DNA of 64,000 bases, from contig JAGPFQ010000001.1 of NCBI GenBank assembly GCA_018056375.1, positions 247,361 through 311,360 of the forward strand, in the 5' to 3' direction. The translations under genes were made by a program, and so were the position numbers. Source of the DNA: Candidatus Dojkabacteria bacterium (GTDB taxonomy: Bacteria > Patescibacteriota > Dojkabacteria > SC72). How positions within the stretch are numbered: the stretch's first letter is position 1; every line of letters begins with the position of its first letter. Shown here in pieces: positions 1 to 64,000 of this stretch. Under the pieces are notes generated by a model. It was given only the letters and a program-made list of their open reading frames with translations, ran no database searches and had not been told where the DNA came from.

Positions 1-1785
1 ATTACAGACTGGAGATCCCCTATTGCAAACATCTATTACCAAAACTCAGGACCAAGAGAGAATGTCTCATTCTTAGCTCCAGTAGGTGAGAGATTTGGTA
101 ATCTAAAGCAGAAAAGACAGTTTCAAATATCAAAAGGTAGAATTAGAGGTATTTACGATGCAAAATCTGGAAATGTTGCAGCAGATGAATTCCTCTTAGC
201 ACAGCTACAGGAGAGAATTGGAAAGAAATTGCAAGATATTGTCTCAACAATCCAAGCCCAACAAAACGAAATTATTAGAGGAAATATAAATGAACCGATA
301 TTAATTCAAGGTGTAGCAGGAAGTGGAAAAACAACAATTCTTCTTCATAGGTTAGCATATCTCTTCTACACATACTCAAAAGAAATTAATGATCAGAACT
401 CTCTCATAATTGCTCCTAACCAAATGTTTATCGATTATGTTTCTGATGTTCTTCCGAATCTAGGTGTTGGGAAGGTGGAAACTCTAACATACCTTTTCTG
501 GGGCAGAAAAGTATTAGATTGGGATAAATATTACATAGTATCTAATGAAGCACCAGAAGATAAACATAAAGAGTATAAAGGCTCTATTGAATTCTTAAAC
601 ATTCTGGACAAGTATTTTGAAGATTTTGAACATGAGCTACTTGAAAACATTCCTAGTTATATTAAAGAATCAATTGCTCATAGATACTACGAACTAAAAG
701 AAGGTTTTACAGATATTGATATGTTTGAAAGAGTATCACTAGCTACAGAGTATGCATTTGCACAGAAAAAGTTTTCTGCATACAAAGAAGGAAAAATAAA
801 TATGAAAGATGAGTTTGTAGAAGAGACTAAAAAGAAGATTTTAGAATATTTCAAAAAGAGATGTAACCCCTACTCTCTTTATAAGGATCTTTTTAGAAGT
901 AATTTGTTACTTAAAGATATTTCAAAGTACTCATTGGATGGATTAACTCATAAAGGAAGAGTACGAACATACAGGACAGAGGATTTAGCTCCCATTGTAT
1001 ATCTTCATTTCAAAATCCATGGGAAGAAAGATTTTGAGAGAGGATATGTGATGATTGATGAAGCACAAGATATGAGTTTTGTACAACTAGCAACACTTAC
1101 TCAAATTGCAAAGAATGGGAATCTTACACTTGCTGGAGATTTGGCACAATCAATAATACCTCCTTTCTACATTAAAGATTGGGATGATGTAATTAAACTC
1201 GTTCAAGAGATTACAGGAAAAGAATGTAAATATCACCAGCTACAAAAATGTTACAGAACAACAGTAGAGATTATAGAATTTGCAAATTCCTTCTTTAAAA
1301 AGCATTTTCCTAAATCTTACAAACTTCCAGAAGCTGTTCTAAGACATGGTGATGATGTGAAATTCTTAAAGACTGAGAGAGATCTTGCTGAGATGGAGAA
1401 AGATGATATTAAAGAGATTATTCAAATCCTTAAAGATGATTTCAAGAAAGGTTCTGTAACATCTGCTTGTTTAACTAGAGACAGGCAACATGCAGACGAG
1501 ATATACGATGTTCTTAAAAACCATGCAGAAGAAATTGGTGAAAAAGTCGTAAGATATGATGAAAACAATTATCAAAGAGGTGTTTTAGTCATGCCAATAG
1601 AGAGTGCTAAGGGTTTAGAGTTTGACTCGGTAATTCTAGCTGATATAAACTCCAAGTATTATGAAGACACACTACTATGTTCCAAACTCCTCTATGTTGG
1701 TATAACAAGAGCTTTACATAGATTGTATGTGCTTGTAAATAAGAATGATAAATTTTCTAAGGATTTTGCTAATGTTTCTTTGTGA
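1..1785 (+). CDS. UvrD/HelD-like superfamily-1 helicase, 5'-partial. Frame 1 is open from base 1, so the gene starts upstream of the window.
   Basis: The upstream in-frame translation contains DWRSPIANIYY, a HelD-type N-terminal motif. Walker A is GVAGSGKTT. The C-terminal region MPIESAKGLEFDSVIL fits the UvrD_C family. There are no stops in frame 1 before base 229. Confidence 0.7.
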   Translation: MTDWRSPIANIYYQNSGPRENVSFLAPVGERFGNLKQKRQFQISKGRIRGIYDAKSGNVAADEFLLAQLQERIGKKLQDIVSTIQAQQNEIIRGNINEPILIQGVAGSGKTTILLHRLAYLFYTYSKEINDQNSLIIAPNQMFIDYVSDVLPNLGVGKVETLTYLFWGRKVLDWDKYYIVSNEAPEDKHKEYKGSIEFLNILDKYFEDFEHELLENIPSYIKESIAHRYYELKEGFTDIDMFERVSLATEYAFAQKKFSAYKEGKINMKDEFVEETKKKILEYFKKRCNPYSLYKDLFRSNLLLKDISKYSLDGLTHKGRVRTYRTEDLAPIVYLHFKIHGKKDFERGYVMIDEAQDMSFVQLATLTQIAKNGNLTLAGDLAQSIIPPFYIKDWDDVIKLVQEITGKECKYHQLQKCYRTTVEIIEFANSFFKKHFPKSYKLPEAVLRHGDDVKFLKTERDLAEMEKDDIKEIIQILKDDFKKGSVTSACLTRDRQHADEIYDVLKNHAEEIGEKVVRYDENNYQRGVLVMPIESAKGLEFDSVILADINSKYYEDTLLCSKLLYVGITRALHRLYVLVNKNDKFSKDFANVSL

Positions 1786-2164
1786 TAACTGTAAGAAAAA
1801 GGTAAAAGAAAGTGGTAATATAGGAACACTCCATAGAAATCATTGTCCATATTGTCTTTTTTCTAAACATTTAGATGATAAAAAACCTGGAGATAGAGAA
1901 TCTAAATGTCATGGTAAGATGGAACCAATAGCATTAGCTTACAAAAAAGATGGAGAGATTATGTTAGTTCATAAGTGTGAAGTTTGTGCAGATGTATCAA
2001 CTAATAGAATATCTGCTGATGACAGTGAAGAAGAGATATTAAATGTTTTTAATAAATCTGTTTTAAATAATGAAAAAGATAAGTTAGCAAAAATAGAAAG
2101 TTCCTTAAGAATATTAGGAGAAGAAGATAAGGATGAGGTAAAGAAACAACTATTTGGAATTTAA
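1772..2164 (+). CDS. RNHCP-domain zinc-ribbon protein. The start was moved to the inner Met (MFLCDNCKK), so it overlaps the helicase 3' end.
   Basis: The protein has a CDNC...HRNHCPYC...CEVC Cys pattern. The literal RNHCP motif is present. Confidence 0.55.
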   Translation: MFLCDNCKKKVKESGNIGTLHRNHCPYCLFSKHLDDKKPGDRESKCHGKMEPIALAYKKDGEIMLVHKCEVCADVSTNRISADDSEEEILNVFNKSVLNNEKDKLAKIESSLRILGEEDKDEVKKQLFGI

Positions 2165-2206
2165 ATGGTATCATCTATTTATATAAAATAACAAAAATCT
2201 ATATTC

Positions 2207-2782
2207 ATGAATAAACCAAAAATAGCTAGAGTGATATCAGAAATCTTTAATGGTTTTGTGACTATGATGTTAGCACCAATACTTGCTATCTTTTTCTCTT
2301 CCCTAACCTTAAAGTTAAAATTTCTCTATTCTGGTCTCTATATAATCTTACCTATACTTGTTTACTTAATTCTTAAGAAATTAGGTAAGGTTTCAGATTA
2401 TGAATTAACAAAAAGAGAGGAAAGACCTATCTATTTTGTAACAATAACAGTACTTTTTGGTGTGCTTTTCTTCATACTGAGAAGTCACAATATTGAAACT
2501 GTTACATATGTTTCTCTTACTCTCTTTGCAATAGCTTCAGCTATTACAATTGTTACATTTGCTTGGAAGATGAGTGGCCATATGACGTATTCTACATATC
2601 TTTTTTGTACTCTAGCCTATCTTTTTTCTCCATATTTCTTTTTAATGTTTCTTTTTACACCTTTAATTGCATGGTCTAGAGTAGAACTTAAAAAGCATAC
2701 CTTAGCACAAACAATTGTAGGAACATTACTAACATTTGCAGTATGTGCAACTATATATTGGGGATTAGGATTGTTTAAATAA
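2207..2782 (+). CDS. Polytopic membrane protein of unknown function.
   Basis: Five or six hydrophobic helices. No recognisable catalytic motif. Confidence 0.4.
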   Translation: MNKPKIARVISEIFNGFVTMMLAPILAIFFSSLTLKLKFLYSGLYIILPILVYLILKKLGKVSDYELTKREERPIYFVTITVLFGVLFFILRSHNIETVTYVSLTLFAIASAITIVTFAWKMSGHMTYSTYLFCTLAYLFSPYFFLMFLFTPLIAWSRVELKKHTLAQTIVGTLLTFAVCATIYWGLGLFK

Positions 2783-2809
2783 AGCTAGCTTAATCTGTAC
2801 GATTACCTT

Positions 2810-5800
2810 TTACAACGGTTTAAATCCAACTTCTTTCTTGTATATAGATTTATCTACATCAAAGAAGTTTTCTGCAAATTTAGTATATTTAGGATGGTAG
2901 TTAATGATTAGGGCTGGTCTTAGAGGGTTGTCTGCACCTAAGTTTCTTTGTAGAACGAATGCAGGAGATTCTCCTCCAATACCAAAGGCTATTAGTCCTC
3001 CTACTAGTAATACTTGGTCATGGTTTTCACTTACAGCTGCATCTTGGGCTATCGTTATTCTTTCTTTAGCAAGTAGGAATGCATCTATTCTGTCTGTACC
3101 ACCAGTAGCATGTCCATCGTTTACAATGATGTTCTTTTCTGAGAATACAAACATTGCATCATTGTTACTACTAGCATTTAGATTTCCTGTTATGGTTGTG
3201 TTACCTTTAGAATATATGAGGATTTTGCCACTGTATGTAATACCTCCTACATTTATATCTCCATCAGAACTGTAGTAGCATCCTAATTCTGACGTACAAT
3301 TTAATGTAGAGAGATTTCCAAGTTTTTTAAGCTTATTATTAGACATAGAGTTGTTTGCTTCTCTCTTGAGTGCTTCATAGAGGCTTACTTTGTTTTGTGC
3401 GTTTGTATCCTCTACTCCTTTGGCTACTGCTGGGTTTGGATTTGGTTCTGTGTTGTTGAAGTTTAGAATTATTGATATTGGATTTATACCATTTGCTTTT
3501 GTTGTTAATAGTTCTGAACCTAAGTTGTAGTAGTTAATATTAGGTTCTAGTTTTTTAGTTTCGTACTTAACTGTACCTTCTGAGTAAAATATTCCTCCTT
3601 TGGTAGACATCCATCTGTTGTAATCAAAAGGATCTGGGTCATCTGGGAATGGAGGTTCATCTGGATCTGGGTTTTGGTCTTGTCTACCAGTTCCACCAAA
3701 GTTACATGCTCTGTCATAGAGGGTTACATCGAACTTCAATGTACCAGAGGCTGTGTCACCTGTGTTAACAATCATATTTGTGGAATTACCATTGGAGTTT
3801 GTAGGATGATACCAACCACTTGTAATTACGATATTACCTTGTGCATCATAGCCGATATTACCCATCTCATCTGCACTGAGATTACCTGGTATTACTGCTT
3901 TTACTGGAATCGGAAGTGTTCTTGTTACCTCCTTTTTAGATGAAGAGCTAACATTTACAACTGTATGAACAATTTGAGAGTTAGGATGTCCTTTATCTGT
4001 ACTGGTCCATTTGAGTTGTAGGTTTTTTTGATCTTCTGTTGCAAGTCTATCAAGTGTTATTGCTGTTAATCTAGGATTTTTAAAATCAAAGTTCCATATC
4101 TGTCCTGTATTTTTAACAGACCTAATATCTGCAAAGTATCCATGTGGTTGGGTTGGGAAGAGTGTTAGATTATCCATCATACCTGTCCATATTTGGTATC
4201 TACCAGACAATGGTATGTTCTTTTCAAATTCGATTTTAATTGTCATATCTGTTGTATCTGTAGGATTTTGTGCATTCTTTACACTTTCCAGTGTTATTGT
4301 AGCTATTTTTGTTCTTTTACCATTATTGTTTACATATATGTATGGTTGTTGAATATTTGAGTTCTGTGGTACATCTCTACCCCAACCTTCAAAACCATTT
4401 CCATTATGTGATTTATATATGCCACCCATGGTATGAACCATTATCCCTATCTTATTTGGGTCTGATAATGTTGCACCTGGTCCTACGCCTGTGAGTGTGT
4501 TTCGTTCATTATCGATTGTACTTCCTTCTTTAACTAACCAGAGTACTGCAGCATTTATTCTGTGGTTTGCATCATCTTGTTCTGCTGCAAGATTAGTATT
4601 TATATCTCTTCCCTTTATTGTAAATGTGAGAATTCTGTTAGCTTCATTACCAGTGTATCTTGCTTCTGGTGTACATCCTTTAGCAGTGTTACCGGTTGTA
4701 TTGCCTGTTACAGTTGTAGAGATTACAGTAGGTGGTGTGTTTACTACGAAGTTGACTGATTTTGTAGTACCTTTGACCCAATTATCATCACATTTGTTTA
4801 GTGTTTCAAAAAAGGAAGAGAGTGTACCTTGATTTCCAGGGTTAAGTGATGGTGCTGTAGTTGGGATGTTGATAAAAGAGTTGAAGGGATTATCAACATT
4901 TAAGGTTCTTAGAATACCATTTAGTGTTACTCTTAAACCTCTTGCAGTGCTAGGTATACCAGGATTGTTTGTTTCTGTCCTTATCTCTGATGTTTTGTAT
5001 GGATATCGAATTACTGTTCTTCTTGTAGAAGAGAGTGGTTGGTATGTCGTCCATTCGAAATTATTAATACCTAATCTTTCATATATTTTAATACTTGTAA
5101 CATCAGGAACTGAGTTGTTGGTTTCTATATGATAGCAATCTGACTGATTACAGGTTTGTAAATTACCACAAGTATTAGTGTCTTGACAAGATGCTGGAAT
5201 ACCTAGACATAAATCACCTGTTTTAGTTGTTTTATAATTAATATTATTAAAGTTACTTGTTGCACACATTGCATCGGTTACTGTACATGAAGGTTCTGGG
5301 CAAGTACATGGAGGATTATCACCAGGTGGGACAAAGTGATAACCACAACATGCTCCAGCACCAATCTGGTCTGAACCACCACCAGCAACTGGTGGAGTAC
5401 ATCCGTATTCTTGGTACCAGCATGGTTTCCAAAGCTTTACACATGGATGCTCAGACTTCCAATCACAACCGTCCGGTGTACATGTTCCTTGCTTATTCTG
5501 CCAACCACAAGATACTTGGCAATTGGCTTCACATTGTGTTTTTGAATAATAACCTGTTGGTGTGGTAGGATGATCACAATAATGACCATTATCATTATGA
5601 TCAGTACCGCCACATATCCCGCCATAGGCAAGACTTTTACAAGTAGGTTTATCTCCACCAGAGCATGAGTAATAATAAATACCACCAACCTGATTACCAG
5701 TAGCACACACAGGTTCTGCTGGTGCCATAATGGGGGTGCAATCAACCCACGTAGCAAAAACAGATGATGGTAAGATGAGGAAGAGAAGCAAAACAATGAA

Positions 5801-5851
5801 CTTTACTAGAATTTTCTTACAAAGTTTTAATGGGTCCACATCAAAACACAC
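2810..5851 (-). CDS. Giant secreted protein of 1013 aa. It has a signal peptide, a Cys-rich N-terminal region of about 250 aa, and a long Asn/Thr/Gly-rich presumably beta-rich body.
   Basis: The N-terminus is hydrophobic (LLLFLILPSSVFA). There are more than 40 Cys in the first roughly 250 residues (CTCPEPSC, CGYHF and others). The remainder is Cys-poor and N/T/G-rich. It is the last gene of a minus-strand run. Confidence 0.55.
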   Translation of the reverse strand: MCFDVDPLKLCKKILVKFIVLLLFLILPSSVFATWVDCTPIMAPAEPVCATGNQVGGIYYYSCSGGDKPTCKSLAYGGICGGTDHNDNGHYCDHPTTPTGYYSKTQCEANCQVSCGWQNKQGTCTPDGCDWKSEHPCVKLWKPCWYQEYGCTPPVAGGGSDQIGAGACCGYHFVPPGDNPPCTCPEPSCTVTDAMCATSNFNNINYKTTKTGDLCLGIPASCQDTNTCGNLQTCNQSDCYHIETNNSVPDVTSIKIYERLGINNFEWTTYQPLSSTRRTVIRYPYKTSEIRTETNNPGIPSTARGLRVTLNGILRTLNVDNPFNSFINIPTTAPSLNPGNQGTLSSFFETLNKCDDNWVKGTTKSVNFVVNTPPTVISTTVTGNTTGNTAKGCTPEARYTGNEANRILTFTIKGRDINTNLAAEQDDANHRINAAVLWLVKEGSTIDNERNTLTGVGPGATLSDPNKIGIMVHTMGGIYKSHNGNGFEGWGRDVPQNSNIQQPYIYVNNNGKRTKIATITLESVKNAQNPTDTTDMTIKIEFEKNIPLSGRYQIWTGMMDNLTLFPTQPHGYFADIRSVKNTGQIWNFDFKNPRLTAITLDRLATEDQKNLQLKWTSTDKGHPNSQIVHTVVNVSSSSKKEVTRTLPIPVKAVIPGNLSADEMGNIGYDAQGNIVITSGWYHPTNSNGNSTNMIVNTGDTASGTLKFDVTLYDRACNFGGTGRQDQNPDPDEPPFPDDPDPFDYNRWMSTKGGIFYSEGTVKYETKKLEPNINYYNLGSELLTTKANGINPISIILNFNNTEPNPNPAVAKGVEDTNAQNKVSLYEALKREANNSMSNNKLKKLGNLSTLNCTSELGCYYSSDGDINVGGITYSGKILIYSKGNTTITGNLNASSNNDAMFVFSEKNIIVNDGHATGGTDRIDAFLLAKERITIAQDAAVSENHDQVLLVGGLIAFGIGGESPAFVLQRNLGADNPLRPALIINYHPKYTKFAENFFDVDKSIYKKEVGFKPL

Positions 5852-5859
5852 TTAATTTA

Positions 5860-7263
5860 TTACTGTCCAAACAAATTGCTTGGCTTACCAAAAAGGATAT
5901 GGTGTTGAGGTGTTACTGGAAATTCTTCCATTGTATCTATTGTATTGATGGTGTAGTTAACTTCTCCTCTTTCATTTCCTGGCTTTACAAAAGATATTAC
6001 TCCTATAATTTTTCCTTTCTGTTTATCTGTATATATATCAACCTTTATAGCAACATCCTCATCAAATCGCATAATTACATCACCTATCTGTTCATCACCT
6101 TCCCTTCTTAGAGAAGCTCCTTGTTCATAGAGTTCATAAGGTGTTATTCCCTCCCTAATACAAGCAAACAACCTTTCATCAGAGTGTTCTCTTGCAATTT
6201 CGGTAGCTACTCTAGCATGTACCAATTTGCGGCTAATATGGTCTGCCATGACTGCAATGGAATCCCAATGTCCTTCATACAACCTTCTCATGAGATTATA
6301 ACCAGATTCTTCATAGTTAATCATCTCGGAGAATCGAACTTCTTCCCCATTCTCGTACTTTTTTGTAGACATATTTTGGAAAGCTAAAGCTAGTGCATCT
6401 GATTCTGCTTGTGAAATATGATTAAAGAAAATCGGTATGATAGTTAACACTTCCCCTGCCTCTCTTTCTTCTGCAAAGTCATATCTTAGATTGTTTTTAT
6501 CTGCAACTGACAAAATAACTGACACTCTATTACAATCTTTACCTGTATAGTCCTCCACACAAGCATTACCTACAACTCCAACTTGAATAGTATTTCCTTC
6601 TTGATCTGTAACTGTTCTTCTATGCAAAATTGGGAAATCAAGTGATGTAGCCTCCATTAGTGAGACTGACATTTTCCTAACTACCTCGTCTTCCTTAGGT
6701 GAAAATATCTTTGAAAAATATATCCTTGAAGGATCAACAGTATAAACTTTGTTAATATTCTGTTCTAGTCTCTTTTCTCTAAGTGTATCACTACTTAATA
6801 TCTTCTCTAGAAGTGCTTCTGCTTCCTCCCTCTCCATATCTCTTCTAAATTCAGGCGTAGGTGTTTGTGTAGGGGTTGATATCTCTGTCGCTGTAGGTGT
6901 AAATGTTGTAGATACAGTTGGTTCTGGAGTATATGTTGGAGTAGACAACTCTGTTGTAGAAGTTGAGGTAGGAGCTTGTTCTTTCCTTACGGTTTCTGTT
7001 GGTCTACCTCCTTTGGTTTCCTCAGTTTCGCTAATATAATCTTGATTTGGCAGAGTATTACAACCTACTGCTCCTTTAGCCATAGCTAAAGCTGCTAATG
7101 ATAAAATAAGCTTTGTTTTAGGACTATATTTAGATTTCGCCTTTGGTTTTTCTTCTATACTCTCCTGCCCATACACTATATCCACATCATCCATTTCCTC
7201 AAAATCTGCTACTAAATCTTGGTCTTCTTGGGCAGGTTCTACAAAGTGTTCTTGTTCGTTCAT
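5860..7263 (-). CDS. Membrane-anchored protein. It has an acidic N-terminal tail, one TM or lipobox-like segment (LAALAMAKGAVGC), a Thr/Pro-rich linker and a globular domain of unknown function.
   Basis: Composition and hydropathy of the translation. There is a TPTYTPEPT...TPTQTPTPE linker. Confidence 0.45.
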   Translation of the reverse strand: MNEQEHFVEPAQEDQDLVADFEEMDDVDIVYGQESIEEKPKAKSKYSPKTKLILSLAALAMAKGAVGCNTLPNQDYISETEETKGGRPTETVRKEQAPTSTSTTELSTPTYTPEPTVSTTFTPTATEISTPTQTPTPEFRRDMEREEAEALLEKILSSDTLREKRLEQNINKVYTVDPSRIYFSKIFSPKEDEVVRKMSVSLMEATSLDFPILHRRTVTDQEGNTIQVGVVGNACVEDYTGKDCNRVSVILSVADKNNLRYDFAEEREAGEVLTIIPIFFNHISQAESDALALAFQNMSTKKYENGEEVRFSEMINYEESGYNLMRRLYEGHWDSIAVMADHISRKLVHARVATEIAREHSDERLFACIREGITPYELYEQGASLRREGDEQIGDVIMRFDEDVAIKVDIYTDKQKGKIIGVISFVKPGNERGEVNYTINTIDTMEEFPVTPQHHILFGKPSNLFGQ

Positions 7264-7275
7264 ATAAAATATTTT

Positions 7276-8440
7276 TTAATTAGAATTTATATAGGATATT
7301 ATATCAAGTCTTTTGGTCAAAGGGCTTTCAAACTCTTTAAGAGAGATAATTAAAGTATTCTCAAGATCTATTACTTCATTTGTTTCTTCAGTCAGTTTAT
7401 TTATTAAATCTACTCCATCGGTGAGAGGTTGATTTTCTCCTATAAAGTCATCTTTATTCATGCAAAATATTTCAAGCATTAGAGGAGGTTTTTCAATTTT
7501 ACATATACTATCAATCTCTTCTGAAGAATGTTTAAAATCTTTTGTCAAATAACCTAAGCTCAACTCATATTTCCCTCCTATCTTTATATCTTCCATATTC
7601 TCTGTGGTTATTACAGTTCCATCCTCTTTGTCCTCTTTTTTGAAATGGAAGCCTCTCGTTTTAGCTGTAAACTTAACTTCCTTATCCTTAATCCTTGAAG
7701 TAAAAGTCATATAGATAAAATCTTCTTTAATTTCCTTATCTGTAAGTATTGTTTCAAGTATGATTATTTTTCCTGTTTCTTCTATAGTAAGAGCGTATTT
7801 ATCTACGGTTATATAGTTCTGAAAATCTTCTATATTCAGATAGTTGGTTTTAACGTTGGAATTATTCCACCTTGGTGGTTTATCTGTTTGTACAAAGGAG
7901 TTGTAATATTCTTCTTCGGTAGCATTCCTTATCTCTATATTGTTGTAATAGTAGTGACCATAATCTTTTGTTGAATACACAAAAGAGTATATTGTTGGTG
8001 TTAGTTTATCTTTCTCTTCTTTCCACTTATCTATTTCGTGCCATAGAATATTTTTCTCTTCTATACAGAAGTTCATCAACTCTGGCTGTTTATCTTTCTC
8101 TTTACTAGATAAAATCAGGATATTGAAACAATGATTTTCAATCTTATTGTCTAGTGGGGTTGAAGGATAAATAAGTGCATTACAACTTACTTTTATCACC
8201 CCCCCCCATTTTAATATGATCACAATCTTCCAACATCTCTTCGTACCTATCTAATGTAAACCACCTACCATATTTAATACCATTAGATATGACATCTTTG
8301 TAAAGAAGTGAAATACCACTAAATAGTAGAATGAAAAAAAAGATAGATAACAAGCGTATTGTATTGTTAGAAGCAACTACCTTCATTGAAAAAAAATTAT
8401 ACCACAAAACCTCCATTACACAAATTTCAATAATACTCAT
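7276..8440 (-). CDS. Single membrane-anchored protein gene split by a G9 homopolymer frameshift. Track ORFs 8180..8440 and 7276..8223 overlap at the tract. A G8 variant would give one ORF of about 388 aa.
   Basis: The upstream ORF ends KMGGGDKSKL* and the downstream ORF begins ...KWGGVIK. Both read through the same GGGGGGGGG run. The two frames differ by 1. The N-terminal piece carries a TM helix (LLSIFFFILLFSGISLL). Confidence 0.45.
8199..8207 (-). repeat. Homopolymeric G9 tract (C9 on the + strand) inside a coding region. It is a slipped-strand phase-variation candidate or a sequencing error.
   Basis: Read directly: ttttatcaccccccccccatttt. A 9-nt G/C run is extreme in this AT-rich sequence. 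Confidence 0.8.
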
Positions 8441-8446
8441 GTTTAC

Positions 8447-9655
8447 CTACTTTGATGTATAGTCATCAAAATAACCCTGTACTAAAACAACAGGAGTCCC
8501 TTTATCACCACTACCACTTGTAAGATCCATAAGGCTTCCTAGAAGGTCTGTGAGTTGTCTAGGAGTAGTTCCTAAAGAATTCTTTCCATTGTACTCCTTA
8601 CTCTTCTTTTCATTAATAGCATCCTCTACACACTTTTTAATATCACCCTTACCATCCCAATTTTCAGAAATCACTTTTAGTTTTACCTCTTTTGGTCTAC
8701 CAACTAACCCATCAGTATATGCAGGAGAAACAACAGGATCTGCTAGCTCCCATATTTGTCCTACAGGATCCTTAAATGCACCATCTCCATATATCATTAC
8801 TTCTATCTTTGCACCTGTTTTCTCAAATAGCTCCTTCTGTATCTTTCTTACCAAAACTTCACCCTCTTTTACCCTAGGAAACAATTTCATATTCCCCTCT
8901 CCTACTTTGTTAGCTCCAAGCAAACCATAGTCTACATTGTACCCTCTTCCTTCTACTACCTCATTACAGATATCCTCTAAACCATATACAACCTGTCCAC
9001 CACCTTCTTTAATCAATCTCTTTGTCTTTTTCCTGTTATGTATATCACAAACTAAAACATTCTTTGTAAAGTTTAATATATATTTAGGATTGTTTGAGAA
9101 GTGAGGAATAACTTGTCCTTCTTTTCCTAAACTTTTGTAGTATTCAATGTAGTCTAAACCTGTAAATTCGTGTTTAAAATCATAACCGAATACCTCTCTA
9201 AATTCTTTTTCATCAAAAGAGTCATTTAGACTTACATCTTCTATCATTTTTGGATCAAGAATATGATTGCCAACTTCATCTGATGGGTAGCTGAAAAGGA
9301 TATGAACCTTTTTACAAGCTTTAAGAATAGCTTCAAGTATCATGGAGAATCTGTTTCTACTTAGTATTGGAAAGACTAAACCTATATCTTCACTACCAAA
9401 CTTTTTCTCAATCTCTTTAGCAACATCATCTATACTTACATAGTTAGAGTCACAGATGGATACAACTGCTTCTGTTATTCCAACTACATCTTTGTTATTA
9501 AACTTAAAACCATCACTTTTAGATGCTCTAAGTAACGAATCAACAACAATATCTACAAGGTTATCACCATGTTTGATAATTGGGGTTCTGATTCCCCTTA
9601 CAACTGTTCCTGTGTTTCTCATTTGTATGATTTTAAAATTATTACAGCAGAACAA
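8447..9655 (-). CDS. CofE-like protein of the F420-0:gamma-glutamyl ligase family (long form).
   Basis: The N-terminus PIIKHGDNLVDIVVDSL...DVVGITEAVVS and the C-terminus GTPVVLVQGY resemble the CofE fold signatures. Family-level call only. Confidence 0.4.
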   Translation of the reverse strand: MFCCNNFKIIQMRNTGTVVRGIRTPIIKHGDNLVDIVVDSLLRASKSDGFKFNNKDVVGITEAVVSICDSNYVSIDDVAKEIEKKFGSEDIGLVFPILSRNRFSMILEAILKACKKVHILFSYPSDEVGNHILDPKMIEDVSLNDSFDEKEFREVFGYDFKHEFTGLDYIEYYKSLGKEGQVIPHFSNNPKYILNFTKNVLVCDIHNRKKTKRLIKEGGGQVVYGLEDICNEVVEGRGYNVDYGLLGANKVGEGNMKLFPRVKEGEVLVRKIQKELFEKTGAKIEVMIYGDGAFKDPVGQIWELADPVVSPAYTDGLVGRPKEVKLKVISENWDGKGDIKKCVEDAINEKKSKEYNGKNSLGTTPRQLTDLLGSLMDLTSGSGDKGTPVVLVQGYFDDYTSK

Positions 9656-9824
9656 AAGGCTTTTATTGCAACAATTTCTTTAATATGGATATACATTAAT
9701 GATAATGTTGCATATTATTATTTCATAATATAGAGATGAGGGCAAGAGGAAAAATGAACTAGTAAAGACAAATATCAAAGATACTTAATTGTAGTTATAA
9801 AGTGTTTGAATCAAAACAAATTAT

Positions 9825-10574
9825 TTATCTAATCTTTTTAATAATTTCTTCCTGCTCATTTGTTGATATAAAAGGTGTTTGTATTCTAAGTTTCGCACCA
9901 GTACTAATATCTTTGTAAATCATATCCCCATTACCTAACAACTCTTCAGCACCATCTTCCTCTATAACCAACTCAGATTCTTCCTTTGTAGGTAGAAATC
10001 CTGTAAGTCTACTAGGTATCAAATCTTTTAAGTTTTTTGTAAAAACAGAATCCCTTGTAGCTGATGTAGAAAGTAACATGTATATACCAACATGCTTTCC
10101 GTTCTTGGCAATATTCTCTAGGAGTAAATCTATACCATTTCTAGAATGCATTAAGTTTGCAAACTCATCAATAATAACAACAATGGCTGGATGTTTGTAA
10201 GAAGATCTCTTTCTCTTCTCTATTTCTTCTACACACCAGTTTAATACTTCTAGTGTTGTATCTATAGAGGTAACAACAGGGAATAATAAGTGAGGTATAC
10301 CATCAAAGAATGGTAGATTAACCATTTTAGAATCTATCATTACAAACTTAACATCTTCAGATTTTTTAGTTAAAAGTGTTGTACATATGAAAGAATTAAG
10401 AAAAGCTGATTTACCAGAACTAGTACTACCAGAAATTAGAATATTTTTAATATCTACTAAGTCTTTTACGATAACATCACCTTTAGTATCCTTTCCTAAT
10501 ATAACAGGAAGAGTGTATTTATCTTCATTAAGGTCTTTAAGAATGTCTTTTAAGTAAATAATTTTGTTGTTCAC
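9825..10574 (-). CDS. Stand-alone FtsK/SpoIIIE-family ATPase (motor) domain protein, 249 aa, with no TM or gamma domain.
   Basis: LPVILGKDTKGDVIVKDL...ILISGSTSSGKSAFLNS matches the FtsK LPIALGKD...GTTGSGKS region. Walker B is VVIIDEFANL. The C-terminus LRIQTPFISTNEQEEIIKKI matches the FtsK end. Confidence 0.6.
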   Translation of the reverse strand: MNNKIIYLKDILKDLNEDKYTLPVILGKDTKGDVIVKDLVDIKNILISGSTSSGKSAFLNSFICTTLLTKKSEDVKFVMIDSKMVNLPFFDGIPHLLFPVVTSIDTTLEVLNWCVEEIEKRKRSSYKHPAIVVIIDEFANLMHSRNGIDLLLENIAKNGKHVGIYMLLSTSATRDSVFTKNLKDLIPSRLTGFLPTKEESELVIEEDGAEELLGNGDMIYKDISTGAKLRIQTPFISTNEQEEIIKKIR

Positions 10575-10661
10575 TTTAGTATTGTTAATAGTATTTTAAT
10601 TATTATAACAGAAGTATTGTATGTTTTATTTAGATTATCAGAAATGGTAGTATATATAGTT

Positions 10662-11945
10662 ATGAATAGAAATAAACAGATTAAAGTTATAGACTTATTC
10701 GCAGGTGTAGGAGGTTTCAGAGTTGCTTTCAATCAAGCAAATGAAACAATAGGAAAAAATGTTTACAAGGTTGTTTGGGGAAATCAATGGGAGCCAGAGA
10801 GAAAAGCACAATACGCAGCAGAAATATATGTTAGAGAGTTTGGTAAAGAAGATTTTGTAAATGAAGATATTGCTAAAGTAGAAACTAAGGATATTCCTAA
10901 TCATGACTTAATGGTTGGAGGTTTTCCTTGCCAAGATTACTCTGTAGCAACAACAAAAAAGCTTTCTGGTGGTATAGAAGGAAAGAAAGGTGTTTTGTGG
11001 TGGCAAATAGAAAGAATCATTCGAGAGAAGGCTGACAAAAAACCTGAATTCCTACTGTTTGAAAATGTCGACCGACTAATCAGTTCACCTGCAAAACAAC
11101 GAGGAAGAGATTTCGCAATAATGTTGGCTTGTCTAGATATGCTTGGATATATGGTGGAATGGAGAGTTATTGATGCAAGTGAATATGGTTATCCTCAAAG
11201 AAGAAAACGTATTTATTTTATGGGTTATCGTGATAATTCAAAAATCTATAAATCATATGATGGCAATTACCCTGCATGGATATTAGAAAAAGGTCTGTTC
11301 GCTAAGGGCTTTCCTGCAAAGATTAAAGGAAATTCGACATTTAACAGCATATCGCTTTACAAAGGAATTCGAAGTAGAAAATATTCTTCAATAATTAGAG
11401 ATATTAGTGACAAATTCAATAAAGGTGGAAAAGTATCTCCTTTTAAAAAAGCTGGATTAATATATAAGGGTGAAATACATACCATTGAAGTAGAAGCTGA
11501 CTACAAAGGGAAAAAGACTACGCTTGGCGATATTATTATCAAAGAAGAATCAAAGATTGATAAAGAATTTTTCATTCCTAAAGAAGAATATCCTAAATGG
11601 AAATATCTAAAAGGTGCAAAGAAAGAAAATAGAGTGCAAAAGTCGACAGGTTTTGTTTATCAATATTCTGAAGGTGCAATCACATATCCAGATGCCTTAG
11701 ACAAACCATCAAGGACAATTATCACTGCAGAAGGTGGAAAAGCACCATCAAGGTTTAAACATGTGATAAAAACAAAGTCCGGTAAATTACGTAGACTAAC
11801 TCCTGTTGAATTAGAGAGATTAGACATGTTCCCAGATAACCATACAGAGGGATATACACCACAAACTCGAGCATTTCTAATGGGCAATGCCCTCGTGGTA
11901 GGAGTAATAAAGAAGATTGCAGAAACACTATATGAGAAAATGTAA
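10662..11945 (+). CDS. DNA (cytosine-5)-methyltransferase. The start was moved to MNRNKQIKVIDLFAG.
   Basis: Motif I is DLFAGVGGF. Motif IV is GGFPCQDYS. Motif VI is LLFENV. Motif VIII is QRRKRIYF. Motif X is GNALVVGV. Confidence 0.85.
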   Translation: MNRNKQIKVIDLFAGVGGFRVAFNQANETIGKNVYKVVWGNQWEPERKAQYAAEIYVREFGKEDFVNEDIAKVETKDIPNHDLMVGGFPCQDYSVATTKKLSGGIEGKKGVLWWQIERIIREKADKKPEFLLFENVDRLISSPAKQRGRDFAIMLACLDMLGYMVEWRVIDASEYGYPQRRKRIYFMGYRDNSKIYKSYDGNYPAWILEKGLFAKGFPAKIKGNSTFNSISLYKGIRSRKYSSIIRDISDKFNKGGKVSPFKKAGLIYKGEIHTIEVEADYKGKKTTLGDIIIKEESKIDKEFFIPKEEYPKWKYLKGAKKENRVQKSTGFVYQYSEGAITYPDALDKPSRTIITAEGGKAPSRFKHVIKTKSGKLRRLTPVELERLDMFPDNHTEGYTPQTRAFLMGNALVVGVIKKIAETLYEKM

Positions 11946-13284
11946 ATACGGTCAGTATGACGAAAAATCTAAAGAATCAATATTAGAGTATGCCCTTCTC
12001 TTGTTAAACAAGTCATTATTTGACTTATATGCTGAAGAAATCGAGAAAGAAATAGTAAAACGAAAAGGTAAGGGTTCTCTAGGACAATTAGTTGAAGAAT
12101 TACATTTTAATTATGAACCCAATGAAAAACCAGTACCTGACTTCCCAGAAGCAAACTTAGAGTTAAAGACAACACCTTTAAAAATTGTTCGAGGTGAATA
12201 TGTTTCAAAAGAACGGCTTGTTTTAAACATGATAGATTATTTTAAGATTGTAGAAGAAACTTTTGATACTTCTTCATTCCTCAAGAAAAACTCTTCTCTG
12301 CTTTTAATGTTTTATCTCTTTGAGAAAGGTGAAATACATAAACAAATATTCAAACTTATTAAAATCTGGGACATTCCAAAAAATGATTATTTAGTTATAA
12401 AAGAAGATTGGGAAAAAATAGCCTCAATGGTAAGGGAAGGAAGAGCAGAAGAAATATCTGGAGGAGACACCTTTTATCTTGAAGCTGCAAGAAAAGGTGC
12501 TGGTAAAGGCAAAGATTTAACCAAACAACCCTACTCTGATGTTCTTGCAAATAGAAGAGCTTTTGCATTTAAAAGCAGGTATGTGAATGAGATAATAAAA
12601 GCTGATGGAAGTTTAGAGAGTGTACTAGATGAAGAATTTAACGAAAGTAAGAAGACTGTTGAACAGTATATTATAGATAAATTCAAACCATATCTTGGTA
12701 AATCTCTAGGTGAATTAGAGAAGATATTCAACCTTTCCTACTCAAAGAAAAAGAAGGATAAAACAGCTGCAATCTCTAAGGCTATTTTAGGTGTTTCTGA
12801 AGACAATAAAATTGCAGAATTTGAGAAAGCAAATATACAAATGAAAACTATACCTCTAAGTTTAAATGGTCGTGTCAAAGAGAGTATGTCTTTTAGTAGA
12901 ATTTATTATAAAAAGATAATAAATGAAAAATGGCTTGATTCTGACTTTTACAATAAAGTTGTAGATAGAAAATTCTTTTTTGTAATATTCAGAGATAATA
13001 AACAAGGAAACAGAATTTTGGAAAGAGTAATGTTTTGGAATATGCCTAGTCATACTAGAAAGATAGCAAAAGAATACTGGTTGGATATTAGAAGGAAAGT
13101 TAGAAACAATGATACTTCAAACTTCTGGAAAATCTCTGATAAAAAAGTATTCCATGTTAGACCAAAAGCGAGAAATGCTATGGATACAACGACTCTTAGA
13201 GATGGAACAGAAGCCCCAAAGTTAGCATACTGGATTAATGCTAAATATATAGAATCAGTAATCGAGGGACAAGAAATAGGATAA
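11917..13284 (+). CDS. MutH/Sau3AI-family type II restriction endonuclease, probably GATC-type. It forms an R-M pair with the adjacent C5-methyltransferase.
   Basis: GSLGQLVEEL...PDFPEANLELKTTPL matches the MutH region G.LGELA...PEQDFAALGVELKTIP. The size and the C5-methyltransferase partner fit the Sau3AI arrangement. The start overlaps the methyltransferase 3' end. Confidence 0.55.
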   Translation: MQKHYMRKCKYGQYDEKSKESILEYALLLLNKSLFDLYAEEIEKEIVKRKGKGSLGQLVEELHFNYEPNEKPVPDFPEANLELKTTPLKIVRGEYVSKERLVLNMIDYFKIVEETFDTSSFLKKNSSLLLMFYLFEKGEIHKQIFKLIKIWDIPKNDYLVIKEDWEKIASMVREGRAEEISGGDTFYLEAARKGAGKGKDLTKQPYSDVLANRRAFAFKSRYVNEIIKADGSLESVLDEEFNESKKTVEQYIIDKFKPYLGKSLGELEKIFNLSYSKKKKDKTAAISKAILGVSEDNKIAEFEKANIQMKTIPLSLNGRVKESMSFSRIYYKKIINEKWLDSDFYNKVVDRKFFFVIFRDNKQGNRILERVMFWNMPSHTRKIAKEYWLDIRRKVRNNDTSNFWKISDKKVFHVRPKARNAMDTTTLRDGTEAPKLAYWINAKYIESVIEGQEIG

Positions 13285-13294
13285 ACAATAAAAG

Positions 13295-13368
13295 TGAGGT
13301 GCCTGGGACTCGAACCCAGCACCAACTGCTTAAAAGGCAGTTGCTCTAACCTGATGAGCTAGCACCCC
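13295..13368 (-). tRNA. tRNA-Lys(UUU).
   Basis: Cloverleaf folded by hand. Acceptor is GGGGTGC/GCACCTC. Anticodon loop is CTTTTAA. T-loop is TTCGAGT. No encoded CCA. Confidence 0.85.
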
Positions 13369-13397
13369 ATACTAAAACATGCCATTATACTACCTTC

Positions 13398-14036
13398 CTA
13401 GTACAGATTACAAGGTTTAAAACTCTTTCTATGTATCTCACATATACCATATTCCTTAATACTCTCCAAATGTTCCTTAGTACCATAACCAGCATTTCTC
13501 TCAAAACCATATACAGGATACTGTTTAGAATACTCCTCCATTATTCTATCTCTAGTCACTTTTGCTAATACTGATGCTGCTGCAATACTGTAATGAAGAG
13601 TATCACCTCTATCAATAATTTCCATATCACAGCCTTTAATTGGATAAACAGCACCATCAGAGATAATATAGTCAATTTTTTCTTTCAACTTCTTTTCTAT
13701 CTCCTCAATAACCTTCTTCATGCCATTCCTAACAGCATACTTAATTCCAACCCTATCTATCTCCTTAGAACTAATGATACCGATACCGTATGATAAGGAT
13801 TTCTCTTTAATTAATTCAAATGTTTCCTCTCTCTTCTTCTTTGTCATCTTCTTACTATCCCTAACACTATCAACAACATCATCATGGTTTACAATGACAA
13901 CACCTGCTACTACAACAGGACCTGCTAGTGGACCTCTACCAGCTTCATCAATACCAACTACATATTCAAATCCCTTAGACCATAACTCTTCTTCTTTTTT
14001 TGTATCTGGATATATCATAGAGATATATGTTAACAT
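13398..14036 (-). CDS. rnhB: Ribonuclease HII.
   Basis: VGIDEAGRGPLAGPVVVAGV and the DxxxxSK region are present. Typical length. Confidence 0.85.
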   Translation of the reverse strand: MLTYISMIYPDTKKEEELWSKGFEYVVGIDEAGRGPLAGPVVVAGVVIVNHDDVVDSVRDSKKMTKKKREETFELIKEKSLSYGIGIISSKEIDRVGIKYAVRNGMKKVIEEIEKKLKEKIDYIISDGAVYPIKGCDMEIIDRGDTLHYSIAAASVLAKVTRDRIMEEYSKQYPVYGFERNAGYGTKEHLESIKEYGICEIHRKSFKPCNLY

Positions 14037-14042
14037 ATATAT

Positions 14043-14324
14043 ATGGGTAAGATAAAAACATTCTTAACAATCCTGATTTTAATTGTAATGACAAGCTCAC
14101 CTATTAAGTACACATATGCACAGGAAGAAGCTAAACCTTCTCAAGAAGAAACAATTGAAAGTGTAGAGGAAGAAGAAACTCAAAAAGAAGACAAAGAAAC
14201 AGAAAAGAAGGAAGAAGAAGTAGGAGTAACTCCTCATCCCTTTGGAACAGTTCTTCTAGCTATACTCATCCCTGCTTTTCTAATAATAATTGCATACCTC
14301 ATATTTAAGTTTGTTAAGTTTTAA
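14043..14324 (+). CDS. Small protein with an N-terminal signal or TM segment, an acidic middle and a C-terminal TM anchor.
   Basis: Hydropathy and composition only. Confidence 0.3.
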   Translation: MGKIKTFLTILILIVMTSSPIKYTYAQEEAKPSQEETIESVEEEETQKEDKETEKKEEEVGVTPHPFGTVLLAILIPAFLIIIAYLIFKFVKF

Positions 14325-14349
14325 TATTTAAATTTTTAATTAATTAACT

Positions 14350-14727
14350 ATGTCAGACAAAAAACAAAATGTAGCAGGAAAAGTAGCTGCAGGAGTTGCA
14401 CTCGGAGCATTAGCAGGAGCAGCAGCAGGTGTTCTTTTAGCACCAAAATCTGGGAAAGAAACCAGAGAGGATATTAAGAAGTTTGCAAAGAAAACAAAGG
14501 AACAAGGAGAAGCTCTTTTGAAGAAAGCAAAGAAAGAAGTTGCTAAGAAGATAGAGAATGTTAAAAAAGCTGGAAAAAGTATTAATGCTGAGGATTACAA
14601 GAAGATAGTTGCAGAGATTGTTGATAGCTTTAAAGAGAGTGGAGAAGCAACAGGAGAAGCTGCTAAGAAGCTAGGAGAGCAGTTAAAAGAAGACTGGAAT
14701 GATGTAAAGAAACAGACAGCTGCTTAG
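14350..14727 (+). CDS. YtxH-domain protein.
   Basis: GVALGALAGAAAGVLLAPKSGKETREDI is the YtxH signature. Confidence 0.55.
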   Translation: MSDKKQNVAGKVAAGVALGALAGAAAGVLLAPKSGKETREDIKKFAKKTKEQGEALLKKAKKEVAKKIENVKKAGKSINAEDYKKIVAEIVDSFKESGEATGEAAKKLGEQLKEDWNDVKKQTAA

Positions 14728-14792
14728 TTTCTGTAGATAGAAATAAGGAAGGGAGTAGAAATACTCCCTTTTTCTTAGTAGAATACCTATAT

Positions 14793-14865
14793 GCGAGAGT
14801 AGTTCAGTTGGTAGAATGTCTCCTTCCCAAGGAGAAGGTCGCGGGTTCGAATCCCGTCTCTCGCT
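14793..14865 (+). tRNA. tRNA-Gly(CCC).
   Basis: Acceptor is GCGAGAG/CTCTCGC. Anticodon loop is TTCCCAA. Discriminator is U. T-loop is TTCGAAT. Confidence 0.85.
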
Positions 14866-14880
14866 TTTGTAAAAATGAAC

Positions 14881-15462
14881 TTATGAAGTATATTTATTAT
14901 ATTCCCCCTTATACCTCTCCAAACTCTCCTTAACATTAATCCAATATCTACATAATATCTCTCCCTCTTCATATATATTAGGTACCTTGTTCTCCAATTC
15001 CCCACCCAATGCTTCTATGGTCTTCCAAGAAGCTGGATTCCTTTCATCTGCAGATAACAAGACTTTTTCTAGATTTAATTCTTTACACTTCTGTAGAACT
15101 AAATAGAGAAGTATCTTACTATATCCTTTTCCTCTCTCTGTTGGTCTAATACCGTAACCAATATTTCCAGCATATTTTAAAAGAAAGTCTGTTAATATGT
15201 AACGTAAATTTACCATACCAATTATCTTGTCATCATCCTCTCTAATGAAGAAATATGTGTAAGCCGGTGCTCTATCTGGAGGACAGGTATTTGGATCTTC
15301 CTCTAATATTATCTTTTTTAACCAAGCTTCATAATCAGTAAACCCTTTATCCAAACCACCACTACCGTTGATATTTGACTTAGCATCATTATGTTCGGTG
15401 ATATAGTCAATAGCTTCTTGTTTTCTTTCTAAAGTGGGAAGTTCTAGATAGAATGTTTCCAT
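14881..15462 (-). CDS. GNAT-family N-acetyltransferase.
   Basis: GYGIRPTERGKGYSKILL is an acetyl-CoA binding motif of the Q/RxxGxG/A type. Confidence 0.7.
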   Translation of the reverse strand: METFYLELPTLERKQEAIDYITEHNDAKSNINGSGGLDKGFTDYEAWLKKIILEEDPNTCPPDRAPAYTYFFIREDDDKIIGMVNLRYILTDFLLKYAGNIGYGIRPTERGKGYSKILLYLVLQKCKELNLEKVLLSADERNPASWKTIEALGGELENKVPNIYEEGEILCRYWINVKESLERYKGEYNKYTS

Positions 15463-15468
15463 AAACTT

Positions 15469-15993
15469 CTATTCCTTATTACACAAATCTATCTCTAACT
15501 TAACCTGACAATCTTTATCTAACTGTCTATACTTCACACCACATTCATCAAACAATCTCTTTGATGCAATAACAGAGTCTGTATTAGCATATTTATCTGA
15601 TAGATATATTACCTCTTTAATTCCTACTTGAACTATCCCCTTTGCACATTCATTACATGGGAAAAGGTCTACATATAGTCTTGCTCCTTCCATATCCTTG
15701 TTACTACCCCTGTAATTTAACATTGCATTTCTCTCAGCATGTACAACATATGGATATTTAGTTTCTAAATATTCACCTTCTCTATCCCAAGGAAAACTCT
15801 CATCTTCCCAACTATTAGGTGCTCCATTGTAACCTATTGAAAGTATTCTGTTATCACTACCTACTATACATGCACCAACCTGAGTACTAGGATCTTTACT
15901 TCTCATAGCAGAGAGTTTAGCTATAGCCATGAAGTAAACATCCCAACTAATTCTGTCTTTTCTTTCTAGATTGTATTTTTTTGTTTTTGACAT
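15469..15993 (-). CDS. dCMP deaminase of the cytidine/deoxycytidylate deaminase family.
   Basis: HAERNAM and PCNECAK zinc-binding motifs. Confidence 0.75.
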   Translation of the reverse strand: MSKTKKYNLERKDRISWDVYFMAIAKLSAMRSKDPSTQVGACIVGSDNRILSIGYNGAPNSWEDESFPWDREGEYLETKYPYVVHAERNAMLNYRGSNKDMEGARLYVDLFPCNECAKGIVQVGIKEVIYLSDKYANTDSVIASKRLFDECGVKYRQLDKDCQVKLEIDLCNKE

Positions 15994-16068
15994 ACCTCAT
16001 TATATCAAAAATATCCAACTTGAACATTGCATACACATCTCCCATTTGTTACAATTCATGTTACAAAT

Positions 16069-16141
16069 GCTGGTATAGCTCAGTTGGTAGAGCATTCCCT
16101 TCGTAAGGGACAGGTCGATGGTTCGAGACCATCTACCAGCT
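16069..16141 (+). tRNA. tRNA-Thr(CGU).
   Basis: Acceptor is GCTGGTA/TACCAGC. Anticodon loop is TTCGTAA. T-loop is TTCGAGA. Confidence 0.85.
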
Positions 16142-16155
16142 TCTGTTTTACAATT

Positions 16156-17238
16156 ATGAAAACACCAAAATATACACTAACAAACCTAATGCTAGACTAC
16201 ATAGTTAAATATGAACTAGCTATCAAAGATATTAAATACAATCCTCTTCCTGAGAAATACAAGAGTATTATAGAAGAGAAATATGCAACTGAAGACATTA
16301 TGAAAATGAGTAGCTTAGTTGCTTCCCCAATTGGTTACAACAAAGCATTGATAATACAAAGAGGACAAGAAACACCTTCTGAAAGAAAGAAGTTAAAGAT
16401 ATTTACAAACTTTAGAAATGCTAAAGATTTTCTAAGGTCATACAACAATAGATCATCCTTGAAACCATCAATTGAATTAGCTATGCACTTAAACAGATTA
16501 ATACTTAAAGATGTTGTAGATGATTGGGATGTAGGGAAGTTAAGAGGTTTCTCTGAAAAGCCAAATGAGATATATGATACATGGTACAAAAATAGAGACT
16601 TCTATCCTAATCTTGATATAACAGCACATTTCAATGAACTCTTTGATTGGATACAGAATGCTTCTGATAACAATCATAAATTGATTAAAATAGGAGTAAT
16701 GATATATGAGTTTCTAGATAAAGCTCCTTTTACAGCAGGAAATCAAATTACAGCAATACTAGTAGCTGAGATTCTTGCAAAGAAATATGATTACAATCCA
16801 GATAATATATTCCCTTACTTTAAATCCATAGAATATATCTCAGAGGACTTACTAGCTGCACATAAAATGACAAAACCAAAACTAGACCTTACTCCTTTTC
16901 TTGAAGCATTTCTGTATACAATCTCTCTTACATCTCTAGAAGTATCAAAAGAATTTAAAGATACATATACTCAAAAGGTTAAGAAACAAGGGTCATTAGA
17001 ACTATACCTAACTCCAAGACAGATACAGATTTTAGATTTTCTTTCACTTAATCAGAAAGTAAATAGAAGTCAATTAGTAGACCTTCTAGGTGTTTCCTTT
17101 ATGACTTGTTTTAGAGATGTGAAAGATATGATTGAAAAGGGATATCTAACACAAAAAGGTAAAGGTAAAGCAACATTCTATACATTAAGTAAGAAGATGT
17201 TAGAGAAGGAAGATAGAATGGCACCGATAATTGAATAG
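16156..17238 (+). CDS. Fic/DOC-family protein with a degenerate Fic motif and a C-terminal winged-helix domain. The start was moved downstream of tRNA-Thr.
   Basis: APFTAGNQITAILVAEIL aligns to the Fic motif HPFxxGNGRxxR with His replaced by Ala and GR replaced by QI. The C-terminus LTPRQIQILDFLSLNQKVNRSQLVDLLGVS looks like an HTH. Confidence 0.45.
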   Translation: MKTPKYTLTNLMLDYIVKYELAIKDIKYNPLPEKYKSIIEEKYATEDIMKMSSLVASPIGYNKALIIQRGQETPSERKKLKIFTNFRNAKDFLRSYNNRSSLKPSIELAMHLNRLILKDVVDDWDVGKLRGFSEKPNEIYDTWYKNRDFYPNLDITAHFNELFDWIQNASDNNHKLIKIGVMIYEFLDKAPFTAGNQITAILVAEILAKKYDYNPDNIFPYFKSIEYISEDLLAAHKMTKPKLDLTPFLEAFLYTISLTSLEVSKEFKDTYTQKVKKQGSLELYLTPRQIQILDFLSLNQKVNRSQLVDLLGVSFMTCFRDVKDMIEKGYLTQKGKGKATFYTLSKKMLEKEDRMAPIIE

Positions 17239-17265
17239 TTTAGAAAAAACTGGTAGTATTTCCAC

Positions 17266-18768
17266 ATGGCAAATTTAGATAAATATGATGTAATCATTGG
17301 TTTAGAGATACATGTACAGACTAAAACTAAGTCTAAGATGTTCTGTTCATGTCCTGCTGAATACTTTCAGAAAGAACCAAATACACAAGTATGTCCGATG
17401 TGTTTAGGACTTGGTGGTACTCCTGAACCAAATCAAAGAGCTTTAGAGCTCTGTATCCTCATGGGTTTAGGAACTAATTGTAAGATTGCTTCTGAGATAC
17501 AGTTTGATCGAAAGCATTACACCTACCCTGACCTACCTAAAGGATATCAAATTACACAAGGAGAGAATCCTTTGTGTTCAAATGGATATGTAGAAGTACC
17601 TAGTGGTGCAAAAGTTGAGATAGAGAGAATACATCCAGAAGAAGATGTTGGTAAATCTACACATCATGTAGAAGCTTCTACTGGTAAAACATATATGTTA
17701 GTAGATTTCAACAAATCAAGTGTTCCATTAATGGAGATTGTTACAAAACCAAATATTAGAAGTGCTAAAGATGCTAAAGATTATGCTACTAAGATTAGAC
17801 AGATTGCTAGATATCTAAATGTCTCAGATGCAGATATGGAGAAAGGACAGATGAGATGTGAACCAAATATCTCAATCCAAGAGAAAGGTAAATGGGAATA
17901 CAAAGATGGAAAGATATTACCAATTGGTGATTACAAGCTAAATCCTAAAACAGAAGTAAAAAATATTGGTTCAATTACAGCAGTAGAGAAAGCAATTGAG
18001 TATGAAGTAAAGAGAATGATAGAGGAGTTAGAAGAAGGTAAAGAATTGAAACAACAAACAAGAGGTTGGAATGCCTCTAGAGGTGTTACAGAGTTCCAAA
18101 GAAGTAAAGAAAAAGCTGAAGACTATCGATATATGCCAGATCCAGATATTCCAATAATTGATGTATCTAAGGAAGATATTGAAAGAATCAAGAAAGAGTT
18201 AGTTGAATTGCCAAATGAGAAGATAAAAAGGTATGTAAAAGATTGGAAACTAACAGAGTATGCTGCTGATGTCATCTCTTCATCAAAAGAGAGTGCTGAA
18301 TACTTTGAGAAGCTCCAAAAGAAACTCTCAGATCATATGGATGACAAAGATGCAGCAACTGAGGCTTCAAACTGGATTATGGGTCCACTATATGCAATAG
18401 CAAACAAGAAAGGTTCTGATATTACAGAAACAGGTGTTAAAGGAGATGATTTAGCTTTGCTAATCGTTGCTTTTAGAGAAGGTATATTTACAAAGAACAA
18501 AGCTGAAGAATTACTTAATGAGAGTATAGAGAAGGATATTGATATATCAAAAGAGATTGAGAAACTTAAAAGTGCTAAGGAGTCTGTTGGAAATCTAGAA
18601 GATATTGCAAAGCAAGTTATTAATGAAAATCCACAAGCCGCTAACGATTACAGAGGTGGTAAGGAAGCTAGTATTGGTTTTCTTGTTGGTAAGGTTATGC
18701 AATTAACACATGGTACAGCTAATCCAGCAGAGGTAAAGATTACTTTAGAGAAAGAATTAAAGAAATGA
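17266..18768 (+). CDS. gatB: Asp/Glu-tRNA(Asn/Gln) amidotransferase subunit B.
   Basis: DVIIGLEIHVQTKTKSKMFCSCPAE...CPMCLGLGG and a C-terminal GatB/YqeY domain. Confidence 0.9.
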   Translation: MANLDKYDVIIGLEIHVQTKTKSKMFCSCPAEYFQKEPNTQVCPMCLGLGGTPEPNQRALELCILMGLGTNCKIASEIQFDRKHYTYPDLPKGYQITQGENPLCSNGYVEVPSGAKVEIERIHPEEDVGKSTHHVEASTGKTYMLVDFNKSSVPLMEIVTKPNIRSAKDAKDYATKIRQIARYLNVSDADMEKGQMRCEPNISIQEKGKWEYKDGKILPIGDYKLNPKTEVKNIGSITAVEKAIEYEVKRMIEELEEGKELKQQTRGWNASRGVTEFQRSKEKAEDYRYMPDPDIPIIDVSKEDIERIKKELVELPNEKIKRYVKDWKLTEYAADVISSSKESAEYFEKLQKKLSDHMDDKDAATEASNWIMGPLYAIANKKGSDITETGVKGDDLALLIVAFREGIFTKNKAEELLNESIEKDIDISKEIEKLKSAKESVGNLEDIAKQVINENPQAANDYRGGKEASIGFLVGKVMQLTHGTANPAEVKITLEKELKK

Positions 18769-18907
18769 AAAAACATATTAAATTAAAAGATGTTAGAAAA
18801 GATATACCTGGTAAATGTATGACACAGGAAGAAGTACTAAAGAGTGCTGAGTATACGGAGAATAGACATGTTAAAGTGTATTGGACTGGAGGTGTTGGAG
18901 GAGAGAG

Positions 18908-19657
18908 CTAGACTTTATCTTTAAAATACCCAATTCTTTGTAACAATAGATACCATCTTTCCCAGAAAGTCATAAAGTGTTCACCTCTAATCTTTTCTGT
19001 TTCTTCTTTCCCTATTAACTTTTCTAAGAAACTCCTAGCTTTCTTTACAGTTGGTTTTGCAAAATATACTGCATTTATAATTGCATACTTTATTACATCT
19101 ACCTTACCTAAGAAAGCTGTTAGTTTGAAGTTTTTTCTCTCCTCATCACTACATTCCAGAAGATATCTAGCCACTTCTTGTAATCTATGATTTCCATCAA
19201 GAATATTACCTACCTTAAGTAATCCTTTGTCTAAAAGTAGTTCTTCATCTTTTGAGATAGGATAGAAAATTAATGGAGGATCTATTAATCCATCTTTAAT
19301 CTTCTTTTCTACTTTATCTCTATCATATTTTGATTCTAATATTCCATGAACCCAGTCCTTTGCTTCATCAGGGATATTTTCTTCGTTTTCAATCACTTCT
19401 TTTGCCACATCCTCTAATGTCACATTCCTTCCGCACATCTTCCAAAAGATGTATGCTGGAGCAACTGTTTGAGATGATTCAACAAATGATTGAAGTTGTA
19501 GAACATCATCTGCATCTAACTCTACAATTGTCCAATCTTCTATACCTAATTTCTCAAAACTATATTGTCTTCCTTGATCTTCTGATTTTTGAGATTGAAT
19601 ATGGTCGTTATATGCTGAAATTGCTTCTGGGGAGATACTTTCTACTACTGTTCTCAT
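18908..19657 (-). CDS. Hypothetical protein with a C-terminal ParB/Srx-like (DGxHR) nuclease-fold motif.
   Basis: VGNILDGNHRLQEVARYL resembles the ParB_N/sulfiredoxin DGHHR motif. The rest is unrecognised. Confidence 0.3.
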   Translation of the reverse strand: MRTVVESISPEAISAYNDHIQSQKSEDQGRQYSFEKLGIEDWTIVELDADDVLQLQSFVESSQTVAPAYIFWKMCGRNVTLEDVAKEVIENEENIPDEAKDWVHGILESKYDRDKVEKKIKDGLIDPPLIFYPISKDEELLLDKGLLKVGNILDGNHRLQEVARYLLECSDEERKNFKLTAFLGKVDVIKYAIINAVYFAKPTVKKARSFLEKLIGKEETEKIRGEHFMTFWERWYLLLQRIGYFKDKV

Positions 19658-19737
19658 ACTATATTATACCATTTTTTGATATATTCAGACTAGTACTGTT
19701 AAAAAGTAAGGATTTTTAGTAAAATACATCATACCAA

Positions 19738-19821
19738 GCCGAGGTGGTGAAACTGGCAGACACGTATGCCTTAGGAGCATATGGGGTAAAACCCTTGGAG
19801 GTTCGAGTCCTCTCCTCGGCA
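19738..19821 (+). tRNA. tRNA-Leu(UAG), class II with a long variable arm.
   Basis: Acceptor is GCCGAGG/CCTCGGC. Anticodon loop is CTTAGGA. Variable arm is TGGGGTAAAACCCTT. T-loop is TTCGAGT. Confidence 0.85.
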
Positions 19822-19828
19822 CTTTTCA

Positions 19829-20329
19829 TTATTCACTCTCTGGAAGATATCTGTGTACCTTTAAACCTTTATCTATTGCATCAGCTAGGATCAAAGTATC
19901 CCAATCTTCTTCATTGTTAAGACCAGTTGGGATAACAAAAGATTCTTCTCCTTCATTTGTAATCAAAAACATCTCCTTCCCTAATCTATTTGCCGTTTCA
20001 ATACCCAAATCTAAAGCATCTATTAAAGGAATTTCCTCTCCTGTTTTAAGAACAGAATCAAAAGGTATCTCTGTTCCTAAATCAGATGGATTTAACTTAA
20101 AAGTTTGAAAACCTTCATAGATTATTTCACTTAATCTAGAAATATGTTTCCTTGTTAGTGTTCGAGGAATTAAGACAGAAAGATTTTGAGAACGAATATC
20201 TATAATTAAATGATTATCTTGTTTAAATGTATCTGTTTTTAATAATACTAAAGTACTACTTATATTTTGATCTATTTCATTAATTCTCTCTGATTTACGT
20301 CTTTTTTGTTCTATTTCAGGGTTTTCCAT
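19829..20329 (-). CDS. Hypothetical protein.
   Basis: ORF only. No recognisable motif. Confidence 0.3.
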   Translation of the reverse strand: MENPEIEQKRRKSERINEIDQNISSTLVLLKTDTFKQDNHLIIDIRSQNLSVLIPRTLTRKHISRLSEIIYEGFQTFKLNPSDLGTEIPFDSVLKTGEEIPLIDALDLGIETANRLGKEMFLITNEGEESFVIPTGLNNEEDWDTLILADAIDKGLKVHRYLPESE

Positions 20330-20379
20330 ATTTAATATTATATCTATTTAAATTCTAAAAAAAATTATACCTTAAACCT

Positions 20380-20943
20380 TTAGAAGTTCTGGGTCATCTC
20401 CTCAGCATTTTTCTCAATATCTGTAACTTTAAAACCATTTACAACTAATTCTGTTATAAATGCTGAATCAGTATAAATACTACTACCTTTTTTCTCTATA
20501 TCAAGACCTTCTGGTAGCATAATACTTATCCAATTACCTAAGCATAATTGGGAGGGACTTTCAAAATCTTCTGTCAACAATATTAGTTGCTGAATTCCTT
20601 CTGTAATCCTTCCTTTACTATTACGTAAATTCTTAATTTTTTCTGCTGGTGTTCTATTATCTTCATAGCCATAAAGCAAAAATTTCGCTGGTATTCCTCT
20701 ACTATATTTGAAGTCATCTCCTCCTGTTATTCTTAACCCTCTAAGTATTAAATCTTGTAGATGATCTCTTTCCGCTTTAAAAAACAAGACTTCTCTTAAT
20801 TCTGGGGTTAGATGAAGTAGAAATCTTTTATCTTCATATGAATGTTCAATTAAAACATTTTCACCACTCCTTGTTCTATTTAACCCATCATGGATAGTTT
20901 CTGCAAGTAATGGATATACAGATAAAATAGGGTCTTTGTCCAT
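20380..20943 (-). CDS. Hypothetical protein.
   Basis: ORF only. Confidence 0.3.
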   Translation of the reverse strand: MDKDPILSVYPLLAETIHDGLNRTRSGENVLIEHSYEDKRFLLHLTPELREVLFFKAERDHLQDLILRGLRITGGDDFKYSRGIPAKFLLYGYEDNRTPAEKIKNLRNSKGRITEGIQQLILLTEDFESPSQLCLGNWISIMLPEGLDIEKKGSSIYTDSAFITELVVNGFKVTDIEKNAEEMTQNF

Positions 20944-21065
20944 CTCAATAGTTATTAAAATAATATATTTATCACTATCGGATTATACCATTCATAAAAG
21001 AAAAAAGCACCACATAGAGGTTTTGGTAAATAGAAACTATGCATATATGCATACTATCTTACCTC

Positions 21066-21437
21066 TTAGTAGTGCTTTATCCTTGTCCTAGGTGGTCTTC
21101 TTATTTTTATTTTTACTTCTTCTCCAACAAACCTATCTTGGTATTTTTTAAGGAACTCATCACAAAAGACAGTCCTCTCCCAAAAGGTTTTGAGAATAAT
21201 GAGCACTTCTAGCCTATCAGAAGCAGAGAAATCCTTTAACTCTCTTTCCCCTATCTCTAGGAATTTCTCAGAAGTTAGATGCTCTTCTTCCTGAGCTAGA
21301 TAGGCCCAAAATAATGCTCCCACAACTAATTTCTCAATATATGGGTTTCTATAATTGACTTTTATAAGTCGATATAGACCCACTTTTTGGTCTTCGATAA
21401 CTTCGAAGGCCTTCAGTAAATTAATTTGTTCTGCCAT
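21066..21437 (-). CDS. Hypothetical protein.
   Basis: ORF only. Confidence 0.3.
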   Translation of the reverse strand: MAEQINLLKAFEVIEDQKVGLYRLIKVNYRNPYIEKLVVGALFWAYLAQEEEHLTSEKFLEIGERELKDFSASDRLEVLIILKTFWERTVFCDEFLKKYQDRFVGEEVKIKIRRPPRTRIKHY

Positions 21438-21584
21438 TTTCCTCCTTTCTTAGGACAAGGAGCATAGACATATGTCTACATATATATTATACCATTTTAT
21501 TATAGGTCTTAACAATGGAACATCTAATCATTAAAACACTATAAGTACATTCTTAATTTTGAAAATATGGTAGAATAACCAAGT

Positions 21585-21821
21585 ATGTTTAAGAAAATAA
21601 TAAGACCGTTCCAAGAAGTGTTGCTAGAAAGAAAGCTATGTGTTGGATGTACACATCCTCTTACTAAAGCAAAGAAGTTAGGAAACCTGTCTGATAATAG
21701 AATTATGGTTGAATGTAAATGTAAGAGAAGATATGTATATGAGAAAGAATTAGCTGCTTTTAAGAGAGCAACATTTGCAGAAGAACAGCAAATATTAAGT
21801 CAAATAGCTAAAGGTGAGTAG
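21585..21821 (+). CDS. Small putative zinc-ribbon protein (CxxC...CxC).
   Basis: CVGCTHPL...ECKCKRRY. Confidence 0.3.
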   Translation: MFKKIIRPFQEVLLERKLCVGCTHPLTKAKKLGNLSDNRIMVECKCKRRYVYEKELAAFKRATFAEEQQILSQIAKGE

Positions 21822-21867
21822 TTAGGCTTCACAAAAGGCTTTTTATATAGTAAAATAACAACATTAT

Positions 21868-21943
21868 GCCGCTATCGTCTAGTGGTCTAGGACAACAGGT
21901 TTTCATCCTGTAAACCGGGGTTCGATTCCCCGTAGCGGTACCA
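21868..21943 (+). tRNA. tRNA-Glu(UUC), CCA encoded.
   Basis: Acceptor is GCCGCTA/TAGCGGT. Anticodon loop is TTTTCAT. T-loop is TTCGATT. 3' ACCA. Confidence 0.85.
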
Positions 21944-21948
21944 TTTTT

Positions 21949-22632
21949 ATGAATCTTTTTAAAACTAAAAGAAAAGTTCCCTATCTAATCCTCATACTTT
22001 TGTTAATACCAAATATATTACTTGGTGGTATTAATATATTTATTAGGAAAAGTAGTGAAAAACATATATTCCATGAACAAAGTATAAATGTATTAGAAGA
22101 TGGAAGCTATGATGCAATATTAATATTAGGAAGCGGTATTAGAAATAACTACCCTACTCCAATTCTAAAAGAAAGATTAGATACAGGTATATATCTCTAC
22201 GAAAACGATATTGCACCTAAAATCATTATGGGTGGTGACCATGGTCAAGAATACTACGATGAGGTAAACATTATGAAAGAATATGCCATTGAAAAAGGAG
22301 TTCCCTCAGAAGATATCTTCATGGATCATGCAGGTTTTTCAACATATGAGAGTATGTATAGAGCTCAGTATATCTTTGGTGTTCAAAAATTAGTTGTAGT
22401 ATCACAAAAATATCATCTTTACAGAGCTATATATATTGGTAGAAATCTAGGTATGGATGTTGTTGGTGCTAATGCAACTAAAACCATTATGGGTGGACAT
22501 CGTGCAAGACTAACTAGGGAAGTTTTTGCTCAAGGTAAAGACTTTTTAAAAGTTATCTTAAGACCTGAACCAACCTTTCTAGGTGAAAAGATATCCTTAG
22601 ATGGAAGTGGAGATATTACAAATGATAAATAA
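21949..22632 (+). CDS. SanA/YdcF/ElyC-family (DUF218) membrane-associated protein.
   Basis: N-terminal TM then DAILILGSG...KIIMGGDHGQ...VVVSQKYHLYRA core. Confidence 0.55.
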   Translation: MNLFKTKRKVPYLILILLLIPNILLGGINIFIRKSSEKHIFHEQSINVLEDGSYDAILILGSGIRNNYPTPILKERLDTGIYLYENDIAPKIIMGGDHGQEYYDEVNIMKEYAIEKGVPSEDIFMDHAGFSTYESMYRAQYIFGVQKLVVVSQKYHLYRAIYIGRNLGMDVVGANATKTIMGGHRARLTREVFAQGKDFLKVILRPEPTFLGEKISLDGSGDITNDK

Positions 22633-22697
22633 TTGACAAAGATAGTGGTATTCAATAAACTGTATACAGTAACTAAATATTTTATCTATCCATATTT

Positions 22698-23309
22698 ATG
22701 TACGAGCAAGAACCAGAAAAGGAACTAACACCACAAGAGAAAATAGCTTCAGCTTTAGGATCTGTTGGTAAGTTCATTCTATCTTTTGTAGAGACAATTG
22801 TTGTTGCACTAGTTATCTCCGTTGTTATCTACCTCTTTGTAATGACACCTCATGAGGTTGTAGGACAATCTATGCATCCTACATATAAAAATGGGGAGAT
22901 GTTAATGGCAAATAAAATTACATATAAAATAGGAAAACCTAAAAGAGGAGATGTCATAATCTTTAAATACACAGAAACACAAGATTTTATAAAAAGAATA
23001 ATAGGTTTACCTGGAGACATTGTGATGTTAAAAGATGGTAAACTCTACATTAACGGTTCTCTCCTTGATGAAAGTCACTATCTTCAAAGTAGTGTATATA
23101 CCAATGGTGGACAATATTTGACAGAGGGAGAACAAGTTACAGTTCCAGAAGGAAGATATTTCGTATGTGGTGATAACAGACCACATAGTTCTGATTCCAG
23201 ATCTTTTGGTCCTATAGATGAGAAAGATATTAAAGGAAAAGCATGGATTGTTTACTATCCATTTGCTAATTTTAGATTGGTTAAGCACGAGATTTATCAA
23301 GGGTTCTAG
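22698..23309 (+). CDS. lepB: Signal peptidase I.
   Basis: GQSMHPTY (catalytic Ser). KRIIGLPGD. GDNRPHSSDSR. Confidence 0.85.
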   Translation: MYEQEPEKELTPQEKIASALGSVGKFILSFVETIVVALVISVVIYLFVMTPHEVVGQSMHPTYKNGEMLMANKITYKIGKPKRGDVIIFKYTETQDFIKRIIGLPGDIVMLKDGKLYINGSLLDESHYLQSSVYTNGGQYLTEGEQVTVPEGRYFVCGDNRPHSSDSRSFGPIDEKDIKGKAWIVYYPFANFRLVKHEIYQGF

Positions 23310-23341
23310 AATTCTTGTGTGAAACATGATAATCTTTACAT

Positions 23342-24136
23342 ATGCAGGTATTCGTAATTGCAAATCAAAAAGGTGGTGTTGGGAAAACAACTACAGTAAT
23401 GAACTTAGGAGCTGCATTAGCTCGAAAAAAGAGAAAGGTTTTACTTGTAGACCTAGATCCCCAATCAAATCTTTCTTCTGGTGTGGGTTTTACTAAACAG
23501 TTTGATAAACAAAGCTGGGACTCAAAAGATGAAGCTCCATACAAGAGTGTATATGATGTTTTAATTGGAGGAGAGAGTATTTCTTCTGTCTTTGTTACTA
23601 CATCTACTCCAAATCTTTTTCTTTTACCATCACATCTTTCATTAGCTGGGGCAGAGATAGAAATGGTAAATGTAATATCCAGAGAATTACTTCTAAAGAA
23701 GGCACTAGATAATATGAATGAGGATTTTGATTATGTCTTAATAGATTGTCCTCCTTCACTGGGACTTCTAACAATAAATGCACTTAGTGCTGCACAGAAA
23801 TTGATAATACCAATACAATGCGAATACTTTGCACTTGAAGGATTGGGACAATTGATAGAAACAACGAAATTAATAAAGGGTGTTAATCCATCTCTTACAA
23901 TTGGAGGTATTGTACTCACAATGTACGATAGTAGAACCAAGCTATCAGAGAATGTTGTTAATGATGTAAAAGAATTCTTTAAGGATGCTGCATTTAAATC
24001 AATCGTACCTCGAAATGTACGACTATCTGAAGCACCTTCACACGGTAAAACTATTTTCGAATATGATGACAAGTCAACAGGAGCAATGGCATACAACAAA
24101 TTAGCCAACGAATTTATAAAAAGATTCGAAGATTAA
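23342..24136 (+). CDS. parA: Chromosome partitioning ATPase ParA/Soj.
   Basis: IANQKGGVGKTTT is a deviant Walker A. Full-length Soj-like protein. Confidence 0.85.
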   Translation: MQVFVIANQKGGVGKTTTVMNLGAALARKKRKVLLVDLDPQSNLSSGVGFTKQFDKQSWDSKDEAPYKSVYDVLIGGESISSVFVTTSTPNLFLLPSHLSLAGAEIEMVNVISRELLLKKALDNMNEDFDYVLIDCPPSLGLLTINALSAAQKLIIPIQCEYFALEGLGQLIETTKLIKGVNPSLTIGGIVLTMYDSRTKLSENVVNDVKEFFKDAAFKSIVPRNVRLSEAPSHGKTIFEYDDKSTGAMAYNKLANEFIKRFED

Positions 24137-24154
24137 ATTAAGTGATTTAAAAAA

Positions 24155-25009
24155 ATGAGTAATACACAAAGATTGGGTAAAGGATTAGCTGCATTAATCA
24201 GTTCTAACGAGATAGATAATACGAGTAGTTCATATGTTCCAAATTTCAAAATAGAAAATATCTCTCCTAATCCATATCAACCAAGAATGCATATAAATCC
24301 AGAAGAGTTGATTGAAATCGCAGACTCTATTCGTGAGCATGGAGTTATCCAACCTTTAATAATCACAAAGAACAGAAATGGAGAGGGATATTATCTAATT
24401 GCAGGAGAAAGAAGATTAAGAGCTTCTCAGCTTGCAGGACTTAAGACAGTTCCTGTAGTTATCAAAGACAGTTCTCCCAAAGAGATGTTAGAGATTGCAA
24501 TAATTGAGAATGTTCAAAGAAAAGACTTAAATCCACTAGAAGAAGCATATGCATACAAGCAGATGCAAGATGAGTTTGGTATGTCTCAACAGGAGATTGC
24601 AAACAAGATTGGTCTAAGTAGAGTTGCTGTTACAAATAAAATTAGACTACTTAATATTCCTGAATCTGTTAAAGAAGATATTCTAAATGAAAGGTTGAGT
24701 GAAGGACATGCTAGAGCATTACTTGGTATTAAGGATAAAACCTCTTTAATTGCAGCTGCAGATTTAGTTATAAAGAGAGGTATGAGTGTTAGAGAGACAG
24801 AGAAACTAGTAAGAAAGATTTCATATGGTAAAGGTAGTACAACTAGGTTATGGAAAACAACAGATGCTCAAACTACAAAGTATTCAGAACAATTAAGTAA
24901 GAAGCTTGGATATTCAGCACATATTCAGAAGATGACAAAAGGTGGTAAGCTTGTTATTAGATACAACAATGTTGAAGAGTTAGATGATTTAATGAAGAAG
25001 TTGTTGTAA
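24155..25009 (+). CDS. parB: Chromosome partitioning protein ParB/Spo0J.
   Basis: GVIQPLIIT...YYLIAGERRLRAS ParB box. HTH is QQEIANKIGLSRVAVTN. Confidence 0.85.
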   Translation: MSNTQRLGKGLAALISSNEIDNTSSSYVPNFKIENISPNPYQPRMHINPEELIEIADSIREHGVIQPLIITKNRNGEGYYLIAGERRLRASQLAGLKTVPVVIKDSSPKEMLEIAIIENVQRKDLNPLEEAYAYKQMQDEFGMSQQEIANKIGLSRVAVTNKIRLLNIPESVKEDILNERLSEGHARALLGIKDKTSLIAAADLVIKRGMSVRETEKLVRKISYGKGSTTRLWKTTDAQTTKYSEQLSKKLGYSAHIQKMTKGGKLVIRYNNVEELDDLMKKLL

Positions 25010-25756
25010 TTAAGCAGTTACTTCCTGTCTTAGTTTCTCATATGTCAATATAGATGCCGTTGCACTAACATTTAGTGATCCTATTCCTTCTCTCATTGGT
25101 ATAGATAGAGCTCCATCAACTCTTTCAAGAATACCTGTAGATATACCTACATCCTCAGCACCTAGTACAAAAGCAATTGGTCCTCTCAAATCTTCTTCAT
25201 AATAATTTTTACCATCCATATGTATAGCATATGTCTTAATATCATTCTCTTTAAGAGTCTTAAGAGCCTCAAAGAGCTTCATCTCTACTAAAGGTACTCT
25301 CTCTGCAGCACCCATTGAAATTCTAATTGTCTCATCAGATATTAAGCTCTTCTTCTGAGGATTAACTATTATTCCATTCACACCTACAGCAAAAGCAGTT
25401 CTCATAATAGCGGCAATGTTTTGAGAATATTTTAGATTATCAAGTATTAAGAAGAATGGTTGTTTCTTTTCTTCATATATCTTCTCTAGTAATTCCCTCA
25501 AAGTCCAACTATTTTGAGAATACATAACGCCAACAATACTTTCAGCTGAAGAAGATCTTAATCTTCTATTAATTGCTTTTCTAGAAATTTTAAGTATTGG
25601 AATACCTCTTTGTCCTGCTAGTTTGTAAATCTCTTTACTCTTCTCATCTTTAAATGCACTACCAGCTGCATATATCCTGTCAAAATCTCTACCCTCTTTT
25701 AAAAGCTCCAAAAGGGCATTCTTACTCTCAATCTGTATAAATCTGGATTTAGCCAT
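25010..25756 (-). CDS. SpoU/TrmH-family RNA 2'-O-methyltransferase, RlmB-like in size.
   Basis: FVLGAEDVGIS and SLNVSATASIL SPOUT motifs. Confidence 0.7.
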   Translation of the reverse strand: MAKSRFIQIESKNALLELLKEGRDFDRIYAAGSAFKDEKSKEIYKLAGQRGIPILKISRKAINRRLRSSSAESIVGVMYSQNSWTLRELLEKIYEEKKQPFFLILDNLKYSQNIAAIMRTAFAVGVNGIIVNPQKKSLISDETIRISMGAAERVPLVEMKLFEALKTLKENDIKTYAIHMDGKNYYEEDLRGPIAFVLGAEDVGISTGILERVDGALSIPMREGIGSLNVSATASILTYEKLRQEVTA

Positions 25757-25766
25757 AGTAATATGA

Positions 25767-26027
25767 CTATTTTATCACATCAACAAAAAACTGTCCTCTC
25801 TTAGATCCACTCATTCTTCTAAAGGAAACTGTACCATCTATTTGAGCATGAATAGTGTGTGTCTTACCCATATATGTATTATTTCCAGGATGATAGACAG
25901 AACCTCTCTGTCTTACAATTATATTTCCAGCTTTTACTTGCTCTCCAGCAAACTTCTTAACACCTAGCCTCTTACCAGCTACTTTACCTTGGTTTGATGT
26001 TGTACTACCTGCTGCAACCTTTGCCAT
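25767..26027 (-). CDS. rpmA: 50S ribosomal protein L27.
   Basis: [31 protein letters not shown]. Confidence 0.9.
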
Positions 26028-26055
26028 TTATTCTTTATTTCAAATTATATATATA

Positions 26056-27246
26056 CTAGGTTCTTTCTAGTATGAAAATGTTACGGGTAATAATACTATT
26101 TTTTCTCATCCACTTCAAGTCCTCTTGTACAAGTGTCGTATTTTTGACAGTCCATCTCTTCCCTACTAACTCTCTAATACCAAAAGTTCTCCATCCTTTA
26201 TCTGTTTTATACGAAGGAAGTATCATCACTACCTTTATTCCCCTCTTCTGAAGTTTCTCATCTATCAGTTCAAAAAGTTTTCTGTATAATCGTTTTACAT
26301 CTTCCAAAAGCTTATTTGCATATTCTACAGAGAGTATTCTAGTTTGGGGAGGTCCCATATATGGTTCACAAACAATAGCATCTATATCTGTATGTTTTAA
26401 TTTATTAACAATCCCTTGATCTGGTTTTAATATATCAAACTGAAAAGCACTGTAATATGTATTCTCTGTTATCTGACCTTCTCCAAGAAGCCATTTAATA
26501 TTATTCTCTGTATCTATAACAGCTCTAGGGTCAATATCTGATGCTAGAAAATCAAAACCTAAAACAGCTGCTTCCATTAGAAGAGTACCTGATCCACAGA
26601 AAGGATCCCATATTACACCATTCTTTAATCCCGTTAGATTAACCATTATCCTTGCAAGCTTTGGAGGAAGTGTACCCATCTGTAAATTACTCTCAGGTCT
26701 TTTAATATCTCTACCAACAAAACCTTCTAAATCTTGTATCTCTAATGTTTTACCATATATCTCTTGATACCCATTTCTAATTAAAACAAGTTCAAAACCT
26801 TCGGAAAGAATATTGTTCTTTATTATCTGTGCAGCATTCAAAGATATATCTTTATGTTGTGGTAAAACAAATCTAGAAGATATTTTGTTTTCTCTAAGTT
26901 GTTTCTTTATACCATTGGCTAACTTTTTTAATACAGCACTATCATTCTTTTTTCCTTCTCCTAATATTGAAATACCAAATGTTACTTTCTTTCCATCCTC
27001 AGCATTCATTTCAAAAGAATCTATATCTTCAATAATTTCACCAAGTCTAATAGCACCACCTAATCTTAAAAAGATTATTCTAGCTAGTTGAGAGGTAATC
27101 TTTTCATCAATATTTAGTAGAAAAATATGCTTTCCATATCTACTCACACATTCTCTATGTAATCCAAAAGATGAAAGTACAGACAATAGTTCTGCAAATG
27201 ATAGCTCTGGAAAGACCCCAGATTGAATGAAGAGTTGTTTGGACAT
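26056..27246 (-). CDS. THUMP-domain class I SAM-dependent RNA methyltransferase, RlmL/Trm14-like.
   Basis: DPFCGSGTLLMEAA SAM motif I after an N-terminal THUMP-like region. It sits between rplU and rpmA. Confidence 0.55.
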   Translation of the reverse strand: MSKQLFIQSGVFPELSFAELLSVLSSFGLHRECVSRYGKHIFLLNIDEKITSQLARIIFLRLGGAIRLGEIIEDIDSFEMNAEDGKKVTFGISILGEGKKNDSAVLKKLANGIKKQLRENKISSRFVLPQHKDISLNAAQIIKNNILSEGFELVLIRNGYQEIYGKTLEIQDLEGFVGRDIKRPESNLQMGTLPPKLARIMVNLTGLKNGVIWDPFCGSGTLLMEAAVLGFDFLASDIDPRAVIDTENNIKWLLGEGQITENTYYSAFQFDILKPDQGIVNKLKHTDIDAIVCEPYMGPPQTRILSVEYANKLLEDVKRLYRKLFELIDEKLQKRGIKVVMILPSYKTDKGWRTFGIRELVGKRWTVKNTTLVQEDLKWMRKNSIITRNIFILERT

Positions 27247-27247
27247 C

Positions 27248-27667
27248 TTAGCTAATACTTTTAACTAATACTCTAGTAATACTTGGTCTGTAACCGTATC
27301 TTCTTCTCTGTCTAGACTTAGCTTTGTAAGTGAAGCCCTCTATCTTCTTACCTTTCTTTTGTGATGTAATCTCTAATTTGACAGTCGCACCATCAATGTA
27401 AGGGGTTCCTACTTTTGTATCTTTCCCATCGGAGATTAGTAAAACTTCCTTAATTTCTAATTTATCTCCTTTCTTTCCTTCTAGCTTGTTTACTTCATAT
27501 CCCATACCTTCGAATACCTTTAACTGAACTCCTGAAATTGCGATTACTGCAAACTTTTCACTTTTCTTTGCCTCTACCTTAACTTCTTTTTTAGGAGTAG
27601 CTTTTTTAACAACTTTTTTATCAGTTGTTGTCTTTTTTGTAGCTTTTGTTTCTTTTTTGTCTGCCAT
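27248..27667 (-). CDS. rplU: 50S ribosomal protein L21 with a Lys-rich N-terminal extension of about 40 aa.
   Basis: FAVIAISGVQLKVFEG...YKAKSRQRRRYGYR is the L21 core, preceded by KKETKATKKTTTDKKVVKKATPKKEVK. Confidence 0.85.
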   Translation of the reverse strand: MADKKETKATKKTTTDKKVVKKATPKKEVKVEAKKSEKFAVIAISGVQLKVFEGMGYEVNKLEGKKGDKLEIKEVLLISDGKDTKVGTPYIDGATVKLEITSQKKGKKIEGFTYKAKSRQRRRYGYRPSITRVLVKSIS

Positions 27668-27712
27668 AGGTATGGATTTTATGTTATGTAGCTAAAAAAG
27701 TCAATCTTTTTA

Positions 27713-29035
27713 TCATTTCTCATATACTTCCACCAAATCAGAACTACTTACTCTAATCTTTTTTGCATTCTTCTTCCCTATATTATTAACTAAACCTAAA
27801 GATGCAAGAGTCATAATGGTAATAGTTCCACCAGCACTCATTAATGGAAGAGGTATTCCTGTTGCAGGTATACTACCCGTATTTGTCCCTATATTCGTAA
27901 ATACCTCTAAAAGAATTTTAACTCCTACCCCTATACATATTAGAGAGAGGGTTACATCCTTTTCACTAGCTATTGCATGCCAAAAACAGAAAATTATGAT
28001 TATCGTGTAGAGAGCCATCAGGAAAATACTCCCTACAAGACCAAATTCCTCGGCAAAAGATGCAAAGATAAAGTCTGTTCTAAACTCAGGTAAGAAGTTT
28101 CTTTTACTCTGTGTTCCATTTCCAAAACCTTTACCAAATATCTGCCCTGATCCAATTGCAATCTTTGATTGGTTTACATTAAAAAGTTTGTCAGGAGAAA
28201 TTTCCTCTGGTGAGATAAATGCGACTATTCTAGTTTTTTGGTAATCTTTTAATACCTTATTCCATGTAACAGAAGTTATTATACCTAGGAGAAGCGCTAT
28301 TGACAGAGATATTACAATCAATATCTTCCAGTTTTCCTTTACATAGAAACCAAAGATTGAAATTATCACAACAGGTATTAGTAAAAGATACCAAAGATTA
28401 TTTAATGTGATAGAAGAGAGGAGAAAAGCACCAATCGTTAAGATTATTATACTAAGAAGTGTAATATTCCTAATAGGATTATTCAAACCCATAAATGCTA
28501 ATACAAACCATATCCCAAGTGTTAGTAAAGTCATACTTCCACTTGGTTGTAAATATATTAATACTAGTATTGGTAGAACAAGAAGAAAAGATATGAGAAA
28601 AAGAAACCATTCATTATATTTCTCTTTTAAAGAGAAAACCACTGATGTAGTTATTATTACAGTCAGTTTAGCAATCTCAGAAGGCTGTATTTGTATTGGA
28701 CCTATTATTAACCACCTTTTTACATTTTTAATTGGTGGACCAAAGAGTAGTGTCGCAACAAGAAGTGCCAATGTGAAGATGTAGATTACTAGAACAATTT
28801 GCCACTGTTTGAGATGATTTAAATCTATTTTACTTAAAATTAAAAAGAATATTATTCCTACTGCAGTAAATATCAATTGTTTTACAAAAATGGACTTATC
28901 ACCTAAACCTCCAGTTGGTAGAATTAGAGTTGAGTAGAGAGTAAGTAAACCTATTAAAATTAGTAGCAAGATTGTTAGTAAGAAAGGCCAATTGGAAAGC
29001 CTTCTTTTTAAACTTGAAGACGCTAATGATTTCAT
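27713..29035 (-). CDS. ftsW: SEDS-family peptidoglycan glycosyltransferase FtsW/RodA.
   Basis: Ten TM helices. FASFAEEFGLVGS...PLPLMSAGGT conserved SEDS region. Adjacent to ftsZ. Confidence 0.8.
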   Translation of the reverse strand: MKSLASSSLKRRLSNWPFLLTILLLILIGLLTLYSTLILPTGGLGDKSIFVKQLIFTAVGIIFFLILSKIDLNHLKQWQIVLVIYIFTLALLVATLLFGPPIKNVKRWLIIGPIQIQPSEIAKLTVIITTSVVFSLKEKYNEWFLFLISFLLVLPILVLIYLQPSGSMTLLTLGIWFVLAFMGLNNPIRNITLLSIIILTIGAFLLSSITLNNLWYLLLIPVVIISIFGFYVKENWKILIVISLSIALLLGIITSVTWNKVLKDYQKTRIVAFISPEEISPDKLFNVNQSKIAIGSGQIFGKGFGNGTQSKRNFLPEFRTDFIFASFAEEFGLVGSIFLMALYTIIIIFCFWHAIASEKDVTLSLICIGVGVKILLEVFTNIGTNTGSIPATGIPLPLMSAGGTITIMTLASLGLVNNIGKKNAKKIRVSSSDLVEVYEK

Positions 29036-29059
29036 ATGTTGATTATACCAGAGTAGGAA

Positions 29060-30277
29060 CTATTTCTTCCCTCTCATAAATGCTGGAACATCTAGAGGGT
29101 CTTCAACTTGCATATTATTTATAGCATCAGCGGTACTTTCAATGTCAACAGTATCTTCTTCCATATCATCTTCATCACTGTCAAAAGAATCTAGTGTCTC
29201 TGTATCCTTTTCTTGTTCTACTACTTCTGTTTCTTTAGTATTACTATCAAAACCAAATGTTCTTACAGGAGGAACAGAGTGAGTATCCTCAGATGTTCTG
29301 TTTCTATATATCTGTTTTGATTCATCAAAACCTGTGGCTACAATAGTGATTGTTAGTTCATCTCCAGCATTTGGATCTATCTGTGCTCCAAACTTAATAT
29401 TTGCAGATGGGTCTACTGCTTCTTTAATTAATTCAGATACTTCGCTTATCTCAGCAAGAGACAAATCTGTACCTCCAACAATATTGTAAAGCACTCCTGT
29501 AGCACCTTCGATTGACATATCTAGTAATGGGCTGGTTGTTGCTAACCTTGCAGCATCTTCTGCTCTGTTTTCTCCAGAAGCTCTTCCAATTCCCATAAGG
29601 GCTGTACCAGCATTCTCCATAACTGACTTAGCATCATTGAAGTCTGCATTGATATATCCTGTTTCACTAATGAGATTTGAAATACTATTAACACCTTCTG
29701 CTAATACAGAGTCAACTTTCTTCATAGCATCAATGAAGGATAACTTCTCACTTTCATTAACTACTTCAAGTAATCTTTGGTTAGGTACTATTATCAAAGT
29801 ATCTACTTTATCTCTCAACTTTGCTATACCCTCTTCTGCAATCTCCATTCTTTTACTTCCTTCAAAATCAAATGGTTTTGTAACAACTGCTACTGTTAAT
29901 GCTCCCATATTTTTAGCTACTCCTGCAATAACTGGTGCAGCTCCTGTTCCTGTTCCACCACCCATACCAGCTGTGATAAAGACCATATTTGCTCCTTCTA
30001 AATATTCCTGTATCTGATCTAAACTTTCCTCGGCTGCTTGTGCTCCTAATTCGGCATTACCTCCTGCTCCTAGTCCTTTTGTTAATTCCTCTCCCAACTG
30101 TAGAGTAATTGGAGCTTGTGACATCTTAAGTGCTTGTGCATCTGTATTAAATGCCATAAAATCAACTCCAGCTATATCATAATCAGTAATCATGGTATTG
30201 ATTGCATTACAACCACCACCACCGACTCCAATTACTTTTATTTTTGCTACTGGATCTACATTTGTACTAACTAACAT
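29060..30277 (-). CDS. ftsZ: Cell division GTPase FtsZ.
   Basis: GVGGGGCNAINTM and GGGTGTGAAPV tubulin signature. Confidence 0.95.
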   Translation of the reverse strand: MLVSTNVDPVAKIKVIGVGGGGCNAINTMITDYDIAGVDFMAFNTDAQALKMSQAPITLQLGEELTKGLGAGGNAELGAQAAEESLDQIQEYLEGANMVFITAGMGGGTGTGAAPVIAGVAKNMGALTVAVVTKPFDFEGSKRMEIAEEGIAKLRDKVDTLIIVPNQRLLEVVNESEKLSFIDAMKKVDSVLAEGVNSISNLISETGYINADFNDAKSVMENAGTALMGIGRASGENRAEDAARLATTSPLLDMSIEGATGVLYNIVGGTDLSLAEISEVSELIKEAVDPSANIKFGAQIDPNAGDELTITIVATGFDESKQIYRNRTSEDTHSVPPVRTFGFDSNTKETEVVEQEKDTETLDSFDSDEDDMEEDTVDIESTADAINNMQVEDPLDVPAFMRGKK

Positions 30278-30304
30278 AATTGCCTTACTGTTAACTTAAA
30301 TTAT

Positions 30305-31603
30305 TTATGGCAGTAATGACTTAAACCACTCACCCATTTTACCAAAAAAACCTTTCACATCAACCCTTCCTTTTTCTCCAGAACCTCCACCTACATCTAC
30401 ATCATCATCAATTGCATGTTTTATTGATCCTTGTACGCAAGCATATGCTGGATCTGATATCTCTTCAGTCATACCTGTTAATCCTGATGGGTATGCAACT
30501 CTACCTACAACCCCAGATACATCCTGCGCATACTTCGTAATATCTCTTAGTAATGAACTACCTCCAGTAAGAACAATACCTGCTGGCATTGCCATGTCGT
30601 ATCCTGCTTTAGAAATATCTTCCTTTACCATTTCAAAAATCTCCTCACATCTTGCACTCACAATCTTATCGAGCATTTCTTTAGAAATCTTCTTATCTAT
30701 ACCAATTGCATTCAAATCTAGCTCTTCACCTTTCTTCTTCTGTGAAGGAGGTTCTTTCTTTCTAAGAATTGTTGGTATAGAATCGAGGTCTTTTGTCTTA
30801 GAACCATCATACTTGGCATCATAAAGAGTGTTCATATTAACCTTAATCTTCTCTGCTTCTTCAAGTGATACCTGTAACCCAATTGCTATATCACTAGTAA
30901 TACTGATACCACCCAAAGGAACACAAGCACTATATATAATAGAACCCTCTTGGAAAATTGTAATACCTGTTGTACCTGCACCAATATCTAAAAGTGTAAC
31001 ACCTAATTCTTTCTCTGTATCAGTAAGAACAGCCAGTGAAGATGCCCACGCAGTAAAGATAACATCTGATACCGTAGCACCTACTTGCTCAACACATTTC
31101 TTAATATTTTGCCAATATGAATTAGGTGCTGTAATGATATGTGTCTCAACTTCTAATCTTCCACCACTCATACCAATTGGATACTTAATACCACCTTGAC
31201 TATCCACAACAAACTCTCTAGGAATAATATGTATAGGGTTAAGATTATCAGGTAATGACAATGTTCTAGCATTCTCAATAGCTCTATATGTATCATCTAT
31301 TGTTATCTCACTACCTGCAACTGCTACAACTCCTTTATTATTCAAACTAGTTACCTGCTCTCCATTTATTGAAACAACAACATCTGATACTGTAACACCT
31401 GCCATCCTCTCTGCTGCTGTTACACTTTCTAGAATAGAGCTGGTAGCATCATCAATATTAACAACTACACCTTTTCTAATACCCTTGCTTGGATAGGCAC
31501 AAACTCCTATAACTGTCGGATTTTTCCCATCCTCAACAGAGGTAATTAGAGTAGTTACTTTAGAGGTCCCAACATCTATTGCAGTTATTATTTTTCGTGC
31601 CAT
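30305..31603 (-). CDS. ftsA: Cell division protein FtsA.
   Basis: Actin-fold motifs AIDVGTSKV...DIGAGTTGI...GIVLTGGSS. Located immediately upstream of ftsZ. Confidence 0.9.
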   Translation of the reverse strand: MARKIITAIDVGTSKVTTLITSVEDGKNPTVIGVCAYPSKGIRKGVVVNIDDATSSILESVTAAERMAGVTVSDVVVSINGEQVTSLNNKGVVAVAGSEITIDDTYRAIENARTLSLPDNLNPIHIIPREFVVDSQGGIKYPIGMSGGRLEVETHIITAPNSYWQNIKKCVEQVGATVSDVIFTAWASSLAVLTDTEKELGVTLLDIGAGTTGITIFQEGSIIYSACVPLGGISITSDIAIGLQVSLEEAEKIKVNMNTLYDAKYDGSKTKDLDSIPTILRKKEPPSQKKKGEELDLNAIGIDKKISKEMLDKIVSARCEEIFEMVKEDISKAGYDMAMPAGIVLTGGSSLLRDITKYAQDVSGVVGRVAYPSGLTGMTEEISDPAYACVQGSIKHAIDDDVDVGGGSGEKGRVDVKGFFGKMGEWFKSLLP

Positions 31604-31744
31604 ATGTGTATCAGTATTATTTACTTAACTTAATACAAAAAGATGTTTTTTAACAACATCAGTATAATAATATAATCAAAATTAGATACTTTAGCAAGTG
31701 TCTACAATTAAATTCCAAGTCATCCTCAAAATCATTGTCTACAA

Positions 31745-32584
31745 TCAGTTTTTAACAACAGGACGTATAAACCTAACATCTACTAAAGTATACTTAATAT
31801 TCTCACTTCTAATCTTTCCCATTACGATAAAATACCTAGCCAATTGAATATCAATATCATCAGAGAGTGTAAATCTAGAAATCTTACCTTCTGTATCTTT
31901 AAAATCAATAACATTTTCACTAAGAGTAACCTCTTTAACTCCAATATCAAAAGATTTAATAACTTTAACTATTTTAGAAATAGTCTCCATTATTAACAAT
32001 TTTTCTCTTCCACTACTTAGCTTCGCAATTGAGAGGTTACTTGATTTAAAGAAAGCTAAATTCTTTTCCAAATGATAGCTTGTACAACATTTTTCAATAT
32101 TTTCCTCTTCATCTTCACAAAGATTTTCCAAAACATTACCCTCTATTGAGAGAAGGGTACACCTATTATCACCTGTATATGCTACAAATTCAGGAGTAAG
32201 AACATCTAAAACAATCAATATTGAATTGGGAACATTTTTAGAAACGGATGCAAATTTAATAAATGGTATATTTTCAACTAAATCTTTCCCTAGTTCATTA
32301 GAATGAATCAAAAAGAAATTCTTACCTTTAACATTCTTCTTGAGATATTCTTCAACCATCCTACTCACATTCTCATCAATTTCTCCCCCACTCTCTTCTA
32401 AAATTTCAAAATTCTTAATATCCCATAAACCAACTAAAAAAGAAATTAGAAGTAAAAGAAGAAAAAGAAAAATGGGAAGATTCTTTTTAAGAAAGACTAC
32501 TGGTCTAAACCTAGATAGTCTTTCCTTCAACCAAATTTTCCTTGAAGGAGGTCTAATCATCCTACTCTGCTTTATCTCTTCCAT
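31745..32584 (-). CDS. FtsQ/DivIB-like cell division protein with a single TM and POTRA-like region.
   Basis: N-terminal TM (IFLFLLLLLISFLVGL). Position upstream of ftsA-ftsZ. Weak sequence signal. Confidence 0.45.
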   Translation of the reverse strand: MEEIKQSRMIRPPSRKIWLKERLSRFRPVVFLKKNLPIFLFLLLLLISFLVGLWDIKNFEILEESGGEIDENVSRMVEEYLKKNVKGKNFFLIHSNELGKDLVENIPFIKFASVSKNVPNSILIVLDVLTPEFVAYTGDNRCTLLSIEGNVLENLCEDEEENIEKCCTSYHLEKNLAFFKSSNLSIAKLSSGREKLLIMETISKIVKVIKSFDIGVKEVTLSENVIDFKDTEGKISRFTLSDDIDIQLARYFIVMGKIRSENIKYTLVDVRFIRPVVKN

Positions 32585-32658
32585 TGAATAATATTAGCAT
32601 TACAAAGAAAAAAGTTAAATATATATTTATTTTCTATCTAATGATATGATTATTAACT

Positions 32659-33282
32659 ATGATATCTGATCTGTTAATGACAGCAACTATTTGGATGGGT
32701 AAGTTTGGTTATCCAGGTATTTTTATAGCTTCTGTAGGTATACTTCCAGCTGAGGTTGTAATCGTTATGGTAGCAGCACAGAAGCCTACTGAGTTGATTC
32801 CAATAGCGGCTACTACTGCTATTGGTGAAGTTGTAGGTGCTCTTTTAACATATCTTGTTGGTTATTACTTCAGAAACAAAGATATTTTAAAGTTCTTGAG
32901 TGGTAAGGGTAAATTTTTAAATATTTCAGAGAAAGCATTTGAAAAAGGAAAGAAGGATCTTTCTAAAAAAGGTTTCCTTTATATTCTTCTTACTAGATTC
33001 ACACCAGGTTTAAGAGTTCTTACATTAGTAGTTGCAGGATATTTAGAATCAAATCTATTTACAACATCTATTGCGGTTTTCATAGGCACCTTTATATATG
33101 CATATGCTTTTGCATATCTTGGTGCAGAGATAGGATTTAATTGGTTCCAGATTAAGGGAATATTAGATACGGTTAATAATGTTTTAACATTCTTAACTAC
33201 TTTAGTAATAGCTATTATTCTTTACAAGAATAGAGAGAAGGTTCAGAAATTTGTAAAAAGGATTATTGGGAAAAAGGAATAA
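32659..33282 (+). CDS. DedA/VTT-family membrane protein.
   Basis: GYPGIFIASVGILPAEVVIVMVAA resembles the DedA core. Multiple TM. Confidence 0.5.
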   Translation: MISDLLMTATIWMGKFGYPGIFIASVGILPAEVVIVMVAAQKPTELIPIAATTAIGEVVGALLTYLVGYYFRNKDILKFLSGKGKFLNISEKAFEKGKKDLSKKGFLYILLTRFTPGLRVLTLVVAGYLESNLFTTSIAVFIGTFIYAYAFAYLGAEIGFNWFQIKGILDTVNNVLTFLTTLVIAIILYKNREKVQKFVKRIIGKKE

Positions 33283-33319
33283 TTGTGTAATATACTAATT
33301 AATATCAATAACATAGATA

Positions 33320-33628
33320 ATGAAAAAAGTTGTCATATCAGGAAGTAGTAAACTCAAAAAGGAAGTAAACCATTGGATTAATCGTTTCAAAAAGAAAGGT
33401 TTTGAAATACTGGATTATCCTAAACCAGTAGAATCAAAGGATTATTCTAAAGAATTACCAAAGATATACAAGAATTATTATACAGCATTAGAAAATACAG
33501 ATATCTATTTCCTTATGAATGAAGAGAGAAAAGGTATAAAAGGATATGTTGGTGCTAGTGCTACTGCAGAGTTAACATATGTAGTTATTCAAAACTTATT
33601 ACATAACAAAAACATATATATATATTAA
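33320..33628 (+). CDS. Hypothetical protein.
   Basis: ORF only. Confidence 0.25.
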   Translation: MKKVVISGSSKLKKEVNHWINRFKKKGFEILDYPKPVESKDYSKELPKIYKNYYTALENTDIYFLMNEERKGIKGYVGASATAELTYVVIQNLLHNKNIYIY

Positions 33629-33761
33629 ATGAGCCTAGTAAGGATGTTCTAGCTTATGATGAAATAATGTTTTGGTTAGATATGGGATGGATTAAACTTT
33701 ATGATGAGAATGAGCTTTAAAGATTATAATTAATATTATTTAACATATTTGGAAATAAAAA

Positions 33762-34475
33762 ATGAACTTTCAAGATAAAACAGTATTAGTTACAGGTGGT
33801 AGTAGTGGTATAGGGAAAGCCATTTGTGAAGAATTTCATAACCAAGAAGCTAAGGTTGTTGTATTTGATCTAGTAGAATCAGATCCACAATATGAATATT
33901 ACAAAGTTGATATAACAAAAGAGGAAGAAATTAAATCTGCTTTAAACAATATTCCAAAAATAGATATTTTAGTAAATTGTGCTGGTGTATATATTCAAAA
34001 GTATGTTGAAGATACAACAACTGAAGAGTTAGATAAAGTTATAGATACAAACCTCAAGGGAACATATCTTGTTACAAAAAATGTTCTACCTTTAATTAAA
34101 CAAAGTAAGGGCAATATCATTAATATTTCATCAGGATTAGGCATAGCACCAGAATTAACTTCTCCTGCTTACTGTATGACTAAGTCAGGGATAATTATGC
34201 TTACAAAATGCTTAGCTCAACAACTTGCTCAAGAGCATGTAAGAGTAAATGCTGTTCTCCCTGGCCCTATTGATACACCTCTGCTAAGGGATTCATTCTC
34301 AACAGAAGAAGAGATGGAAGAATACAAAAACCTAAATCCTATGAAGAAGATAGGAACACCTAAAGATGTTGCTAGTGTAGTATTATTCTTAGCTTCTGAT
34401 TTAGCAAACTATGTTACAGGAGGTTTGTATTCTGTTGATGGTGGAGAATCGACTTCTAGTTTGTATTCCAAATAG
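33762..34475 (+). CDS. SDR-family oxidoreductase, FabG-like.
   Basis: TGGSSGIGKAI cofactor motif. YCMTKSG catalytic YxxxK. NISSG. Confidence 0.8.
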   Translation: MNFQDKTVLVTGGSSGIGKAICEEFHNQEAKVVVFDLVESDPQYEYYKVDITKEEEIKSALNNIPKIDILVNCAGVYIQKYVEDTTTEELDKVIDTNLKGTYLVTKNVLPLIKQSKGNIINISSGLGIAPELTSPAYCMTKSGIIMLTKCLAQQLAQEHVRVNAVLPGPIDTPLLRDSFSTEEEMEEYKNLNPMKKIGTPKDVASVVLFLASDLANYVTGGLYSVDGGESTSSLYSK

Positions 34476-34481
34476 CAAGTT

Positions 34482-34886
34482 ATGAAAGTTCTAAGTCTTA
34501 AAGAACCATATGCAAGTTTAATTAAAGAAAAGATTAAAACTGTAGAAACAAGAAGTTGGAAAACCAACTACAGAGGTGAACTATATATCCATGCTAGTCA
34601 AACCAAATCTCCAATCAATAATGAAAGATTAAAATCCTTAACAAAAAATATTGAATTAAACCCAGGTCATATTCTTTGTAAATGTAATCTAGTGAATTGT
34701 ATCTATATGACAAAAGAATATGTAGAACAAATGAAAAAGAATAACTATGATGAATATATATGTGGAGAGTATAAAGAAGGAAGATATGCTTGGATATTAA
34801 AAGATATAGTACCCATAAAAGAACCTATTAAAGCCAAAGGACAGTTAAATATTTGGAACTATTACAACGAAATCAAAGAGAATTAA
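34482..34886 (+). CDS. ASCH-domain protein.
   Basis: MKVLSLKEPYASLIKEKIKTVETRSW is an ASCH-like N-terminus. Confidence 0.5.
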   Translation: MKVLSLKEPYASLIKEKIKTVETRSWKTNYRGELYIHASQTKSPINNERLKSLTKNIELNPGHILCKCNLVNCIYMTKEYVEQMKKNNYDEYICGEYKEGRYAWILKDIVPIKEPIKAKGQLNIWNYYNEIKEN

Positions 34887-34894
34887 AATATTTC

Positions 34895-34971
34895 TGGAGC
34901 GGGAGACGGGGGTCGAACCCGCGACCTACACATTGGCAATGTGTCGTTCTAGCCAACTGAACTACTCCCGC
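34895..34971 (-). tRNA. tRNA-Gly(GCC), CCA encoded.
   Basis: Acceptor is GCGGGAG/CTCCCGC. Anticodon loop is TTGCCAA. T-loop is TTCGACC. Confidence 0.85.
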
Positions 34972-34972
34972 A

Positions 34973-35048
34973 TGGTGCCGAGACCCAGATTTGAACTGGG
35001 GACACCCTGTTCTTCAGACAGGTGCTCTACCAACTGAGCTATCTCGGC
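34973..35048 (-). tRNA. tRNA-Phe(GAA), CCA encoded. It is separated from tRNA-Gly by a single nucleotide.
   Basis: Acceptor is GCCGAGA/TCTCGGC. Anticodon loop is CTGAAGA. T-loop is TTCAAAT. Confidence 0.85.
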
Positions 35049-35093
35049 ATGTGTTTGAAATGATATCAAATATTAATATCATTATCAATAATA

Positions 35094-35288
35094 TTATTCT
35101 TTCTGTTTTCTCCTAGTCTCAAAGAGATCAGCTATACCTATTGCCAAAAAAGATAAACCTAATGGCAAATATGTACCTCCATCAGGTAATATTGACAGAA
35201 GAGAAAAAGTAAGACCTAGTATAAAGAAGACACTAACAGTTGCAGAAATGTTTTTCTTTCCCTTCTTCTCCTTATCTTTTTTCTCCAT
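35094..35288 (-). CDS. Small membrane protein.
   Basis: Two hydrophobic segments. Downstream of the glycosyltransferase. Confidence 0.3.
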   Translation of the reverse strand: MEKKDKEKKGKKNISATVSVFFILGLTFSLLSILPDGGTYLPLGLSFLAIGIADLFETRRKQKE

Positions 35289-35314
35289 ATTTATATAGAA
35301 ATAAAATTAAATAA

Positions 35315-36445
35315 TTATTTACTTAAAATACCCTTATCAATCAAAAACTCCCCTACCTTCTTTTTGAAATCCTCTCCACTATTCATACCCTCTATACTCT
35401 TAGAAACCTTTACATAATCCCAATCACTGTTTTCAAACTTTAAAAGAGCTTCCTTAAAACTATCAATATTTTCCTCATAGAAAAGAATACCATTAATACC
35501 ATCCTGTACAGTATCTAAAATCCCTCCAAAACCATATCCTAAAACAGGAGTACCACAACTCAGTGCTTCAACAGGAAAGATCCCAAAATCTTCAATACCT
35601 GGCATAATATATCCTGATGCTTTAGAAAGAATCTTGTATTTCTCCTCCTCATCTACCCAACCTAAAAACTCAATATTTTTACAATCTCTATACTTCCTTT
35701 CCAATTCTTTCTTCTTACTTCCACTACCAATAATTTTAAGTTTAAAACCTATCCATTTAGCACACTCTAAAAGAAATTCTCCTCCCTTGTTCTCTTCAAA
35801 AGGTGCTCCTGCAACAAAATAGTTTTTTCTTTTAGAAAATATCTTACCTGTATATCTCTTTACTGGAGGATGAATTACAATATCAGCACCTCTATTCCAA
35901 TATTTCTCCATCCTTTTAGAAACAAAATTTGAGTTAGCTATCATTAAATCTGCCCTACCAGAAGAAGCACTATCCCAAATTCTAAGGTAATGAATGAAGA
36001 AATTATAAATCCAATTAAATTTCTTCTTAGAGAAATATGTATGAAAAAGATCCCAAGCATAACGAACAGGTGTATTAACATATGCAATATGTTTGCATCC
36101 TAGGGGTGTAATTACTCCATGAGCAACAGACCATGATGATGAAATTACTAAATCATATTCTGAGAAATCAAATTTCTCTATGTAAAAAGGCCAAAGCGGT
36201 AAAGTCCATTGATAGTACTTGTTAACAAACAACCACTTACCTAGTTTTGATGTATATATCTTGTGAGAAAGAATATCATCAGATAAATACTTATCTCTGT
36301 GCCTCTCAGGAGTAGAAAAAAGAGTATATATGTCCGCATTTGGAAACATCTGAGCAAAACATTCTAAGACCTTAGCACCTCCCTCCATTCTAAAAAGAGA
36401 GTCTGTTACAATAGCAACACGAAGATTATTCTTTTTCATTATCAT
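35315..36445 (-). CDS. GT4-family (group 1) glycosyltransferase.
   Basis: EENKGGEFLLEC...EDFGIFPVEALSCGTPVLG is the GT4 E-x7-E region. Confidence 0.8.
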   Translation of the reverse strand: MIMKKNNLRVAIVTDSLFRMEGGAKVLECFAQMFPNADIYTLFSTPERHRDKYLSDDILSHKIYTSKLGKWLFVNKYYQWTLPLWPFYIEKFDFSEYDLVISSSWSVAHGVITPLGCKHIAYVNTPVRYAWDLFHTYFSKKKFNWIYNFFIHYLRIWDSASSGRADLMIANSNFVSKRMEKYWNRGADIVIHPPVKRYTGKIFSKRKNYFVAGAPFEENKGGEFLLECAKWIGFKLKIIGSGSKKKELERKYRDCKNIEFLGWVDEEEKYKILSKASGYIMPGIEDFGIFPVEALSCGTPVLGYGFGGILDTVQDGINGILFYEENIDSFKEALLKFENSDWDYVKVSKSIEGMNSGEDFKKKVGEFLIDKGILSK

Positions 36446-37169
36446 AAATAACTACTGTATGTTTTCCTTTTCGATACACATTTGGTCTTGTGAATATCAT
36501 AAAGCCTCCAAACAGAAGAAGAATTACCCCTGCAATTAAAAGGTACTTCGCATCAAAGATACCTGTTTTTACTGTACTAGGATCAATTTTCAAATCACCA
36601 CCTCCAGCCATTTGAAGAACTATTGCAACAGGCTTACTCCTTAAGATATTCTGTGGAGGACTTCCATCTTTCATCATATAAGTGTCAAAAATCCCATTAT
36701 TTGTATCATATTCCCAATCTAGATATGTAGTCTTACTCCTTAAAACAGAAAAAGTTAATCTTGCTATTACATCACCCTCTGGAGAACTTGAGTATAGTCC
36801 ACTACTACCACTCTGTGTAAAGCCAGAAAGCATAATTACCCCATTATCATTATCAAGGGTAGATTCATCATCTGGCCAATTAGCAAAAAAAGTCCTATTC
36901 CTTTCTGCTTTTGTTAACCTAAGAACAGTAGGATCAAATAACACTACAAATTTTGCAGAGACTATCTCTTGTCCACCTGTATTAATGACTACATCAACTG
37001 TAAAACCCTTTCCCTCATCTCTCACATATCCCCCTGCTGGATTGAAAGAAAATGATGGCTCAGCTGCATAACTCTTATGTGGTAAAAAACAACAAAAGAC
37101 AAATATTAGTAAGAAACTGACAACTATTTTAAAATAATCTTTGACTATCATCCTGTCTAATATTATCAT
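36426..37169 (-). CDS. Secreted, C-terminally anchored protein, possibly a cohesin-like beta-sandwich.
   Basis: Signal peptide. GFTVDVVINTGGQEIVSAKFVVLFDPTVL. C-terminal TM. Confidence 0.3.
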   Translation of the reverse strand: MIILDRMIVKDYFKIVVSFLLIFVFCCFLPHKSYAAEPSFSFNPAGGYVRDEGKGFTVDVVINTGGQEIVSAKFVVLFDPTVLRLTKAERNRTFFANWPDDESTLDNDNGVIMLSGFTQSGSSGLYSSSPEGDVIARLTFSVLRSKTTYLDWEYDTNNGIFDTYMMKDGSPPQNILRSKPVAIVLQMAGGGDLKIDPSTVKTGIFDAKYLLIAGVILLLFGGFMIFTRPNVYRKGKHTVVIYDNEKE

Positions 37170-37200
37170 AATATTGAATATTTCAGAATAGCTATAAAAT

Positions 37201-38007
37201 ATGCAGATATTAAAGTTAATAGGTATAGGAATAATTCAAGGTATAACAGAATTATTACCCATCTCTAGCTCAGCACACATGCTTCTCTTGGGAAATATTT
37301 TAAATATTGATATAACCTCTTCTTTACTAATTCTCTTCCACTTAGGTACTACAATTGCAGTTATACTTTTTTTAAGGAAACAACTCTTTAAAAACTTCTT
37401 TTCTAAAAAGAAACTTGCTTTCTATGGAAAGATTCTAATAGCTACAATACCTGCAGGAGTAATTGGCTTCCTCTTCGAAGATATAATCTCAAAACATCTC
37501 CGTACAGATTGGATTATTGGTCTATCACTAATTGTATGGGGAATTGTTATGATTATTTTAGAAAAAAAAGAAACTACTTTAGTAAAAGGAAAAAAGCTAC
37601 AAACAGTAGAGGATGTGTCTCTTAAGCAAGCCTTGGCAGTTGGATTTTCTCAGGCTCTAGCACTAATTCCCGGAACTTCAAGGTCTGCAATCACTACTAT
37701 CACAGGTATTCTAGTAGGACTCCCTAAGTATGTGGCACTTAAATTTTCTTTTGTATTAAGCATTCCAATATTACTAGGTTCATTTACTTTATTTCTTTTT
37801 CAAAACTTGAAAGAAAGAAGTGTGTTTCTAAATACTGTAGGAGAACCTTTTTGGATAAATATTATTGTAATATTTATAATAACTTTCCTCTTTGGTTTCC
37901 TATCTTTAAAACTAATTGAGAAATTTAAGAAGAAAAATTGGCTAACTTTCTTTGGTGTTTACAGAATTCTCCTAGGAATTATAGTACTACTATCTTTCTT
38001 CCTCTAA
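37201..38007 (+). CDS. uppP: Undecaprenyl-diphosphatase.
   Basis: GITELLPISSSAHMLL and SRSAITT BacA motifs. Eight TM. Confidence 0.85.
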   Translation: MQILKLIGIGIIQGITELLPISSSAHMLLLGNILNIDITSSLLILFHLGTTIAVILFLRKQLFKNFFSKKKLAFYGKILIATIPAGVIGFLFEDIISKHLRTDWIIGLSLIVWGIVMIILEKKETTLVKGKKLQTVEDVSLKQALAVGFSQALALIPGTSRSAITTITGILVGLPKYVALKFSFVLSIPILLGSFTLFLFQNLKERSVFLNTVGEPFWINIIVIFIITFLFGFLSLKLIEKFKKKNWLTFFGVYRILLGIIVLLSFFL

Positions 38008-39698
38008 AGCATAGATCTTAAATCAACACCTGTCATACTAGAAGGTGTATTCATACCTAAAAGACCTAGAACTGTAGGTGCAATATCAGCCAAGATTCCT
38101 GTAGTTCGAGCATTTGGTCCTGTGCCAATCTTAATTTGAGGAGTACCAGCAATTGGCTCAATCTCTTTCATACTATTTGCAATTACAAGAGGTACTGGAT
38201 TGTTAGTATGTGCAATATCTATCTCTTTTGTCACCCTGTTTATCATTGTCTCACAGTTTCCATGGTCTGCAGTTACCATTAAAGAACCTCCCATTTCTAT
38301 GGTTGCTTTTGCAATATCCGCACAACAGGTATCTACAATACTATTTCCCCTTACTGCAGCTTTAAAATTACCTGTATGTCCTAACATATCTGGATTTGCA
38401 AAGTTTAGAACAATGAAATCTAAAGGATGTGTATCTATTTTCTTAATCTTGTTTACAACCTCATCTCTAATGATATATGCACTCATTTCAGGTACCTTTG
38501 CATAGCTATCTACTCTCTGTGAAGGAATATTAAAGAAAGTTTCTCCTGGATGAGCTTCCTCATAACCACCATTAAAGAAATATGTTACATGCATATACTT
38601 TTCTGTTTCAGAAACATGTAATTGCCTCTTACCATTTTCTGACAAGTACTTTGCAAGAGGTTTTTTAATTCGTAAAGGTGGGAAGATTACATTTGCAGGT
38701 AAGTTTTCTTCATAACCAGTCATAGTGGCAAAGTAGATATCTTCAGGATAGTTTCTTCTAGTAAAATGAGGAAAGTCTTTTAATACAAAGGCTTTGGTTA
38801 ACTCTCTTGCCCTGTCCTCACGAAAATTCCAAAAGAGTACTGCATCGTGTGATTTAACAATACCTACAGGTTCTCCTTTCTCATTGACTCTTACTCTTGG
38901 CTTAAAGAACTGGTCATACTCTCCTCTACTGTAAGCATCTTTTACAACCTTTATTGGGTCTGTAAATGTTTCTTCAGAGAGCCCAACAAAAGCATCATAT
39001 GCTAACTTAACCCTCTCCCACCTACTATCTCTATCCATACCATAGAATCTACCCATTATTGACCCTATTTCACCAACACCAACCTCTCTAATTTTAGCTA
39101 ACAACTTCTCTACATAGAGAAGACCTTCTGTAGGTCCTGTATCTCTACCATCTAACATAACATGAATACAAGGGTCTATCCCTTTTGCTGCACACAAATC
39201 CAATACTGAAAACAGATGTTTAATATGTCCATGAACACCAGCAGGACTAAGTACACCTGTAAGGTGTAATCTACCTTTATACTTCCTAAGAAATGTAAAC
39301 ATCTGTTTAACAACAGGATTATTCTCTAACTCATGTGCTTTAATTGCATCATTAATTCTAGGAAGTGTTTGATACACCACTTGACCAGAACCAATATTAA
39401 GGTGACCTACCTCAGAGTTACCTGCATCTTCACCAGGTAAACCAACATGAGTACCTGAAGCATGAAGCAATGTAGACCTTCCTTGTGTCCATAGTGTATC
39501 AAGGAAAGGTGTCTTAGCAGCCCAGACAGCATTTCCTTCTGCATCTGGAAACACACCAAAGCCATCCAATATTATTAATGTAACAAACTTCCTAATATCC
39601 AAAAGATTGTTGTGCCCATTAGTAAATCCTTCTTGCCCAGTTTTGGCTTCCTCCTCACTATTTTTACCGTTTTTTTTGACACCAAAAAAATCAAGCAT
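38004..39698 (-). CDS. gpmI: 2,3-bisphosphoglycerate-independent phosphoglycerate mutase.
   Basis: LIILDGFG. VTADHGNCE. HLNIGSG. Confidence 0.85.
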   Translation of the reverse strand: MLDFFGVKKNGKNSEEEAKTGQEGFTNGHNNLLDIRKFVTLIILDGFGVFPDAEGNAVWAAKTPFLDTLWTQGRSTLLHASGTHVGLPGEDAGNSEVGHLNIGSGQVVYQTLPRINDAIKAHELENNPVVKQMFTFLRKYKGRLHLTGVLSPAGVHGHIKHLFSVLDLCAAKGIDPCIHVMLDGRDTGPTEGLLYVEKLLAKIREVGVGEIGSIMGRFYGMDRDSRWERVKLAYDAFVGLSEETFTDPIKVVKDAYSRGEYDQFFKPRVRVNEKGEPVGIVKSHDAVLFWNFREDRARELTKAFVLKDFPHFTRRNYPEDIYFATMTGYEENLPANVIFPPLRIKKPLAKYLSENGKRQLHVSETEKYMHVTYFFNGGYEEAHPGETFFNIPSQRVDSYAKVPEMSAYIIRDEVVNKIKKIDTHPLDFIVLNFANPDMLGHTGNFKAAVRGNSIVDTCCADIAKATIEMGGSLMVTADHGNCETMINRVTKEIDIAHTNNPVPLVIANSMKEIEPIAGTPQIKIGTGPNARTTGILADIAPTVLGLLGMNTPSSMTGVDLRSML

Positions 39699-39746
39699 GG
39701 GCAGTTTGTAGATATATAATCTTAAGTTGAATATAATATATCACGA

Positions 39747-40832
39747 ATGGAAGATTTAAGTAAAAAAGATATTGAACAATTACAACAAGAGATTAAAGAA
39801 GTTGTAGAAGCTCTGGATATTCCAAAACAGAGAGAAACACTACTCTCTTTGGAAAAAGAAAGCCTTGATGAAAATTTTTGGAAAGATGCTGAGTATGCAA
39901 AAGATGTGATGGATAAAATATCATATTTAAAGAATGATATTGAAACTATTGAAAAACTAGAAGAGAATATTAACTCACTCTCAGATCTTTTCTCATCCAT
40001 AGAGAACAAAGATGAACAGAATCAATTAATTGGTGAATTTGAAAAACTTAAAGAACAACTAGAGAAATTTTCTCTAAGAAGATTTCTATCTGGAGAATAT
40101 GACTCCTACCCTGCTGTACTAACAATACATGCAGGACAGGGAGGAACAGAAGCTAACGATTGGACTCAGATGCTTTTTAGAATGTATACAATGTTTTTTG
40201 AAAAACAAGGTTGGAACTACAAAGTAACTGAGATGACTAAAGGAACAGAGGTGGGACTTGTGACTGTAAGCATGGAAGTAAAGGCTCCATTGGCTTTTGG
40301 ATTTCTTAAGAAAGAACACGGTGTCCACAGATTAGTTAGAATATCACCATACAATGCACAAGGTTTAAGACAAACAACATTTGCTGGAGTAGAAGTTATC
40401 CCACTTTTTGAAAAAGAAGAGGAAAAATTAGAGATACCTGATACTGATATTGAATTCAAAGCTGTAAAGTCTGGAGGTCCGGGAGGACAGAATGTTAACA
40501 AAACATCATCTGCAGTTCAGATAACTCATATCCCAACTGGAATTGTTGTTAACTGTTCAACCCAAAGGAGCCAAGCTCAAAATAGAGAGTGTGCTATGAA
40601 CATCCTTAGAGGAAAACTATGGAGAATTAAGGATGAGGAGAAGTTACAAAAACTATCCGACATCAAAGGTGATTACAAAATAGCAGGATGGGGAAACCAG
40701 ATTAGAAACTACATACTCCATCCATATAAAATGGTTAAAGATTTGAGAACAGATATACAATCTAACAATCCTGAAGATGTACTGGATGGGAATTTAGACA
40801 AATTTCTTGAAGCGCAAGTTAGAATAGAGTAA
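39747..40832 (+). CDS. prfB: Peptide chain release factor 2, encoded as one uninterrupted ORF with no +1 frameshift site.
   Basis: SGGPGGQNVNKTSSAVQITHIPTGIV (GGQ motif). RISPY (SPF-type). An RF2-like N-terminal domain is present in frame. Confidence 0.85.
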   Translation: MEDLSKKDIEQLQQEIKEVVEALDIPKQRETLLSLEKESLDENFWKDAEYAKDVMDKISYLKNDIETIEKLEENINSLSDLFSSIENKDEQNQLIGEFEKLKEQLEKFSLRRFLSGEYDSYPAVLTIHAGQGGTEANDWTQMLFRMYTMFFEKQGWNYKVTEMTKGTEVGLVTVSMEVKAPLAFGFLKKEHGVHRLVRISPYNAQGLRQTTFAGVEVIPLFEKEEEKLEIPDTDIEFKAVKSGGPGGQNVNKTSSAVQITHIPTGIVVNCSTQRSQAQNRECAMNILRGKLWRIKDEEKLQKLSDIKGDYKIAGWGNQIRNYILHPYKMVKDLRTDIQSNNPEDVLDGNLDKFLEAQVRIE

Positions 40833-40845
40833 TATATGATATAGT

Positions 40846-41841
40846 ATGGAACAGGAAACTGCCATGATAATATTCGATAAAGTAACAAAAAAATATTCAG
40901 ACAAAATCACAGCCCTAGAGGATGTATCTTTCTCCCTCGATAAAGGAGAATTCTCGTTCTTGGTAGGACCATCTGGGGCAGGTAAAACTACCCTTCTAAG
41001 ATTATTGATTAGGGAGGAATTACCAACATCTGGTCAGATTATCTTTGATAAAATAGATGTACCTCAATTACCAAATAAGCTTCTTCCTAAGTATAGACAG
41101 AGATTAGGTGTTGTATTTCAAGATATAAAATTGCTTGATAGTAAGACATTAGAGGAGAATATTAACTTTGCACTTGAAATCTTAGGTAAACAAGAGAAAG
41201 AAATTAAAGAAACAACTGATTATCTTTTAGAATTAGTTAAGTTACAAGATAGAAGGAATCTCTTTCCACAACAACTCTCAGGTGGTGAACAACAAAGAGG
41301 TGCTATTGCAAGAGCATTGGCTAATAATCCTGACTTTTTAGTCGCAGACGAACCAACAGGTAATCTTGATCCTGATAGTTCCTTTCAAATCTTAGATATA
41401 TTGAATAGTATAAACAAAGCAGGAACTACAGTAATGGTAATTACACACGACAGAGAAATGGTAAATAAGATGAAAACCAGAGTAATAAGAATGGAAGATG
41501 GAAAGATTGTTTCAGACAGTAAAGGTGATTACGATACTCTAAAGAAGCCAAAAGAGAAAGTTGAGAAACCAGAAGTAAAGAAGATAGATCCAAATATTAA
41601 AATAGGAGATGAAGCTAATGAGGGATTGGAAAAGAAAGCGAGCAAAGTAAAGTATGATAAAGATATGCATGGATTAGATAATGAGGTTTTAGAAAAACTC
41701 TTGAATGCTCAAATAACAACTATTAACCTTATCTTTAATTTAACAGAAGAAGACTTAGACAATATTGATATTAAAGGTGCACAGAGAGATAAACTTGAAG
41801 ATTTCTTAACTGAATATTTAAATAAAAAACAGAAAAAATAA
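40846..41841 (+). CDS. ftsE: Cell division ABC ATPase FtsE with a C-terminal extension of about 100 aa.
   Basis: GPSGAGKTT. LSGGEQQRGAIARAL. Typical FtsE ends near residue 225 and this protein continues to 331. Confidence 0.8.
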   Translation: MEQETAMIIFDKVTKKYSDKITALEDVSFSLDKGEFSFLVGPSGAGKTTLLRLLIREELPTSGQIIFDKIDVPQLPNKLLPKYRQRLGVVFQDIKLLDSKTLEENINFALEILGKQEKEIKETTDYLLELVKLQDRRNLFPQQLSGGEQQRGAIARALANNPDFLVADEPTGNLDPDSSFQILDILNSINKAGTTVMVITHDREMVNKMKTRVIRMEDGKIVSDSKGDYDTLKKPKEKVEKPEVKKIDPNIKIGDEANEGLEKKASKVKYDKDMHGLDNEVLEKLLNAQITTINLIFNLTEEDLDNIDIKGAQRDKLEDFLTEYLNKKQKK

Positions 41842-41842
41842 T

Positions 41843-42769
41843 ATGGATTGGAAAAAATTACTAGAATCTACAAAAAAGAATATGAAGAGAAATAAGTTTC
41901 TCACCATATCTACTACACTTGTTTTTGCTACAGTGTTAGTAGTTTCTTCTTTCTTTATAAGTTTAGGAATAATTGCACAAAAAGGAATTGATTACTATGA
42001 AAAGAGAGCACAGGTAATAGTTTTTTTCAAAAGAGATACTAGAGAACAAGATATACTTAATATTAAAGAGGGACTAAATAATCCAGAAGTAATAGAGAGT
42101 ATTGAATATATATCACAGGAGGATGCTTTGGAGATATATAAAGAGGATTTTGCAGATAATCCAGACCTTTTAGCTACAGTTACAGCAGATTCTCTACCTC
42201 CTAGCCTTGAGATTAGAGCTAAGTCTGTAGATGCCCTACTTGAAGTTATAGAAGATATAAACAAACAGAAAGAAACCAACTCTCAGATAGATGAGATTAT
42301 GTACTTTAAAGATGTTGTTAATAATCTTAAAACAATATCCTTTGCTATTAAGATTTCTTCTTCGTTCTTGATAGGAGGTTTGTTAGTAATAGCTTTCTTC
42401 TTAATAAGAATTACTATTGGTTTTAATATCAATTCACATAAAGAAGAGATTAAGGTTATGAAGTTGGTTGGTGGCTCAAATAAGCATATTAGATTACCTT
42501 ACATATTAGAAGGTATCTTTTATGGTGTTGCTGGGGGAGCTATAGCTGCTACTATAATATTAGTACCTTCTCAATTAATATTATTTAATTTGATGAAGGA
42601 TGCTGAGGTTGCATTTTGGTTAAATCAATTATTAAGAGATATTGGTTTATCCTTTATAAAACCTGTTAATATTGTATTTGTATTAGCCTATTACATTCTA
42701 CATATACTATTTGGTGTTTGTATCGGTGTTGTAAGTAGTTTAAGTGCTGTTAAAAAATATTTAGATTAG
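41843..42769 (+). CDS. ftsX: Cell division permease-like protein FtsX.
   Basis: N-terminal TM, a periplasmic domain and three C-terminal TM. Immediately downstream of ftsE. Confidence 0.75.
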   Translation: MDWKKLLESTKKNMKRNKFLTISTTLVFATVLVVSSFFISLGIIAQKGIDYYEKRAQVIVFFKRDTREQDILNIKEGLNNPEVIESIEYISQEDALEIYKEDFADNPDLLATVTADSLPPSLEIRAKSVDALLEVIEDINKQKETNSQIDEIMYFKDVVNNLKTISFAIKISSSFLIGGLLVIAFFLIRITIGFNINSHKEEIKVMKLVGGSNKHIRLPYILEGIFYGVAGGAIAATIILVPSQLILFNLMKDAEVAFWLNQLLRDIGLSFIKPVNIVFVLAYYILHILFGVCIGVVSSLSAVKKYLD

Positions 42770-42777
42770 TTATAGAT

Positions 42778-44106
42778 ATGAAGAGAAGGAGGTTAGTTAT
42801 TACAATTGGAGTAGTACTCTTAACTGTTGTTTTGTTTGGATTTTTGGCTGGGTTTGGACAAAAGCAAGTATTAGCACAGATTAAATGTCCTTCACATATG
42901 AATCCTGTATCTCAACAATGCTACGATTATCTTAACCAGCAACTCCAAATCTTACAAAAACAACGAGGAGCAATCCAGCAGAAACTCAAGGAAGAAGATT
43001 ATCAACAACTTTCCTTGCAAGAAAAGATTAATTACATTAATGCTCAGATAATACAAACCGAAGAAGAGATAAAGTCTTTACAGATAGAAATAGCTGCTGC
43101 TGAAGTCGAAATAGGTATGCTAGAGAAAGAGATAAAAGAGAAAGGGGATATCGTTTCGGTTCTAAAACAAGAGATTAATAAACTTAGTGATTCTGTTCAT
43201 CAGAGAATTACAGAATCATATAAAAATTCTTTCATCAACCAGTTTGAATTCTTTTTAGATATAAAGAATCTTTCATCAGCATTGAGAAAAAGTAAGTATT
43301 TAGCAACAACTAGAAAACAAGACAGAGTAGCTGTAGAAAAATATGCAAACAATATAACAGAGTTAAAAAAACAGGAAGATATTCTTTCTAGGAAGAAAGA
43401 AACTTTAGAAGAGAAAAAGGATGAAGTAGAAGGAGAAAAACTAGAGATTGCCCAGAAAAAGGAAGAATTAAATTCTCAGAAAGGAGAACAAGCTAGGTTG
43501 TTAGCAGAGTCAAAGGTAAAAGGAGCGCAGTTAGCAGCTCAGTTACAGAGCTTAATTAGACAGACTAATGATGTAACAACACAGATTCAAGCAATAGCTA
43601 TGACCCTTTACAGAACTGGACAGATTCCTATTCATAAAAATGTTGTAGCAGGAGAAGTTTTGGGGTATCAGGGACACACAGGTTTCTCCTATGGCTCTCA
43701 CTTACATTTTAACTTGAGTGGTGTTTCTAAAGGACCTTTTGAGCTTGGATATTTTACTAATAGGAATGGTTTTATAACTAACGGTTCTGTACGTGCACCT
43801 CTTAAAGGAGGAGGAACTCTGACTCAGGGCTATCATAATGGCTATTCAATCGACCTTGTGGGAACATATAGTGCATGGAGTGGACAAAAGTACCATGTTA
43901 AGACAGGAGAGGTTTGCTGTAAAGGAAGTCTCGCATGGATGGGTTGTATCCCTGCTGGCAGTTACAACTTAAATGGAGAAGGAACTCCTGTGGTAGCAAT
44001 CAAGGCTGGAAAGGTAACAAGAGTCCAGACAGATCCATGTGGTGGAAAGTATGTAATTGTAGACCATGGTGGTGGCGAATTGTCTATGTACTTACATTTA
44101 CGCTAA
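42778..44106 (+). CDS. EnvC-like coiled-coil protein with an M23/LytM domain whose motif order appears circularly permuted.
   Basis: Long coiled coil. Then VAGEVLGYQGHTGFSYGSHLHFNL (normally the C-terminal M23 half) comes before YHNGYSIDL...GTPVVAIKAGKV...GGKYVIVDHGGGELSMYLHL (normally the N-terminal half). Confidence 0.65.
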   Translation: MKRRRLVITIGVVLLTVVLFGFLAGFGQKQVLAQIKCPSHMNPVSQQCYDYLNQQLQILQKQRGAIQQKLKEEDYQQLSLQEKINYINAQIIQTEEEIKSLQIEIAAAEVEIGMLEKEIKEKGDIVSVLKQEINKLSDSVHQRITESYKNSFINQFEFFLDIKNLSSALRKSKYLATTRKQDRVAVEKYANNITELKKQEDILSRKKETLEEKKDEVEGEKLEIAQKKEELNSQKGEQARLLAESKVKGAQLAAQLQSLIRQTNDVTTQIQAIAMTLYRTGQIPIHKNVVAGEVLGYQGHTGFSYGSHLHFNLSGVSKGPFELGYFTNRNGFITNGSVRAPLKGGGTLTQGYHNGYSIDLVGTYSAWSGQKYHVKTGEVCCKGSLAWMGCIPAGSYNLNGEGTPVVAIKAGKVTRVQTDPCGGKYVIVDHGGGELSMYLHLR

Positions 44107-44185
44107 CCTCTTCCTACCCTTTGCTAACTCCCCATAATTTTGATAAACTATTAGACATAATATAATTTATTTAACATATATATAA

Positions 44186-45046
44186 ATGGCTAGAACGAAA
44201 AAAAGTACTACAACAAAAACAAAAAGCATGCCCAAAAAGAGTACTGCTAAGTCTCCAAAAAAGACTGTAAAGAAGTCTACTACTAAGCCTAAGGTTACTA
44301 AGGCTAAAAAGGTAGAAAAAGTTGTCAAGAAGAAGATAGAAGTAAAGAATATTGTTGACAATCCAGTCGTAAGATTAATTACAAAGGTAGTAGTCTTTGT
44401 AATAGTAATAATAGGTGTTCTTACTCTTGCAGACCTAGGAGTACAGTACCTAAATAACAGTTACAGTGTAGCAGTTGTTAATGGGAAAAGAATATCAAAA
44501 CATAAATGGCATGATCTTCTTGAAAAATACTATGGCTCTTCTATTGCTCAAACATTGATTAATGACGAAATCATTAAACAGGAAAGCAAGAAAGCAAAGG
44601 TTACTGTATCTAAGGAGGATATACAGAAAGAATTAGATAGTATTATCCAGAGAATTGGTGGACAAGAAGCATACGAAGCTGCTCTTACAGCAAGTAATAT
44701 TACAGAAGAGGAAATTAAGGATCAAATTGAAGTACAAGCTCTCTATGACAAAGTTATCGGTCCTAGCATTACCTATACCGAAGAAGAACTAAAAGCATTC
44801 TTTGATCAGTATGGCACCATGCTATTCCCAACAGAGGCAGCAGCACTCAAAGAAGGTGAAAAATTGGATTATGAGAAATACAAAGATGAAACTAAAGCTA
44901 GATTTATTACAACAAAAGTACAAGAAAAACAGGCAGAATGGTTAAGTGGAATGAAAGAAGAGTATGTTGTCCAAGATAACAGTATTGAAAAACCAAAGTA
45001 CGGTTTCTTAACAATCATTAGAAATCTACTTACAAAGAAGAAGTAA
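44186..45046 (+). CDS. Membrane-anchored SurA-N/PpiD-like chaperone domain protein with a histone-H1-like Lys/Thr-rich N-terminal tail.
   Basis: ARTKKSTTTKTKSMPKKSTAKSPKKTVKKSTTKPKVTKAKK, then a TM, then a SurA N-terminal-like helical domain. No PPIase domain seen. Confidence 0.4.
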   Translation: MARTKKSTTTKTKSMPKKSTAKSPKKTVKKSTTKPKVTKAKKVEKVVKKKIEVKNIVDNPVVRLITKVVVFVIVIIGVLTLADLGVQYLNNSYSVAVVNGKRISKHKWHDLLEKYYGSSIAQTLINDEIIKQESKKAKVTVSKEDIQKELDSIIQRIGGQEAYEAALTASNITEEEIKDQIEVQALYDKVIGPSITYTEEELKAFFDQYGTMLFPTEAAALKEGEKLDYEKYKDETKARFITTKVQEKQAEWLSGMKEEYVVQDNSIEKPKYGFLTIIRNLLTKKK

Positions 45047-45109
45047 TAAGGTTTAGTAAATACGATTAAAAATATCAGGGAAGTAAAATTTCCTGATATT
45101 TTTTAATAA

Positions 45110-45679
45110 TTAAGCAGGTTCAACAATACCGTAAGAGCCATCTTTTCTTTTGTATACCAGAGATATCTTGTCTGTCTTGTTACTTCTAAAAAGATATGAG
45201 TCATAACCTAACATCTCCATCCTTTCAATTGCCTCACCCTCCTCTAGTGGAGACATATCTTCTATCTTTTTTCTTTTTGCAATCTTTGGTACATAATCAG
45301 AATAATCATCTATATGCTCCTCCTCTGGTTCTGTAGCATCTAACACCTCCCATGATTTACCACCACTCCAATGCTCCTTCCTATCTGAATACCTTGTTAA
45401 TCTTCTTACTAATGTATCTACTGCAAAATCAATATTAGCATACATATCCTCACCTCTCTCTGTTACTCTAATTGGTGTTTCTGGTAAATCTACTGAAATA
45501 TCTACTCTAAAATCTTCCTTAGTCCCCCTATTAGTCACTTGTTCTTTAAAAGCTACCTCTAAAGATATGGCATTTTCTAAAAGGTCTTCTCTTTTAGAAA
45601 GTTTCTCTAAAGCATAGTTCTTCATTGCTTCACTAGAATCCATACCTAGGAATGTAAACCTTACATCTTCTAACTTCAT
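45110..45679 (-). CDS. hpf: Ribosome hibernation promoting factor, long form.
   Basis: The N-terminal HPF/YfiA fold is MKLEDVRFTFLGMDSSEAMKNYALEKL...FRVDISVDLP. There is a C-terminal dimerisation domain. Confidence 0.75.
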   Translation of the reverse strand: MKLEDVRFTFLGMDSSEAMKNYALEKLSKREDLLENAISLEVAFKEQVTNRGTKEDFRVDISVDLPETPIRVTERGEDMYANIDFAVDTLVRRLTRYSDRKEHWSGGKSWEVLDATEPEEEHIDDYSDYVPKIAKRKKIEDMSPLEEGEAIERMEMLGYDSYLFRSNKTDKISLVYKRKDGSYGIVEPA

Positions 45680-45786
45680 AGAATATTTTATCTAATATTA
45701 TATATATCCATTTTATACTAAAACATCTTCTCTGTATACTCACTATTGCAGAAAATTAAAGTGAGGGATATAATGGGTACTGTTAA

Positions 45787-45858
45787 TCCGCGATAGCTCA
45801 ATGGTAGAGCAAACGGCTGTTAACCGTTCGGTTCCAGGTTCGAGTCCTGGTCGCGGAG
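45787..45858 (+). tRNA. tRNA-Asn(GUU).
   Basis: Acceptor is TCCGCGA/TCGCGGA (U1-A72). Anticodon loop is CTGTTAA. Discriminator is G. Confidence 0.85.
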
Positions 45859-45866
45859 CATTTTCC

Positions 45867-46931
45867 CTATATTAATAATGATCTAAAATCCCTGTTAAAA
45901 TCATCTAGAGATTCCTCTAGAGCATCAATATTTGAAACAATTCCTTTAGAGACTTCTACAGCACCTTGTTCCTCCTTAAGAATTTCAGCAGTACGCATCA
46001 TCCTAACAAACCAACCTGTAGCATCACGCCCTGCCCTATCAGCTGCAGTTCTAATTGCTATTAAAATATTTCTTCTTTCCATCTCCTCCCAATCACCTCC
46101 ATACAAAGGTCCTACAAACTTCTTCTCTTGGCGTAACATTTGAAGATACTCCTTTGCTTTCTTGAGATTGAATTTTTGAGATATAAAATACTGTGCTAGT
46201 CTTACCTGCCTATGCTTCCTATCTTCATCTGTAATCTCACTACCATCCTCCTTTTTAATCAAATCATCAATATTTGCCAATAATATTGCTTGTGTATATG
46301 GAAGAAGTTTCTGATCAACTAATTCTTGGATAATGGAATCTACACCTTCAACATATTTAATAGCATCACTAACTGTTTTAGGACTTCTACCAACTCTCCT
46401 AGCAAACTCTGCCATAGATAACTTCTTACCACTCTCCTCACGAACAACTTTCAGTTTATGCCATAAATCATGAATAACTCTTGCATCCTGTGCTGCTGTC
46501 ATCTTGTTTTGCAGATTCTCAGACATCTGAATCTCAACTATTTCCTCTGGAGTTAATTCCCTATTAGCTACATTAACCATCACAAACATAGCTTCTTCAT
46601 CTCTTTCCTCTCTTCTTTTGTTAATTAATAATATAGCTTTGTATCTATGTTGACCTGCTATCAAGACAACAAACTTAGAACCATCTTCCAGTGTCTTCTC
46701 ATATCCAATACAAGGTTGTAACTGTCCATGAGTCTCGATATTATCTGCTAAGTTCTCCGTAAATTCTTCATCATGAGGACGAATATTATCTGCAAGAACA
46801 ATATCCTTTACATTTACCATGAATGTTTTATACTGAACATCCTCAGTAGTCTCACTACTCTCACAAGAACCAAAATGTTTAATTTCCTTAAAAGAAGCAC
46901 CAAGGCTTTCAATATCGCCAGAATCTGTCAT
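45867..46931 (-). CDS. Orphan ParB-family protein (ParB_N nuclease-fold domain plus HTH) with no adjacent ParA.
   Basis: VKDIVLADNIRPHDEEF...ETHGQLQPCIGY...VVLIAGQHRYKA. HTH is SMAEFARRVGRSPKTVSDAI. Confidence 0.55.
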   Translation of the reverse strand: MTDSGDIESLGASFKEIKHFGSCESSETTEDVQYKTFMVNVKDIVLADNIRPHDEEFTENLADNIETHGQLQPCIGYEKTLEDGSKFVVLIAGQHRYKAILLINKRREERDEEAMFVMVNVANRELTPEEIVEIQMSENLQNKMTAAQDARVIHDLWHKLKVVREESGKKLSMAEFARRVGRSPKTVSDAIKYVEGVDSIIQELVDQKLLPYTQAILLANIDDLIKKEDGSEITDEDRKHRQVRLAQYFISQKFNLKKAKEYLQMLRQEKKFVGPLYGGDWEEMERRNILIAIRTAADRAGRDATGWFVRMMRTAEILKEEQGAVEVSKGIVSNIDALEESLDDFNRDFRSLLI

Positions 46932-47029
46932 AAATATTCCCCAACAAAATATTTGCTATATATCTTACCACATTATAATATCTATTACCTAACATACAAA
47001 AGATTTAAAATATCTGCTATCATAAATAC

Positions 47030-49753
47030 ATGAATATATTAAAGAAAAAGGTAGGTTTTGGAGCAGGAATTCTTTTTTCAATTTTACTCAGTATTGGTAT
47101 TGTTTTTCTATCTATAAAAAATAAAGAATTAATTTACATTATAGAAAGACAACCATTTGATGTTGTAGTTGCTAATCTTACTCCTACTTCTGCAGAGGTT
47201 TACTGGAAAACCTTAAAACCTACAAATAGTATTCTATCCTATCGAGAAAGAAGCAGTTCAGCCTTTTACACAGATGCTCTTGATTCTGATTTATACAAAG
47301 ACATGAAAGATGGAAACTATATCAACAAAGTTAAAATTAGTAATCTAAAACCAGAAAAGAGTTATATCTATCGCATTAAGTCTGCAGAGTACAAATGGGA
47401 AGATAATTTTGCTTTTAAAACAAAATCTATTGATGAGAAAATAGACTATCCACATATAAAGAGTGGTGATAGTAATATTGGTGCATTTATCTTAATCCAG
47501 AAAGATGAAGAGAATAGAATGCTCTATACAGGAATAGATAAAACTTGGGCTTTAGATTTTGATAGTGATGACTATACAGTTAAAGAGTATGCTCAATTCC
47601 TACCATCAATGTACTTAAGGGATGAGCTTCAAGCAACCATTTTAAATATTATTCAACCTGTATCTGCAAGAAGCGGACCTAACTGTATGACAAATATTAA
47701 AAGGAATGATGATCAATACTATCCTAAACCTTCAGGACTCACTGAACTAATGGAAACTAGATCTTCTGGACAAATTTTAATTGCAGGATGCATAGGTCAT
47801 CATACAGAAGAATGCTATGATGATACATATTGTAGGTCTGTTGAGGCTGGAATAAATCCAGCAATCACTTTAACTCTTTGGGTTCATGAAAGTGCTGCTA
47901 GTATGTATGCAGCAGAGGGTACAAGACCATTCTGGACACATACAGAAGACTTTGGTATTCATAAAGACAGTATCAAAAACAATTTCAGTGCACAATTGGA
48001 TCACTTACTTAGCGTACAGCTGGATCCTAGTTACATCTCAGGATATTGTACCAACAAAGGTTTATCTGATGACCAGAGATGGGCAACAAAATATGCTTGT
48101 GGGTATTGTGAACGTCCTGCAGGGTCTTCCCTACAACCAGGACAACGTTGTTATGAACCAACGGTAACAGGAAAAGAATATATTTCGCAAATAAAATCAT
48201 ATTACTCTTTGCTAGGAGGTGCCGGTTCCCTACCTTCATGGCCTTGGAAAGTAACAGCTAATCAAAATGCATGTGATAGATCTAGTCAAACAGAGAATCA
48301 AGTATTTAGAGAGTGTGATGGTACTAGGACAGGTTCAAATCCATCACCATCGCCTAGCCCATCACCTTCACCAACTCCTCCTTCATACTGTTCTTCTAAC
48401 CCACCTGGTAAGATGGATATTAGAATTGGAGAAACATGTAGGGATGGAGGTGGGTGTGAATGTTTTAAAGGTGAGTTTAAACCTAGTAATTATCTCCATG
48501 ATGTACCGTGTGGAGAAAAATGTACAGAAGACAGTCCTCAACCATCACCGAGTCCATCGCCTTCACCGAGTCCATCGCCTTCACCAAGTCCATCGCCTTC
48601 ACCGAGTCCATCGCCTTCACCAAGTCCATCGCCTTCACCAAGTCCGTCGCCATCACCAACCCCTCCTCCTTCATACTGTTCATCTAACCCACCAGGTAAA
48701 GAGGATATTAAGATAGGCGAAACATGTAAAGATGGAGGTGGATGTGAATGTTTTGATGGAGAATTCAAACCTGAAAACTATATCCATGATGTACCATGTG
48801 GAGAAGTATGTGAAGCTATAGTTAAAAAAGAAATACATATAACAGATAAGGATGTTATTTGTGATGATGAGAATGGTTGTATCTGTATATATCCAAATGG
48901 CGATAAAAAGGAGGCTAACGAAGATCAAATATGTACAGTTGACGGAAGAGTTATAGAAAACCCAGATAAGGGTAAAACTGTACTCGAAATAACAGATAAA
49001 GATGAATATTGTAAAGATAGTAGAGGATGTGTATGTTATTGGGATAATAAAAAAGTTAAAAAAGAAACCGAAAAAGATTATACATGTACTGTTGACCAAG
49101 AAGTTATAAAAACAGAGAAAATTTGTTGTTATGATAACGAAAGACTCTCAACACAAATGCCTTATGATTGTGAAGGAGTCATTTATGATAATATACCAGA
49201 AGATTTTTGTAGGATTGAAACTACAAAATACAATGTTAAAAAAGGATATAGTTTCATAAACCCTCTTCTGTTAATAGGAGAACAAGAATATACTCCAAAA
49301 AGTGCCCACGATTTGATAAATATATCAGATAAAAGGATTACTACCGTTGGTCTATTTGAAAATAGTCAGTGGACAAAGGTTGTTGAGTTAAAAGATGGAA
49401 AAATACACGGAACTGACTTTGTACTAGAGAGTGGTAAAACATATATGCTAATATCTCAACATCCTGTTGAATTTTCAGTTACTGGAGTAAGAATACCTGC
49501 ACCCAATATCAAAGATATGGTTGGTTGGAATCTAATACCATCATATACCATATCGAAAGATAGCAACGATGCTAAGGAGTTACTAGGTAAAGTAGAATAC
49601 AATTCAATGCACCAGATAGCACAATGGAGCATGATTAAAAGTCACTTCTTGTATACAATAAAGGATTCAAAAAACAATATCTTTGGTGATGATATTAAAA
49701 TCAATGATAGTGAAGGAATCTTCATTAGAATGAAACAGAATGAACCTATCTAG
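47030..49753 (+). CDS. Giant secreted protein of 907 aa. It has an N-terminal TM or signal segment, an FN3-like domain, a Cys-rich region, two copies of a (SP)n-linked CECF module and two copies of an ITDKD...C.C module.
   Basis: DVVVANLTPTSAEVYWKT...YIYRIKS is FN3-like. SYCSSNPPGK.DI.IGETC.DGGGCECF.GEFKP.NY.HDVPCGE occurs twice. ITDKD..C.D..GC.C...CTVD..VI occurs twice. Confidence 0.55.
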   Translation: MNILKKKVGFGAGILFSILLSIGIVFLSIKNKELIYIIERQPFDVVVANLTPTSAEVYWKTLKPTNSILSYRERSSSAFYTDALDSDLYKDMKDGNYINKVKISNLKPEKSYIYRIKSAEYKWEDNFAFKTKSIDEKIDYPHIKSGDSNIGAFILIQKDEENRMLYTGIDKTWALDFDSDDYTVKEYAQFLPSMYLRDELQATILNIIQPVSARSGPNCMTNIKRNDDQYYPKPSGLTELMETRSSGQILIAGCIGHHTEECYDDTYCRSVEAGINPAITLTLWVHESAASMYAAEGTRPFWTHTEDFGIHKDSIKNNFSAQLDHLLSVQLDPSYISGYCTNKGLSDDQRWATKYACGYCERPAGSSLQPGQRCYEPTVTGKEYISQIKSYYSLLGGAGSLPSWPWKVTANQNACDRSSQTENQVFRECDGTRTGSNPSPSPSPSPSPTPPSYCSSNPPGKMDIRIGETCRDGGGCECFKGEFKPSNYLHDVPCGEKCTEDSPQPSPSPSPSPSPSPSPSPSPSPSPSPSPSPSPSPSPSPSPTPPPSYCSSNPPGKEDIKIGETCKDGGGCECFDGEFKPENYIHDVPCGEVCEAIVKKEIHITDKDVICDDENGCICIYPNGDKKEANEDQICTVDGRVIENPDKGKTVLEITDKDEYCKDSRGCVCYWDNKKVKKETEKDYTCTVDQEVIKTEKICCYDNERLSTQMPYDCEGVIYDNIPEDFCRIETTKYNVKKGYSFINPLLLIGEQEYTPKSAHDLINISDKRITTVGLFENSQWTKVVELKDGKIHGTDFVLESGKTYMLISQHPVEFSVTGVRIPAPNIKDMVGWNLIPSYTISKDSNDAKELLGKVEYNSMHQIAQWSMIKSHFLYTIKDSKNNIFGDDIKINDSEGIFIRMKQNEPI
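48534..48659 (+). repeat. Tandem repeat of about seven copies of an 18-nt unit (tcaccRagtccatcgcct). It encodes about 19 Ser-Pro dipeptides. A shorter (SP)5 run lies at about 48341-48373.
   Basis: Read directly from the sequence. The unit alternates ccg/cca at one position. Confidence 0.8.
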
Positions 49754-51491
49754 CTTCCTTAAGTAACTTCAACAGTAGATCTCCTTGTTCTTTAGTAGCA
49801 AGATTAACTTTAAAATCCTTACTCATATATATCGGTACTACCTTTGTTTGAACATGTTTACCTTCATAGAAATAATGAGTTAGAACAAGTCCCTGTCTAG
49901 TACCAATCCATATATACTGATCAAAGAAAAGATTACCTAAACCATAGAAAATAACACCATCCTTGTATAGTTCATAAGTTTGGGGTTGATGAGCCTGTGT
50001 ACCAACAACTATATTCGCACCCAAATCAATAGCTTTTCTAAAAACACCCTTCTGGTCAGGAGAACTAAGAGGTTTGTAACAGATAGGATAAACAACATCA
50101 CCATCAGGATAACAATAACACTCTTGGAATTGGAAGCTAACAATAACTATATCAGCATTCTTCTTTGCCTCCGCGATATCCTTCTTTACCTTCTCCTCAC
50201 TATATGCATTTGCTCCTGATTTTTCCTTTCCTGCCAATGGACCATAATTATTAAGCATACTATCATAATAATTGTAACCAAGAAAAGCTATCTTACTACC
50301 CTTAACATCCTCATACAAAATCTTACTCGCATCCTCACTATCTAACCCACCACCAAAATACCTCCACCCTAAATCCTTGTAAGTTTCTATAGTACTAGCA
50401 CTATACTTACTCCCATAATCATTATTATGATTCCCTGTAAGCTCTACAATATCTACCCCACTAAGTTTTAGAACTTCAATATGTTCAGGCTTAGTACAAA
50501 AAGTCATACTAGCAGTAGGAGTACAACCAGGAACAAAAGAAGCCTCATTAGAAACATGTGTCAAATCAGCATCAGCCAAAAACTTCCCAATACCATCTGC
50601 TGGATAAGTATTACTACCAACACTAATCATCTTCCTTGCCAAATTTCTTGAAATAGCAACAACACCACTCATATTAACTTTAGCTAGCTTCTCAGTATCA
50701 AAAGAACCCTCGCTAGAATCAATATGTTGGGTAATAATAGGTAGAATAAAAGAATCTTCATCTTTTACAGATGAGTAAAATCTCAAACCAATACCACCTG
50801 CTCTATCATCCAGATAATACTTACCTTCAAAAGGTATTACCTTTAAATCATAACCAAGAGTATCAAAATTTACTAAAGCAATATTCTCATCACTTTCAGC
50901 AAGCTTTGCAACCAATTTCTCTCTGCTATCTAAAATATTTACAGATATACCATACTGCTCCTCTAAAAAATCCTTTAATTCACCATCTAACATATATACA
51001 TCTTTAATTACAAAGTCCTCCTTACTTATATTTGTTGTTAATGAATAGAGGTGACCAACAGGAATAAAATCCTTACTATACACAACCTCTTTACCTTCTC
51101 CACCTGCTAAAGAAATAACAAAATCTCCTCCCTTATCTTTAAAAGCAAATCTCTTTTTTCCATTAAACTCAATATCACTTAAACCTTCGACAAACAACTT
51201 CTTAAGTTCTTCAGGTACATCCTTCTCAAAAGATATAGTAAAAGTATCATAAATATATGCTTTTCTTTTTAAACTAAAAAGAAAACGAGAGCTACTAATG
51301 AAAGCTTCCTTGTTGGAAAAATATAGAAATATGATTACAAAAAAAGAAGCAAGTAAAAACAAAGAGAGCAGTACTCTCTTACTAAATACTTTCACAGAAC
51401 CTGTCTCTAAATTCTTTCTTTTAGGTCTTCTCCCCTTCTCTTTTCCCCCTTCTATGTTCAGTTCTAATCTAGAAAAATCGTGATTAATCAT
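49746..51491 (-). CDS. CapA/PgsA-family metallophosphatase-fold protein, poly-gamma-glutamate/capsule type, with an N-terminal TM.
   Basis: MSGVVAISRNLARKM...DADLTHVSNEASF...GNHNNDYG resemble CapA motifs. Confidence 0.6.
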   Translation of the reverse strand: MINHDFSRLELNIEGGKEKGRRPKRKNLETGSVKVFSKRVLLSLFLLASFFVIIFLYFSNKEAFISSSRFLFSLKRKAYIYDTFTISFEKDVPEELKKLFVEGLSDIEFNGKKRFAFKDKGGDFVISLAGGEGKEVVYSKDFIPVGHLYSLTTNISKEDFVIKDVYMLDGELKDFLEEQYGISVNILDSREKLVAKLAESDENIALVNFDTLGYDLKVIPFEGKYYLDDRAGGIGLRFYSSVKDEDSFILPIITQHIDSSEGSFDTEKLAKVNMSGVVAISRNLARKMISVGSNTYPADGIGKFLADADLTHVSNEASFVPGCTPTASMTFCTKPEHIEVLKLSGVDIVELTGNHNNDYGSKYSASTIETYKDLGWRYFGGGLDSEDASKILYEDVKGSKIAFLGYNYYDSMLNNYGPLAGKEKSGANAYSEEKVKKDIAEAKKNADIVIVSFQFQECYCYPDGDVVYPICYKPLSSPDQKGVFRKAIDLGANIVVGTQAHQPQTYELYKDGVIFYGLGNLFFDQYIWIGTRQGLVLTHYFYEGKHVQTKVVPIYMSKDFKVNLATKEQGDLLLKLLKEAR

Positions 51492-51590
51492 AGATGCATG
51501 TTACCATAAATGAGAGGACTCTTCACTTCCTTGCAACTATGGGTTGAACAATGATATAATATAGTAGGAACTGCCTAACATTATTTATTA

Positions 51591-52193
51591 TTGCAAATGA
51601 GTTCCATGTGGTTAAAAAGCAGAAAGTTACTAAGTATAATTAGTGCTGTAATATTTCTAGGAGTCATCTTCTCTTCAGTCTCTCAAAGAATGCCTGTTTC
51701 AAAGCTTTATGGTGATTTAACTGAAAATACAGGGTCTACATATACTCGATTTAATGCTGAAGATTTAATGGATTCCATTGAAATGGAGGAAATAATAGTT
51801 GCTTCTGAGGAAAAAATACATCCTACAGAAGATGTAAGAATTGTTAAAGTAAGAAATTATCTTACCAAAAGAAGGTCTCCTTTAGCAGAGTATGCACATG
51901 AATTTGTAAAAGCGGCAGATCATTACGGTATAGATTACAGAATTGTAGCTGCCATATCTATAGTCGAGTCTGGTGGTGGAAAAAAGAACTTTAGACCCTA
52001 CAATGCTTGGGGATGGGGTAAGAGAGGTTTTAAAAACTGGACAGATGGAATATGGAAAGTATCTGCTGGTATTGCCAAATATTACTCCAGAGGTTTAAAA
52101 ACACCTCAATTAATGGCTAGATGGTACTGTCCTCCAAATGCAGATTCATGGGGAAGAAAAGTCCAAGGTGTTATGAATGTAATAGGGATGTAA
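51591..52193 (+). CDS. Membrane-anchored putative peptidoglycan hydrolase of the glucosaminidase family.
   Basis: AADHYGIDYRIVAAISIVESGGGKK...YNAWGWG resembles the glucosaminidase AILESGWG motif. Confidence 0.35.
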   Translation: MQMSSMWLKSRKLLSIISAVIFLGVIFSSVSQRMPVSKLYGDLTENTGSTYTRFNAEDLMDSIEMEEIIVASEEKIHPTEDVRIVKVRNYLTKRRSPLAEYAHEFVKAADHYGIDYRIVAAISIVESGGGKKNFRPYNAWGWGKRGFKNWTDGIWKVSAGIAKYYSRGLKTPQLMARWYCPPNADSWGRKVQGVMNVIGM

Positions 52194-52195
52194 AA

Positions 52196-53245
52196 CTAAT
52201 CCTTGTAGTATGAAAGTAATTTATTCAACCATTTCAAGAGAGGTCCTCTTTTAGAAACAAAGATATCGTAAAGAACATCTGTTAATTTATCACTATCATG
52301 TCTAACAAGACTTCTTTCTAGAGTATCTCCTTTCTCTCTCTTGATAGGCTCTGTCGCAACCAAATCCTTTCTAATTATTTCCCCACTAAAATTCTCTTCA
52401 CTAAGGTCATCTTTCATAACATGTTCACCTTTCTCTACATATCTCTTGTATGCTGCCTGAGGAATCTTACCATTATTAATTAATACATAATCTAAATCCC
52501 TCCCTATATATTCAGTTATAATATCAACACACTGAGAATGGGAACGATTCCTAGTCTGTCCTTTCTTACTAATCAAATTTGATATGTATATAAGTTTTGC
52601 CTTAGATCTAATTAATTCCTCTTTAATACCCTTCACAACTAAATTAGGTAGTGTTGTAGTGAAAAGGTCTCCTGGACCAAAAAGAATATAGTCTGCTTTT
52701 TTAATAGCATCTAGTGCTTGTTTCGTAGCTTTTGCACTAGGTTTTAAAGTAATAGAGGATACATTCATATCACTCTCAGGTTCATCAATTAGATGCTCCC
52801 CTTCTATTACACTCCCATCAGGATACTTTGCTACTAATCTAACATCATCCAAAGTTACAGGAATTATTTCTCCAGTAATTCCAAACATTGTTTTAAACAT
52901 CTCAATAGCCTCCATCTCGCTACCAAGGATATCTGTCATTGCTACCATGAGTAGATTACCCAAAGTGTGTCCCTTAATGCCTTCTCCAGATGCAAATCGA
53001 TAAAGAAACAACTTTCTCAAAACCTCATTATTCCCACTATCATACAATGCAAGAAGTGACTTCCTAACATCACTAAGAGGTAGTAAACCAAACTCATCTC
53101 TCATAACTGCATTGCTTCCTCCATCATCCATCATTCCAACAATCACAGAAAGTTTTAAATCTCTTCTTTTCTTTAACCCTTCTAAAACAACGGTACTTCC
53201 CGTACCGCCTCCAATCAAAAGAATATTCATACCAAAGTATATCAT
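52196..53245 (-). CDS. YvcK/CofD-like UPF0052 family protein, gluconeogenesis factor-like.
   Basis: NILLIGGGTGSTVVLEGLK N-terminal motif. Typical length. Confidence 0.6.
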   Translation of the reverse strand: MIYFGMNILLIGGGTGSTVVLEGLKKRRDLKLSVIVGMMDDGGSNAVMRDEFGLLPLSDVRKSLLALYDSGNNEVLRKLFLYRFASGEGIKGHTLGNLLMVAMTDILGSEMEAIEMFKTMFGITGEIIPVTLDDVRLVAKYPDGSVIEGEHLIDEPESDMNVSSITLKPSAKATKQALDAIKKADYILFGPGDLFTTTLPNLVVKGIKEELIRSKAKLIYISNLISKKGQTRNRSHSQCVDIITEYIGRDLDYVLINNGKIPQAAYKRYVEKGEHVMKDDLSEENFSGEIIRKDLVATEPIKREKGDTLERSLVRHDSDKLTDVLYDIFVSKRGPLLKWLNKLLSYYKD

Positions 53246-53287
53246 TTCTGTGGTATAATGTAACAGTTAATATATTAAACTTCCTTT

Positions 53288-53812
53288 ATGAATTTGAAAG
53301 TCGGTTCAAAAGTTTTTTACCCATTACATGGTGCAGGTTGGATTAGAAAGGAGAAAGAGATTGAGTTTGGTGGTGAAAAAAAGAAGTATTTTGAATTTGA
53401 ATTAATTACTAGTCTTCTTAGTATCTCTACTCCCGTAGAGAATATAGAGAAATTAGGAATTAGACCAGTTTTACCAGCTAAAGAGATAAAGGAGAAGATT
53501 AAAGTATTAAAAAAGACTCCTACTGTAGATCCAAAAGTGAAAGATTTTAATATGATGTTAAGTACCTTTAAAGAATTAGAGGAGAGTGCGAATATAGAGG
53601 ATACTATAAAGATATTGCAGTTTTGTAACTTTGCTAAAAAACATAGAGAAAAAGAAGGTAGATTAATCCCTATTAGTATTGAGAAACAATTAGAATCTGC
53701 TATTAAGAATATTGTAGGAGAATTAGCAGTAGCAAGTGGTACTACCTTAGAGAAAGCTACCCAAGAATTTACAAAGATTACTGGTATTGAAACAGAGGTT
53801 AGTAAGGATTAG
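53288..53812 (+). CDS. CarD/CdnL-family RNA polymerase-binding regulator.
   Basis: LKVGSKVFYPLHGAGWI matches the CarD N-terminal Tudor-like domain. Confidence 0.6.
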   Translation: MNLKVGSKVFYPLHGAGWIRKEKEIEFGGEKKKYFEFELITSLLSISTPVENIEKLGIRPVLPAKEIKEKIKVLKKTPTVDPKVKDFNMMLSTFKELEESANIEDTIKILQFCNFAKKHREKEGRLIPISIEKQLESAIKNIVGELAVASGTTLEKATQEFTKITGIETEVSKD

Positions 53813-53813
53813 G

Positions 53814-54077
53814 TTAATCAGGATATTCCCCTAAACTTTCTAGAATACTCTCAATTCTATCTATTTGTGTGAAAAGGGTGTCATCTCCATCATCTCTTAC
53901 TTCATCTCCCAATTCCAGCAATATGCTTTTCGCAAGATCTAGATGATTATCACCTTTACCAGAGACATCTAAACGTTCAGCTAATTTTTCTAGCATTAAA
54001 CATTTAGATTGCAAATATTCACCAAAAATTTTATCTGCTTCTATATTCCCTGTTTCAGGCATTATCATAATATTCAA
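53814..54077 (-). CDS. Small acidic hypothetical protein downstream of ileS.
   Basis: ORF only. Two-nt gap after ileS. Confidence 0.25.
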   Translation of the reverse strand: MNIMIMPETGNIEADKIFGEYLQSKCLMLEKLAERLDVSGKGDNHLDLAKSILLELGDEVRDDGDDTLFTQIDRIESILESLGEYPD

Positions 54078-54079
54078 AA

Positions 54080-56971
54080 TTAATTAATCCCTACCCCTAT
54101 CTTCACACCCATAACCTCTATCTCTTCATCTGTTGTTATATCATCCATCTCAACACTCTTTGCATGGAACTCTGGCAAGTTCTCATCAACATATTTTTGG
54201 ATAAGATTCTTTGTATCTTTCTCCTCTATCTTAATATGAAGAGTTACCATATCATCAACTTTCAAACCTTTCTTCTTTCTTAAATCCTTGTATCTTCTCA
54301 TAAATTCATTAACAAAAGCCTCATTCTTTAATTCATCTGTTAAATTACAATCAATTGTAACAAAATTACTACCCTCACCTTCTGTGTTCATTCCTTCTCC
54401 TTTCTCAGCTTTCTCAGAGAAGAATATCTCCTTAACATTAATCTCTTCCTTAACAATCTCTCTTAACTCCCCATCTTTAATATTCACAAAAGCTTTAGAA
54501 AGAGGTTGTCTTAAATTCAATCTAACATTCTCTCTAACCTTTAAACCATATGATGCAATATCTCTTACTCTCTGCATATCTTCAAGTATTTTAGATTCAA
54601 TTTCATCTTCATTAACGGTAGGATAATCATCTAAATGTACAGACTCTACACTCTCCATACTCATATTTACAACAAGATTCTGATACATCTCCTCTGCTAT
54701 GAAAGGTGTAAATGGAGCTAAAAGTTTAGAAAGAGTAACTAAACTGTAATGAAGTGTACCAATTGCATCACTATCTCCACTCTTAAACCTGTTTCTTGAC
54801 CTTCTGATATACCACTGTGAGAGGTCTTTACAATATTCCTCAATATCTCTTGAAGCAGTAGCCATATTGTATTCATCTAAACACTTGTTAACCTTAAATA
54901 CTAAATCATTTGTTTTAGCTACCATCCATTTATCCATCAAATGTGTTAGTTTCTTGACATCATATTTCTTCCAATCCCAATCATGTAACTTAGCATATGT
55001 TACAAAGTAGTTGTATGAATTCCAAAGCTGAATGTAGAATCTTCTCCTCACTTCTTCCAAAGTTCCCCATCCAAACCTCATATTCGAACCAATAGATGCT
55101 GTTGCATAGTTCCATCTTAAAATATCAGAACCCATCTTGTCTGCTGCATCATCAAACTTTACATAGTTAGGTTTAGTCTTACTCATCTTCTCATTCTTCT
55201 CATCTCTAACCTCTGCAAAACACATTACTTCTTTGTATGGTGCTTTCTTCTCAAAAACAACACCAAATACAAGCATTGAGTAGAACCACAACCTAATCTG
55301 CTCTATCATCTCAATTACTAATTCTGCTGGGAACCATTTCTCCCAATATTTCTTGTCATCAAGATATGCAAGCGTAGAGAAAGGTACAACTCCTGCATCA
55401 AGCCAACAGTCTCCTACATCTGTTACTCTCTGTACACTCTCACCACACTTAGGACATTTAATCTCAATTTCATCAATCCAAGGTCTGTGAACATCATGAA
55501 GTTTCTCTACCAACTCTGGTTTTACTGCCAACTCTTTCAGTTCTTCTAAACTACCTACTACATGAAGATGACCACACTTCTCACATTCATAGAAAGGAAG
55601 GGCTAAACCGTAAAATCTCTTTCTACTAATCATCCAATTACCCATACTATCTAACCAACCTTGCATTCTCTTACCTGCATAGTCTGGTAACCAATTAACA
55701 TCTTTTGCTGCTTCTTTAAGTTCATCTTTAATCTTTAGTACATCAATGAACCAGTTATCTTCTAACTTAAACAAACACTTTGTATTACATCTCCAACAGT
55801 GAGGATAGCTATGAGTAAAATCTTCTGTTTTGTACAAAAGACCTTGCTTCTTTAGATCTTCAATTACTTCATCTGCTACATCATGTGCATATTTACCATC
55901 TAAGAATCCAAAACCTTCTGTAAAATGACCTGTGGAATCAAGAGGTGAGATAATGTCTGCACCTAACTGCTGACCTAGTTCAAAGTCTTCCTGACCACAA
56001 CCTGGTGCAATATGTACAACACCTGACCCTGTCTTTGAATCAACCAAATCCCACTCAACAATACTATGCTTAATGCCCTTCTGTGCAGGAATATCTAAGA
56101 GAGATTCATACTCTTTACCAACTAATTCCTTAATATCTATCTCTTCAATATCATTCAAACCTAATCGTTTAGCACTATCTGCACCTAAATATACTGTTTT
56201 ATCATCAATTTTTGTCTTTACATATCCTAATTCTGGATTTACAGCTAAAAGAACATTAGATGAGAGAGTCCAAGGAGTAGTTGTCCATGCTAGAACATAT
56301 TCCTCTTTTTTATCCTTATTCTTCAACTTAAAGAATACATACACCGATTTATCTGCTATCTCTTTATATCCATCTGCTTGTTCATGTTGAGAGAGTCCTG
56401 TCTCACATCTTGGACACCATGTTGTTGCTGACCTATCTTTGTACAAGAGTCCTTTCTCATGACAAAGTTGAAGGAATTTCCAAATATACAAGTTATTAGT
56501 CTTAGACATTGTATAGTAGCTATTCTCCCAATCCATGAACATTCCTAATCTCTTAGATTGTTCTGTCTGAACACCAGCATATTTGTTTACCCTAGCCATA
56601 CATTGGTTTGTGAAGTTGTCTAGACCATAGTCTTGAATATCTTTCTTACAATTAAAACCTAAATCTCTCTCTACACCTACCTCAACCCAGAGTCCTTGGC
56701 AGTCAAAACCATTTTGGAACCTTTGTTCAAATCCTTGCATATTCTTAAATCTCTGGACAATATCTTTGTATGTCCTCCCCCATGCATGATGTACTCCCAT
56801 TGGATTGTTTGCAGTAATTGGTCCATCTATGAAAGAGAAGTGTTTTTCTGCTCCTCTATTTCTTTCAACATATTTTTTTTCAATATCATTATCTTCCCAG
56901 AACTTCATAATATCTTTTTCCATCTGTACAAAGTCTTGGTTTGGTTTTACTGGTTTAAGGTTTTTACTCAT
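54080..56971 (-). CDS. ileS: Isoleucine-tRNA ligase.
   Basis: Class I HIGH variant PMGVHHAWG. KMSKS variant EKMSKTK. CP1 editing domain. Zn-finger WCPRCET...CEKCGH. 963 aa. A T-box upstream has an AUC specifier candidate. Confidence 0.8.
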   Translation of the reverse strand: MSKNLKPVKPNQDFVQMEKDIMKFWEDNDIEKKYVERNRGAEKHFSFIDGPITANNPMGVHHAWGRTYKDIVQRFKNMQGFEQRFQNGFDCQGLWVEVGVERDLGFNCKKDIQDYGLDNFTNQCMARVNKYAGVQTEQSKRLGMFMDWENSYYTMSKTNNLYIWKFLQLCHEKGLLYKDRSATTWCPRCETGLSQHEQADGYKEIADKSVYVFFKLKNKDKKEEYVLAWTTTPWTLSSNVLLAVNPELGYVKTKIDDKTVYLGADSAKRLGLNDIEEIDIKELVGKEYESLLDIPAQKGIKHSIVEWDLVDSKTGSGVVHIAPGCGQEDFELGQQLGADIISPLDSTGHFTEGFGFLDGKYAHDVADEVIEDLKKQGLLYKTEDFTHSYPHCWRCNTKCLFKLEDNWFIDVLKIKDELKEAAKDVNWLPDYAGKRMQGWLDSMGNWMISRKRFYGLALPFYECEKCGHLHVVGSLEELKELAVKPELVEKLHDVHRPWIDEIEIKCPKCGESVQRVTDVGDCWLDAGVVPFSTLAYLDDKKYWEKWFPAELVIEMIEQIRLWFYSMLVFGVVFEKKAPYKEVMCFAEVRDEKNEKMSKTKPNYVKFDDAADKMGSDILRWNYATASIGSNMRFGWGTLEEVRRRFYIQLWNSYNYFVTYAKLHDWDWKKYDVKKLTHLMDKWMVAKTNDLVFKVNKCLDEYNMATASRDIEEYCKDLSQWYIRRSRNRFKSGDSDAIGTLHYSLVTLSKLLAPFTPFIAEEMYQNLVVNMSMESVESVHLDDYPTVNEDEIESKILEDMQRVRDIASYGLKVRENVRLNLRQPLSKAFVNIKDGELREIVKEEINVKEIFFSEKAEKGEGMNTEGEGSNFVTIDCNLTDELKNEAFVNEFMRRYKDLRKKKGLKVDDMVTLHIKIEEKDTKNLIQKYVDENLPEFHAKSVEMDDITTDEEIEVMGVKIGVGIN

Positions 56972-57022
56972 ACAATCTTTTATTTAATTTATTTCTTTTT
57001 TATTTCTAAAATATATATTAAC

Positions 57023-57098
57023 AAAAAACCCCTTGTATTTACTAAAAGAGTTATACAATATGTTTTAGAGTTGTATATCTTTTAATATCTACAAGGGG
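57023..57098 (-). terminator. Rho-independent terminator or attenuator of the ileS T-box leader.
   Basis: 9-bp inverted repeat ccccttgta / tacaagggg (57029-57037 and 57090-57098) followed on the minus strand by TTTTTTGTT. Confidence 0.6.
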
Positions 57099-57240
57099 CG
57101 AATGTATCGCGGTACCACCCTATTTTAGAATACTATTTCTAATATTCTCTTAGAACCTACTGTTAGGTTTAGGATTCTACTAAATATATTTTTATATATT
57201 AAATATATCTTTCTTTCCTCACTCACCAGTGATAGCTGGG
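57023..57240 (-). promoter_or_regulatory. T-box riboswitch leader for ileS. It has a T-box/antiterminator sequence and an intrinsic terminator hairpin plus U-tract immediately upstream of the ileS start codon.
   Basis: Minus-strand AAUAGGGUGGUACCGCGAUACAUUCGCCCCU is the canonical T-box. The UGGUACC bulge is flanked by GGG/CCC and GCG/CGC helices. The overlapping terminator CCCCUUGUA...UACAAGGGG is followed by UUUUUUGUU. An AUC-A candidate specifier lies in a small hairpin at 57230-57233. Confidence 0.7.
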
Positions 57241-57307
57241 TCAATGTGTTGGTTGATTATATCATAGAAATAGTTAAAGAGAATTATTCGAATCCCTGGA
57301 AGTTTTT

Positions 57308-58675
57308 CTACATGAGATTATATAAATCTTTTAACTTCCATACATCTGGGCTCTTTGTATTAACTAAATCTAATATCTCCTTTCTAATTTCAGGTGGACA
57401 AGAATAACGAGGTACTGTCATTTCCTCAAAATCAATCGTTTCAACATATAGAGGACTGTTTGGATCATCATTTTCAGAAACTGTAAACTTTATTAAATCA
57501 ATAAAATCTTTATACTCTCCTTTGACAAGTCTTGTTAAGTAATAGGTATTTCCCCAACCATTATACGCTATACTTCTGTGTAGTATAAACATACCATCTT
57601 CATGGTTAATATATGTAGCAATCAAAGGGATGTATTCCTTCTCTTCTGCACGTCCTCTTGCAATAAACCTTTCAGCAAGATCTACTTCTTCTATCTGTTT
57701 GTTTATTCGCTCTTTGAAATCTTTAAAGTTACGTATTATGAGTTTCTGGAAACCTTCATTCCTAGCTACTTCTTTAATAATTTCATCTCTTTCTTCAATA
57801 GTTAATGAAGGTATTTTTAAATCTAAAGATTTCATATACTCTATGGTTTTACTGATAATTCCTCCTTCTACTCTTTTACTTGCTGTGTTGTAATCTTCCA
57901 AAGGAAAAGGTTCAAATACATATTCATCTTCTGGTGGAAGTGGAAGAAAATCTTGATCACTAGTTTCTACATCATAAGTAAGAGTGGGTTGTGCATTTTG
58001 AGTTAAGTAATCCACATCTAGAACTTCTTGTGTGTCTTCATCAAAAGAATCACCTGGTAAGCGATTTGCTCTAAGAAGACATCTATATGCAGCAATTAAA
58101 TGCTTTGAGATTTTAGGACCTCTAAAGAACTTACCTAGAAGAGACAACATCTCTCTAGAACCCCTATATCTAACAGGTTTCCTTTTAAATGGATTTCCCT
58201 TACTTTCATATGTATCTATTACAACCATCTCCCCGTCTTCTACAGTAAGATTAAATCTCGCCATCCCCACAGCCTTCATGCCATCTTCAACTCTAGTAAG
58301 GTATACAAGATCTCCAAACACCTCATCATTATCATCTTGATTTAAGGAACGATGAAGAACGATTGTACCAAACCATTTATCTTTTACAGCTGCAACTGGA
58401 ACAAATCTTTGATAAAACTCACCTTCTGGACAGAGATCTTTCTCAGCATCAACTACAGCCATTTGTTGATGCTGTATCACCTCTACAATCCCTTCTTCAT
58501 CCTTTACATTATCAAAACCGCCAAACTCTTCAATAGCTTTAATTACAGAAAGAGGTTCTGAGATGTTAAGTTGAGCAATAAAGGGATCTCTTTGTTCTTC
58601 TGGAGGTCCATCATATCCACCATCTCTTAGAAAATCATCAAAACTTGACTGTATTTCTGTCATGCATATAGACAA
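57308..58675 (-). CDS. Hypothetical acidic protein.
   Basis: ORF only. Confidence 0.3.
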   Translation of the reverse strand: MSICMTEIQSSFDDFLRDGGYDGPPEEQRDPFIAQLNISEPLSVIKAIEEFGGFDNVKDEEGIVEVIQHQQMAVVDAEKDLCPEGEFYQRFVPVAAVKDKWFGTIVLHRSLNQDDNDEVFGDLVYLTRVEDGMKAVGMARFNLTVEDGEMVVIDTYESKGNPFKRKPVRYRGSREMLSLLGKFFRGPKISKHLIAAYRCLLRANRLPGDSFDEDTQEVLDVDYLTQNAQPTLTYDVETSDQDFLPLPPEDEYVFEPFPLEDYNTASKRVEGGIISKTIEYMKSLDLKIPSLTIEERDEIIKEVARNEGFQKLIIRNFKDFKERINKQIEEVDLAERFIARGRAEEKEYIPLIATYINHEDGMFILHRSIAYNGWGNTYYLTRLVKGEYKDFIDLIKFTVSENDDPNSPLYVETIDFEEMTVPRYSCPPEIRKEILDLVNTKSPDVWKLKDLYNLM

Positions 58676-58686
58676 ATCAAATAATC

Positions 58687-58757
58687 TTGCCGGACCTAGA
58701 TTCGAACTAGGATTAACGGTTCCAGAGACCGTCGTCCTACCATTAGACGATCCGGCA
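58687..58757 (-). tRNA. tRNA-Gln(CUG).
   Basis: Acceptor is TGCCGGA/TCCGGCA (U1-A72 as in bacterial tRNA-Gln). Anticodon loop is CTCTGGA. T-loop is TTCGAAT. Confidence 0.8.
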
Positions 58758-58893
58758 GTATCAGTATTTATTATATCACAAAGATATGTTGTAATGAGAC
58801 AAAATTCAATTTGCGGTTAAAGCACAAAAAATGGTATAATTAAGAACTGAGAGAGAATCCCCCCTTTTATGGTAAAAGGCAATGGGACTCTCT

Positions 58894-60573
58894 CTATTTC
58901 ATAACCTCCTCAGCATACTTTTCCAATCTCTGAACCACTTTTTCTTTACCTAAAACATTCATAACCTGATAGAGATCAGGACTCTGTGTCTTCTTAGTAA
59001 TAGCTACTCTAAGAACCATAGCTATATCCCCTACTGTACCCTTGTACTTCTCTCTGTTAGCTTCATACTCCTTCCTATCTGAACAAAAACCTAATTCTTC
59101 ACCTAACCTCTTAACATTATCAAACCAAACAGTACTATTATCATCAGGATTGTATATATCAATATATTTTTTGACTATCTCATTCTGAACATCTTTCTCT
59201 ACCCTACCTGATATATCCTCATAGCTATCCTCATCAAAGAATCTATCAAAAAATATTCTTAACTGCTCCTTACTATCCTTAAACTTAACCATATCCTTTC
59301 TAATCTTCTGTCCACTTCTTTCAATATTAAAGATATTAATACAGTATTCCTTGTTCTCTTCTAAAAGCTTAGCTACTTCCTCATCGTATTCCCTTGCCCA
59401 ATTAAGAGATCTGTCATATACCTCTTCTGCAGAAAGAGTTGCAATGTAGTCTTTACAAATATCTTCAAGCTTAACAATATCAAACAATGCACCTGCCTTG
59501 TTAAACTTCTCTAACTTTAATTGGAATTCATTAGTATCTGCATCTGGATTCTGTATCCTCCAATCATAGAAGTTTGAATTGGCTAATGTAAGGAAATATT
59601 CAATAATGGCTTCATTAGGATATCCATTCTCTATGTAATATTGTACATCTGCTTCAGGATCTTTCCTCTTACTAAGCTTTCTCTTACTCTTCCCCTCATT
59701 ATCTAACTTCATTAAAGGTGCTGGATGTGCATACTCTATCTGTTTAAATCCTAACTTTTGGAAAAGTTCATAATGAATTGGAACAGATGCAAACCACTCC
59801 TCTGTTCTAATAACTAAGGTTATACCCATTAATGTATCATCAATTGGATGAGCAAAATGATAGGTAGGAAAACCATCAGATTTAAGTAAAACAATATCCA
59901 TATCATTCTCTCTAAGTGTAAATCTACCCTTTATCCTATCTGTCATCTCAAATGACTTATCAATATCACCTGTTGAAGACAACCTAATTACAAAAGGTTT
60001 GTTTGCTTTAATTTCTTTCTCAATATCCTCAACAGTTGCATTCCTCCATTTAGCCCAGTCACCGTAGTAGCCGGTTCTAACTCCTAATTCTTCTTGCTTT
60101 TCTCTAATCTCTGCTAATTCCTCATCTGTAATGAAACAAGGATATGCAGTACCTTTCTCTACCATATCTTTTGCAAAGACTTTGTAGATATCTAACCTCT
60201 GACTTTGGATATATGGTCCATATTCACCAACCTGCTCTGTTTCATTAATTGGACCTTCATCAAATTCAATACCAAAACCCTTAAGTCCATTAACAATCAA
60301 AGAAATACCACCTTCTACCTCCCTCTTCTTGTCTGTATCCTCTATTCTTAAAATTGCAATTCCATTACTCTGTCTTGCTAACTTTACTCCAACCATGCTG
60401 GTGTACACAGAGCCCGTATGCAAAAAACCCGTTGGGCTGGGAGCAAATCTTAGAACCATTGCTCCTTCTGGTAGATTTCTTTTAGGATATTTCTTAAAGA
60501 TATCATCAACTGTTTCCTTTACATTAGGAAAAAGTAAATTAGCTATCTGTATATTTTCATCTTTTGTTCGCAT
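58894..60573 (-). CDS. gltX: Glutamate-tRNA ligase, probably non-discriminating.
   Basis: RFAPSPTGFLHTG is the HIGH region. LRIEDTD. GTAYPCF. DGFPTYHF. KLSKR. Long C-terminal domain. Confidence 0.85.
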   Translation of the reverse strand: MRTKDENIQIANLLFPNVKETVDDIFKKYPKRNLPEGAMVLRFAPSPTGFLHTGSVYTSMVGVKLARQSNGIAILRIEDTDKKREVEGGISLIVNGLKGFGIEFDEGPINETEQVGEYGPYIQSQRLDIYKVFAKDMVEKGTAYPCFITDEELAEIREKQEELGVRTGYYGDWAKWRNATVEDIEKEIKANKPFVIRLSSTGDIDKSFEMTDRIKGRFTLRENDMDIVLLKSDGFPTYHFAHPIDDTLMGITLVIRTEEWFASVPIHYELFQKLGFKQIEYAHPAPLMKLDNEGKSKRKLSKRKDPEADVQYYIENGYPNEAIIEYFLTLANSNFYDWRIQNPDADTNEFQLKLEKFNKAGALFDIVKLEDICKDYIATLSAEEVYDRSLNWAREYDEEVAKLLEENKEYCINIFNIERSGQKIRKDMVKFKDSKEQLRIFFDRFFDEDSYEDISGRVEKDVQNEIVKKYIDIYNPDDNSTVWFDNVKRLGEELGFCSDRKEYEANREKYKGTVGDIAMVLRVAITKKTQSPDLYQVMNVLGKEKVVQRLEKYAEEVMK

Positions 60574-60589
60574 ATGATAATATTATACC

Positions 60590-61933
60590 ATGACATTAAC
60601 AGAAGCATCTTTTTGGACAAGAAGATTTGGCGTAATAGTGCTAGTCGTGATTTTTATCATGGGAATCACCCTCTCTATTCTTTTCTGGCCTAAAAAAGTA
60701 AAACCTCCAGAGGAGTATCTAATACCAAACTATGCTTGTACGAATACAAAAGAGGAATTTCTTGAAAAGGCAGTATTAGATATACCTTCATTGAAGATAG
60801 ATCCTGCATCTGAAGCCCTTTTTACTGTTAATACCGATACAGGTAAAGTAAATACATTACCATCCGTTATTAATGTCTACAAATATGATATACAGACTCA
60901 ATCTTCACAAGCTCTATTTGAGGCACAGAATATTGCTGCAAAACTAGGTTTTGAGAAGGAGAATGTAATAGGGGATGATAAAGATGTTTATATGTGGAGA
61001 GACCCTGTAAACAAAAGAAGACTTACTGTTTACAAGAGAAATATGAATTTTAAGTTAGAAACAGATGTTGAACAGATAAGGACTGCTTCTAATCTTTACG
61101 GTGGTTCACTACCTGATGAAATGACAGCTAAGACGAGGGCGAGAAATATTTTAAATTCTCTTGGTGTGCTTGATGATACTATGCAAAACACAACAGAAGA
61201 TAGTATTGGTATCACATTTATTAGAATCGATTCTGATGGAACATATCGAAAAGCAGCTTCCCTATCTCAAGCTGATTTAATAAGGGTAAACTTTAGAAGA
61301 GAAAAATCTATGATTACTATTGGTTCTAATCTCGTAGGAGCAGAGGAGATGGTTAAAGAAATGAGTAAAACTGTCGGAAACGAACCTGCAAAGACAACAA
61401 CAACCATTAATGATGAGAAAGTTGAGATATATACATTTGATACTTTAATTACTCTACCTAGAATACAAGATACAAATATCAGTGTGTATATCGGGCCTGA
61501 GAACACAGAGAGTAACTTACAATCTAACCTTAAGTCTTTGTATCAGATAGACTTTACATACTGGCCAATATACCCTGATAGTTGTGGTACATATCCATTG
61601 ATAACCACCCAAGCGGCTCTTGATAAGGTGATGGGTGGAGAGGGAAAACTTGTATATCTTTACGAAAGAGATGGTGATTTTGTTTCTGAATATATGCAAA
61701 AGAATGTTAAGAAATTTACTATCACAGAAAATGTAAGAATTGTGTATTATGAGACCCCAGAAGAACAAGAATACCTTATACCTGTATATCTTTTCTCTGG
61801 AGAAGCAGAGTTTGCCGATGGTATTATGGGCGAATTTGATATTTATTACCCTGCAATTGATTACGATAATATTCAAGATAAGAGGATATCTGCACCACCA
61901 CCAGAGATAGAAGAGAAGAGTACTTTTTTCTAA
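60590..61933 (+). CDS. Hypothetical membrane-anchored protein (N-terminal TM).
   Basis: ORF with one N-terminal hydrophobic helix. Confidence 0.3.
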   Translation: MTLTEASFWTRRFGVIVLVVIFIMGITLSILFWPKKVKPPEEYLIPNYACTNTKEEFLEKAVLDIPSLKIDPASEALFTVNTDTGKVNTLPSVINVYKYDIQTQSSQALFEAQNIAAKLGFEKENVIGDDKDVYMWRDPVNKRRLTVYKRNMNFKLETDVEQIRTASNLYGGSLPDEMTAKTRARNILNSLGVLDDTMQNTTEDSIGITFIRIDSDGTYRKAASLSQADLIRVNFRREKSMITIGSNLVGAEEMVKEMSKTVGNEPAKTTTTINDEKVEIYTFDTLITLPRIQDTNISVYIGPENTESNLQSNLKSLYQIDFTYWPIYPDSCGTYPLITTQAALDKVMGGEGKLVYLYERDGDFVSEYMQKNVKKFTITENVRIVYYETPEEQEYLIPVYLFSGEAEFADGIMGEFDIYYPAIDYDNIQDKRISAPPPEIEEKSTFF

Positions 61934-61943
61934 ATGAGTTTGG

Positions 61944-63320
61944 ATGTATAATTGCCAGAATATGAAAAGATTTTTAATAGGAGACTTAAAAAACAATATC
62001 GGTAAAGAAGTAAGAATCAGAGGAAGAGTTGACACTATTAGAGACCAAGGAAAAATAATTTTCCTCCTTGTTCGAGATAAAACAGGGGTTGTTCAAGCTG
62101 TTTGTTGGGTTGGTAATGGAGAAGAACTCTTTAGTAAGGTTAAAAGTTTAACCCATGAATCAATCGTTGATATTAAAGGTGTTGTAAATGAAGCTAAACA
62201 GGTAGCTGTGGGATATGAGGTTGAGATCAAAGACATCATAATTGATTCCCTTGCAGAAACACCACTACCCATCGTAATTGAAGGAGAACATTCTGATAAT
62301 CTTACTGCACTTGATCAAAGGCTTGACTACAGATGGATTGACCTTAGATCAAAGAAGAACCATTTAATGATGGAGGTTTCTACTGTTGCAATTGAAGCAA
62401 TGAGAGATTTTTGTATTAAGAATGGTTGTGAAGAGATATATCCTCCAAAAATGATTAGTGCTGCTAGCGAAGGTGGTGCTAATGTATTTGAAGTGAAATA
62501 TTTTGATAGAAAAGCATATTTAGCACAATCTCCACAGTTTCATAAACAGATGGCAATGGCTGCTGATATTGAGAGAGTTGTTAGTATTGGACCAGTATTT
62601 AGAGCAGAGAAATCATTTACCACAAGACATCTAACAGAATATACTAGCTTTGATGTTGAACTATCATACATTGATTCATACAAAGATGTTTGTCATTTTG
62701 AGCAAGAGATGATTAAGGCTGGATTAAAAGCTGTAAAAGAGAAGTTTGGAGATGAAATTAAAGAGGTTTTTGGTGTAGATGTTGTTGTACCTGAGGGGGA
62801 TTTTCCATACTGGACAGTAACAGAAGCAAAAGAGAAGCTCAAGAAAAAGGGTATCCCCAGTAAAGATGATGGTGACTTTTCACCAGAAGAAGAAAGAGCT
62901 ATTGGAGAGATTGCTTTAGAAGAGACAGGTTCTGAATTTGTATTTATGGTTGATTACCCACATAGACAGAGAGCTTTCTATCATATGAAGAATCCAGAGA
63001 ACCCAACCCTAGCTTTAGGTTTTGACCTTTTCTGGAAAGGACTTGAAATCACAACTGGTTCACAAAGAGAGCATAGATATGAAGAATTAAGAAAGAATGC
63101 AGAAGAGAGAGGTATACACTTAGAAGAACTTGAGGAATATTTTGATTACTTTAAATATGGTTGTCCTCCACATGGTGGATTTGGAATGGGAACAGAGAGA
63201 TTCTTAATGAAGCTATTAGATCTTCACTCTGTTTTAGAGTCTACATATCTACCTAATACACCAAATAGATTAGGAAAGTTAATAGCAAAGATTCCAAAAG
63301 AAGAGAAAAAGAAAAACTAG
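61944..63320 (+). CDS. aspS: Aspartate-tRNA ligase, archaeal/eukaryotic-type short form, likely non-discriminating.
   Basis: OB-fold N-terminus. Class II motifs FRAE...LAQSPQFHKQ and GGFGMGTERF. About 458 aa, lacking the bacterial GAD insertion. Confidence 0.85.
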   Translation: MYNCQNMKRFLIGDLKNNIGKEVRIRGRVDTIRDQGKIIFLLVRDKTGVVQAVCWVGNGEELFSKVKSLTHESIVDIKGVVNEAKQVAVGYEVEIKDIIIDSLAETPLPIVIEGEHSDNLTALDQRLDYRWIDLRSKKNHLMMEVSTVAIEAMRDFCIKNGCEEIYPPKMISAASEGGANVFEVKYFDRKAYLAQSPQFHKQMAMAADIERVVSIGPVFRAEKSFTTRHLTEYTSFDVELSYIDSYKDVCHFEQEMIKAGLKAVKEKFGDEIKEVFGVDVVVPEGDFPYWTVTEAKEKLKKKGIPSKDDGDFSPEEERAIGEIALEETGSEFVFMVDYPHRQRAFYHMKNPENPTLALGFDLFWKGLEITTGSQREHRYEELRKNAEERGIHLEELEEYFDYFKYGCPPHGGFGMGTERFLMKLLDLHSVLESTYLPNTPNRLGKLIAKIPKEEKKKN

Positions 63321-64000
63321 TTCTCCTCTGTAAACCTCCACTCCTTCACTTTAAACTGTATACTCTCAACATTATTCCAAACATTGATATCAGGATACCC
63401 TATTACATCAATTACCGTATCTTTCTCTAAAACATCAATATCATCTTCAACATTAAAAAGAACTAACTGAAGTAAATCTATACCATCACCTTTAACAAGA
63501 AGTTTTAAATGATTCTTCTCTGTACCCATAACTGTTTTAGTTACAATTACTAAATCTTGTAAACATATTATTGGTTTTGGATTTTTAAAGCCTAATGGTT
63601 CAAGTAATGAGAGTTGCTCAATAAGTCTTTTAGTAATATTACTCGTGTTAAGTACTAAATCTACTTCCGTTCTTACAATTAACTGTTCTTTTTTAATTTG
63701 TTTGTTTGCAAACTTAATGAATTCTTCCTTAAATTCATTAACTAAATCTTTTTTAGCAGTAAAACCAGCAGCTAATTCATGACCGCCATATCTTTCTAAA
63801 TATTTTGATAACTCTCCTAATGCTTCAGTTATATTAAAACCAGAAATACTTCTTGCAGACCCCTTTACACTATCTCTATTCTCAGTAGCTACAATAACAG
63901 GTCTATGATACTCTTCTTGTAGTTTTCCAGCCACAAGACCGATAATTCCATCATGCCATTCACTACCAAGAACAAAAATAGCGTTATTTTTAGAAACATC
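63317..64000 (-). CDS. recJ: RecJ-like ssDNA exonuclease, C-terminal part only. The ORF is open to the window end.
   Basis: The frame is open upstream of the GTG at 63934 to position 64000. It encodes SEWHDGIIGLVAGKL...YGGHELAAGF, which are DHHA1 region motifs. Confidence 0.65.
   Translation of the reverse strand, partial: DVSKNNAIFVLGSEWHDGIIGLVAGKLQEEYHRPVIVATENRDSVKGSARSISGFNITEALGELSKYLERYGGHELAAGFTAKKDLVNEFKEEFIKFANKQIKKEQLIVRTEVDLVLNTSNITKRLIEQLSLLEPLGFKNPKPIICLQDLVIVTKTVMGTEKNHLKLLVKGDGIDLLQLVLFNVEDDIDVLEKDTVIDVIGYPDINVWNNVESIQFKVKEWRFTEEN

Follow-up and report, generated by a model that had tools for sequence, protein, structure and literature searches.

A core CofE-like gene between two strain-variable insertions in Candidatus Dojkabacteria, one of them an adhesin-like surface cassette with a candidate poly-G phase switch

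The closest described counterparts of the locus analysed here are the simple-sequence contingency loci of Campylobacter jejuni, Neisseria and Haemophilus, with poly-G/C tracts in genes for surface structures. Our locus, in an AT-rich genome, likewise has a poly-G tract of 8-10 nt in the 5′ portion of a gene that encodes a surface component, with length changes of ±1 that toggle the reading frame and with ON and OFF alleles on near-identical backgrounds. C. jejuni NCTC11168 carries 29 polyG/C tracts of at least 7 (PMC4965091). There are several differences: our locus belongs to a CPR phylum, it concerns uncharacterised proteins, there is one tract in the 64-kb window, known from assembled consensus sequences, and the gene that would be switched encodes an anchor partner and not the giant surface protein itself (hereafter BIG). 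The variable surface systems of Mycoplasma (Vlp, Vsa, MgpB/MgpC) belong to reduced-genome, host-dependent bacteria of the same type and likewise associate anchored surface proteins, homopolymer switching, recombination and mosaic alleles. Unlike these, however, the proteins described here have no sequence or domain relationship with the Mycoplasma ones, the tract is in coding sequence rather than in a promoter, and we see no evidence here for a silent-cassette archive. As for BIG, its architecture echoes that of PrgB, SiiE and MpIBP and of the beta-helix adhesins UpaB and EtpA, in that a signal peptide is combined with a variable domain at the distal end, Ig/FN3-like beta-sandwiches in tandem and a beta-solenoid. 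It differs from them in having no sequence family membership, LPXTG motif, autotransporter barrel, RTX or T1SS signal, its anchoring presumably being ensured by separate partner proteins.

The window, a stretch of 64,000 nt, comes from a Candidatus Dojkabacteria (CPR/Patescibacteria) chromosome, an AT-rich genome of 33% GC. Six minus-strand ORFs occupy positions 2810 to 10574, with successive gaps of 8, 12, 6 and 169 nt (Table 1). A preliminary description had read them as five co-directional, tightly packed genes, and this layout holds, as do most of the gene readings: the ATPase matches Pfam FtsK_SpoIIIE (PF01580, E 2.7e-33), the 402-aa ligase-like protein covers the Pfam F420_ligase profile (PF01996) over its full length (E 3.5e-48), the last three proteins have no match in Pfam, NCBIfam or PADLOC, and the ‘interrupted’ TM protein is a true frameshift of a single gene, the intact homologues of which have 346-369 aa. 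For function, the same description had hesitated between a surface-assembly or secretion module and an adhesin locus. The adhesin reading stands for the last three genes only, whereas the five genes do not form one system: the locus is a core gene between two strain-variable insertions.

Table 1. Position of the features described in the text, counted from the first nucleotide of the window
Feature	Coordinates	Strand	Remarks
Cassette segment	2785-8440	-	5.66 kb, strain-variable, three surface genes
BIG	2810-5851	-	1013 aa; signal peptide; hypervariable Cys-rich region 34-245; Ig/FN3-like about 250-720; C-terminal beta-helix-like domain
T/P-rich membrane-anchored protein	5860-7263	-	467 aa; optional module member
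TM-anchor gene, frameshifted (OFF)	7276-8386	-	likely start ATG 8386 (MKVVASNN...); 369 aa if intact
Anchor-gene ORF pieces	7276-8223 and 8180-8440	-	315 and 86 aa, overlapping, different frames
G9 homopolymer (C9 on + strand)	8199-8207	-	frameshift site, 179 nt into anchor gene
Extended -10-like box, TGGTATAAT	8396-8404	-	ends 9 nt before ATG 8386; recognized by eye in the sequence
CofE-fold gamma-glutamyl-ligase-like protein	8447-9655	-	402-aa ORF; PF01996; core gene
Strain-variable island	9754-13288		3.5 kb, adjoins tRNA-Lys
FtsK-like ATPase	9825-10574	-	249 aa
C5 DNA methyltransferase	10617-11945	+	PF00145 E 4.7e-63; PADLOC MTase_II 2e-148
Double-MutH-domain (Sau3AI-like) endonuclease	11917-13284	+	PF02976 in two stretches, E 1.2e-34; PADLOC REase_II 1e-77
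tRNA-Lys	13294-13368

The limits of both insertions are given by five conspecific contigs (L011-L015), whose CofE-like protein is 99% identical to that of the window. In these contigs the CofE-like gene directly adjoins PAP2-RNHCP-UvrD; window positions 2785-8440, that is the three surface genes, are missing with an exact junction, and positions 1-2784 and 8441-9753 are contiguous at 92-98% identity. At the place of positions 9754-13288, they carry an unrelated 536-bp sequence with a 108-aa ORF. By parsimony, the presence of the cassette beside the CofE-like gene would reflect an insertion rather than a deletion, and at the junctions of the variable segments neither target-site duplication, terminal repeat nor integrase was found. 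The five-gene arrangement itself is genuine. It was found again in a contig from another sample (L043), and the CofE-cassette junction is shared by 11 contigs besides the window (L029, L043-L052), so that misassembly does not account for it. It is nevertheless specific to one strain lineage, and no conserved five-gene synteny was found in relatives, an outcome that the preliminary description had itself named as refuting its proposal.

We consider it probable that three independent units are juxtaposed here, the cassette having an adhesin role and a phase-switched anchor. The first unit is a widely conserved CofE-fold ligase-like core gene with its own upstream region, and the second a strain-variable island beside tRNA-Lys, where a minimal FtsK-like ATPase accompanies a Sau3AI-like restriction-modification pair. 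The third, the three-gene cassette, would have arrived beside the CofE-like gene most likely as a copy or by translocation of a module that occupies other chromosomal sites in other Dojkabacteria. BIG, which has no anchor of its own, would be displayed on the surface by two membrane-anchored partners, the T/P-rich protein and the one of about 369 aa, whose anchor is N-terminal. Its N-terminal tip, hypervariable and stabilised by cysteines, would be carried by an Ig-like stalk whose base is a beta-helix. BIG would act as an adhesin, plausibly directed at a host or partner cell of this ultra-small and probably episymbiotic bacterium. Slipped-strand length changes of the poly-G tract would switch anchor expression, G8 being ON and G9 or G10 OFF, while recombination among cassette copies would diversify BIG further. 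The data show the composite structure, the conserved module, the tract polymorphism with its effect on the reading frame, the mosaicism and the fold classes; surface display, adhesion, real-time switching and a defence role of the island are inferred from them.

Both pieces of the anchor gene are homologous to single proteins of 346-363 aa, and one of 369 aa (P0138) is 98% identical to the repaired product, with the same junction sequence; no reliable structure model of the anchor protein was obtained (pLDDT 35). The tract at the frameshift site is the sole G/C run of at least 7 in the 64 kb, where 0.013 runs of at least 9 would be expected. Moreover, across the loci fetched, 560 kb in total, G/C runs of at least 8 occur at this site alone. 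Tract length was read from assembled metagenome contigs of different samples. The DNA of 12 sequences, a set retrieved with the OFF-state product and thus biased in its ON/OFF ratio, displays G8 in one contig, G9 in the window and four contigs, and G10 in six contigs. G8 gives the intact 369-aa frame (ON); G9 and G10 interrupt it (OFF). Identity to the window reaches 99.94% in L049 and 99.97% in L050, and both differ from it in length at the tract alone; over the roughly 39 kb aligned, there is practically no indel elsewhere. In the anchor protein cluster, intact forms of 369, 370 or 387 aa come from about 44 contigs and frameshifted forms of 315, 307 or 266 aa from tens of contigs, counts in which some contigs may enter twice under different gene calls.

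These length differences could be artefacts of sequencing or assembly, or signs of gene decay, the cassette then being constitutive or a pseudogene. Homopolymers of 8-10 G are indeed error-prone, the evidence comes wholly from metagenome assemblies, and the window cassette is devoid of its usual downstream partner gene. We hold this explanation for unlikely, however, as the three lengths recur in 12 assemblies from several projects, while the A/T runs of 7-8 nt that these alignments contain hardly vary (one T7/T8 and one A6/A7 difference), and ON and OFF forms of the anchor are present on both allelic backgrounds. The remainder of the anchor gene and both downstream genes are also intact and 98-100% conserved. 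Finally, a different species (L019) retains a long tract, G8, at the homologous site and offset (L003 has G6 there), which neither decay nor error would explain. A tract of slippage length (7-8 or more) in a coding region, and a length polymorphism that toggles the frame among near-identical sequences, are two features of contingency loci. We suggest that the G tract is a candidate slipped-strand phase-variation on/off switch; in the literature we found no report of such a switch in Patescibacteria. Upstream of the anchor gene, the cassette has its own TGnTATAAT-like box (TGGTATAAT), which did not appear in the two-hexamer promoter scan and could possibly be its own promoter for a leaderless transcript.

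BIG homologues are present in about 17 other Dojkabacteria loci and, in the flanks examined (up to 10 kb), none of these independent loci has an FtsK-like or a CofE-like gene. What BIG does have as conserved neighbours is, upstream, a membrane-anchored protein of about 350 aa (homologues of the TM anchor in L001/2, L003/4/18, L006, L019, L021 and L022) and, downstream, one of about 320 aa, found in 13 loci. A homologue of the T/P-rich protein lies between the TM-anchor gene and BIG only in L003/4/18, L005/7/8, L010, L017 and L019. In the T/P-rich protein of the window, the hydrophobic segment ends in AVGC and is followed by a T/P-rich linker; it is possibly a lipoprotein, with an imperfect lipobox. 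The last three genes are part of a module recurring in Dojkabacteria, and the window cassette might be an incomplete copy of it, since the 320-aa or so protein that follows BIG in most relatives is missing there.

CPR bacteria commonly encode type IV pili, and the module could be seen as an accessory set for these, with BIG as a tip adhesin of PilY1 type and with its small anchored partners, PilX- or minor-pilin-like, priming or capping the pilus. All partners are N-terminally anchored, the N-terminus of the downstream one is strongly conserved (Y[KE][AG]QALA[IM]xMVVLVV), and one of its homologues matches PilX_N weakly (E 0.21, far below threshold). Yet the canonical prepilin G/FTLIE motif is absent from every partner and from BIG, the called genes flanking L001-L010 include no PilB/C/M/D-type Pfam match, BIG has no PilY1-type beta-propeller, and the pilin-like partner is absent from the window. 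A pilus role appears improbable to us.

BIG contains 32 cysteines. More than 40 had been announced for its N-terminal 250 residues; the count there is 27 (25 past the signal peptide), a region that is still Cys-rich at about 11%. This tip is the most variable part of the protein, with a mean pairwise identity of 33% versus 57-64% elsewhere, and most cysteines are retained. The AF2 model is confident for residues 250-600; it is poor in the Cys-rich region and over much of the C-terminal part, with pLDDT below 50 in 443 of the 1013 residues. Foldseek relates BIG to the Ig-like domains of PrgB (E 9e-7) and also to Saf pilus subunits and an ice adhesin, the best fold matches being adhesin stalks and adhesin beta-helices. 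A sortase-anchored (LPXTG) adhesin was rejected, as none of the three cassette proteins (BIG, the 467-aa protein and the anchor protein) has a C-terminal LPXTG motif or TM segment. BIG is also mosaic: in L005/7/8, the sequence as far as position 4083 is about 100% identical to that of the window, and the 1.3 kb for the C-terminal end are divergent. BIG appears to have an adhesin-like architecture outside known families, and it is this predicted architecture that points to an adhesin function.

The same features could suit another kind of surface protein, an S-layer or structural envelope component or a beta-helix carbohydrate-active enzyme, that would vary to evade phages or predators. Beta-helix and Ig-like domains are found in envelope proteins and polysaccharide lyases too, one distant member of the BIG family has a Glyco_hydro_130 segment and others DUF2341 or Gly_rich_2, and a protein that escapes recognition as a phage receptor could well be highly variable and recombining. 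We give this explanation little chance: there is no catalytic family match in the 18 close members, the best fold matches are those cited above, and an essential part of the envelope would not be missing at this site from conspecifics or be switched off, even if copies elsewhere are possible.

The two other units of the composite locus are the CofE-like gene and the island. The CofE-like protein likely starts at M12 (position 9622), which gives 391 aa, as in its homologues. It shares with CofE (F420-0:gamma-glutamyl ligase) the full-length PF01996 domain, but exceeds the models, of about 250 positions, by some 140 residues, and with 34.4 bits against TIGR01916 (cut-off 180.65) and 34.1 bits against NF009809 (cut-off 274) it does not reach equivalog-level likeness to characterised CofE. 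No relative of solved structure was detectable by sequence and, to our knowledge, the Dojkabacteria lineage is not known to make F420. All 8000 scored candidates pass E 1e-10, identity is 62-86% among Dojkabacteria-labelled matches, and gene neighbours vary between contigs, with many other contexts. The gene keeps a conserved upstream region of its own, of about 130 nt. Judging from these comparisons, it is a highly conserved core or housekeeping gene.

In the island, the adjacent C5 methyltransferase and MutH-type endonuclease constitute a Sau3AI-like type II restriction-modification pair. The third protein, the FtsK-like ATPase, is a stand-alone P-loop RecA-like beta domain; its Walker A motif, GSTSSGKS, is at residue 49 and its Walker B motif, VVIIDE, at residue 132. 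It has this domain and both motifs in common with FtsK/SpoIIIE translocases and with the defence ATPases SspH and MADS mad8, but not their alpha domain, gamma domain or membrane anchor: its alignment with chain 2ius_A, which has 512 residues, covers residues 127-414 and stops before the gamma (KOPS-binding) domain, and it contains no hydrophobic segment. FtsK-family ATPases (EccC/EssC) drive protein secretion in type VII systems. The window protein, however, is far closer to true FtsK (E 2e-42) than to EccC (E 2.5e-9) and scores 43-51 bits against NCBIfam EccC/EssC models with cut-offs of 346-778. A secretion ATPase of this type was rejected in view of its single ATPase domain, the absence of TM and FHA parts, and its methyltransferase and endonuclease neighbours, where a type VII locus would have WXG100 substrates and Ess/Ecc membrane components.

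That the five genes nevertheless form one system, the ATPase powering export or assembly of BIG and the CofE-like ligase modifying it, is very improbable and largely refuted by synteny, since against the co-directional tight packing, the weak EccC/EssC matches and the recurrence of the arrangement in L043 stand conspecific strains that have the CofE-like gene without cassette or FtsK-like gene, BIG loci elsewhere that have neither gene in the flanks examined, an ATPase embedded in a restriction-modification island, and a CofE-like core gene that many other contexts also contain.

In the island, which most likely serves defence or mobile-element functions, we recognized none of the known defence systems in complete form. 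PADLOC relates the ATPase to the C-terminal part of SspH (E 4e-25) and to mad8 (E 3e-18). Its relatives have 509 aa, with an additional helical C-terminal half that is missing in the window protein, and a 44%-identical one is located near an OLD-family nuclease.

The locus is a composite, in which a core gene lies between two independently acquired islands, and not a five-gene system. At the level of individual ORFs the preliminary description holds: the six minus-strand ORFs and their spacing were found as reported, Pfam assigns the 249-aa protein to FtsK_SpoIIIE (E 2.7e-33) and the 402-aa protein to F420_ligase, the CofE domain (E 3.5e-48), and the last three proteins have no significant match in Pfam, NCBIfam or PADLOC. 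Its proposal of a single secretion or assembly system is not supported. No FtsK-like or CofE-like ORF was present near relatives of the giant secreted protein (hereafter BIG) in about 17 independent loci, with flanks fetched up to 10 kb, and the neighbours of the CofE-like gene vary too; conserved synteny is therefore absent for the five-gene set. Tight co-directional packing in compact CPR genomes should not be equated with a functional operon.

Coordinates of the features discussed (window positions unless a comparison locus, L, is named)
Feature	Position	Strand	Remark
BIG (1013 aa)	2810-5851	-	giant secreted protein
467-aa protein	5860-7263	-	T/P-rich, membrane-anchored
Anchor gene	7276-8386	-	two-piece ORF, frameshifted
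G9 tract	8199-8207		in anchor gene
T8 run	8389-8396	-	between TGGTATAAT box and anchor-gene ATG
CofE-like gene (402 aa)	8447-9655	-
Strain-variable 3.5-kb island	9754-13288		abuts tRNA-Lys; FtsK-like gene and Sau3AI-like type II restriction-modification pair
FtsK-like gene (249 aa)	9825-10574	-	in island
C5 DNA methyltransferase	10617-11945		in island
Double-MutH-domain endonuclease	11917-13284		in island
tRNA-Lys	13294-13368
Downstream partner of BIG, examples	L001 12944-13918; L006 11989-12999; L017 4590-4985; L019-L026
tRNA-Thr	16069-16141	+	inside 403-aa ORF listed at 16027-17238

A database protein 99% identical to the CofE-like protein of the window is encoded on at least 24 contigs. In five of these (L011-L015), the CofE-like gene directly adjoins PAP2, RNHCP and UvrD-like genes, the same genes that flank the cluster of the window, with RNase HII on the other side. 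By nucleotide alignment, window positions 1-2784 and 8441-9753 are contiguous in these five contigs; therefore 2785-8440, which holds the surface cassette (anchor gene, 467-aa gene and BIG), is an exact 5,656-bp insertion/deletion difference. In those contigs, 536 bp of unrelated sequence containing an ORF of 108 aa takes the place of the island on the other side of the CofE-like gene. The gene arrangement of the window is real. Its order, MutH-methylase-FtsK-CofE-anchor-467-BIG, recurs in a contig from another sample (L043), besides which ten further contigs share the junction between the CofE-like gene and the cassette.

The CofE-like gene is part of the core gene set. Each of the 8000 candidate homologues scored passes an E-value of 1e-10, and identity reaches 62-86% among the matches listed, several of which are named Dojkabacteria. 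For a relative at 85% identity, the neighbouring genes are entirely different. Despite its PF01996 fold, the protein falls far below the NCBIfam thresholds for the CofE equivalog; a PDB sequence search returned no solved relative and a literature search on CofE in CPR gave nothing relevant. In a related Dojkabacteria MAG whose CofE-like protein is 85% identical (L016, positions 1-2234), a 2311-aa VWA/SpaA-domain protein and a sortase are encoded a few kb from the CofE-like gene; sortase-type pili or adhesins therefore exist in this lineage as well.

The FtsK-like protein retains both Walker motifs intact and aligns with E. coli FtsK (2ius, E 2.4e-42) over the RecA-like beta domain; it is devoid of alpha domain, gamma domain and membrane anchor. 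PADLOC gives it moderate matches, one to mad8 and one to SspH (FtsK-like C-terminus), and identifies its island neighbours as type II methyltransferase and endonuclease; no integrase was found in the island. Its nearest metagenomic relatives (L030-L035) are 509 aa long, 44% identical across its whole length and extended by a helical C-terminal half, so that the gene of the window looks like a shortened version of them. One of these relatives (L033 1787-3553) lies 2.5 kb from an OLD-family (AAA_15 + TOPRIM) nuclease. We infer for the FtsK-like gene a candidate role within a variable island of defence or mobile character. A 391-aa ORF near the relatives in L031-L035 was considered as a possible CofE-like gene and turned out to encode an unrelated membrane protein; no FtsK-CofE linkage exists at these loci.

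The surface cassette belongs to a module of its own, which we defined by combining ORF maps with profile searches of every ORF in the fetched loci. BIG has only 17 word-indexed relatives, and the full profile search reached 260 representative clusters; scanning the genome collection with the single BIG sequence gave no matches and with the BIG alignment 11 loci. Upstream of BIG, the module encodes an N-terminally anchored protein of about 350 aa, homologous to the two ORF pieces of the window, and downstream, in 13 loci, a partner of about 300-356 aa with the conserved N-terminus Y[KE][AG]QALA[IM]xMVVLVV, one member of which displays a weak PilX_N match (E 0.21). Only in part of the loci is a homologue of the 467-aa protein encoded between anchor gene and BIG. 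Most often the module resides between DnaQ-like exonuclease or PIF1 helicase genes and pyruvate:ferredoxin oxidoreductase genes (L001, L006, L009, L019-L021, L024), while in a second set of loci (L003, L005, L007, L010) it precedes an RNase J-like gene. The cassette of the window stops just past the BIG stop codon and has no downstream partner gene; L017, which is 98% identical, has one. This end, together with the different module sites elsewhere, suggests that the module was copied or translocated into the space between the CofE-like and PAP2 genes. No target-site duplication, terminal repeats or integrase were found at the cassette junctions.

BIG starts with a signal-like hydrophobic segment and carries neither a C-terminal anchor nor an LPXTG motif. 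The AlphaFold2 model, based on an 18-sequence alignment, is confident only at residues 250-600 and moderate at about 840-950. In Foldseek searches against PDB, it matches tandem Ig/FN3-like domains of adhesins and pili, namely PrgB (E 9e-7), Saf and the Marinomonas ice adhesin; at the level of the predicted model this is a resemblance of fold class and not family membership, and the BFVD viral fold search returned generic FN3-like matches only. Scans of the 18 family members with Pfam, NCBIfam and PADLOC gave nothing significant, and distant relatives bear only scattered extra domains (DUF2341, Gly_rich_2, a GH130 fragment). The N-terminal 250 residues contain 27 cysteines, fewer than the more than 40 initially announced. 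Within the family, variability is highest in the Cys-rich region (residues 34-245), with a mean pairwise identity of 33% vs 57-64% in the centre, and the majority of its cysteines are conserved in 10 or more of the 18 members, as would be expected of a cross-linked, diversifying distal domain. The most broadly conserved core over the 260 clusters is the C-terminal part of about 430 residues, and the C-terminus of BIG bears an invariant sequence, YHPKY...YK[RK]EVGFKP.

Comparison of alleles shows that the BIG gene is a mosaic, its conserved C-terminal domain being exchanged between otherwise 100%-identical cassettes. L005, L007 and L008 match the window at about 100% identity over the anchor gene, the 467-aa gene and BIG codons 1-590, and diverge over the last 1.3 kb (window 2810-4083), while L017 differs from the window by one 300-nt patch. 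Relative to L005, L007 and L008, we also observed a 3-nt GGT-repeat indel in the BIG Gly run (window 5377), and the 12-nt spacer preceding the 467-aa gene shows A6 against A7 (window 7271). Four contigs (L046, L048, L049, L050) break off near window 5050-5080, a behaviour to be expected at points where the assembly graph splits between variants or paralogues.

The frameshift of the anchor gene coincides with a G9 run. No other G/C run of at least 7 occurs in the 64 kb, where base composition predicts 0.013 runs of at least 9. Removal of one G restores a 369-aa protein (pLDDT 35 in single-sequence AF2) whose repaired junction is the same as in the database protein P0138; the two are 98% identical overall, and P0138 is encoded with G8 on L029, at the same CofE junction. 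At the DNA level, the tract is G8 in one contig, G9 in the window and four contigs, and G10 in six. Over about 39 kb of contig-window alignments it is essentially the sole indel site, and L049 and L050, which are 99.94% and 99.97% identical to the window, differ in length at the tract only. Within the 90%-identity cluster of the anchor protein, intact forms of 369, 370 and 387 aa occur on about 44 contigs, whereas tens of contigs encode frameshift products of 315, 307 and 266 aa; the two forms are each present on both allelic backgrounds. Among the contigs with cluster members are Dojkabacteria contigs of 644,853 and 750,790 bp. All G/C runs of at least 8 in 560 kb of fetched loci fall at the same offset in the anchor gene, including G8 in a different species (L019, UBA5232); L003 has G6 there.

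The tract thus read from assembled contigs bears the signature of a slipped-strand contingency tract and is a candidate ON/OFF switch, which in the window would be in the OFF state. Such tracts are known from Campylobacter jejuni, whose genome is AT-rich like this one (PMC4965091). That the length differences are homopolymer errors seems less likely to us, as this would leave unexplained both the conservation of the tract across species and the stability of A/T runs. A literature search found no report of phase variation in Patescibacteria/CPR.

The cassette is lineage-specific and recombining, with an adhesin-like architecture and a candidate poly-G switch. To our knowledge, how CPR attach to and recognize partner cells is largely unknown beyond a few cultured Saccharibacteria. 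With its giant surface protein, hypervariable tip and dedicated anchor partners, the locus is a concrete candidate for such recognition. We would tentatively, and with some doubt, see in this poly-G-switched recombining cassette of new protein families the first contingency locus recognized in CPR and a host/partner-cell recognition device of Dojkabacteria, where switching and mosaic exchange of the Cys-rich tip and C-terminal domain might set host range or allow escape from phages or host defence. Tract length, as a sequence-readable ON/OFF marker, can be counted together with cassette alleles in raw reads of existing public metagenomes, and both can be correlated with co-occurring hosts or phages. 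Samples in which the locus is present include SRR33737691, SRR33737693/98, ERR14232075/62, ERR14173597, SRR24425298 and ERR4682395.

The interval from the FtsK-like stop to the CofE-like start includes about 130 nt conserved in strains without the FtsK-like gene, and sigma-70-like matches are found upstream of the CofE-like gene at 9745-9699. A TGGTATAAT box opens the cassette, 9 nt ahead of the likely ATG (8386), and the cassette transcript may be leaderless, because genes in this genome are devoid of Shine-Dalgarno motifs. The conserved upstream region and the cassette's own box could loosely fit three transcription units; in a promoter/terminator scan of the region, sites did not exceed shuffled sequence (30 vs 34 expected), giving no statistical support for unit boundaries. 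The T8 run in the putative promoter-start spacer is T7 in L029, and is thus a second length-variable homopolymer.

The window has a GC content of 33%; nine tRNA genes are scattered along it, and its housekeeping genes, among them those for GatB, RNase HII and the UvrD-like helicase, are of ordinary kinds. Its proteins find their best-named homologues in Candidatus Dojkabacteria (WS6), which belongs to the CPR/Patescibacteria. Alignment with conspecific contigs breaks at 15989/16045, around 15990-16044, and the adjacent gene is called as 349 or 403 aa; the region around 15990-17238 looks like another small strain-variable spot.

Follow-up and report, generated by a model that had tools for sequence, protein, structure and literature searches.

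Dojkabacteria (formerly WS6) are a candidate phylum placed in the CPR/Patescibacteria, organisms that are mostly uncultivated and thought to live attached to other cells, and many of whose surface proteins are unannotated. In the stretch of Dojkabacteria DNA analyzed here (64,000 nucleotides, referred to below as the window), a gene for a predicted membrane-anchored protein is broken into two reading frames at a run of nine G on its coding strand, which raises the question of whether the break is a reversible switch, a boundary between two genes, a sign of decay or an error of assembly. A first-pass annotation of the window had proposed a slipped-strand phase-variation switch, with a homopolymer length error in the assembly as the alternative.

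The poly-G tract and the reading frames around it

On the minus strand the site reads ...ATTAAAAT GGGGGGGGG TGATAAAAG... (in a second rendering of its flanks, ...GATCATATTAAAAT-GGGGGGGGG-TGATAAAAGTAAGTTGTAATGC...), corresponding to C9 at positions 8199-8207 of the plus strand, and the tract codons specify Met-Gly-Gly(-Val), residues 60-63 of the 369-aa form of the protein. Two ORFs, 8180..8440 (86 aa, ending in KMGGGDKSKL*) and 7276..8223 (315 aa, with KWGGVIK), overlap at the tract and lie one frame apart, the 3' piece being in the +1 frame relative to the 5' piece. The position of the nine G at the junction of these ORFs was confirmed from the sequence, and the ORF coordinates, end sequences and one-frame offset given by the first-pass annotation were all reproduced in the ORF translations. 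When the tract was edited in silico, full-length products were obtained from ATG 8440 with G8 (387 aa) and G11 (388 aa), and truncated products with G7 (80 aa), G9 (86 aa), G10 (81 aa) and G12 (87 aa), so that gain or loss of a single G toggles between a full-length and a truncated product. The single ORF of about 388 aa that had been expected for G8 was thus recovered at 387 aa; the accompanying statement that G9 plus three more would also be in frame fails if G12 was meant, the next in-frame length being G11. The stop codon of the 3' piece (TAA 7276-7278) is common to the in-frame (ON) and out-of-frame (OFF) alleles.

Such a run is highly atypical for this DNA, as had been remarked at the outset. 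The window has a G+C content of 33.6% and holds no other G/C run longer than six, the runner-up being C6 at 58859-58864, and of 100 dinucleotide-preserving shuffles 3 contained a run of nine G, an average of 0.03 per window. GGG accounts for 8% of the Gly codons in the window's long ORFs, where it is the second-rarest Gly codon, and GGGGGG spells none of the 99 Gly-Gly pairs in the other long ORFs. To judge from sequence comparison, the tract is specific to the lineage of the window, because distant relatives without it read ...CDWEREGKELKIKC... at the site where the window lineage has ...CDHIKMGGVIKVSC....

The ORF list places the start of the 5' piece at ATG 8440, a start that is not conserved. 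The true start is probably ATG 8386-8384, giving a protein of 369 aa, because all relatives start there and because a T7/T8 difference puts ATG 8440 out of frame in other strains. The N-termini of the relatives all follow the pattern MK(V/I/F)(S/T)AS.., and gene callers choose the 8386 start in the T7 strains. From this start, the 5' piece of the G9 allele runs to a premature TAA at 8180-8182 and forms a 68-aa stub. The T8 run at 8389-8396, which sets whether the upstream ATG 8440 is in frame, is T7 in the second haplotype and in the DNA of the closest relative (L001). Next to it, TGGTATAAT at 8396-8404 is a candidate promoter element purely by consensus match, and its placement would imply a very short or absent leader. 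A generic scan for promoters and terminators gave hits at or below shuffle expectation and was not informative. The features of the locus, together with the homopolymers used as controls for the tract, are collected in Table 1.

Table 1. Features of the split gene and its surroundings, and comparison homopolymers, in window coordinates
Feature	Position	Strand	Remarks
Poly-G tract	8199..8207	-	G9 in the window, out of frame (OFF); in-frame (ON) length G8
5' piece of gene	8180..8386	-	Predicted N-terminal membrane anchor (TM residues 10-28) and conserved motif DVISNGIKYGRWFTLDRYEE..DC
3' piece of gene	7276..8198	-	Ectodomain-like, about 307 aa, 5 of 6 conserved Cys
Probable true start codon ATG (MKVVASNN...)	8384..8386	-	Conserved in all relatives
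T8 run after TGGTATAAT extended -10-like match	8389..8404	-	10 nt before ATG
467-aa gene, downstream, co-directional	5860..7263	-	Starts 12 nt after the switch gene
1013-aa gene, downstream, co-directional	2810..5851	-	Signal-peptide-like N-terminus, Cys-rich region
Homopolymer T8	8334-8341		Identical in 43/43 loci
Homopolymer A6	7636-7641		Identical in 50/50 loci
Homopolymer A6	6359-6364		Identical in 28/28 loci
Homopolymer C5	5732-5736		Identical in 28/28 loci
Homopolymer T8/T7	8389-8396		Differs between haplotypes only
Homopolymer A6/A5	7272-7277		Differs between haplotypes only

Intact relatives of the split gene

A word-index search with the fused protein identified ten relatives, each of them a single ORF of 346-369 aa with no Pfam domain, and an exhaustive profile-free search of 1.84 billion cluster representatives raised the number to 41 in all. 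The full-length members among them have 324-370 aa and share their N-terminus; the others are partial sequences or fragments of the N-terminal region, two of which match exactly the stubs predicted from frameshifted alleles. The closest match (P0001) is 99% identical to the fused protein and intact, and its DNA carries G8, one G fewer than the window. Its 90%-identity cluster includes intact products of 369, 370 and 387 aa as well as 5'-truncated calls of 315, 307 and 266 aa. The G8 allele forms an intact ORF of 369/387 aa in 26 fetched contigs, and the more distant relatives are all single ORFs, so that the comparison with related genomes proposed by the first-pass annotation yielded fused orthologues in both groups.

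In GenBank, the gene is listed as two unrelated hypothetical proteins of 68 aa and 266 aa without a frameshift flag (MBP8979091.1 with MBP8979090.1, and MGI6444029.1 with MGI6444030.1), and both large GenBank MAG contigs carry the G9 OFF allele. The first pair, recorded under the name Candidatus Dojkabacteria bacterium, lies on the contig of 644,853 nt, as does the exact 86-aa fragment of the window, and the second pair lies on the contig of 750,790 nt. Taken at face value, this annotation would mean two genuinely separate genes, one for a small membrane peptide and the other for a cytoplasmic protein. Such a reading is scarcely conceivable given that every relative is one ORF across both parts, that conserved Cys residues straddle the junction (C55 before it and C68 after it), and that G8 alleles join the two pieces exactly.

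Tract lengths in metagenome contigs

A total of 57 near-identical contigs were fetched from independent assemblies (Logan, ENA, and NCBI) made with different assemblers, and all tract lengths were read from assembled consensus contigs. With identical flanks, the tract is G7 in one contig, G8 in 26, G9 in 23 and G10 in seven, of which only G8 is in frame; as the contigs were retrieved per exact protein variant, with up to 10 places for each look-up, these counts are not unbiased frequencies, nor are samples within one run series independent of each other. About half of the fetched contigs have an OFF allele as their consensus. At least one of the source samples is labeled as an anaerobic-digester metagenome. 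Exact-pattern scans of genome and metagenome contig collections, using either the flanks with a variable gap or the downstream flank alone, returned no match.

Haplotypes were compared over window positions 5700-8300 (2.6 kb) in 51 sequences (50 contigs plus the window), which fall into 10 SNP haplotypes, with two or three tract lengths in each of six. Ten sequences in the haplotype to which the window belongs have G8, six G9 and four G10; the haplotype with a different upstream gene has three with G8, four with G9 and one with G10; and in the 8%-divergent haplotypes G7, G8, G9 and G10 are all present. Since several lengths occur inside haplotypes that are SNP-identical over 2.6 kb, at least eight independent length changes are required against zero SNPs. 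Tract length is therefore polymorphic among otherwise identical sequences, and more than one length is found in each of three genomic backgrounds (cofE upstream with haplotype A, cofE upstream with haplotype B, and dUTPase upstream). Among 36 window-like loci (97-100% identical over 1.2-6.9 kb aligned), 26 indel differences from the window were counted: 22 in the tract, each in a different locus, one at the T8 run and three at intergenic position 9747. Divergence between haplotypes is only about 2% within the switch gene, so conservation of the tract is inseparable from recent common ancestry.

The dominant allele also shifts between samples of the same series in otherwise identical sequence. 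In the ERR142320xx series, the tract is G9 in ERR14232072 and G10 in ERR14232075 and ERR14232062; in SRR268831xx, three samples (SRR26883129, -131 and -134) have G8 and SRR26883126 has G9; and in SRR280274xx, two (SRR28027411 and -412) have G8 and SRR28027407 has G9. Other series are uniform: all G9 in SRR337376xx, all G8 in DRR4385xx, and G10 in both MUNK22-1 contigs.

Homopolymers are error prone in sequencing and assembly, some of the contigs have very low coverage (L042 is labeled cov 1.06), and the large MAG contigs could be derived from long reads, all of which would fit an error at the homopolymer with a true length of G8 everywhere. Heritable alleles predict two common modes, agreement within series and constant control runs, whereas random error around one value does not. 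Both G8 and G9 are common, unlike a single mode with rare neighbors, and lengths agree within most run series and across SPAdes NODE_, MEGAHIT k127/k141 and Logan contigs. The focal tract excepted, no homopolymer in these loci varies within a haplotype (Table 1). A further control is offered by another Dojkabacteria species, in which a 960-aa gene contains, in frame, C9-TG-C6 on the coding strand (encoding DPPPCPPGPC; located at 7382-7398 of L058 and also present in L059, L060 and L062-L068). Both the C9 and the C6 are constant in 10 of 10 covering contigs, which come in part from ERR14232075 (G10 at the focal tract) and ERR14232066 (G8 at the focal tract). The constancy of the control runs and the variation of the tract in SNP-identical DNA argue against the assembly error that the first-pass annotation had offered as its alternative, and this explanation is considered very improbable. 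The control run is also a second long G/C run in the same gene neighborhood. Because the control C9 never varies, a 9-nt G/C run is not always polymorphic at the consensus level, and the contrast between it and the focal tract may reflect selection rather than mutation rate.

The tract thus sets the reading frame, intact G8 alleles are common, and length changes recur in identical backgrounds at this site and no other. We favor, with a probability of roughly 0.75, the reading that a hypermutable poly-G tract subjects a predicted surface protein to classical slipped-strand phase variation, and the switch suggested by the first-pass annotation gains support from the fused G8 orthologues and from the occurrence of G7-G10 in otherwise SNP-identical DNA. 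In the proposed mechanism, slipped-strand mispairing during replication would add or remove a G. With G8 (and, by frame, also with G5 or G11) the full protein would be made and the gene would be ON; with G9, translation would stop six codons past the tract, and with G7 or G10 it would stop at a TGA immediately after it. The OFF states would leave an anchor stub of 62-68 aa, and the window would represent an OFF allele. Switching would be reversible within a lineage, and mixtures of ON and OFF cells might be useful, for example, against phage or in contact with host cells.

Homopolymer runs can make the ribosome or RNA polymerase slip. It is conceivable on this ground that the G9 allele is functional and that the full protein is produced by programmed recoding, either +1 ribosomal frameshifting or transcriptional slippage, and a tRNA-Gly(CCC) gene is present in the window (14793-14865). 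In-frame G8 alleles are common, though, and distant relatives do without the tract. Moreover, OFF alleles occur in both alternative frames (G9 versus G7/G10), and no single recoding event could therefore be conserved, which makes programmed recoding extremely improbable. Low-level slippage could nevertheless leak some product from OFF alleles.

The main rival of phase variation is a neutral mutational hotspot in a dispensable or decaying gene, in which OFF alleles are tolerated and switching is not selected. The share of OFF consensus alleles noted above, including those of both large MAG contigs, is compatible with this idea, as are the lack of a sequence match for the function of the protein and one JGI contig that appears to have a further break (pieces of 163 aa and 144 aa). 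Against it, ON and OFF alleles share SNP-identical backgrounds, from which it follows that the OFF states are young; in the recovered OFF alleles the downstream frame stays open as far as the normal stop (an observation biased by retrieval through intact ORFs); intact ORFs of the family persist across Dojkabacteria; and a run of G8-9 built from a rare Gly codon would be unexpected without selection in a 34% G+C genome. A neutral hotspot is accordingly rated unlikely. A fixed pseudogene was considered and rejected, given that ON and OFF alleles occur in identical haplotypes and that the downstream frame is intact in the recovered OFF alleles, with the same proviso that retrieval favored intact ORFs.

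Protein family, gene neighborhood and known switching systems

The protein has a single hydrophobic segment, residues 10-28 of the 369-aa form, which lies in the 5' piece, in agreement with the earlier placement of the sole TM helix in the N-terminal part. It is followed by a conserved juxtamembrane motif, KDVISNGIKYGRWF.D.YE, and six Cys residues (C55, C68, C86, C107, C295, and C308) vary little or not at all among family members, the tract being situated between the first two. The C-terminal two thirds are very divergent among relatives. No match was found in Pfam, NCBIfam or PDB sequence profiles, and the protein is probably a membrane-anchored, extracytoplasmic and disulfide-bonded member of a small unannotated family. 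Its exposure at the surface is predicted from the one N-terminal TM segment, the six conserved Cys, the divergent C-terminal region and neighboring genes with signal-like N-termini.

Identical or near-identical anchors of about 55-72 aa were observed on unrelated C-terminal domains (P0004 versus P0006, and P0023 versus P0031), which suggests modular replacement of the ectodomain between strains. The poly-G tract was also considered as a recombination junction for swapping of C-terminal cassettes, an idea that found no support for this gene, since different locus contexts diverge about 110 nt upstream of the tract and not at it. These contexts were seen in L012, L017, L020, L046 and L053-L057, in which the same gene stands behind a dCTP deaminase/dUTPase gene and not behind the CofE-like gene; such loci are identical to the window from about 110 nt upstream of the tract onward and have a different signal-anchor sequence (compared with window 8300-8450). 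This arrangement is best read as a rearrangement of the locus or a transfer between strains.

In the 467-aa protein encoded directly downstream, a charged and hydrophobic stretch terminates in a lipobox-like AVGC, after which comes a Thr/Pro-rich linker. Wherever a fetched locus extends far enough, the gene for this protein adjoins the switch gene. Its divergence between strains, about 8% when taken over the region, far exceeds that of the switch gene (about 2%), and in the second haplotype (L022-L040 and L051-L052, compared with window 5590-7150) several fixed in-frame indels are found in the Thr/Pro-rich linker. The first-pass annotation had placed the switch gene in an operon with other surface proteins; this holds only in part. 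Signal- or lipobox-like N-termini are present in both downstream products, the 467-aa and the 1013-aa protein, but neither has a family match, and the upstream gene encodes a cytoplasmic CofE-like ligase.

The 1013-aa protein is 40% identical to the 960-aa protein encoded directly after a family member in the other Dojkabacteria species. A conserved partnership between the family member and a protein of about 1000 aa is suggested because, in that species, the family member overlaps the start of the 960-aa gene by 8 nt. There, it is the large gene that carries the C9 tract. It is possible, though doubtful, that the poly-G tract acts as the contingency switch of an entire surface module in a CPR episymbiont, in which the anchored protein is tied to the Cys-rich protein of about 1000 aa, the OFF state removes a host-contact structure or phage receptor through loss of the partner or polarity, and swappable C-terminal domains add a second layer of variation. 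If true, the Candidate Phyla Radiation would have its first reported contingency system based on simple repeats, and pressure from hosts or phages in digester communities could be read from a sequence marker.

Simple-sequence-repeat contingency loci are marked by a homopolymer or short repeat of unstable length in the ORF or promoter (for G/C, about 7-8 or more) and by mixed tract lengths in one clonal population, with reversible switching at about 1e-2 to 1e-5 per generation. Coding poly-G tracts are well known from contingency loci of Neisseria meningitidis and N. gonorrhoeae, such as hmbR, hpuAB, and pgtA (PMC3786947, PMC5084427, PMC2193922). As in those loci, the tract described here lies early in the ORF of a protein predicted to be envelope-associated, gain or loss of one G alters the frame and cuts the product short, and ON and OFF alleles occur among otherwise near-identical isolates (here, contigs). 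The Neisseria loci have no sequence relationship to the window gene, and they belong to host-adapted Proteobacteria with measured switching rates and known functions, whereas the present case concerns an uncultivated CPR lineage and is inferred from assembled consensus sequences. In Campylobacter and Helicobacter, genes that are phase-variable through G/C homopolymers typically have tracts of G8-G11 (PMC8355987, PMC2823697). Their genomes resemble the window in being AT-rich, with long G/C runs that are rare and located in genes for surface structures (here, predicted ones), but they contain about 20-30 tracts each, compared with one within the 64-kb window. Switching by homopolymer frameshift has also been described in Mycobacterium tuberculosis (glpK and others) and Bordetella pertussis (PMC10334774, PMC1891110), where, as here, it was inferred from recurrent homoplasic changes of tract length across many genomes; those studies used isolate genomes with read-level and experimental validation, in contrast to the metagenome contigs used here.

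Within the literature searched, the nearest CPR case is a hypervariable gene of Gracilibacterium that encodes a putative extracellular protein with PTD 9-mer repeats (PMC6851277). It is likewise a single locally hypervariable gene, read as being under diversifying pressure, but the protein is altered by in-frame changes in the number and order of 9-nt repeats and not by a homopolymer that frameshifts the gene ON and OFF. Among the papers covered, none describes phase variation by simple repeats in CPR bacteria, Patescibacteria or Saccharibacteria. How such a switch works is textbook knowledge, and the advance lies in where the switch occurs and in the evidence from natural populations. Repeated natural switching between ON and OFF would flag the gene as environment-facing, with a phage receptor, a factor in host contact or an antigen-like target as candidate roles of its product. 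As the state of the switch can be read from metagenomes, it can be correlated with the abundance of phages or hosts over time.

Two further observations were made elsewhere in the window. An 18-nt tandem repeat at 48545-48659 (6.4 copies, 94% matches, unit TCACCAAGTCCATCGCCT) could encode an in-frame hexapeptide repeat. At 10617-13284, a gene for a C5 cytosine DNA methylase (Pfam DNA_methylase, E 5e-63) overlaps one for a protein with a MutH/Sau3AI-type endonuclease domain (E 1e-34), and the pair probably represents a type II restriction-modification system rather than mismatch repair.

Follow-up and report, generated by a model that had tools for sequence, protein, structure and literature searches.

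A variable stalk of Ser-Pro linkers and duplicated Cys-rich modules in a probable envelope protein of Candidatus Dojkabacteria

In-frame dipeptide arrays and changes in the copy number of modules are well known in other bacteria. In the Clf-Sdr proteins, the R-region projects the functional domain away from the cell. The variable R-domain of ClfA and Fbl is encoded by 18-bp repeats, present in 9 to 52 copies in Fbl, a variation that is attributed to slipped-strand mispairing (PMC6533592). Here we consider a gene of a Candidatus Dojkabacteria bacterium, found in a stretch of 64,000 nucleotides (the window), which combines such an 18-nt array with duplicated Cys-rich modules. We argue that these repeats fairly probably encode the variable stalk in an envelope protein of several domains, one of them probably muralytic, that is anchored in the membrane and exposed outside the cytoplasm; the Cys modules and X-Pro linkers would form a spacer of adjustable length.

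The gene is one ORF, whose features are collected in Table 1. Two ORFs that overlap it, 48267-48716 (+) and 48680-49099 (-), were not retained, being readings of a coding region rich in repeats in other frames. In the window, the HMMs of both family domains match this ORF alone; the 1013-aa ORF at 2810-5851, considered as a possible relative, has no similarity to the 907-aa protein. The start codon has no obvious Shine-Dalgarno sequence before it, which we count against our best explanation; the promoter scan was uninformative (8 promoter-like sites, 13.3 expected) and the terminator scan returned none.

Predicted to be anchored in the membrane by its N-terminus, the protein continues with an FN3-like domain and a small beta-sandwich, followed by a domain whose fold resembles that of lysozyme, then the variable stalk and, last, a beta domain at the C-terminus. 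A previous sequence-only reading described a giant secreted protein with an FN3-like N-terminal domain and a Cys-rich region. The Cys-rich region is there (of the 34 Cys, the stalk holds 20, the N-part 10 and the C-terminal domain 4), and so is the FN3-like domain: PF16656 (Pur_ac_phosph_N) matches aa 45-131 with an E-value of 7.9e-12 and 46 bits, above the cutoff of 30, and all 22 relatives carry this annotation in precomputed form. PF00041 (fn3) scores 17.7 bits, under its gathering cutoff of 25, and it is only through the related model PF16656 that the domain can be described as FN3-like. The word "giant" is overstated for 907 aa, and "secreted" has to be qualified. The protein has a sole hydrophobic segment of 21-23 residues, conserved in all homologues, where the Kyte-Doolittle maximum over 19 residues is 2.4 and windows start at aa 7-14 only. 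This segment has no obvious cleavage motif, which suggests that the protein is probably anchored in the membrane and extracytoplasmic rather than released, the segment acting as the presumed anchor in this predicted topology.

Table 1. Positions of the features of the gene in the window and of the corresponding residues.
Feature	Position (nt)	Strand	Residues (aa)	Remarks
Whole CDS	47030..49753	+	907 aa	public names "fibronectin type III domain-containing protein" / "hypothetical protein"
N-terminal hydrophobic segment	47051..47119	+	8-30	after KKK n-region; predicted signal anchor / TM helix
FN3-like domain	47150..47422	+	41-131	
Small beta-sandwich	47456..47599	+	about 143-190	
Helical domain, lysozyme-like fold	47672..48325	+	about 215-432	10 Cys; no sequence match
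Candidate catalytic Glu287 codon	47888-47890	+		
X-Pro linker 1	48338..48382	+	437-451	NP-(SP)5-TPP, irregular codons
Cys module A, copy 1	48383..48523	+	452-498	6 Cys; core C-x-D-G-G-G-C-E-C
X-Pro linker 2	48533..48670	+	502-547	holds 19-dipeptide SP run
Cys module A, copy 2	48671..48811	+	548-594	85% aa identity to copy 1
Cys module B, copy 1	48824..48955	+	599-642	4 Cys; ITDKD..C.D..GC.C...C.VD..VI
Cys module B, copy 2	48974..49108	+	649-693	copy positionally conserved across family
C-terminal beta-rich domain, conserved	49115..49750	+	696-907	4 invariant Cys; motifs GWNL.P, QW, F.YT, IFI

The domain that precedes the stalk has the alpha-helical fold of the GH73/GH23 lysozyme-like superfamily. 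Pfam, NCBIfam and PDB profile searches gave no sequence link to a glycoside hydrolase family: PF01832 (GH73, Glucosaminidase) has no match at E<=10 in any of 10 family members, PF01464 (GH23, SLT) has none at that threshold either, and a profile of 22 diverse sequences has no match in the PDB. The hhalign probability against the glucosaminidase-like neighbour gene is 0.2%. Searches with the central and C-terminal domains in Pfam, in NCBIfam and against the PDB (phmmer/hmmsearch, three profiles) were all negative. The domain is widespread outside Pfam coverage, with at least 335 clusters at 50% identity. Its signature is W284-x-H-E287-S288-x-x-S291-x-Y293 ... D307-F-G309-I ... Q322. All members of the family have Glu287, which is also 100% conserved among 122 distant relatives; the E, S, D and G of the motif are all invariant in the latter. 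In distant relatives, the domain is found fused to M23, CHAP or C39-like peptidases. Strict conservation of the Glu-Ser and Asp-Phe-Gly motifs together with repeated fusions to endopeptidases is the pattern of an active muralytic enzyme. The domain is probably a glycosidase that acts on peptidoglycan, Glu287 being the putative catalytic acid. As for the C-terminal domain, which has no known family in Pfam and no fold match in BFVD, it is probably a binding or positioning module at the distal tip.

The first SP run has 5 dipeptides (aa 438-447, nt 48341-48370) and the second has 19 (aa 505-542, nt 48542-48655, 114 nt); both the five-dipeptide run and the 18-nt array encoding about 19 dipeptides had been seen in the sequence-only reading and were found as described. 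TRF detects in 48545-48659 an array of period 18, with 6.4 copies and 94% matches. The unit TCACCR AGTCCA TCGCCT encodes SPSPSP with three different Ser codons, and the array is in frame, with three variant positions that anchor its register. It is far more regular than the linkers of the homologues (TRF score of 195, versus 86 or less), and the window protein has the longest X-Pro content in the family. It may be that the 18-nt unit expanded recently to about 6 copies in this genome. The unit being a multiple of 3, slippage alters length and not the reading frame, and would give length variation, not phase variation; the length variants seen in the homologues are all in frame. With an 18-nt unit inside the CDS, the locus does not qualify as a phase-variable ON/OFF contingency locus.

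The same reading called the array prone to assembly collapse. This is not a strong concern, since 114 nt is shorter than the 150 nt of common short reads. No sequence of the same species was found in the collections searched (protein clusters and metagenome contigs), and exact-pattern scans of metagenome contigs with a flanking 22-mer and a two-unit array pattern returned no match. Among 5.8 billion clusters, the closest protein is 42-51% identical.

The duplications of modules A and B, also claimed from the sequence, hold at the positions given in Table 1 according to a repeat search and to alignments compared with shuffled sequences. The two A copies have 40 of 47 residues in common; at the nucleotide level the repeat is 149 nt long, with 83% identity and a distance of 288 nt, and the local alignment scores 268 compared with 31.6 +/- 6.5 for 2000 shuffles. 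Their divergence (dS 0.74, dN 0.11, dN/dS 0.15) indicates that they are diverged paralogues under purifying selection, not collapsed or mis-assembled copies. B1 and B2 of the window protein are 50% identical (score of 112, versus 27.4 +/- 5.8, which 0 of 2000 shuffles reach), whereas B2 modules of different lineages are 62-67% identical to one another: the B copies stem from an old duplication that has kept positional orthology. The A copies behave differently: in four of the five proteins with two copies, these are 84-96% identical to each other (57% in P0022), versus 49-81% between lineages, where they show no positional orthology, a pattern of lineage-specific duplication or homogenisation. 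Modules A and B are built around a common core, C-x-D-x2-3-G-C-x-C, and the B2 core is 82% identical to the A core at the nucleotide level. These Cys-rich modules of 45-50 aa have no match in Pfam or the PDB, and the proteins in which local HMMs found them all have the complete architecture of the family. The Cys residues are presumed to form disulfide bonds; the Cys count is even in most of the proteins listed. The structure model of B2 has a pLDDT below 45, too low for a conclusion on the fold.

We found 22 full-length relatives (P0001-P0022), which together with about 48 clusters make up the family. Nine of these relatives cover 98-99% of the query with 35-42% identity and E-values down to 2.3e-239. 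Among the sequences recovered, the family is seen only in Candidatus Dojkabacteria (CPR/Patescibacteria), all 11 genome loci being from Dojkabacteria or CPR MAGs. The window protein belongs to this family of FN3/lysozyme-like/C-terminal domain proteins by its collinear N-part, its GWNL.P domain and its syntenic locus, in a conserved neighbourhood that comprises genes for an M23 peptidase, a SurA-like protein, HPF, the window protein itself, PGA_cap, a glucosaminidase-like protein, YvcK and IleRS. The weaker matches of the full-length search, P0023-P0036, were rejected as relatives: they share S/T-P composition only, except P0027, which has a true lysozyme-like domain.

The N-part (aa 1-435) and the C-terminal domain (aa 696-907) align throughout the family, and the middle does not. 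The length of the stalk is 48-507 aa, and its content varies over 0-3 A modules, 0-5 B modules and 0-60 X-Pro residues. In a clade whose members are 98-100% identical outside the stalk, every indel is within the stalk. Near-identical strains differ by one or two X-Pro dipeptides more or less, by the loss of one module-plus-linker unit or by the gain of two modules; P0205, for instance, is P0010 minus exactly one 73-aa unit (A module and NP linker), and the two are 99.5% identical elsewhere. Sister lineages thus bear out the suggestion that the region expands and contracts. Some of the variants with a single module, which come from metagenome assemblies (P0205; A copies 96% identical), could be collapsed repeats, not alleles.

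Two processes may produce this variation: replication slippage in tandem arrays coding for X-Pro would alter the length of the linkers in frame, and unequal recombination or gene conversion between units made of a linker and a module would add, remove or homogenise modules. The sister lineages support the idea of an expandable stalk, from which we infer that the array in the window itself may undergo slippage.

Could the repeats be produced or distorted by mis-assembly? Tandem repeats are a known hazard of assembly, and an artefact could account for the duplicated modules, for the long SP run, or for the two together. We find this barely credible, since the A copies differ at 17% of their 149 nt and are distinct sequences kept in frame, the arrangement with two A modules recurs in independent assemblies from other lineages, and the SP array is short, in frame and anchored in its register. 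Another proposal is that the protein is purely structural, the lysozyme-like domain only binding glycan or being an inactive scaffold, so that the whole would be a spacer or tether in the envelope, holding for example an S-layer or a capsule at a set distance. This would agree with the failure to match any catalytic family by sequence, with the stalk and tip domains, in which no enzymatic signature was found, and with the PGA_cap (capsule synthesis) gene, which is convergent with the CDS and overlaps it by 8 nt. We consider it very unlikely, because the motifs around Glu287 would not be expected to be so strictly kept in 122 distant relatives, nor the domain to be repeatedly joined to peptidoglycan endopeptidases, if it had no activity.

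A reading as a host-directed weapon or adhesin is, in our view, unlikely. A presumed episymbiont would attach to a host cell and breach its wall locally, the C-terminal domain would recognise the host surface, the length and architecture of the stalk would be matched to the host envelope, and the locus would diversify under host-range or phage selection. In favour of it, the window protein changes much more quickly than the products of the genes around it (in the comparison with the locus L008, identity is 43% for this protein, 100% for HPF, 93% for the SurA-like protein and 90% for IleRS), nucleotide identity is mosaic (94.7% over 43972-45866 versus about 62% in the gene), and stalks differ completely between these close genomes (two B modules in one, two A, two B and 60 X-Pro residues in the other). 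All Patescibacteria in cultivation are reportedly obligate episymbionts (PMC11623550), and for other members of the Patescibacteria, wall-degrading proteins that bind peptidoglycan have been put forward as factors of parasitism (PMC10936435). However, the gene has a fixed position in the core genome, amid housekeeping genes and genes for the cell's own envelope (M23, YvcK, PGA_cap), which fits maintenance of its own wall equally well; the presumed catalytic domain lies close to the anchor and away from the distal tip; and no host of any Dojkabacteria is identified in the literature surveyed. Two tandem paralogues at the locus L005 share 95% identity in the tip domain and 30% in their N-terminal halves, which contain the enzyme domain, a pattern that also fits a partner in the cell's own envelope. 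It is distinctly unlikely that the protein is a muralytic tether of tunable reach that brings Dojkabacteria into contact with a partner cell and serves to open the wall of that cell, with specificity determined by the tip and by the architecture of the stalk, and with slippage, unequal recombination and allele replacement as the sources of their diversity. If this were true, the segment at 47-54 kb would be a hypervariable island for the envelope, similar to the loci of surface antigens in pathogens, and both the Cys modules and the C-terminal domain would have folds not described before.

On our preferred explanation, that of an envelope protein with an adjustable spacer, the locus is a candidate envelope effector with a testable candidate catalytic residue, Glu287, and two apparently new types of modules. 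Cultured Dojkabacteria do not appear in the papers surveyed. In a CPR bacterium with a reduced genome, a surface protein is retained that differs in length and architecture from one near-identical strain to the next. Strain typing could use the stalk as a marker, and the variation of the stalk could hint at which genes face selection by host or phage.

Regarding known enzymes, we compared the lysozyme-like domain to GH73 N-acetylglucosaminidases (FlgJ, LytB, AtlA) and GH23 lytic transglycosylases (MltD, MltF, Slt), from which it differs by a signature of its own, W-x-H-E-S-x-A-S-N/M-Y ... D-F-G-I, and by 8-10 conserved Cys. The linkers resemble the PT-box linkers of secreted glycoside hydrolases (cellulases, chitinases), where low-complexity X-Pro sequences also separate folded extracellular domains; outside the family, what the full-length search matched were linkers of this kind, in a GH18 chitinase and beta-helix proteins among others. 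There is no homology past composition, and here the linker is part of a repeated unit with a Cys module, and the SP linker is a near-perfect tandem array of nucleotides.

Like the R-region of ClfA and Fbl in staphylococci, the stalk is built of dipeptides encoded by an 18-bp unit that corresponds to three dipeptides with alternating Ser codons. Contrary to the Clf-Sdr proteins, the dipeptide is SP and not SD, the anchor is N-terminal instead of a C-terminal LPXTG, Cys modules interrupt the stalk, and the lineage is CPR. The protein is not a member of the Clf-Sdr (MSCRAMM) group: its C-terminus, ...FIRMKQNEPI, has neither LPXTG nor a hydrophobic tail, and Pfam finds no MSCRAMM A-domain, so that the likeness would be an analogy of mechanism only. 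In variable tandem-domain surface proteins (LysM, choline-binding and Ig-like arrays of autolysins and adhesins), the modules are unlike those described here, which are Cys-rich, 45-50 aa long and seen only in this Dojkabacteria family. The resemblance lies in the way they vary: the number of modules differs between close strains, and paralogous modules of one protein are closer to each other than orthologous ones, as in concerted evolution.

The repeats that a sequence-only reading had listed are all found in the translated open reading frame (ORF) under study (see the table). Both Ser-Pro runs, announced as 5 and about 19 dipeptides, are present, with 5 and 19 dipeptides counted. The near-perfect 18-nt tandem array behind the second run is recovered by Tandem Repeats Finder (TRF) as 6.4 copies with 94% matches and a score of 195; its unit, TCACCR-AGTCCA-TCGCCT, uses three different Ser codons to encode SPSPSP, and the array varies at only three positions. 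The linker DNA of homologues is loosely repetitive (TRF scores of at most 86), so that the window array fits a recent expansion by slippage, which alters length and not frame, 18 nt being divisible by three. At the standard polyproline-II rise of about 3.1 Å per residue, the 38 residues of SP run 2 could by themselves extend over about 12 nm. Exact-pattern scans of metagenome contigs found no same-species sequence of this protein.

Features of the target protein and of its surroundings in the window
Feature	Window (nt)	Residues (aa)	Strand	Remarks
Target ORF	47030..49753	907 aa	+
Hydrophobic segment		8-30	+	sole one in target
Lysozyme-like domain	47672-48325		+	W-x-H-E-S-x-A-S-N-Y ... D-F-G-I ... 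Q
SP run 1	48341-48370	438-447	+	5 dipeptides
Module A copies		452-498 and 548-594	+	SYCSSNPPGK..DI.IGETC.DGGGCECF.GEFKP.NY.HDVPCGE.C
SP run 2	48542-48655	505-542	+	19 dipeptides; array 114 nt
Module B copies		599-642 and 649-693	+	ITDKD..C.D..GC.C...C.VD..VI
1013-aa ORF	2810-5851	1013 aa	-
Coiled-coil M23 peptidase	42778-44106			envelope gene near target
tRNA-Asn	45787-45859			adjoins ParB/Noc-like gene
ParB/Noc-like gene	45867-46931		-	TIGR00180, E 4.5e-10, below cutoff
PGA_cap/CapA-like protein	49746-51491			convergent, 8-nt overlap with target 3' end
Glucosaminidase-like protein	51591-52193			weak PF01832, E 0.0034, below cutoff
YvcK	52196-53245

The duplications of the two Cys modules also hold in protein alignments. 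The A copies share 40 of 47 residues (alignment score 268, against 31.6 +/- 6.5 in shuffles) and, at the DNA level, are 83% identical over 149 nt with a spacing of 288 nt; the B copies are 50% identical, a score that none of 2000 shuffles reached. The two modules have a C-x-D-x2-3-G-C-x-C core in common at the protein level (1-2 of 2000 shuffles), the 28-nt core of the second B copy is 82% identical in DNA to that of the second A copy, and the module HMMs cross-match. Among the proteins searched with these HMMs, the modules occur only where the full family architecture is present. Their structure is predicted with low confidence.

Such repeats could result from faulty assembly. Judging from their substitutions (dS 0.74, dN 0.11, dN/dS 0.15), the A copies are old paralogous segments under selective maintenance, and not an assembly duplication. 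An artefact is unlikely because these copies have diverged without losing the frame, because other, independent assemblies show the same architecture, and because the SP array is only 114 nt long.

A full-length search retrieves 22 collinear relatives of 671-919 aa, none closer than 42-47% identity, and a pattern scan limited to one genome for each species finds 11 loci, all of them in Candidatus Dojkabacteria (WS6) or in CPR MAGs; some carry the label Saccharibacteria or unclassified bacterium. The proteins are publicly named "fibronectin type III domain-containing protein" or "hypothetical protein". Their alignment defines three parts: conserved residues 1-435, a middle that cannot be aligned (the stalk), and a conserved C-terminal tip, residues 696-907. 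The FN3-like N-terminal domain proposed earlier matches PF16656 (46 bits, cutoff 30), and the AF2 model of the N-part shows a small beta-sandwich plus a helical domain, with a mean pLDDT of 69.6 and mostly above 80 in the helical core. The tip is modelled confidently (pLDDT about 90 for residues 50-259); it has no fold match in BFVD and no match in Pfam or PDB sequence searches.

The helical domain has a lysozyme-like fold and a conserved motif, and searches of Pfam, NCBIfam and PDB gave no sequence match for it. An exhaustive profile search with it yields 335 or more 50%-identity clusters. In 122 distant relatives, W284, E287, S291, D307 and G309 (window numbering) are 100% conserved, and S288, Y293, F308 and Q322 are 92-99% conserved. 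The domain accompanies the family N-part in about 48 locally matched proteins and occurs without it in about 120, usually near the C-terminus of proteins of 600-1600 aa; in 4 of 10 of the latter that were scanned, it is followed by a Peptidase_M23, CHAP or C39-like peptidase, the classic partners of muralytic glycosidases. The conserved motif and these fusions suggest that the domain is probably a peptidoglycan glycosidase, with Glu287 as candidate catalytic acid; the predicted activity of the target is moderately supported. The domain (window 47672-48325, homologues P0053-P0183), which has no Pfam model, may merit its own family definition.

Across the family the stalk ranges from 48 to 507 aa, with 0-3 A modules, 0-5 B modules and 0-60 X-Pro linker residues of the DP, NP, TP, EP or SP type, the window protein having the highest X-Pro content among those compared. 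Two further Cys modules occur (CWY...CTIRWK and GRLIL..C.YSKGCVC), and the number of cysteines is even in most proteins listed. In a clade of homologues 98-100% identical over their N- and C-parts (P0001-P0012 and L002), all indels lie within the stalk: one or two X-Pro dipeptides are gained or lost in either linker, P0012 has lost one A-plus-linker unit, and P0011 has gained two modules. In a second lineage, P0205 differs from P0010 by lacking exactly 73 aa (one A module and its NP linker), the rest being 99.5% identical. Within four of the five two-copy proteins, the A copies share 84-96% of their residues (57% in P0022); between lineages they share only 49-81%, and first copies resemble each other no more than they resemble second copies, so that the copies either were duplicated independently or have been homogenised by gene conversion. 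By contrast, B copies retain positional orthology (62-67% between second copies, versus 50% between first and second). The stalk-confined indels, the loss in P0205 and the similarity of A copies within proteins make the dynamics of the stalk well supported.

The target is surrounded by cell-envelope genes, in a conserved order: M23 peptidase, SurA-like, ribosome hibernation factor (HPF), target, PGA_cap, glucosaminidase-like, YvcK, a 174-aa protein and IleRS. Compared with the syntenic locus L008, HPF (100% identical), SurA-like (93%) and IleRS (90%) diverge slowly, and the target (43%), M23 (50%), glucosaminidase-like (56%) and PGA_cap (61%) proteins fast, the target far faster than its surroundings. 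Nucleotide identity over 43972-55619 has sharp breakpoints: 94.7% over 43972-45866, 62-74% over 47.8-53.8 kb (target to YvcK) and 89.5% in IleRS; it is about 67% in the N-terminal part of the M23 peptidase. Envelope genes seem either to be exchanged as a block or to diverge together. The L008 stalk consists of two B modules with no X-Pro residue, versus two A, two B and 60 X-Pro residues in the window. Another locus, L005, contains tandem paralogues (4642-6792, 716 aa; 6830-9439, 869 aa) whose N-halves are 30% identical and whose last 262 aa (B module and C-domain) are 95% identical, suggesting that the tip underwent gene conversion or a segmental exchange. Together, the fast divergence, the breakpoints, the L008 stalk and the L005 paralogues suggest that the envelope genes recombine and face diversifying pressure.

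The ParB/Noc-like gene has no counterpart in any syntenic Dojkabacteria locus and L005 has an unrelated 169-aa ORF in its place, so that a variable insertion site seems to lie between HPF/tRNA-Asn and the target. The AT-rich region upstream of the target (46932-47029; ...ATCATAAATACATG) shows no obvious Shine-Dalgarno motif ahead of the ATG at 47030, and no terminator-like site was found between the convergent target and PGA_cap genes. Window G+C is about 33% and coding density is high. The ORFs at 48267-48716 (+), 48680-49099 (-) and 47886-48167 (+), of 93-149 aa, are alternative-frame readings of the target, one of them encoding HRVHRL repeats, and none shows evidence of being a gene. The 1013-aa ORF, presumably the other "giant secreted protein" of the sequence-only reading, matches no Pfam or NCBIfam model and does not resemble the target.

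The best-supported view is that the target is a membrane-anchored envelope protein. Its probable muralytic domain would lie near the membrane, and the conserved tip would be kept at a distance by an X-Pro-spaced, putatively disulfide-stapled stalk of adjustable length. It may remodel the cell's own wall or act on that of a host; the pattern of divergence at the locus fits either. That it is a reach-tunable muralytic tether by which an episymbiont sets its host range is a speculation we regard as improbable.

The family, the lysozyme-like signature, the Cys modules and the tip domain have no prior description in the libraries searched. The target lacks the sequence signatures of GH73 and SLT enzymes, and also the LPXTG and SD repeats of Clf-Sdr proteins. 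It would nevertheless work like other variable-stalk surface proteins, such as those with Clf-Sdr R-regions, PT-linker enzymes and modular autolysins. The close mechanistic parallel to the window array is the R-domain of ClfA/Fbl, with 9-52 copies of an 18-bp repeat attributed to slipped-strand mispairing (PMC6533592); its repeat unit has the same length.

Follow-up and report, generated by a model that had tools for sequence, protein, structure and literature searches.

What occupies the 336-nt gap upstream of ileS in the stretch of 64 kb analysed here (the window), and does it control the gene? The gap lies on the minus strand between the stop of an upstream ORF at 57308 (57308-58675, same strand as ileS) and the ATG of ileS at 56971, exactly as the original prediction had delimited it. 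That prediction had placed a textbook T-box riboswitch with an AUC specifier in the gap and had proposed that it controls ileS. As described below, the core of this call is supported by a covariance model match, by 23 orthologous leaders and by covariation. The label "textbook", on the other hand, does not fit, as Stem I is ultrashort and has no elbow-binding platform, and the clade to which the window belongs lacks the IIA/B pseudoknot as well. Based on these sequence data, we consider it very probable that a tRNA-Ile-specific T-box riboswitch controls ileS by transcription attenuation in this Dojkabacteria genome.

The ileS gene and its host

The ORF downstream of the gap (54080..56971, minus strand, 963 aa) encodes IleRS and is the putative regulated gene. 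Its product scored 718 bits with TIGR00392, compared to a cutoff of 621, and contains the Pfam domains tRNA-synt_1, Anticodon_1 and DUF5915; it belongs to the type of IleRS that has a C-terminal DUF5915 domain. The closest named homologues of this IleRS were found in Candidatus Dojkabacteria and candidate division WS6, followed by other Patescibacteria. In one species-representative genome of Candidatus Dojkabacteria (locus L001), IleRS is 94% identical and the leader is almost the same as that of the window. The G+C content of the window ranges from 31 to 36%. Dojkabacteria is one of the bacterial candidate phyla in NCBI and, judged by its IleRS, the host genome is that of a member of Candidatus Dojkabacteria/WS6 within the Candidate Phyla Radiation (CPR). 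The original prediction had taken the T-box as a lineage clue towards Firmicutes or Actinobacteria, but the homology of IleRS leads in another direction, namely to Dojkabacteria/WS6 and the CPR.

A T-box leader below the Rfam gathering score

The T-box leader spans 57249..57023 on the minus strand, 5′ of ileS. The T-box sequence AAUAGGGUGGUACCGCG was present at 57124..57108 (minus strand), where it had been predicted. Its 13-nt core GGGTGGTACCGCG occurs a single time in the window, and only 0.01 occurrences were expected from shuffled sequences even when two mismatches were allowed.

The Rfam T-box model RF00230, which had been suggested as a check, gave a mixed outcome. At the gathering threshold nothing was found in the leader, and the scan of the window returned nine tRNAs only. 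When scored permissively, the leader was matched significantly over the full length of the model (57253..57091; 49.7 bits; E-value of 5.5e-10 for the leader and 7e-08 for the whole window), and this was the one T-box match to RF00230 in the 64-kb window. The gathering score of RF00230 is 93 bits, of which the leader of the window falls short. However, of 19 long-Stem-I ileS T-boxes taken as controls from Chloroflexota and Bacillota, only three reach 93 bits and the other 16 are missed as well. Every other member of the Dojkabacteria family scored between 30 and 55 bits, all under the gathering score. The failure at this score is thus a threshold effect and does not reflect absence of the element. 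In the 3′ half of the RF00230 alignment, which comprises Stem III, the T-box and the antiterminator, the consensus was matched nearly base for base. In Stem I the UGA/GAG base was kept, while 76 consensus positions collapsed to 6 nt, and it is this collapse that explains the low score. The original prediction was right that ORF-based pipelines overlook such an element, and Rfam at its gathering score overlooks it too.

Promoter, Stem I and Stem II

Leader positions are counted from window position 57249, which is position 1. Direct reading of the sequence revealed an extended −10 promoter, TGATATAAT, at 57256..57264 (minus strand), located 6 nt before leader position 1, and transcription is predicted to start at about this position (57249). 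Most of the 23 orthologous leaders have TGnTATAAT or a close variant 4-8 nt upstream of the K-turn of Stem I; in L124, L130 and L131 the spacing is 10-16 nt. A generic promoter scan of the window did not list the extended −10 element, because it has no −35 match. With the promoter only 6 nt upstream of the leader, the 5′ end of the RNA would coincide with the base of Stem I and leave no room for a longer Stem I. A longer Stem I formed with upstream RNA was thus excluded by the conserved promoter directly upstream.

Stem I is ultrashort, with 29 nt at leader positions 2-30 (57220..57248, minus strand), as defined by the RF00230 alignment, covariation and RNAalifold. At its base we found a K-turn (GA motif) of the form CAC-AUU-GA...GA-GUG, consisting of the C-stem CAC/GUG, the bulge AUU and the pairs G8·A27, A9·G26 and C10·U25; this K-turn is degenerate in L133. 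Above the K-turn, a 4-bp helix (CCAG/CUGG) carries a 6-nt apical specifier loop, CUAUCA. This CCAG-CUAUCA-CUGG element is the small hairpin that had been noticed before, and it indeed displays AUC-A in its loop (57233..57230). The specifier is the isoleucine codon AUC at leader positions 17-19, followed by the purine A at position 20 (57230..57233, minus strand, assigned from the alignment). A17, U18 and C19 were invariant in all 23 aligned ileS leaders and the next base was always A or G. The specifier would pair with the GAU anticodon of tRNA-Ile. A distal elbow-stacking platform (interdigitated T-loop) is absent from the leader of the window, and the ultrashort class of T-boxes is characterised by such a platform-free, short Stem I with an apical specifier. 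Leader L131 has an intermediate Stem I, in which a short distal hairpin is present.

Adjoining Stem I is Stem II (positions 31-79; 57171..57219, minus strand), which was delineated by covariation and alignment and is composed of a basal helix (AGGA/UCCU), an S-turn and an AU-rich upper hairpin that is variable among the orthologues. In the S-turn, GAA at 57213..57211 (G37, A38 and A39) faces AGUAGAA at 57181..57175 (A69, G70, U71, A72, G73, A74 and A75). Among the 23 leaders U71, A72 and A74 were invariant, and A69 and G70 were nearly so. Such a purine string, in the S-turn of a Stem II adjoining Stem I, is a further characteristic of the ultrashort class. By analogy with the model in PMC7583486, the S-turn of Stem II may dock in three dimensions on the codon-anticodon helix.

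Stem III, antiterminator and terminator

Folding placed an AACC...GGUU hairpin at positions 81-96 (57154..57169, minus strand), the loop of which is not conserved. It occupies the place that in distant members is taken by the IIA/B pseudoknot plus the same hairpin. In the clade of the window, comprising 11 leaders with IleRS at least 74% identical, Stem II leads straight to the AACC...GGUU hairpin and a hand parse detected no IIA/B pseudoknot. In 12 more distant members, the hand parse showed pairing in 36 of 36 cells of IIA and in 35 of 36 cells of IIB, with seven distinct combinations in the latter. Leader L127 has neither IIA/B nor Stem III. Stem III (positions 102-123) has a GAAA loop and is flanked by the 5′ purine string AAGAG (RRRxG) and by AA on its 3′ side, the whole lying at 57127..57151 (minus strand) according to folding and sequence. 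In this region, UAAGnGA was conserved in the alignment of the 23 leaders.

The antiterminator (positions 129-156; 57094..57121, minus strand) was supported by covariation and consists of the helix A1 (AGGG/CCCU), the bulge and the helix A2 (GCG/CGC with the loop AUACAUU). The conserved T-box sequence AGGGUGGNACCGCG forms the 7-nt bulge between A1 and A2, with AGGGUGGUACCGCG located at 57121..57108. In agreement with the original prediction, the bulge UGGUACC (57117..57111) sits between AGGG/CCCU and GCG-AUACAUU-CGC. The bulges in L082-L086, L092, L094 and L095 read UGGUAAC or UGGUAUC. The terminal pair of A2 by the bulge (57110/57098) is G-C in 18 of the 23 leaders. Taken alone, the antiterminator has a folding energy of −7.3 kcal/mol in the window and of −6 to −10 kcal/mol across the orthologues.

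The intrinsic terminator found by folding (57023..57099, minus strand) is composed of a hairpin at positions 151-221 (57099..57029; −29.9 kcal/mol) and of six U residues at positions 222-227 (57028..57023). This is the terminator CCCCUUGUA...UACAAGGGG plus UUUUUU that had been predicted, running from 57099 to 57023 and ending 51 nt before the AUG. The mutual exclusivity of the two folds was also borne out, as the 3′ strands of A2 and A1 serve again in the 5′ arm of the terminator, with an overlap of 6 nt. Moreover, when the leader was folded it was more stable than all 200 shuffles (z = −5.6), and terminator and antiterminator competed. In each of the 23 orthologues, a hairpin with a folding energy between −25 and −35 kcal/mol shares at least 4 nt with the antiterminator and is directly followed by U4-U9. 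An AU-rich spacer of 20-52 nt separates the U-tract from the start codon in these leaders. No Shine-Dalgarno sequence was found within or beside the competing hairpin in the 23 leaders, and the Shine-Dalgarno-sequestering expression platform of the ultrashort class is absent. A hairpin and U-tract that end well 5′ of the AUG follow the logic of transcription attenuation, not that of Shine-Dalgarno sequestration. The long terminator was not listed by a generic terminator scan of the window, because its loop or stem exceeds the limits of the scan.

Conservation and covariation in Dojkabacteria

Loci containing ileS were collected from species-representative genomes, from metagenomes and by exact protein look-up. 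Every locus with a Dojkabacteria-like IleRS (53-98% identity) carries the element, giving 23 distinct leaders after removal of duplicates. In L129 and L130 the T-box is located 5′ of a small DUF1232 gene just upstream of ileS, and L125-L127 retain the element although the gene preceding it is encoded on the other strand. A conserved Stem I in orthologous ileS leaders, on which the original prediction depended, was shared by these 23 distinct leaders and showed covariation.

Covariation was assessed on a structure-blind MAFFT alignment of the 23 leaders (alignment A2), using a structure derived from one of them. In the named helices 91.3% of the cells were paired, compared to 35-59% when the partners were slid by 1-3 columns; deriving the structure from one aligned sequence favours it over the slid versions, and the helix swaps described below are independent of that. 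Changes on both sides were observed in 12 of 18 pairs, and none of 500 shuffles reached the observed value on any of five measures. In the C-stem of the K-turn all three pairs changed on both sides, as did three of the four pairs of the Stem I helix, with 93-95% of the cells paired in C-stem and helix. For the basal helix of Stem II, three of four pairs changed on both sides and 72% of the cells were paired, with some rows misaligned by MAFFT. The helices A1 and A2 of the antiterminator were paired in 100% of the cells in the 23 leaders, and three of their pairs showed changes on both sides.

Some helices have been replaced as a whole. For instance, the Stem I helix CCAG/CUGG is swapped for CCGG/CCGG in L124, GAAG/CUUC in L129, AGAG/CUCU in L130 and GGAG/CUCC in L132, and the basal helix of Stem II occurs as AGGA/UCCU, CGGA/UCCG, GGGA/UCCC, UGGA/UCCA and CAG/CUG. 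When RNAalifold was run on the structure-blind alignment with no structure given, it recovered the Stem I helix and a slipped antiterminator helix and nothing else, because the variable middle region is too poorly aligned.

Furthermore, we built a covariance model, R1, from the Dojkabacteria ileS leaders. Full-length matches to R1 were obtained only at Dojkabacteria-like loci (71-155 bits) and once in the window. The whole family, which is overlooked by ORF callers and by Rfam at the gathering score, is detected cleanly by R1. At Shapirobacteria-like, WWE3 and other CPR ileS loci, R1 found no T-box with either default or filter-free settings (all ≤ 8.9 bits), and Chloroflexota and Bacillota loci gave only partial matches to the 3′ domain (16-25 bits). 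Among the CPR ileS loci examined, the element is confined to Dojkabacteria. The idea that an ultrashort Stem I is simply tied to this type of IleRS was rejected, as a long Stem I is present at those Chloroflexota and Bacillota loci whose IleRS comes next in similarity.

Proposed mechanism and alternative explanations

In the mechanism that we propose, transcription would begin at the extended −10 promoter just 5′ of the K-turn. The apical loop of the ultrashort Stem I would offer its AUC codon to the GAU anticodon of tRNA-Ile, and the purines of the Stem II S-turn would clamp the codon-anticodon helix, as in the actinobacterial ileS T-boxes. The tRNA elbow would meet no platform anywhere in the leader. 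RRRxG-Stem III-AA and the UGGU of the bulge would then base-pair with the ACCA-3′ terminus that is free in uncharged tRNA, by which the weak antiterminator would be stabilised and RNA polymerase would continue into ileS. Charged tRNA-Ile would give no such stabilisation; the much stronger terminator hairpin would form and transcription would end at the U-tract, 51 nt short of the AUG.

Several observations count against this mechanism. The RF00230 score is under the gathering score, though that threshold misses most of the canonical controls. The elbow platform is missing, which PMC7583486 deems necessary for transcriptional T-boxes, and the clade of the window is also without the IIA/B pseudoknot, to which the positioning of Stem II has been attributed. 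In addition, the terminal pair of A2 in the 18 leaders mentioned above is G-C and not the G·U wobble that has been described as aminoacyl sensor. Bacterial tRNA-Ile has a GAU anticodon and A73, and we assumed the same for the tRNA-Ile of the host; no tRNA-Ile gene was found in the 64-kb window nor in 30 related loci.

The decoding module, with its ultrashort Stem I and Stem II S-turn, is of a kind that published work associates with translational control (PMC7583486, PMC7778990, PMC11297988). The element might thus act on translation like the actinobacterial ultrashort-Stem-I ileS T-boxes, with an alternative helix that hides or exposes the ribosome-binding site. However, in 23 of 23 leaders the hairpin runs directly into U4-U9, an AU-rich spacer of 20-52 nt precedes the start codon and there is no Shine-Dalgarno sequence in or beside the hairpin, which makes control of translation highly improbable. 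It is also conceivable that the leader is a decaying relic, a former T-box that has lost the Stem I platform (and, in the clade of the window, the pseudoknot) and that now serves as a leaky constitutive terminator or a plain 5′ UTR with no sensing of tRNA. Parts deemed essential are indeed missing, namely the elbow platform, IIA/B in the clade of the window and both IIA/B and Stem III in L127, and in most members the G·U sensor pair is replaced by G-C. We consider such decay quite unlikely, as leaders whose IleRS is as little as 53% identical still have the AUC specifier, the purines of the S-turn, the bulge of the T-box and both competing folds. Compensatory changes occur in every helix, and an invariant specifier together with a covarying K-turn is not expected under decay.

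A strong hairpin with a U-tract in an intergenic gap downstream of a same-strand gene could also be functional by itself, for instance by terminating transcription that arrives from upstream or by insulating against it, the resemblance to a T-box being incidental. This explanation has hardly any probability left: the upstream gene is separated from the element by a conserved promoter, L125-L127 keep the element although their upstream gene is on the opposite strand, the exact T-box core is expected only 0.01 times by chance and the full-length match to RF00230 is significant. A leader-peptide attenuator was excluded, as the gap has just short, unconserved ORFs initiated by TTG.

Comparison with known T-boxes

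Reviews, TBDB and recent primary papers associate a long Stem I with an elbow platform with transcriptional T-boxes, and an ultrashort Stem I with the translational ileS T-boxes of Actinobacteria (PMC7583486, PMC7778990, PMC11297988). Transcriptional T-boxes are said to need the elbow platform for a fast capture of tRNA before the polymerase reaches the terminator (PMC7583486). In TBDB, the truncated class had been looked for solely in Actinobacteria and among class I hits. Full-text literature searches yielded no report of T-boxes in CPR/Patescibacteria, and in reviews, TBDB and full-text searches we found no report of a terminator-type ultrashort T-box. Some precedent for the latter may exist, since Sherwood 2015 reportedly predicted many, not all, of the atypical actinobacterial leaders to be translational.

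We therefore put forward, as a tentative proposal whose chances we place slightly below even, that the Dojkabacteria ileS leaders are the first T-boxes of the CPR and a natural class of terminating T-boxes that work without an elbow platform and, in the clade of the window, also without IIA/B and the G·U sensor pair. T-boxes would in that case be extended to the Candidate Phyla Radiation. If true, a platform-free class contradicts the view that co-transcriptional T-boxes require a platform, and the kinetic demand would have to be met otherwise, by a slow polymerase, long terminators, a high tRNA concentration or a protein helper. A family that combines an ultrashort Stem I with an intrinsic terminator offers a natural test of this kinetic argument. 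A transcriptional tRNA sensor of ~155 nt would moreover be very small and of use for engineering. The element is also a useful marker for Dojkabacteria, and it hints at kinship or gene exchange with the Gram-positive-type phyla that use T-boxes.

The architecture of these leaders is a hybrid of two recognised T-box classes and is conserved across Dojkabacteria. Ultrashort-Stem-I ileS T-boxes are known from Mycobacterium tuberculosis, M. smegmatis and Nocardia farcinica; they form "class II" of TBDB and are represented by the structures 6UFG, 6UFH and 6UFM (cited in PMC7583486). Like them, the Dojkabacteria element is located upstream of ileS, presents AUC-A in an apical loop on a short helix over a K-turn and lacks a distal platform for the tRNA elbow. 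In both, GAA and A-G-U-A-G-A purines occupy nearly equal positions in the S-turn of Stem II: the S-turn of the window matches the GAA/AGUAGA purine string of the N. farcinica ileS Stem II (PMC7583486), with AUC at 16-18, A38, A39 and A69-A71 in N. farcinica and AUC at 17-19, A38, A39 and A72-A74 in the window. The discriminator with its UGGN bulge is shared as well, and RRRxG-Stem III-AA of the window fits the definition given in PMC7583486. This likeness rests on published descriptions, and both homology and convergence could account for it. Unlike the actinobacterial class, the Dojkabacteria leaders have as expression platform an intrinsic terminator with a U-tract well 5′ of the start codon (23 of 23), their host belongs to the CPR, and the clade of the window has no IIA/B pseudoknot.

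With the canonical transcriptional T-boxes (RF00230; ileS of Bacillota and of Chloroflexota/Thermomicrobia), the Dojkabacteria leaders share an intrinsic terminator that is mutually exclusive with the antiterminator. Canonical Stem I, however, is ~90-100 nt long, compared to 29 nt in the window, and has its specifier in an internal loop and distal AG-bulge and terminal-loop motifs that stack on the tRNA elbow. The Stem IIA/B pseudoknot, located between Stem II and Stem III in the canonical class, is absent from the window. The canonical ileS leaders that we compared have G·U at the end of A2, whereas most Dojkabacteria leaders have G-C; the G·U wobble at this end is regarded as the primary steric sensor of the aminoacyl group (PMC7583486). 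Furthermore, canonical terminators end ~37-47 nt after the bulge, while in the Dojkabacteria leaders 57-100 nt separate the bulge from the U-tract. This longer distance may widen the decision window, as a kinetic compensation, or it may only reflect the longer AU-rich stems of a genome with 33% G+C.

The glycine (glyQS) T-boxes are likewise transcriptional and minimalised, part of the standard architecture having been lost. They keep an elbow platform on a long Stem I and drop Stem II and IIA/B (PMC11297988), whereas the Dojkabacteria leaders took the opposite course and kept Stem II while dropping the platform.

Variation among the Dojkabacteria leaders

Among the Dojkabacteria-type leaders that precede ileS in other genomes and metagenomes, we found two that differ in the extent of their structure. 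At locus L131 (1251-1477), Stem I contains a short distal hairpin (CUGGCACUGCCAG) located 5′ of the specifier GUAUCA. This Stem I is an intermediate between the internal-loop and the apical-loop arrangement of the specifier, and because of this intermediate form we suggest that the truncation of Stem I arose inside the lineage. The leader of L127 (1009-1181), on the other hand, is the most reduced among the Dojkabacteria members seen. Its Stem II passes almost straight into the T-box, both the IIA/B pseudoknot and Stem III are absent, and the whole leader measures 173 nt with the terminator included.

In two distant members, L129 (672-1200) and L130 (950-1500), the T-box is located upstream of a small gene encoding a DUF1232 protein, which itself lies directly 5′ of ileS. 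Since the T-box precedes a gene that adjoins ileS, both genes are probably regulated by the riboswitch as one unit at these loci.

Genomic context of the leader

Directly 5′ of the leader lies an ORF of 455 aa (57308-58675, minus strand), for which no matches were found in Pfam and NCBIfam. This ORF looks composite when compared with the ORFs at the equivalent position in relatives. Residues 1-206 share 73-76% identity with a short ORF in L001, L081 and L101, and residues 206-455 are 56% identical to the ORF of L097 and match those of L082-L085 weakly (24%). Further upstream, a tRNA-Gln(CUG) gene (58687-58757) is conserved, and across close relatives it is separated from the leader by anything between 650 and 1370 nt. 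In total, the 64-kb window contains nine scattered tRNA genes, single or paired (Lys, two Gly, Thr, Leu, Glu, Phe, Asn and Gln), and no tRNA-Ile was found among them. A scan of the whole window also showed no T-box for gltX (58894-60573, minus strand), the second synthetase gene.

Comparison with long-Stem-I T-boxes

At the gathering score of RF00230 (93 bits in Rfam 15), only three of 19 long-Stem-I ileS leaders in which the T-box core is clear (Chloroflexota and Bacillota loci L014, L017 and L022-L074) were detected. Annotation that relies on this threshold thus misses T-boxes in these phyla too.

The terminator hairpin of the leader (57029-57099, minus strand) belongs to an unusually long type. 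In all 23 orthologous leaders the T-box bulge and the U-tract are separated by 57-100 nt (median 71), whereas in long-Stem-I ileS T-boxes this distance is about 37-47 nt at a similar folding energy. The greater length could be a kinetic compensation, or else an effect of AT-rich composition.

A G·U wobble at the end of the antiterminator helix A2 has been described as the steric sensor of the aminoacyl group (PMC7583486). The terminal pair of this helix, which adjoins the T-box bulge (window 57110/57098; leader G140-C152; columns 222/256 of alignment A2, the MAFFT alignment of the leaders), is G-C in 18 of the 23 Dojkabacteria leaders, G·U in three and A-U in two. In contrast, the Chloroflexota and Bacillota ileS T-boxes compared have G·U at this position.
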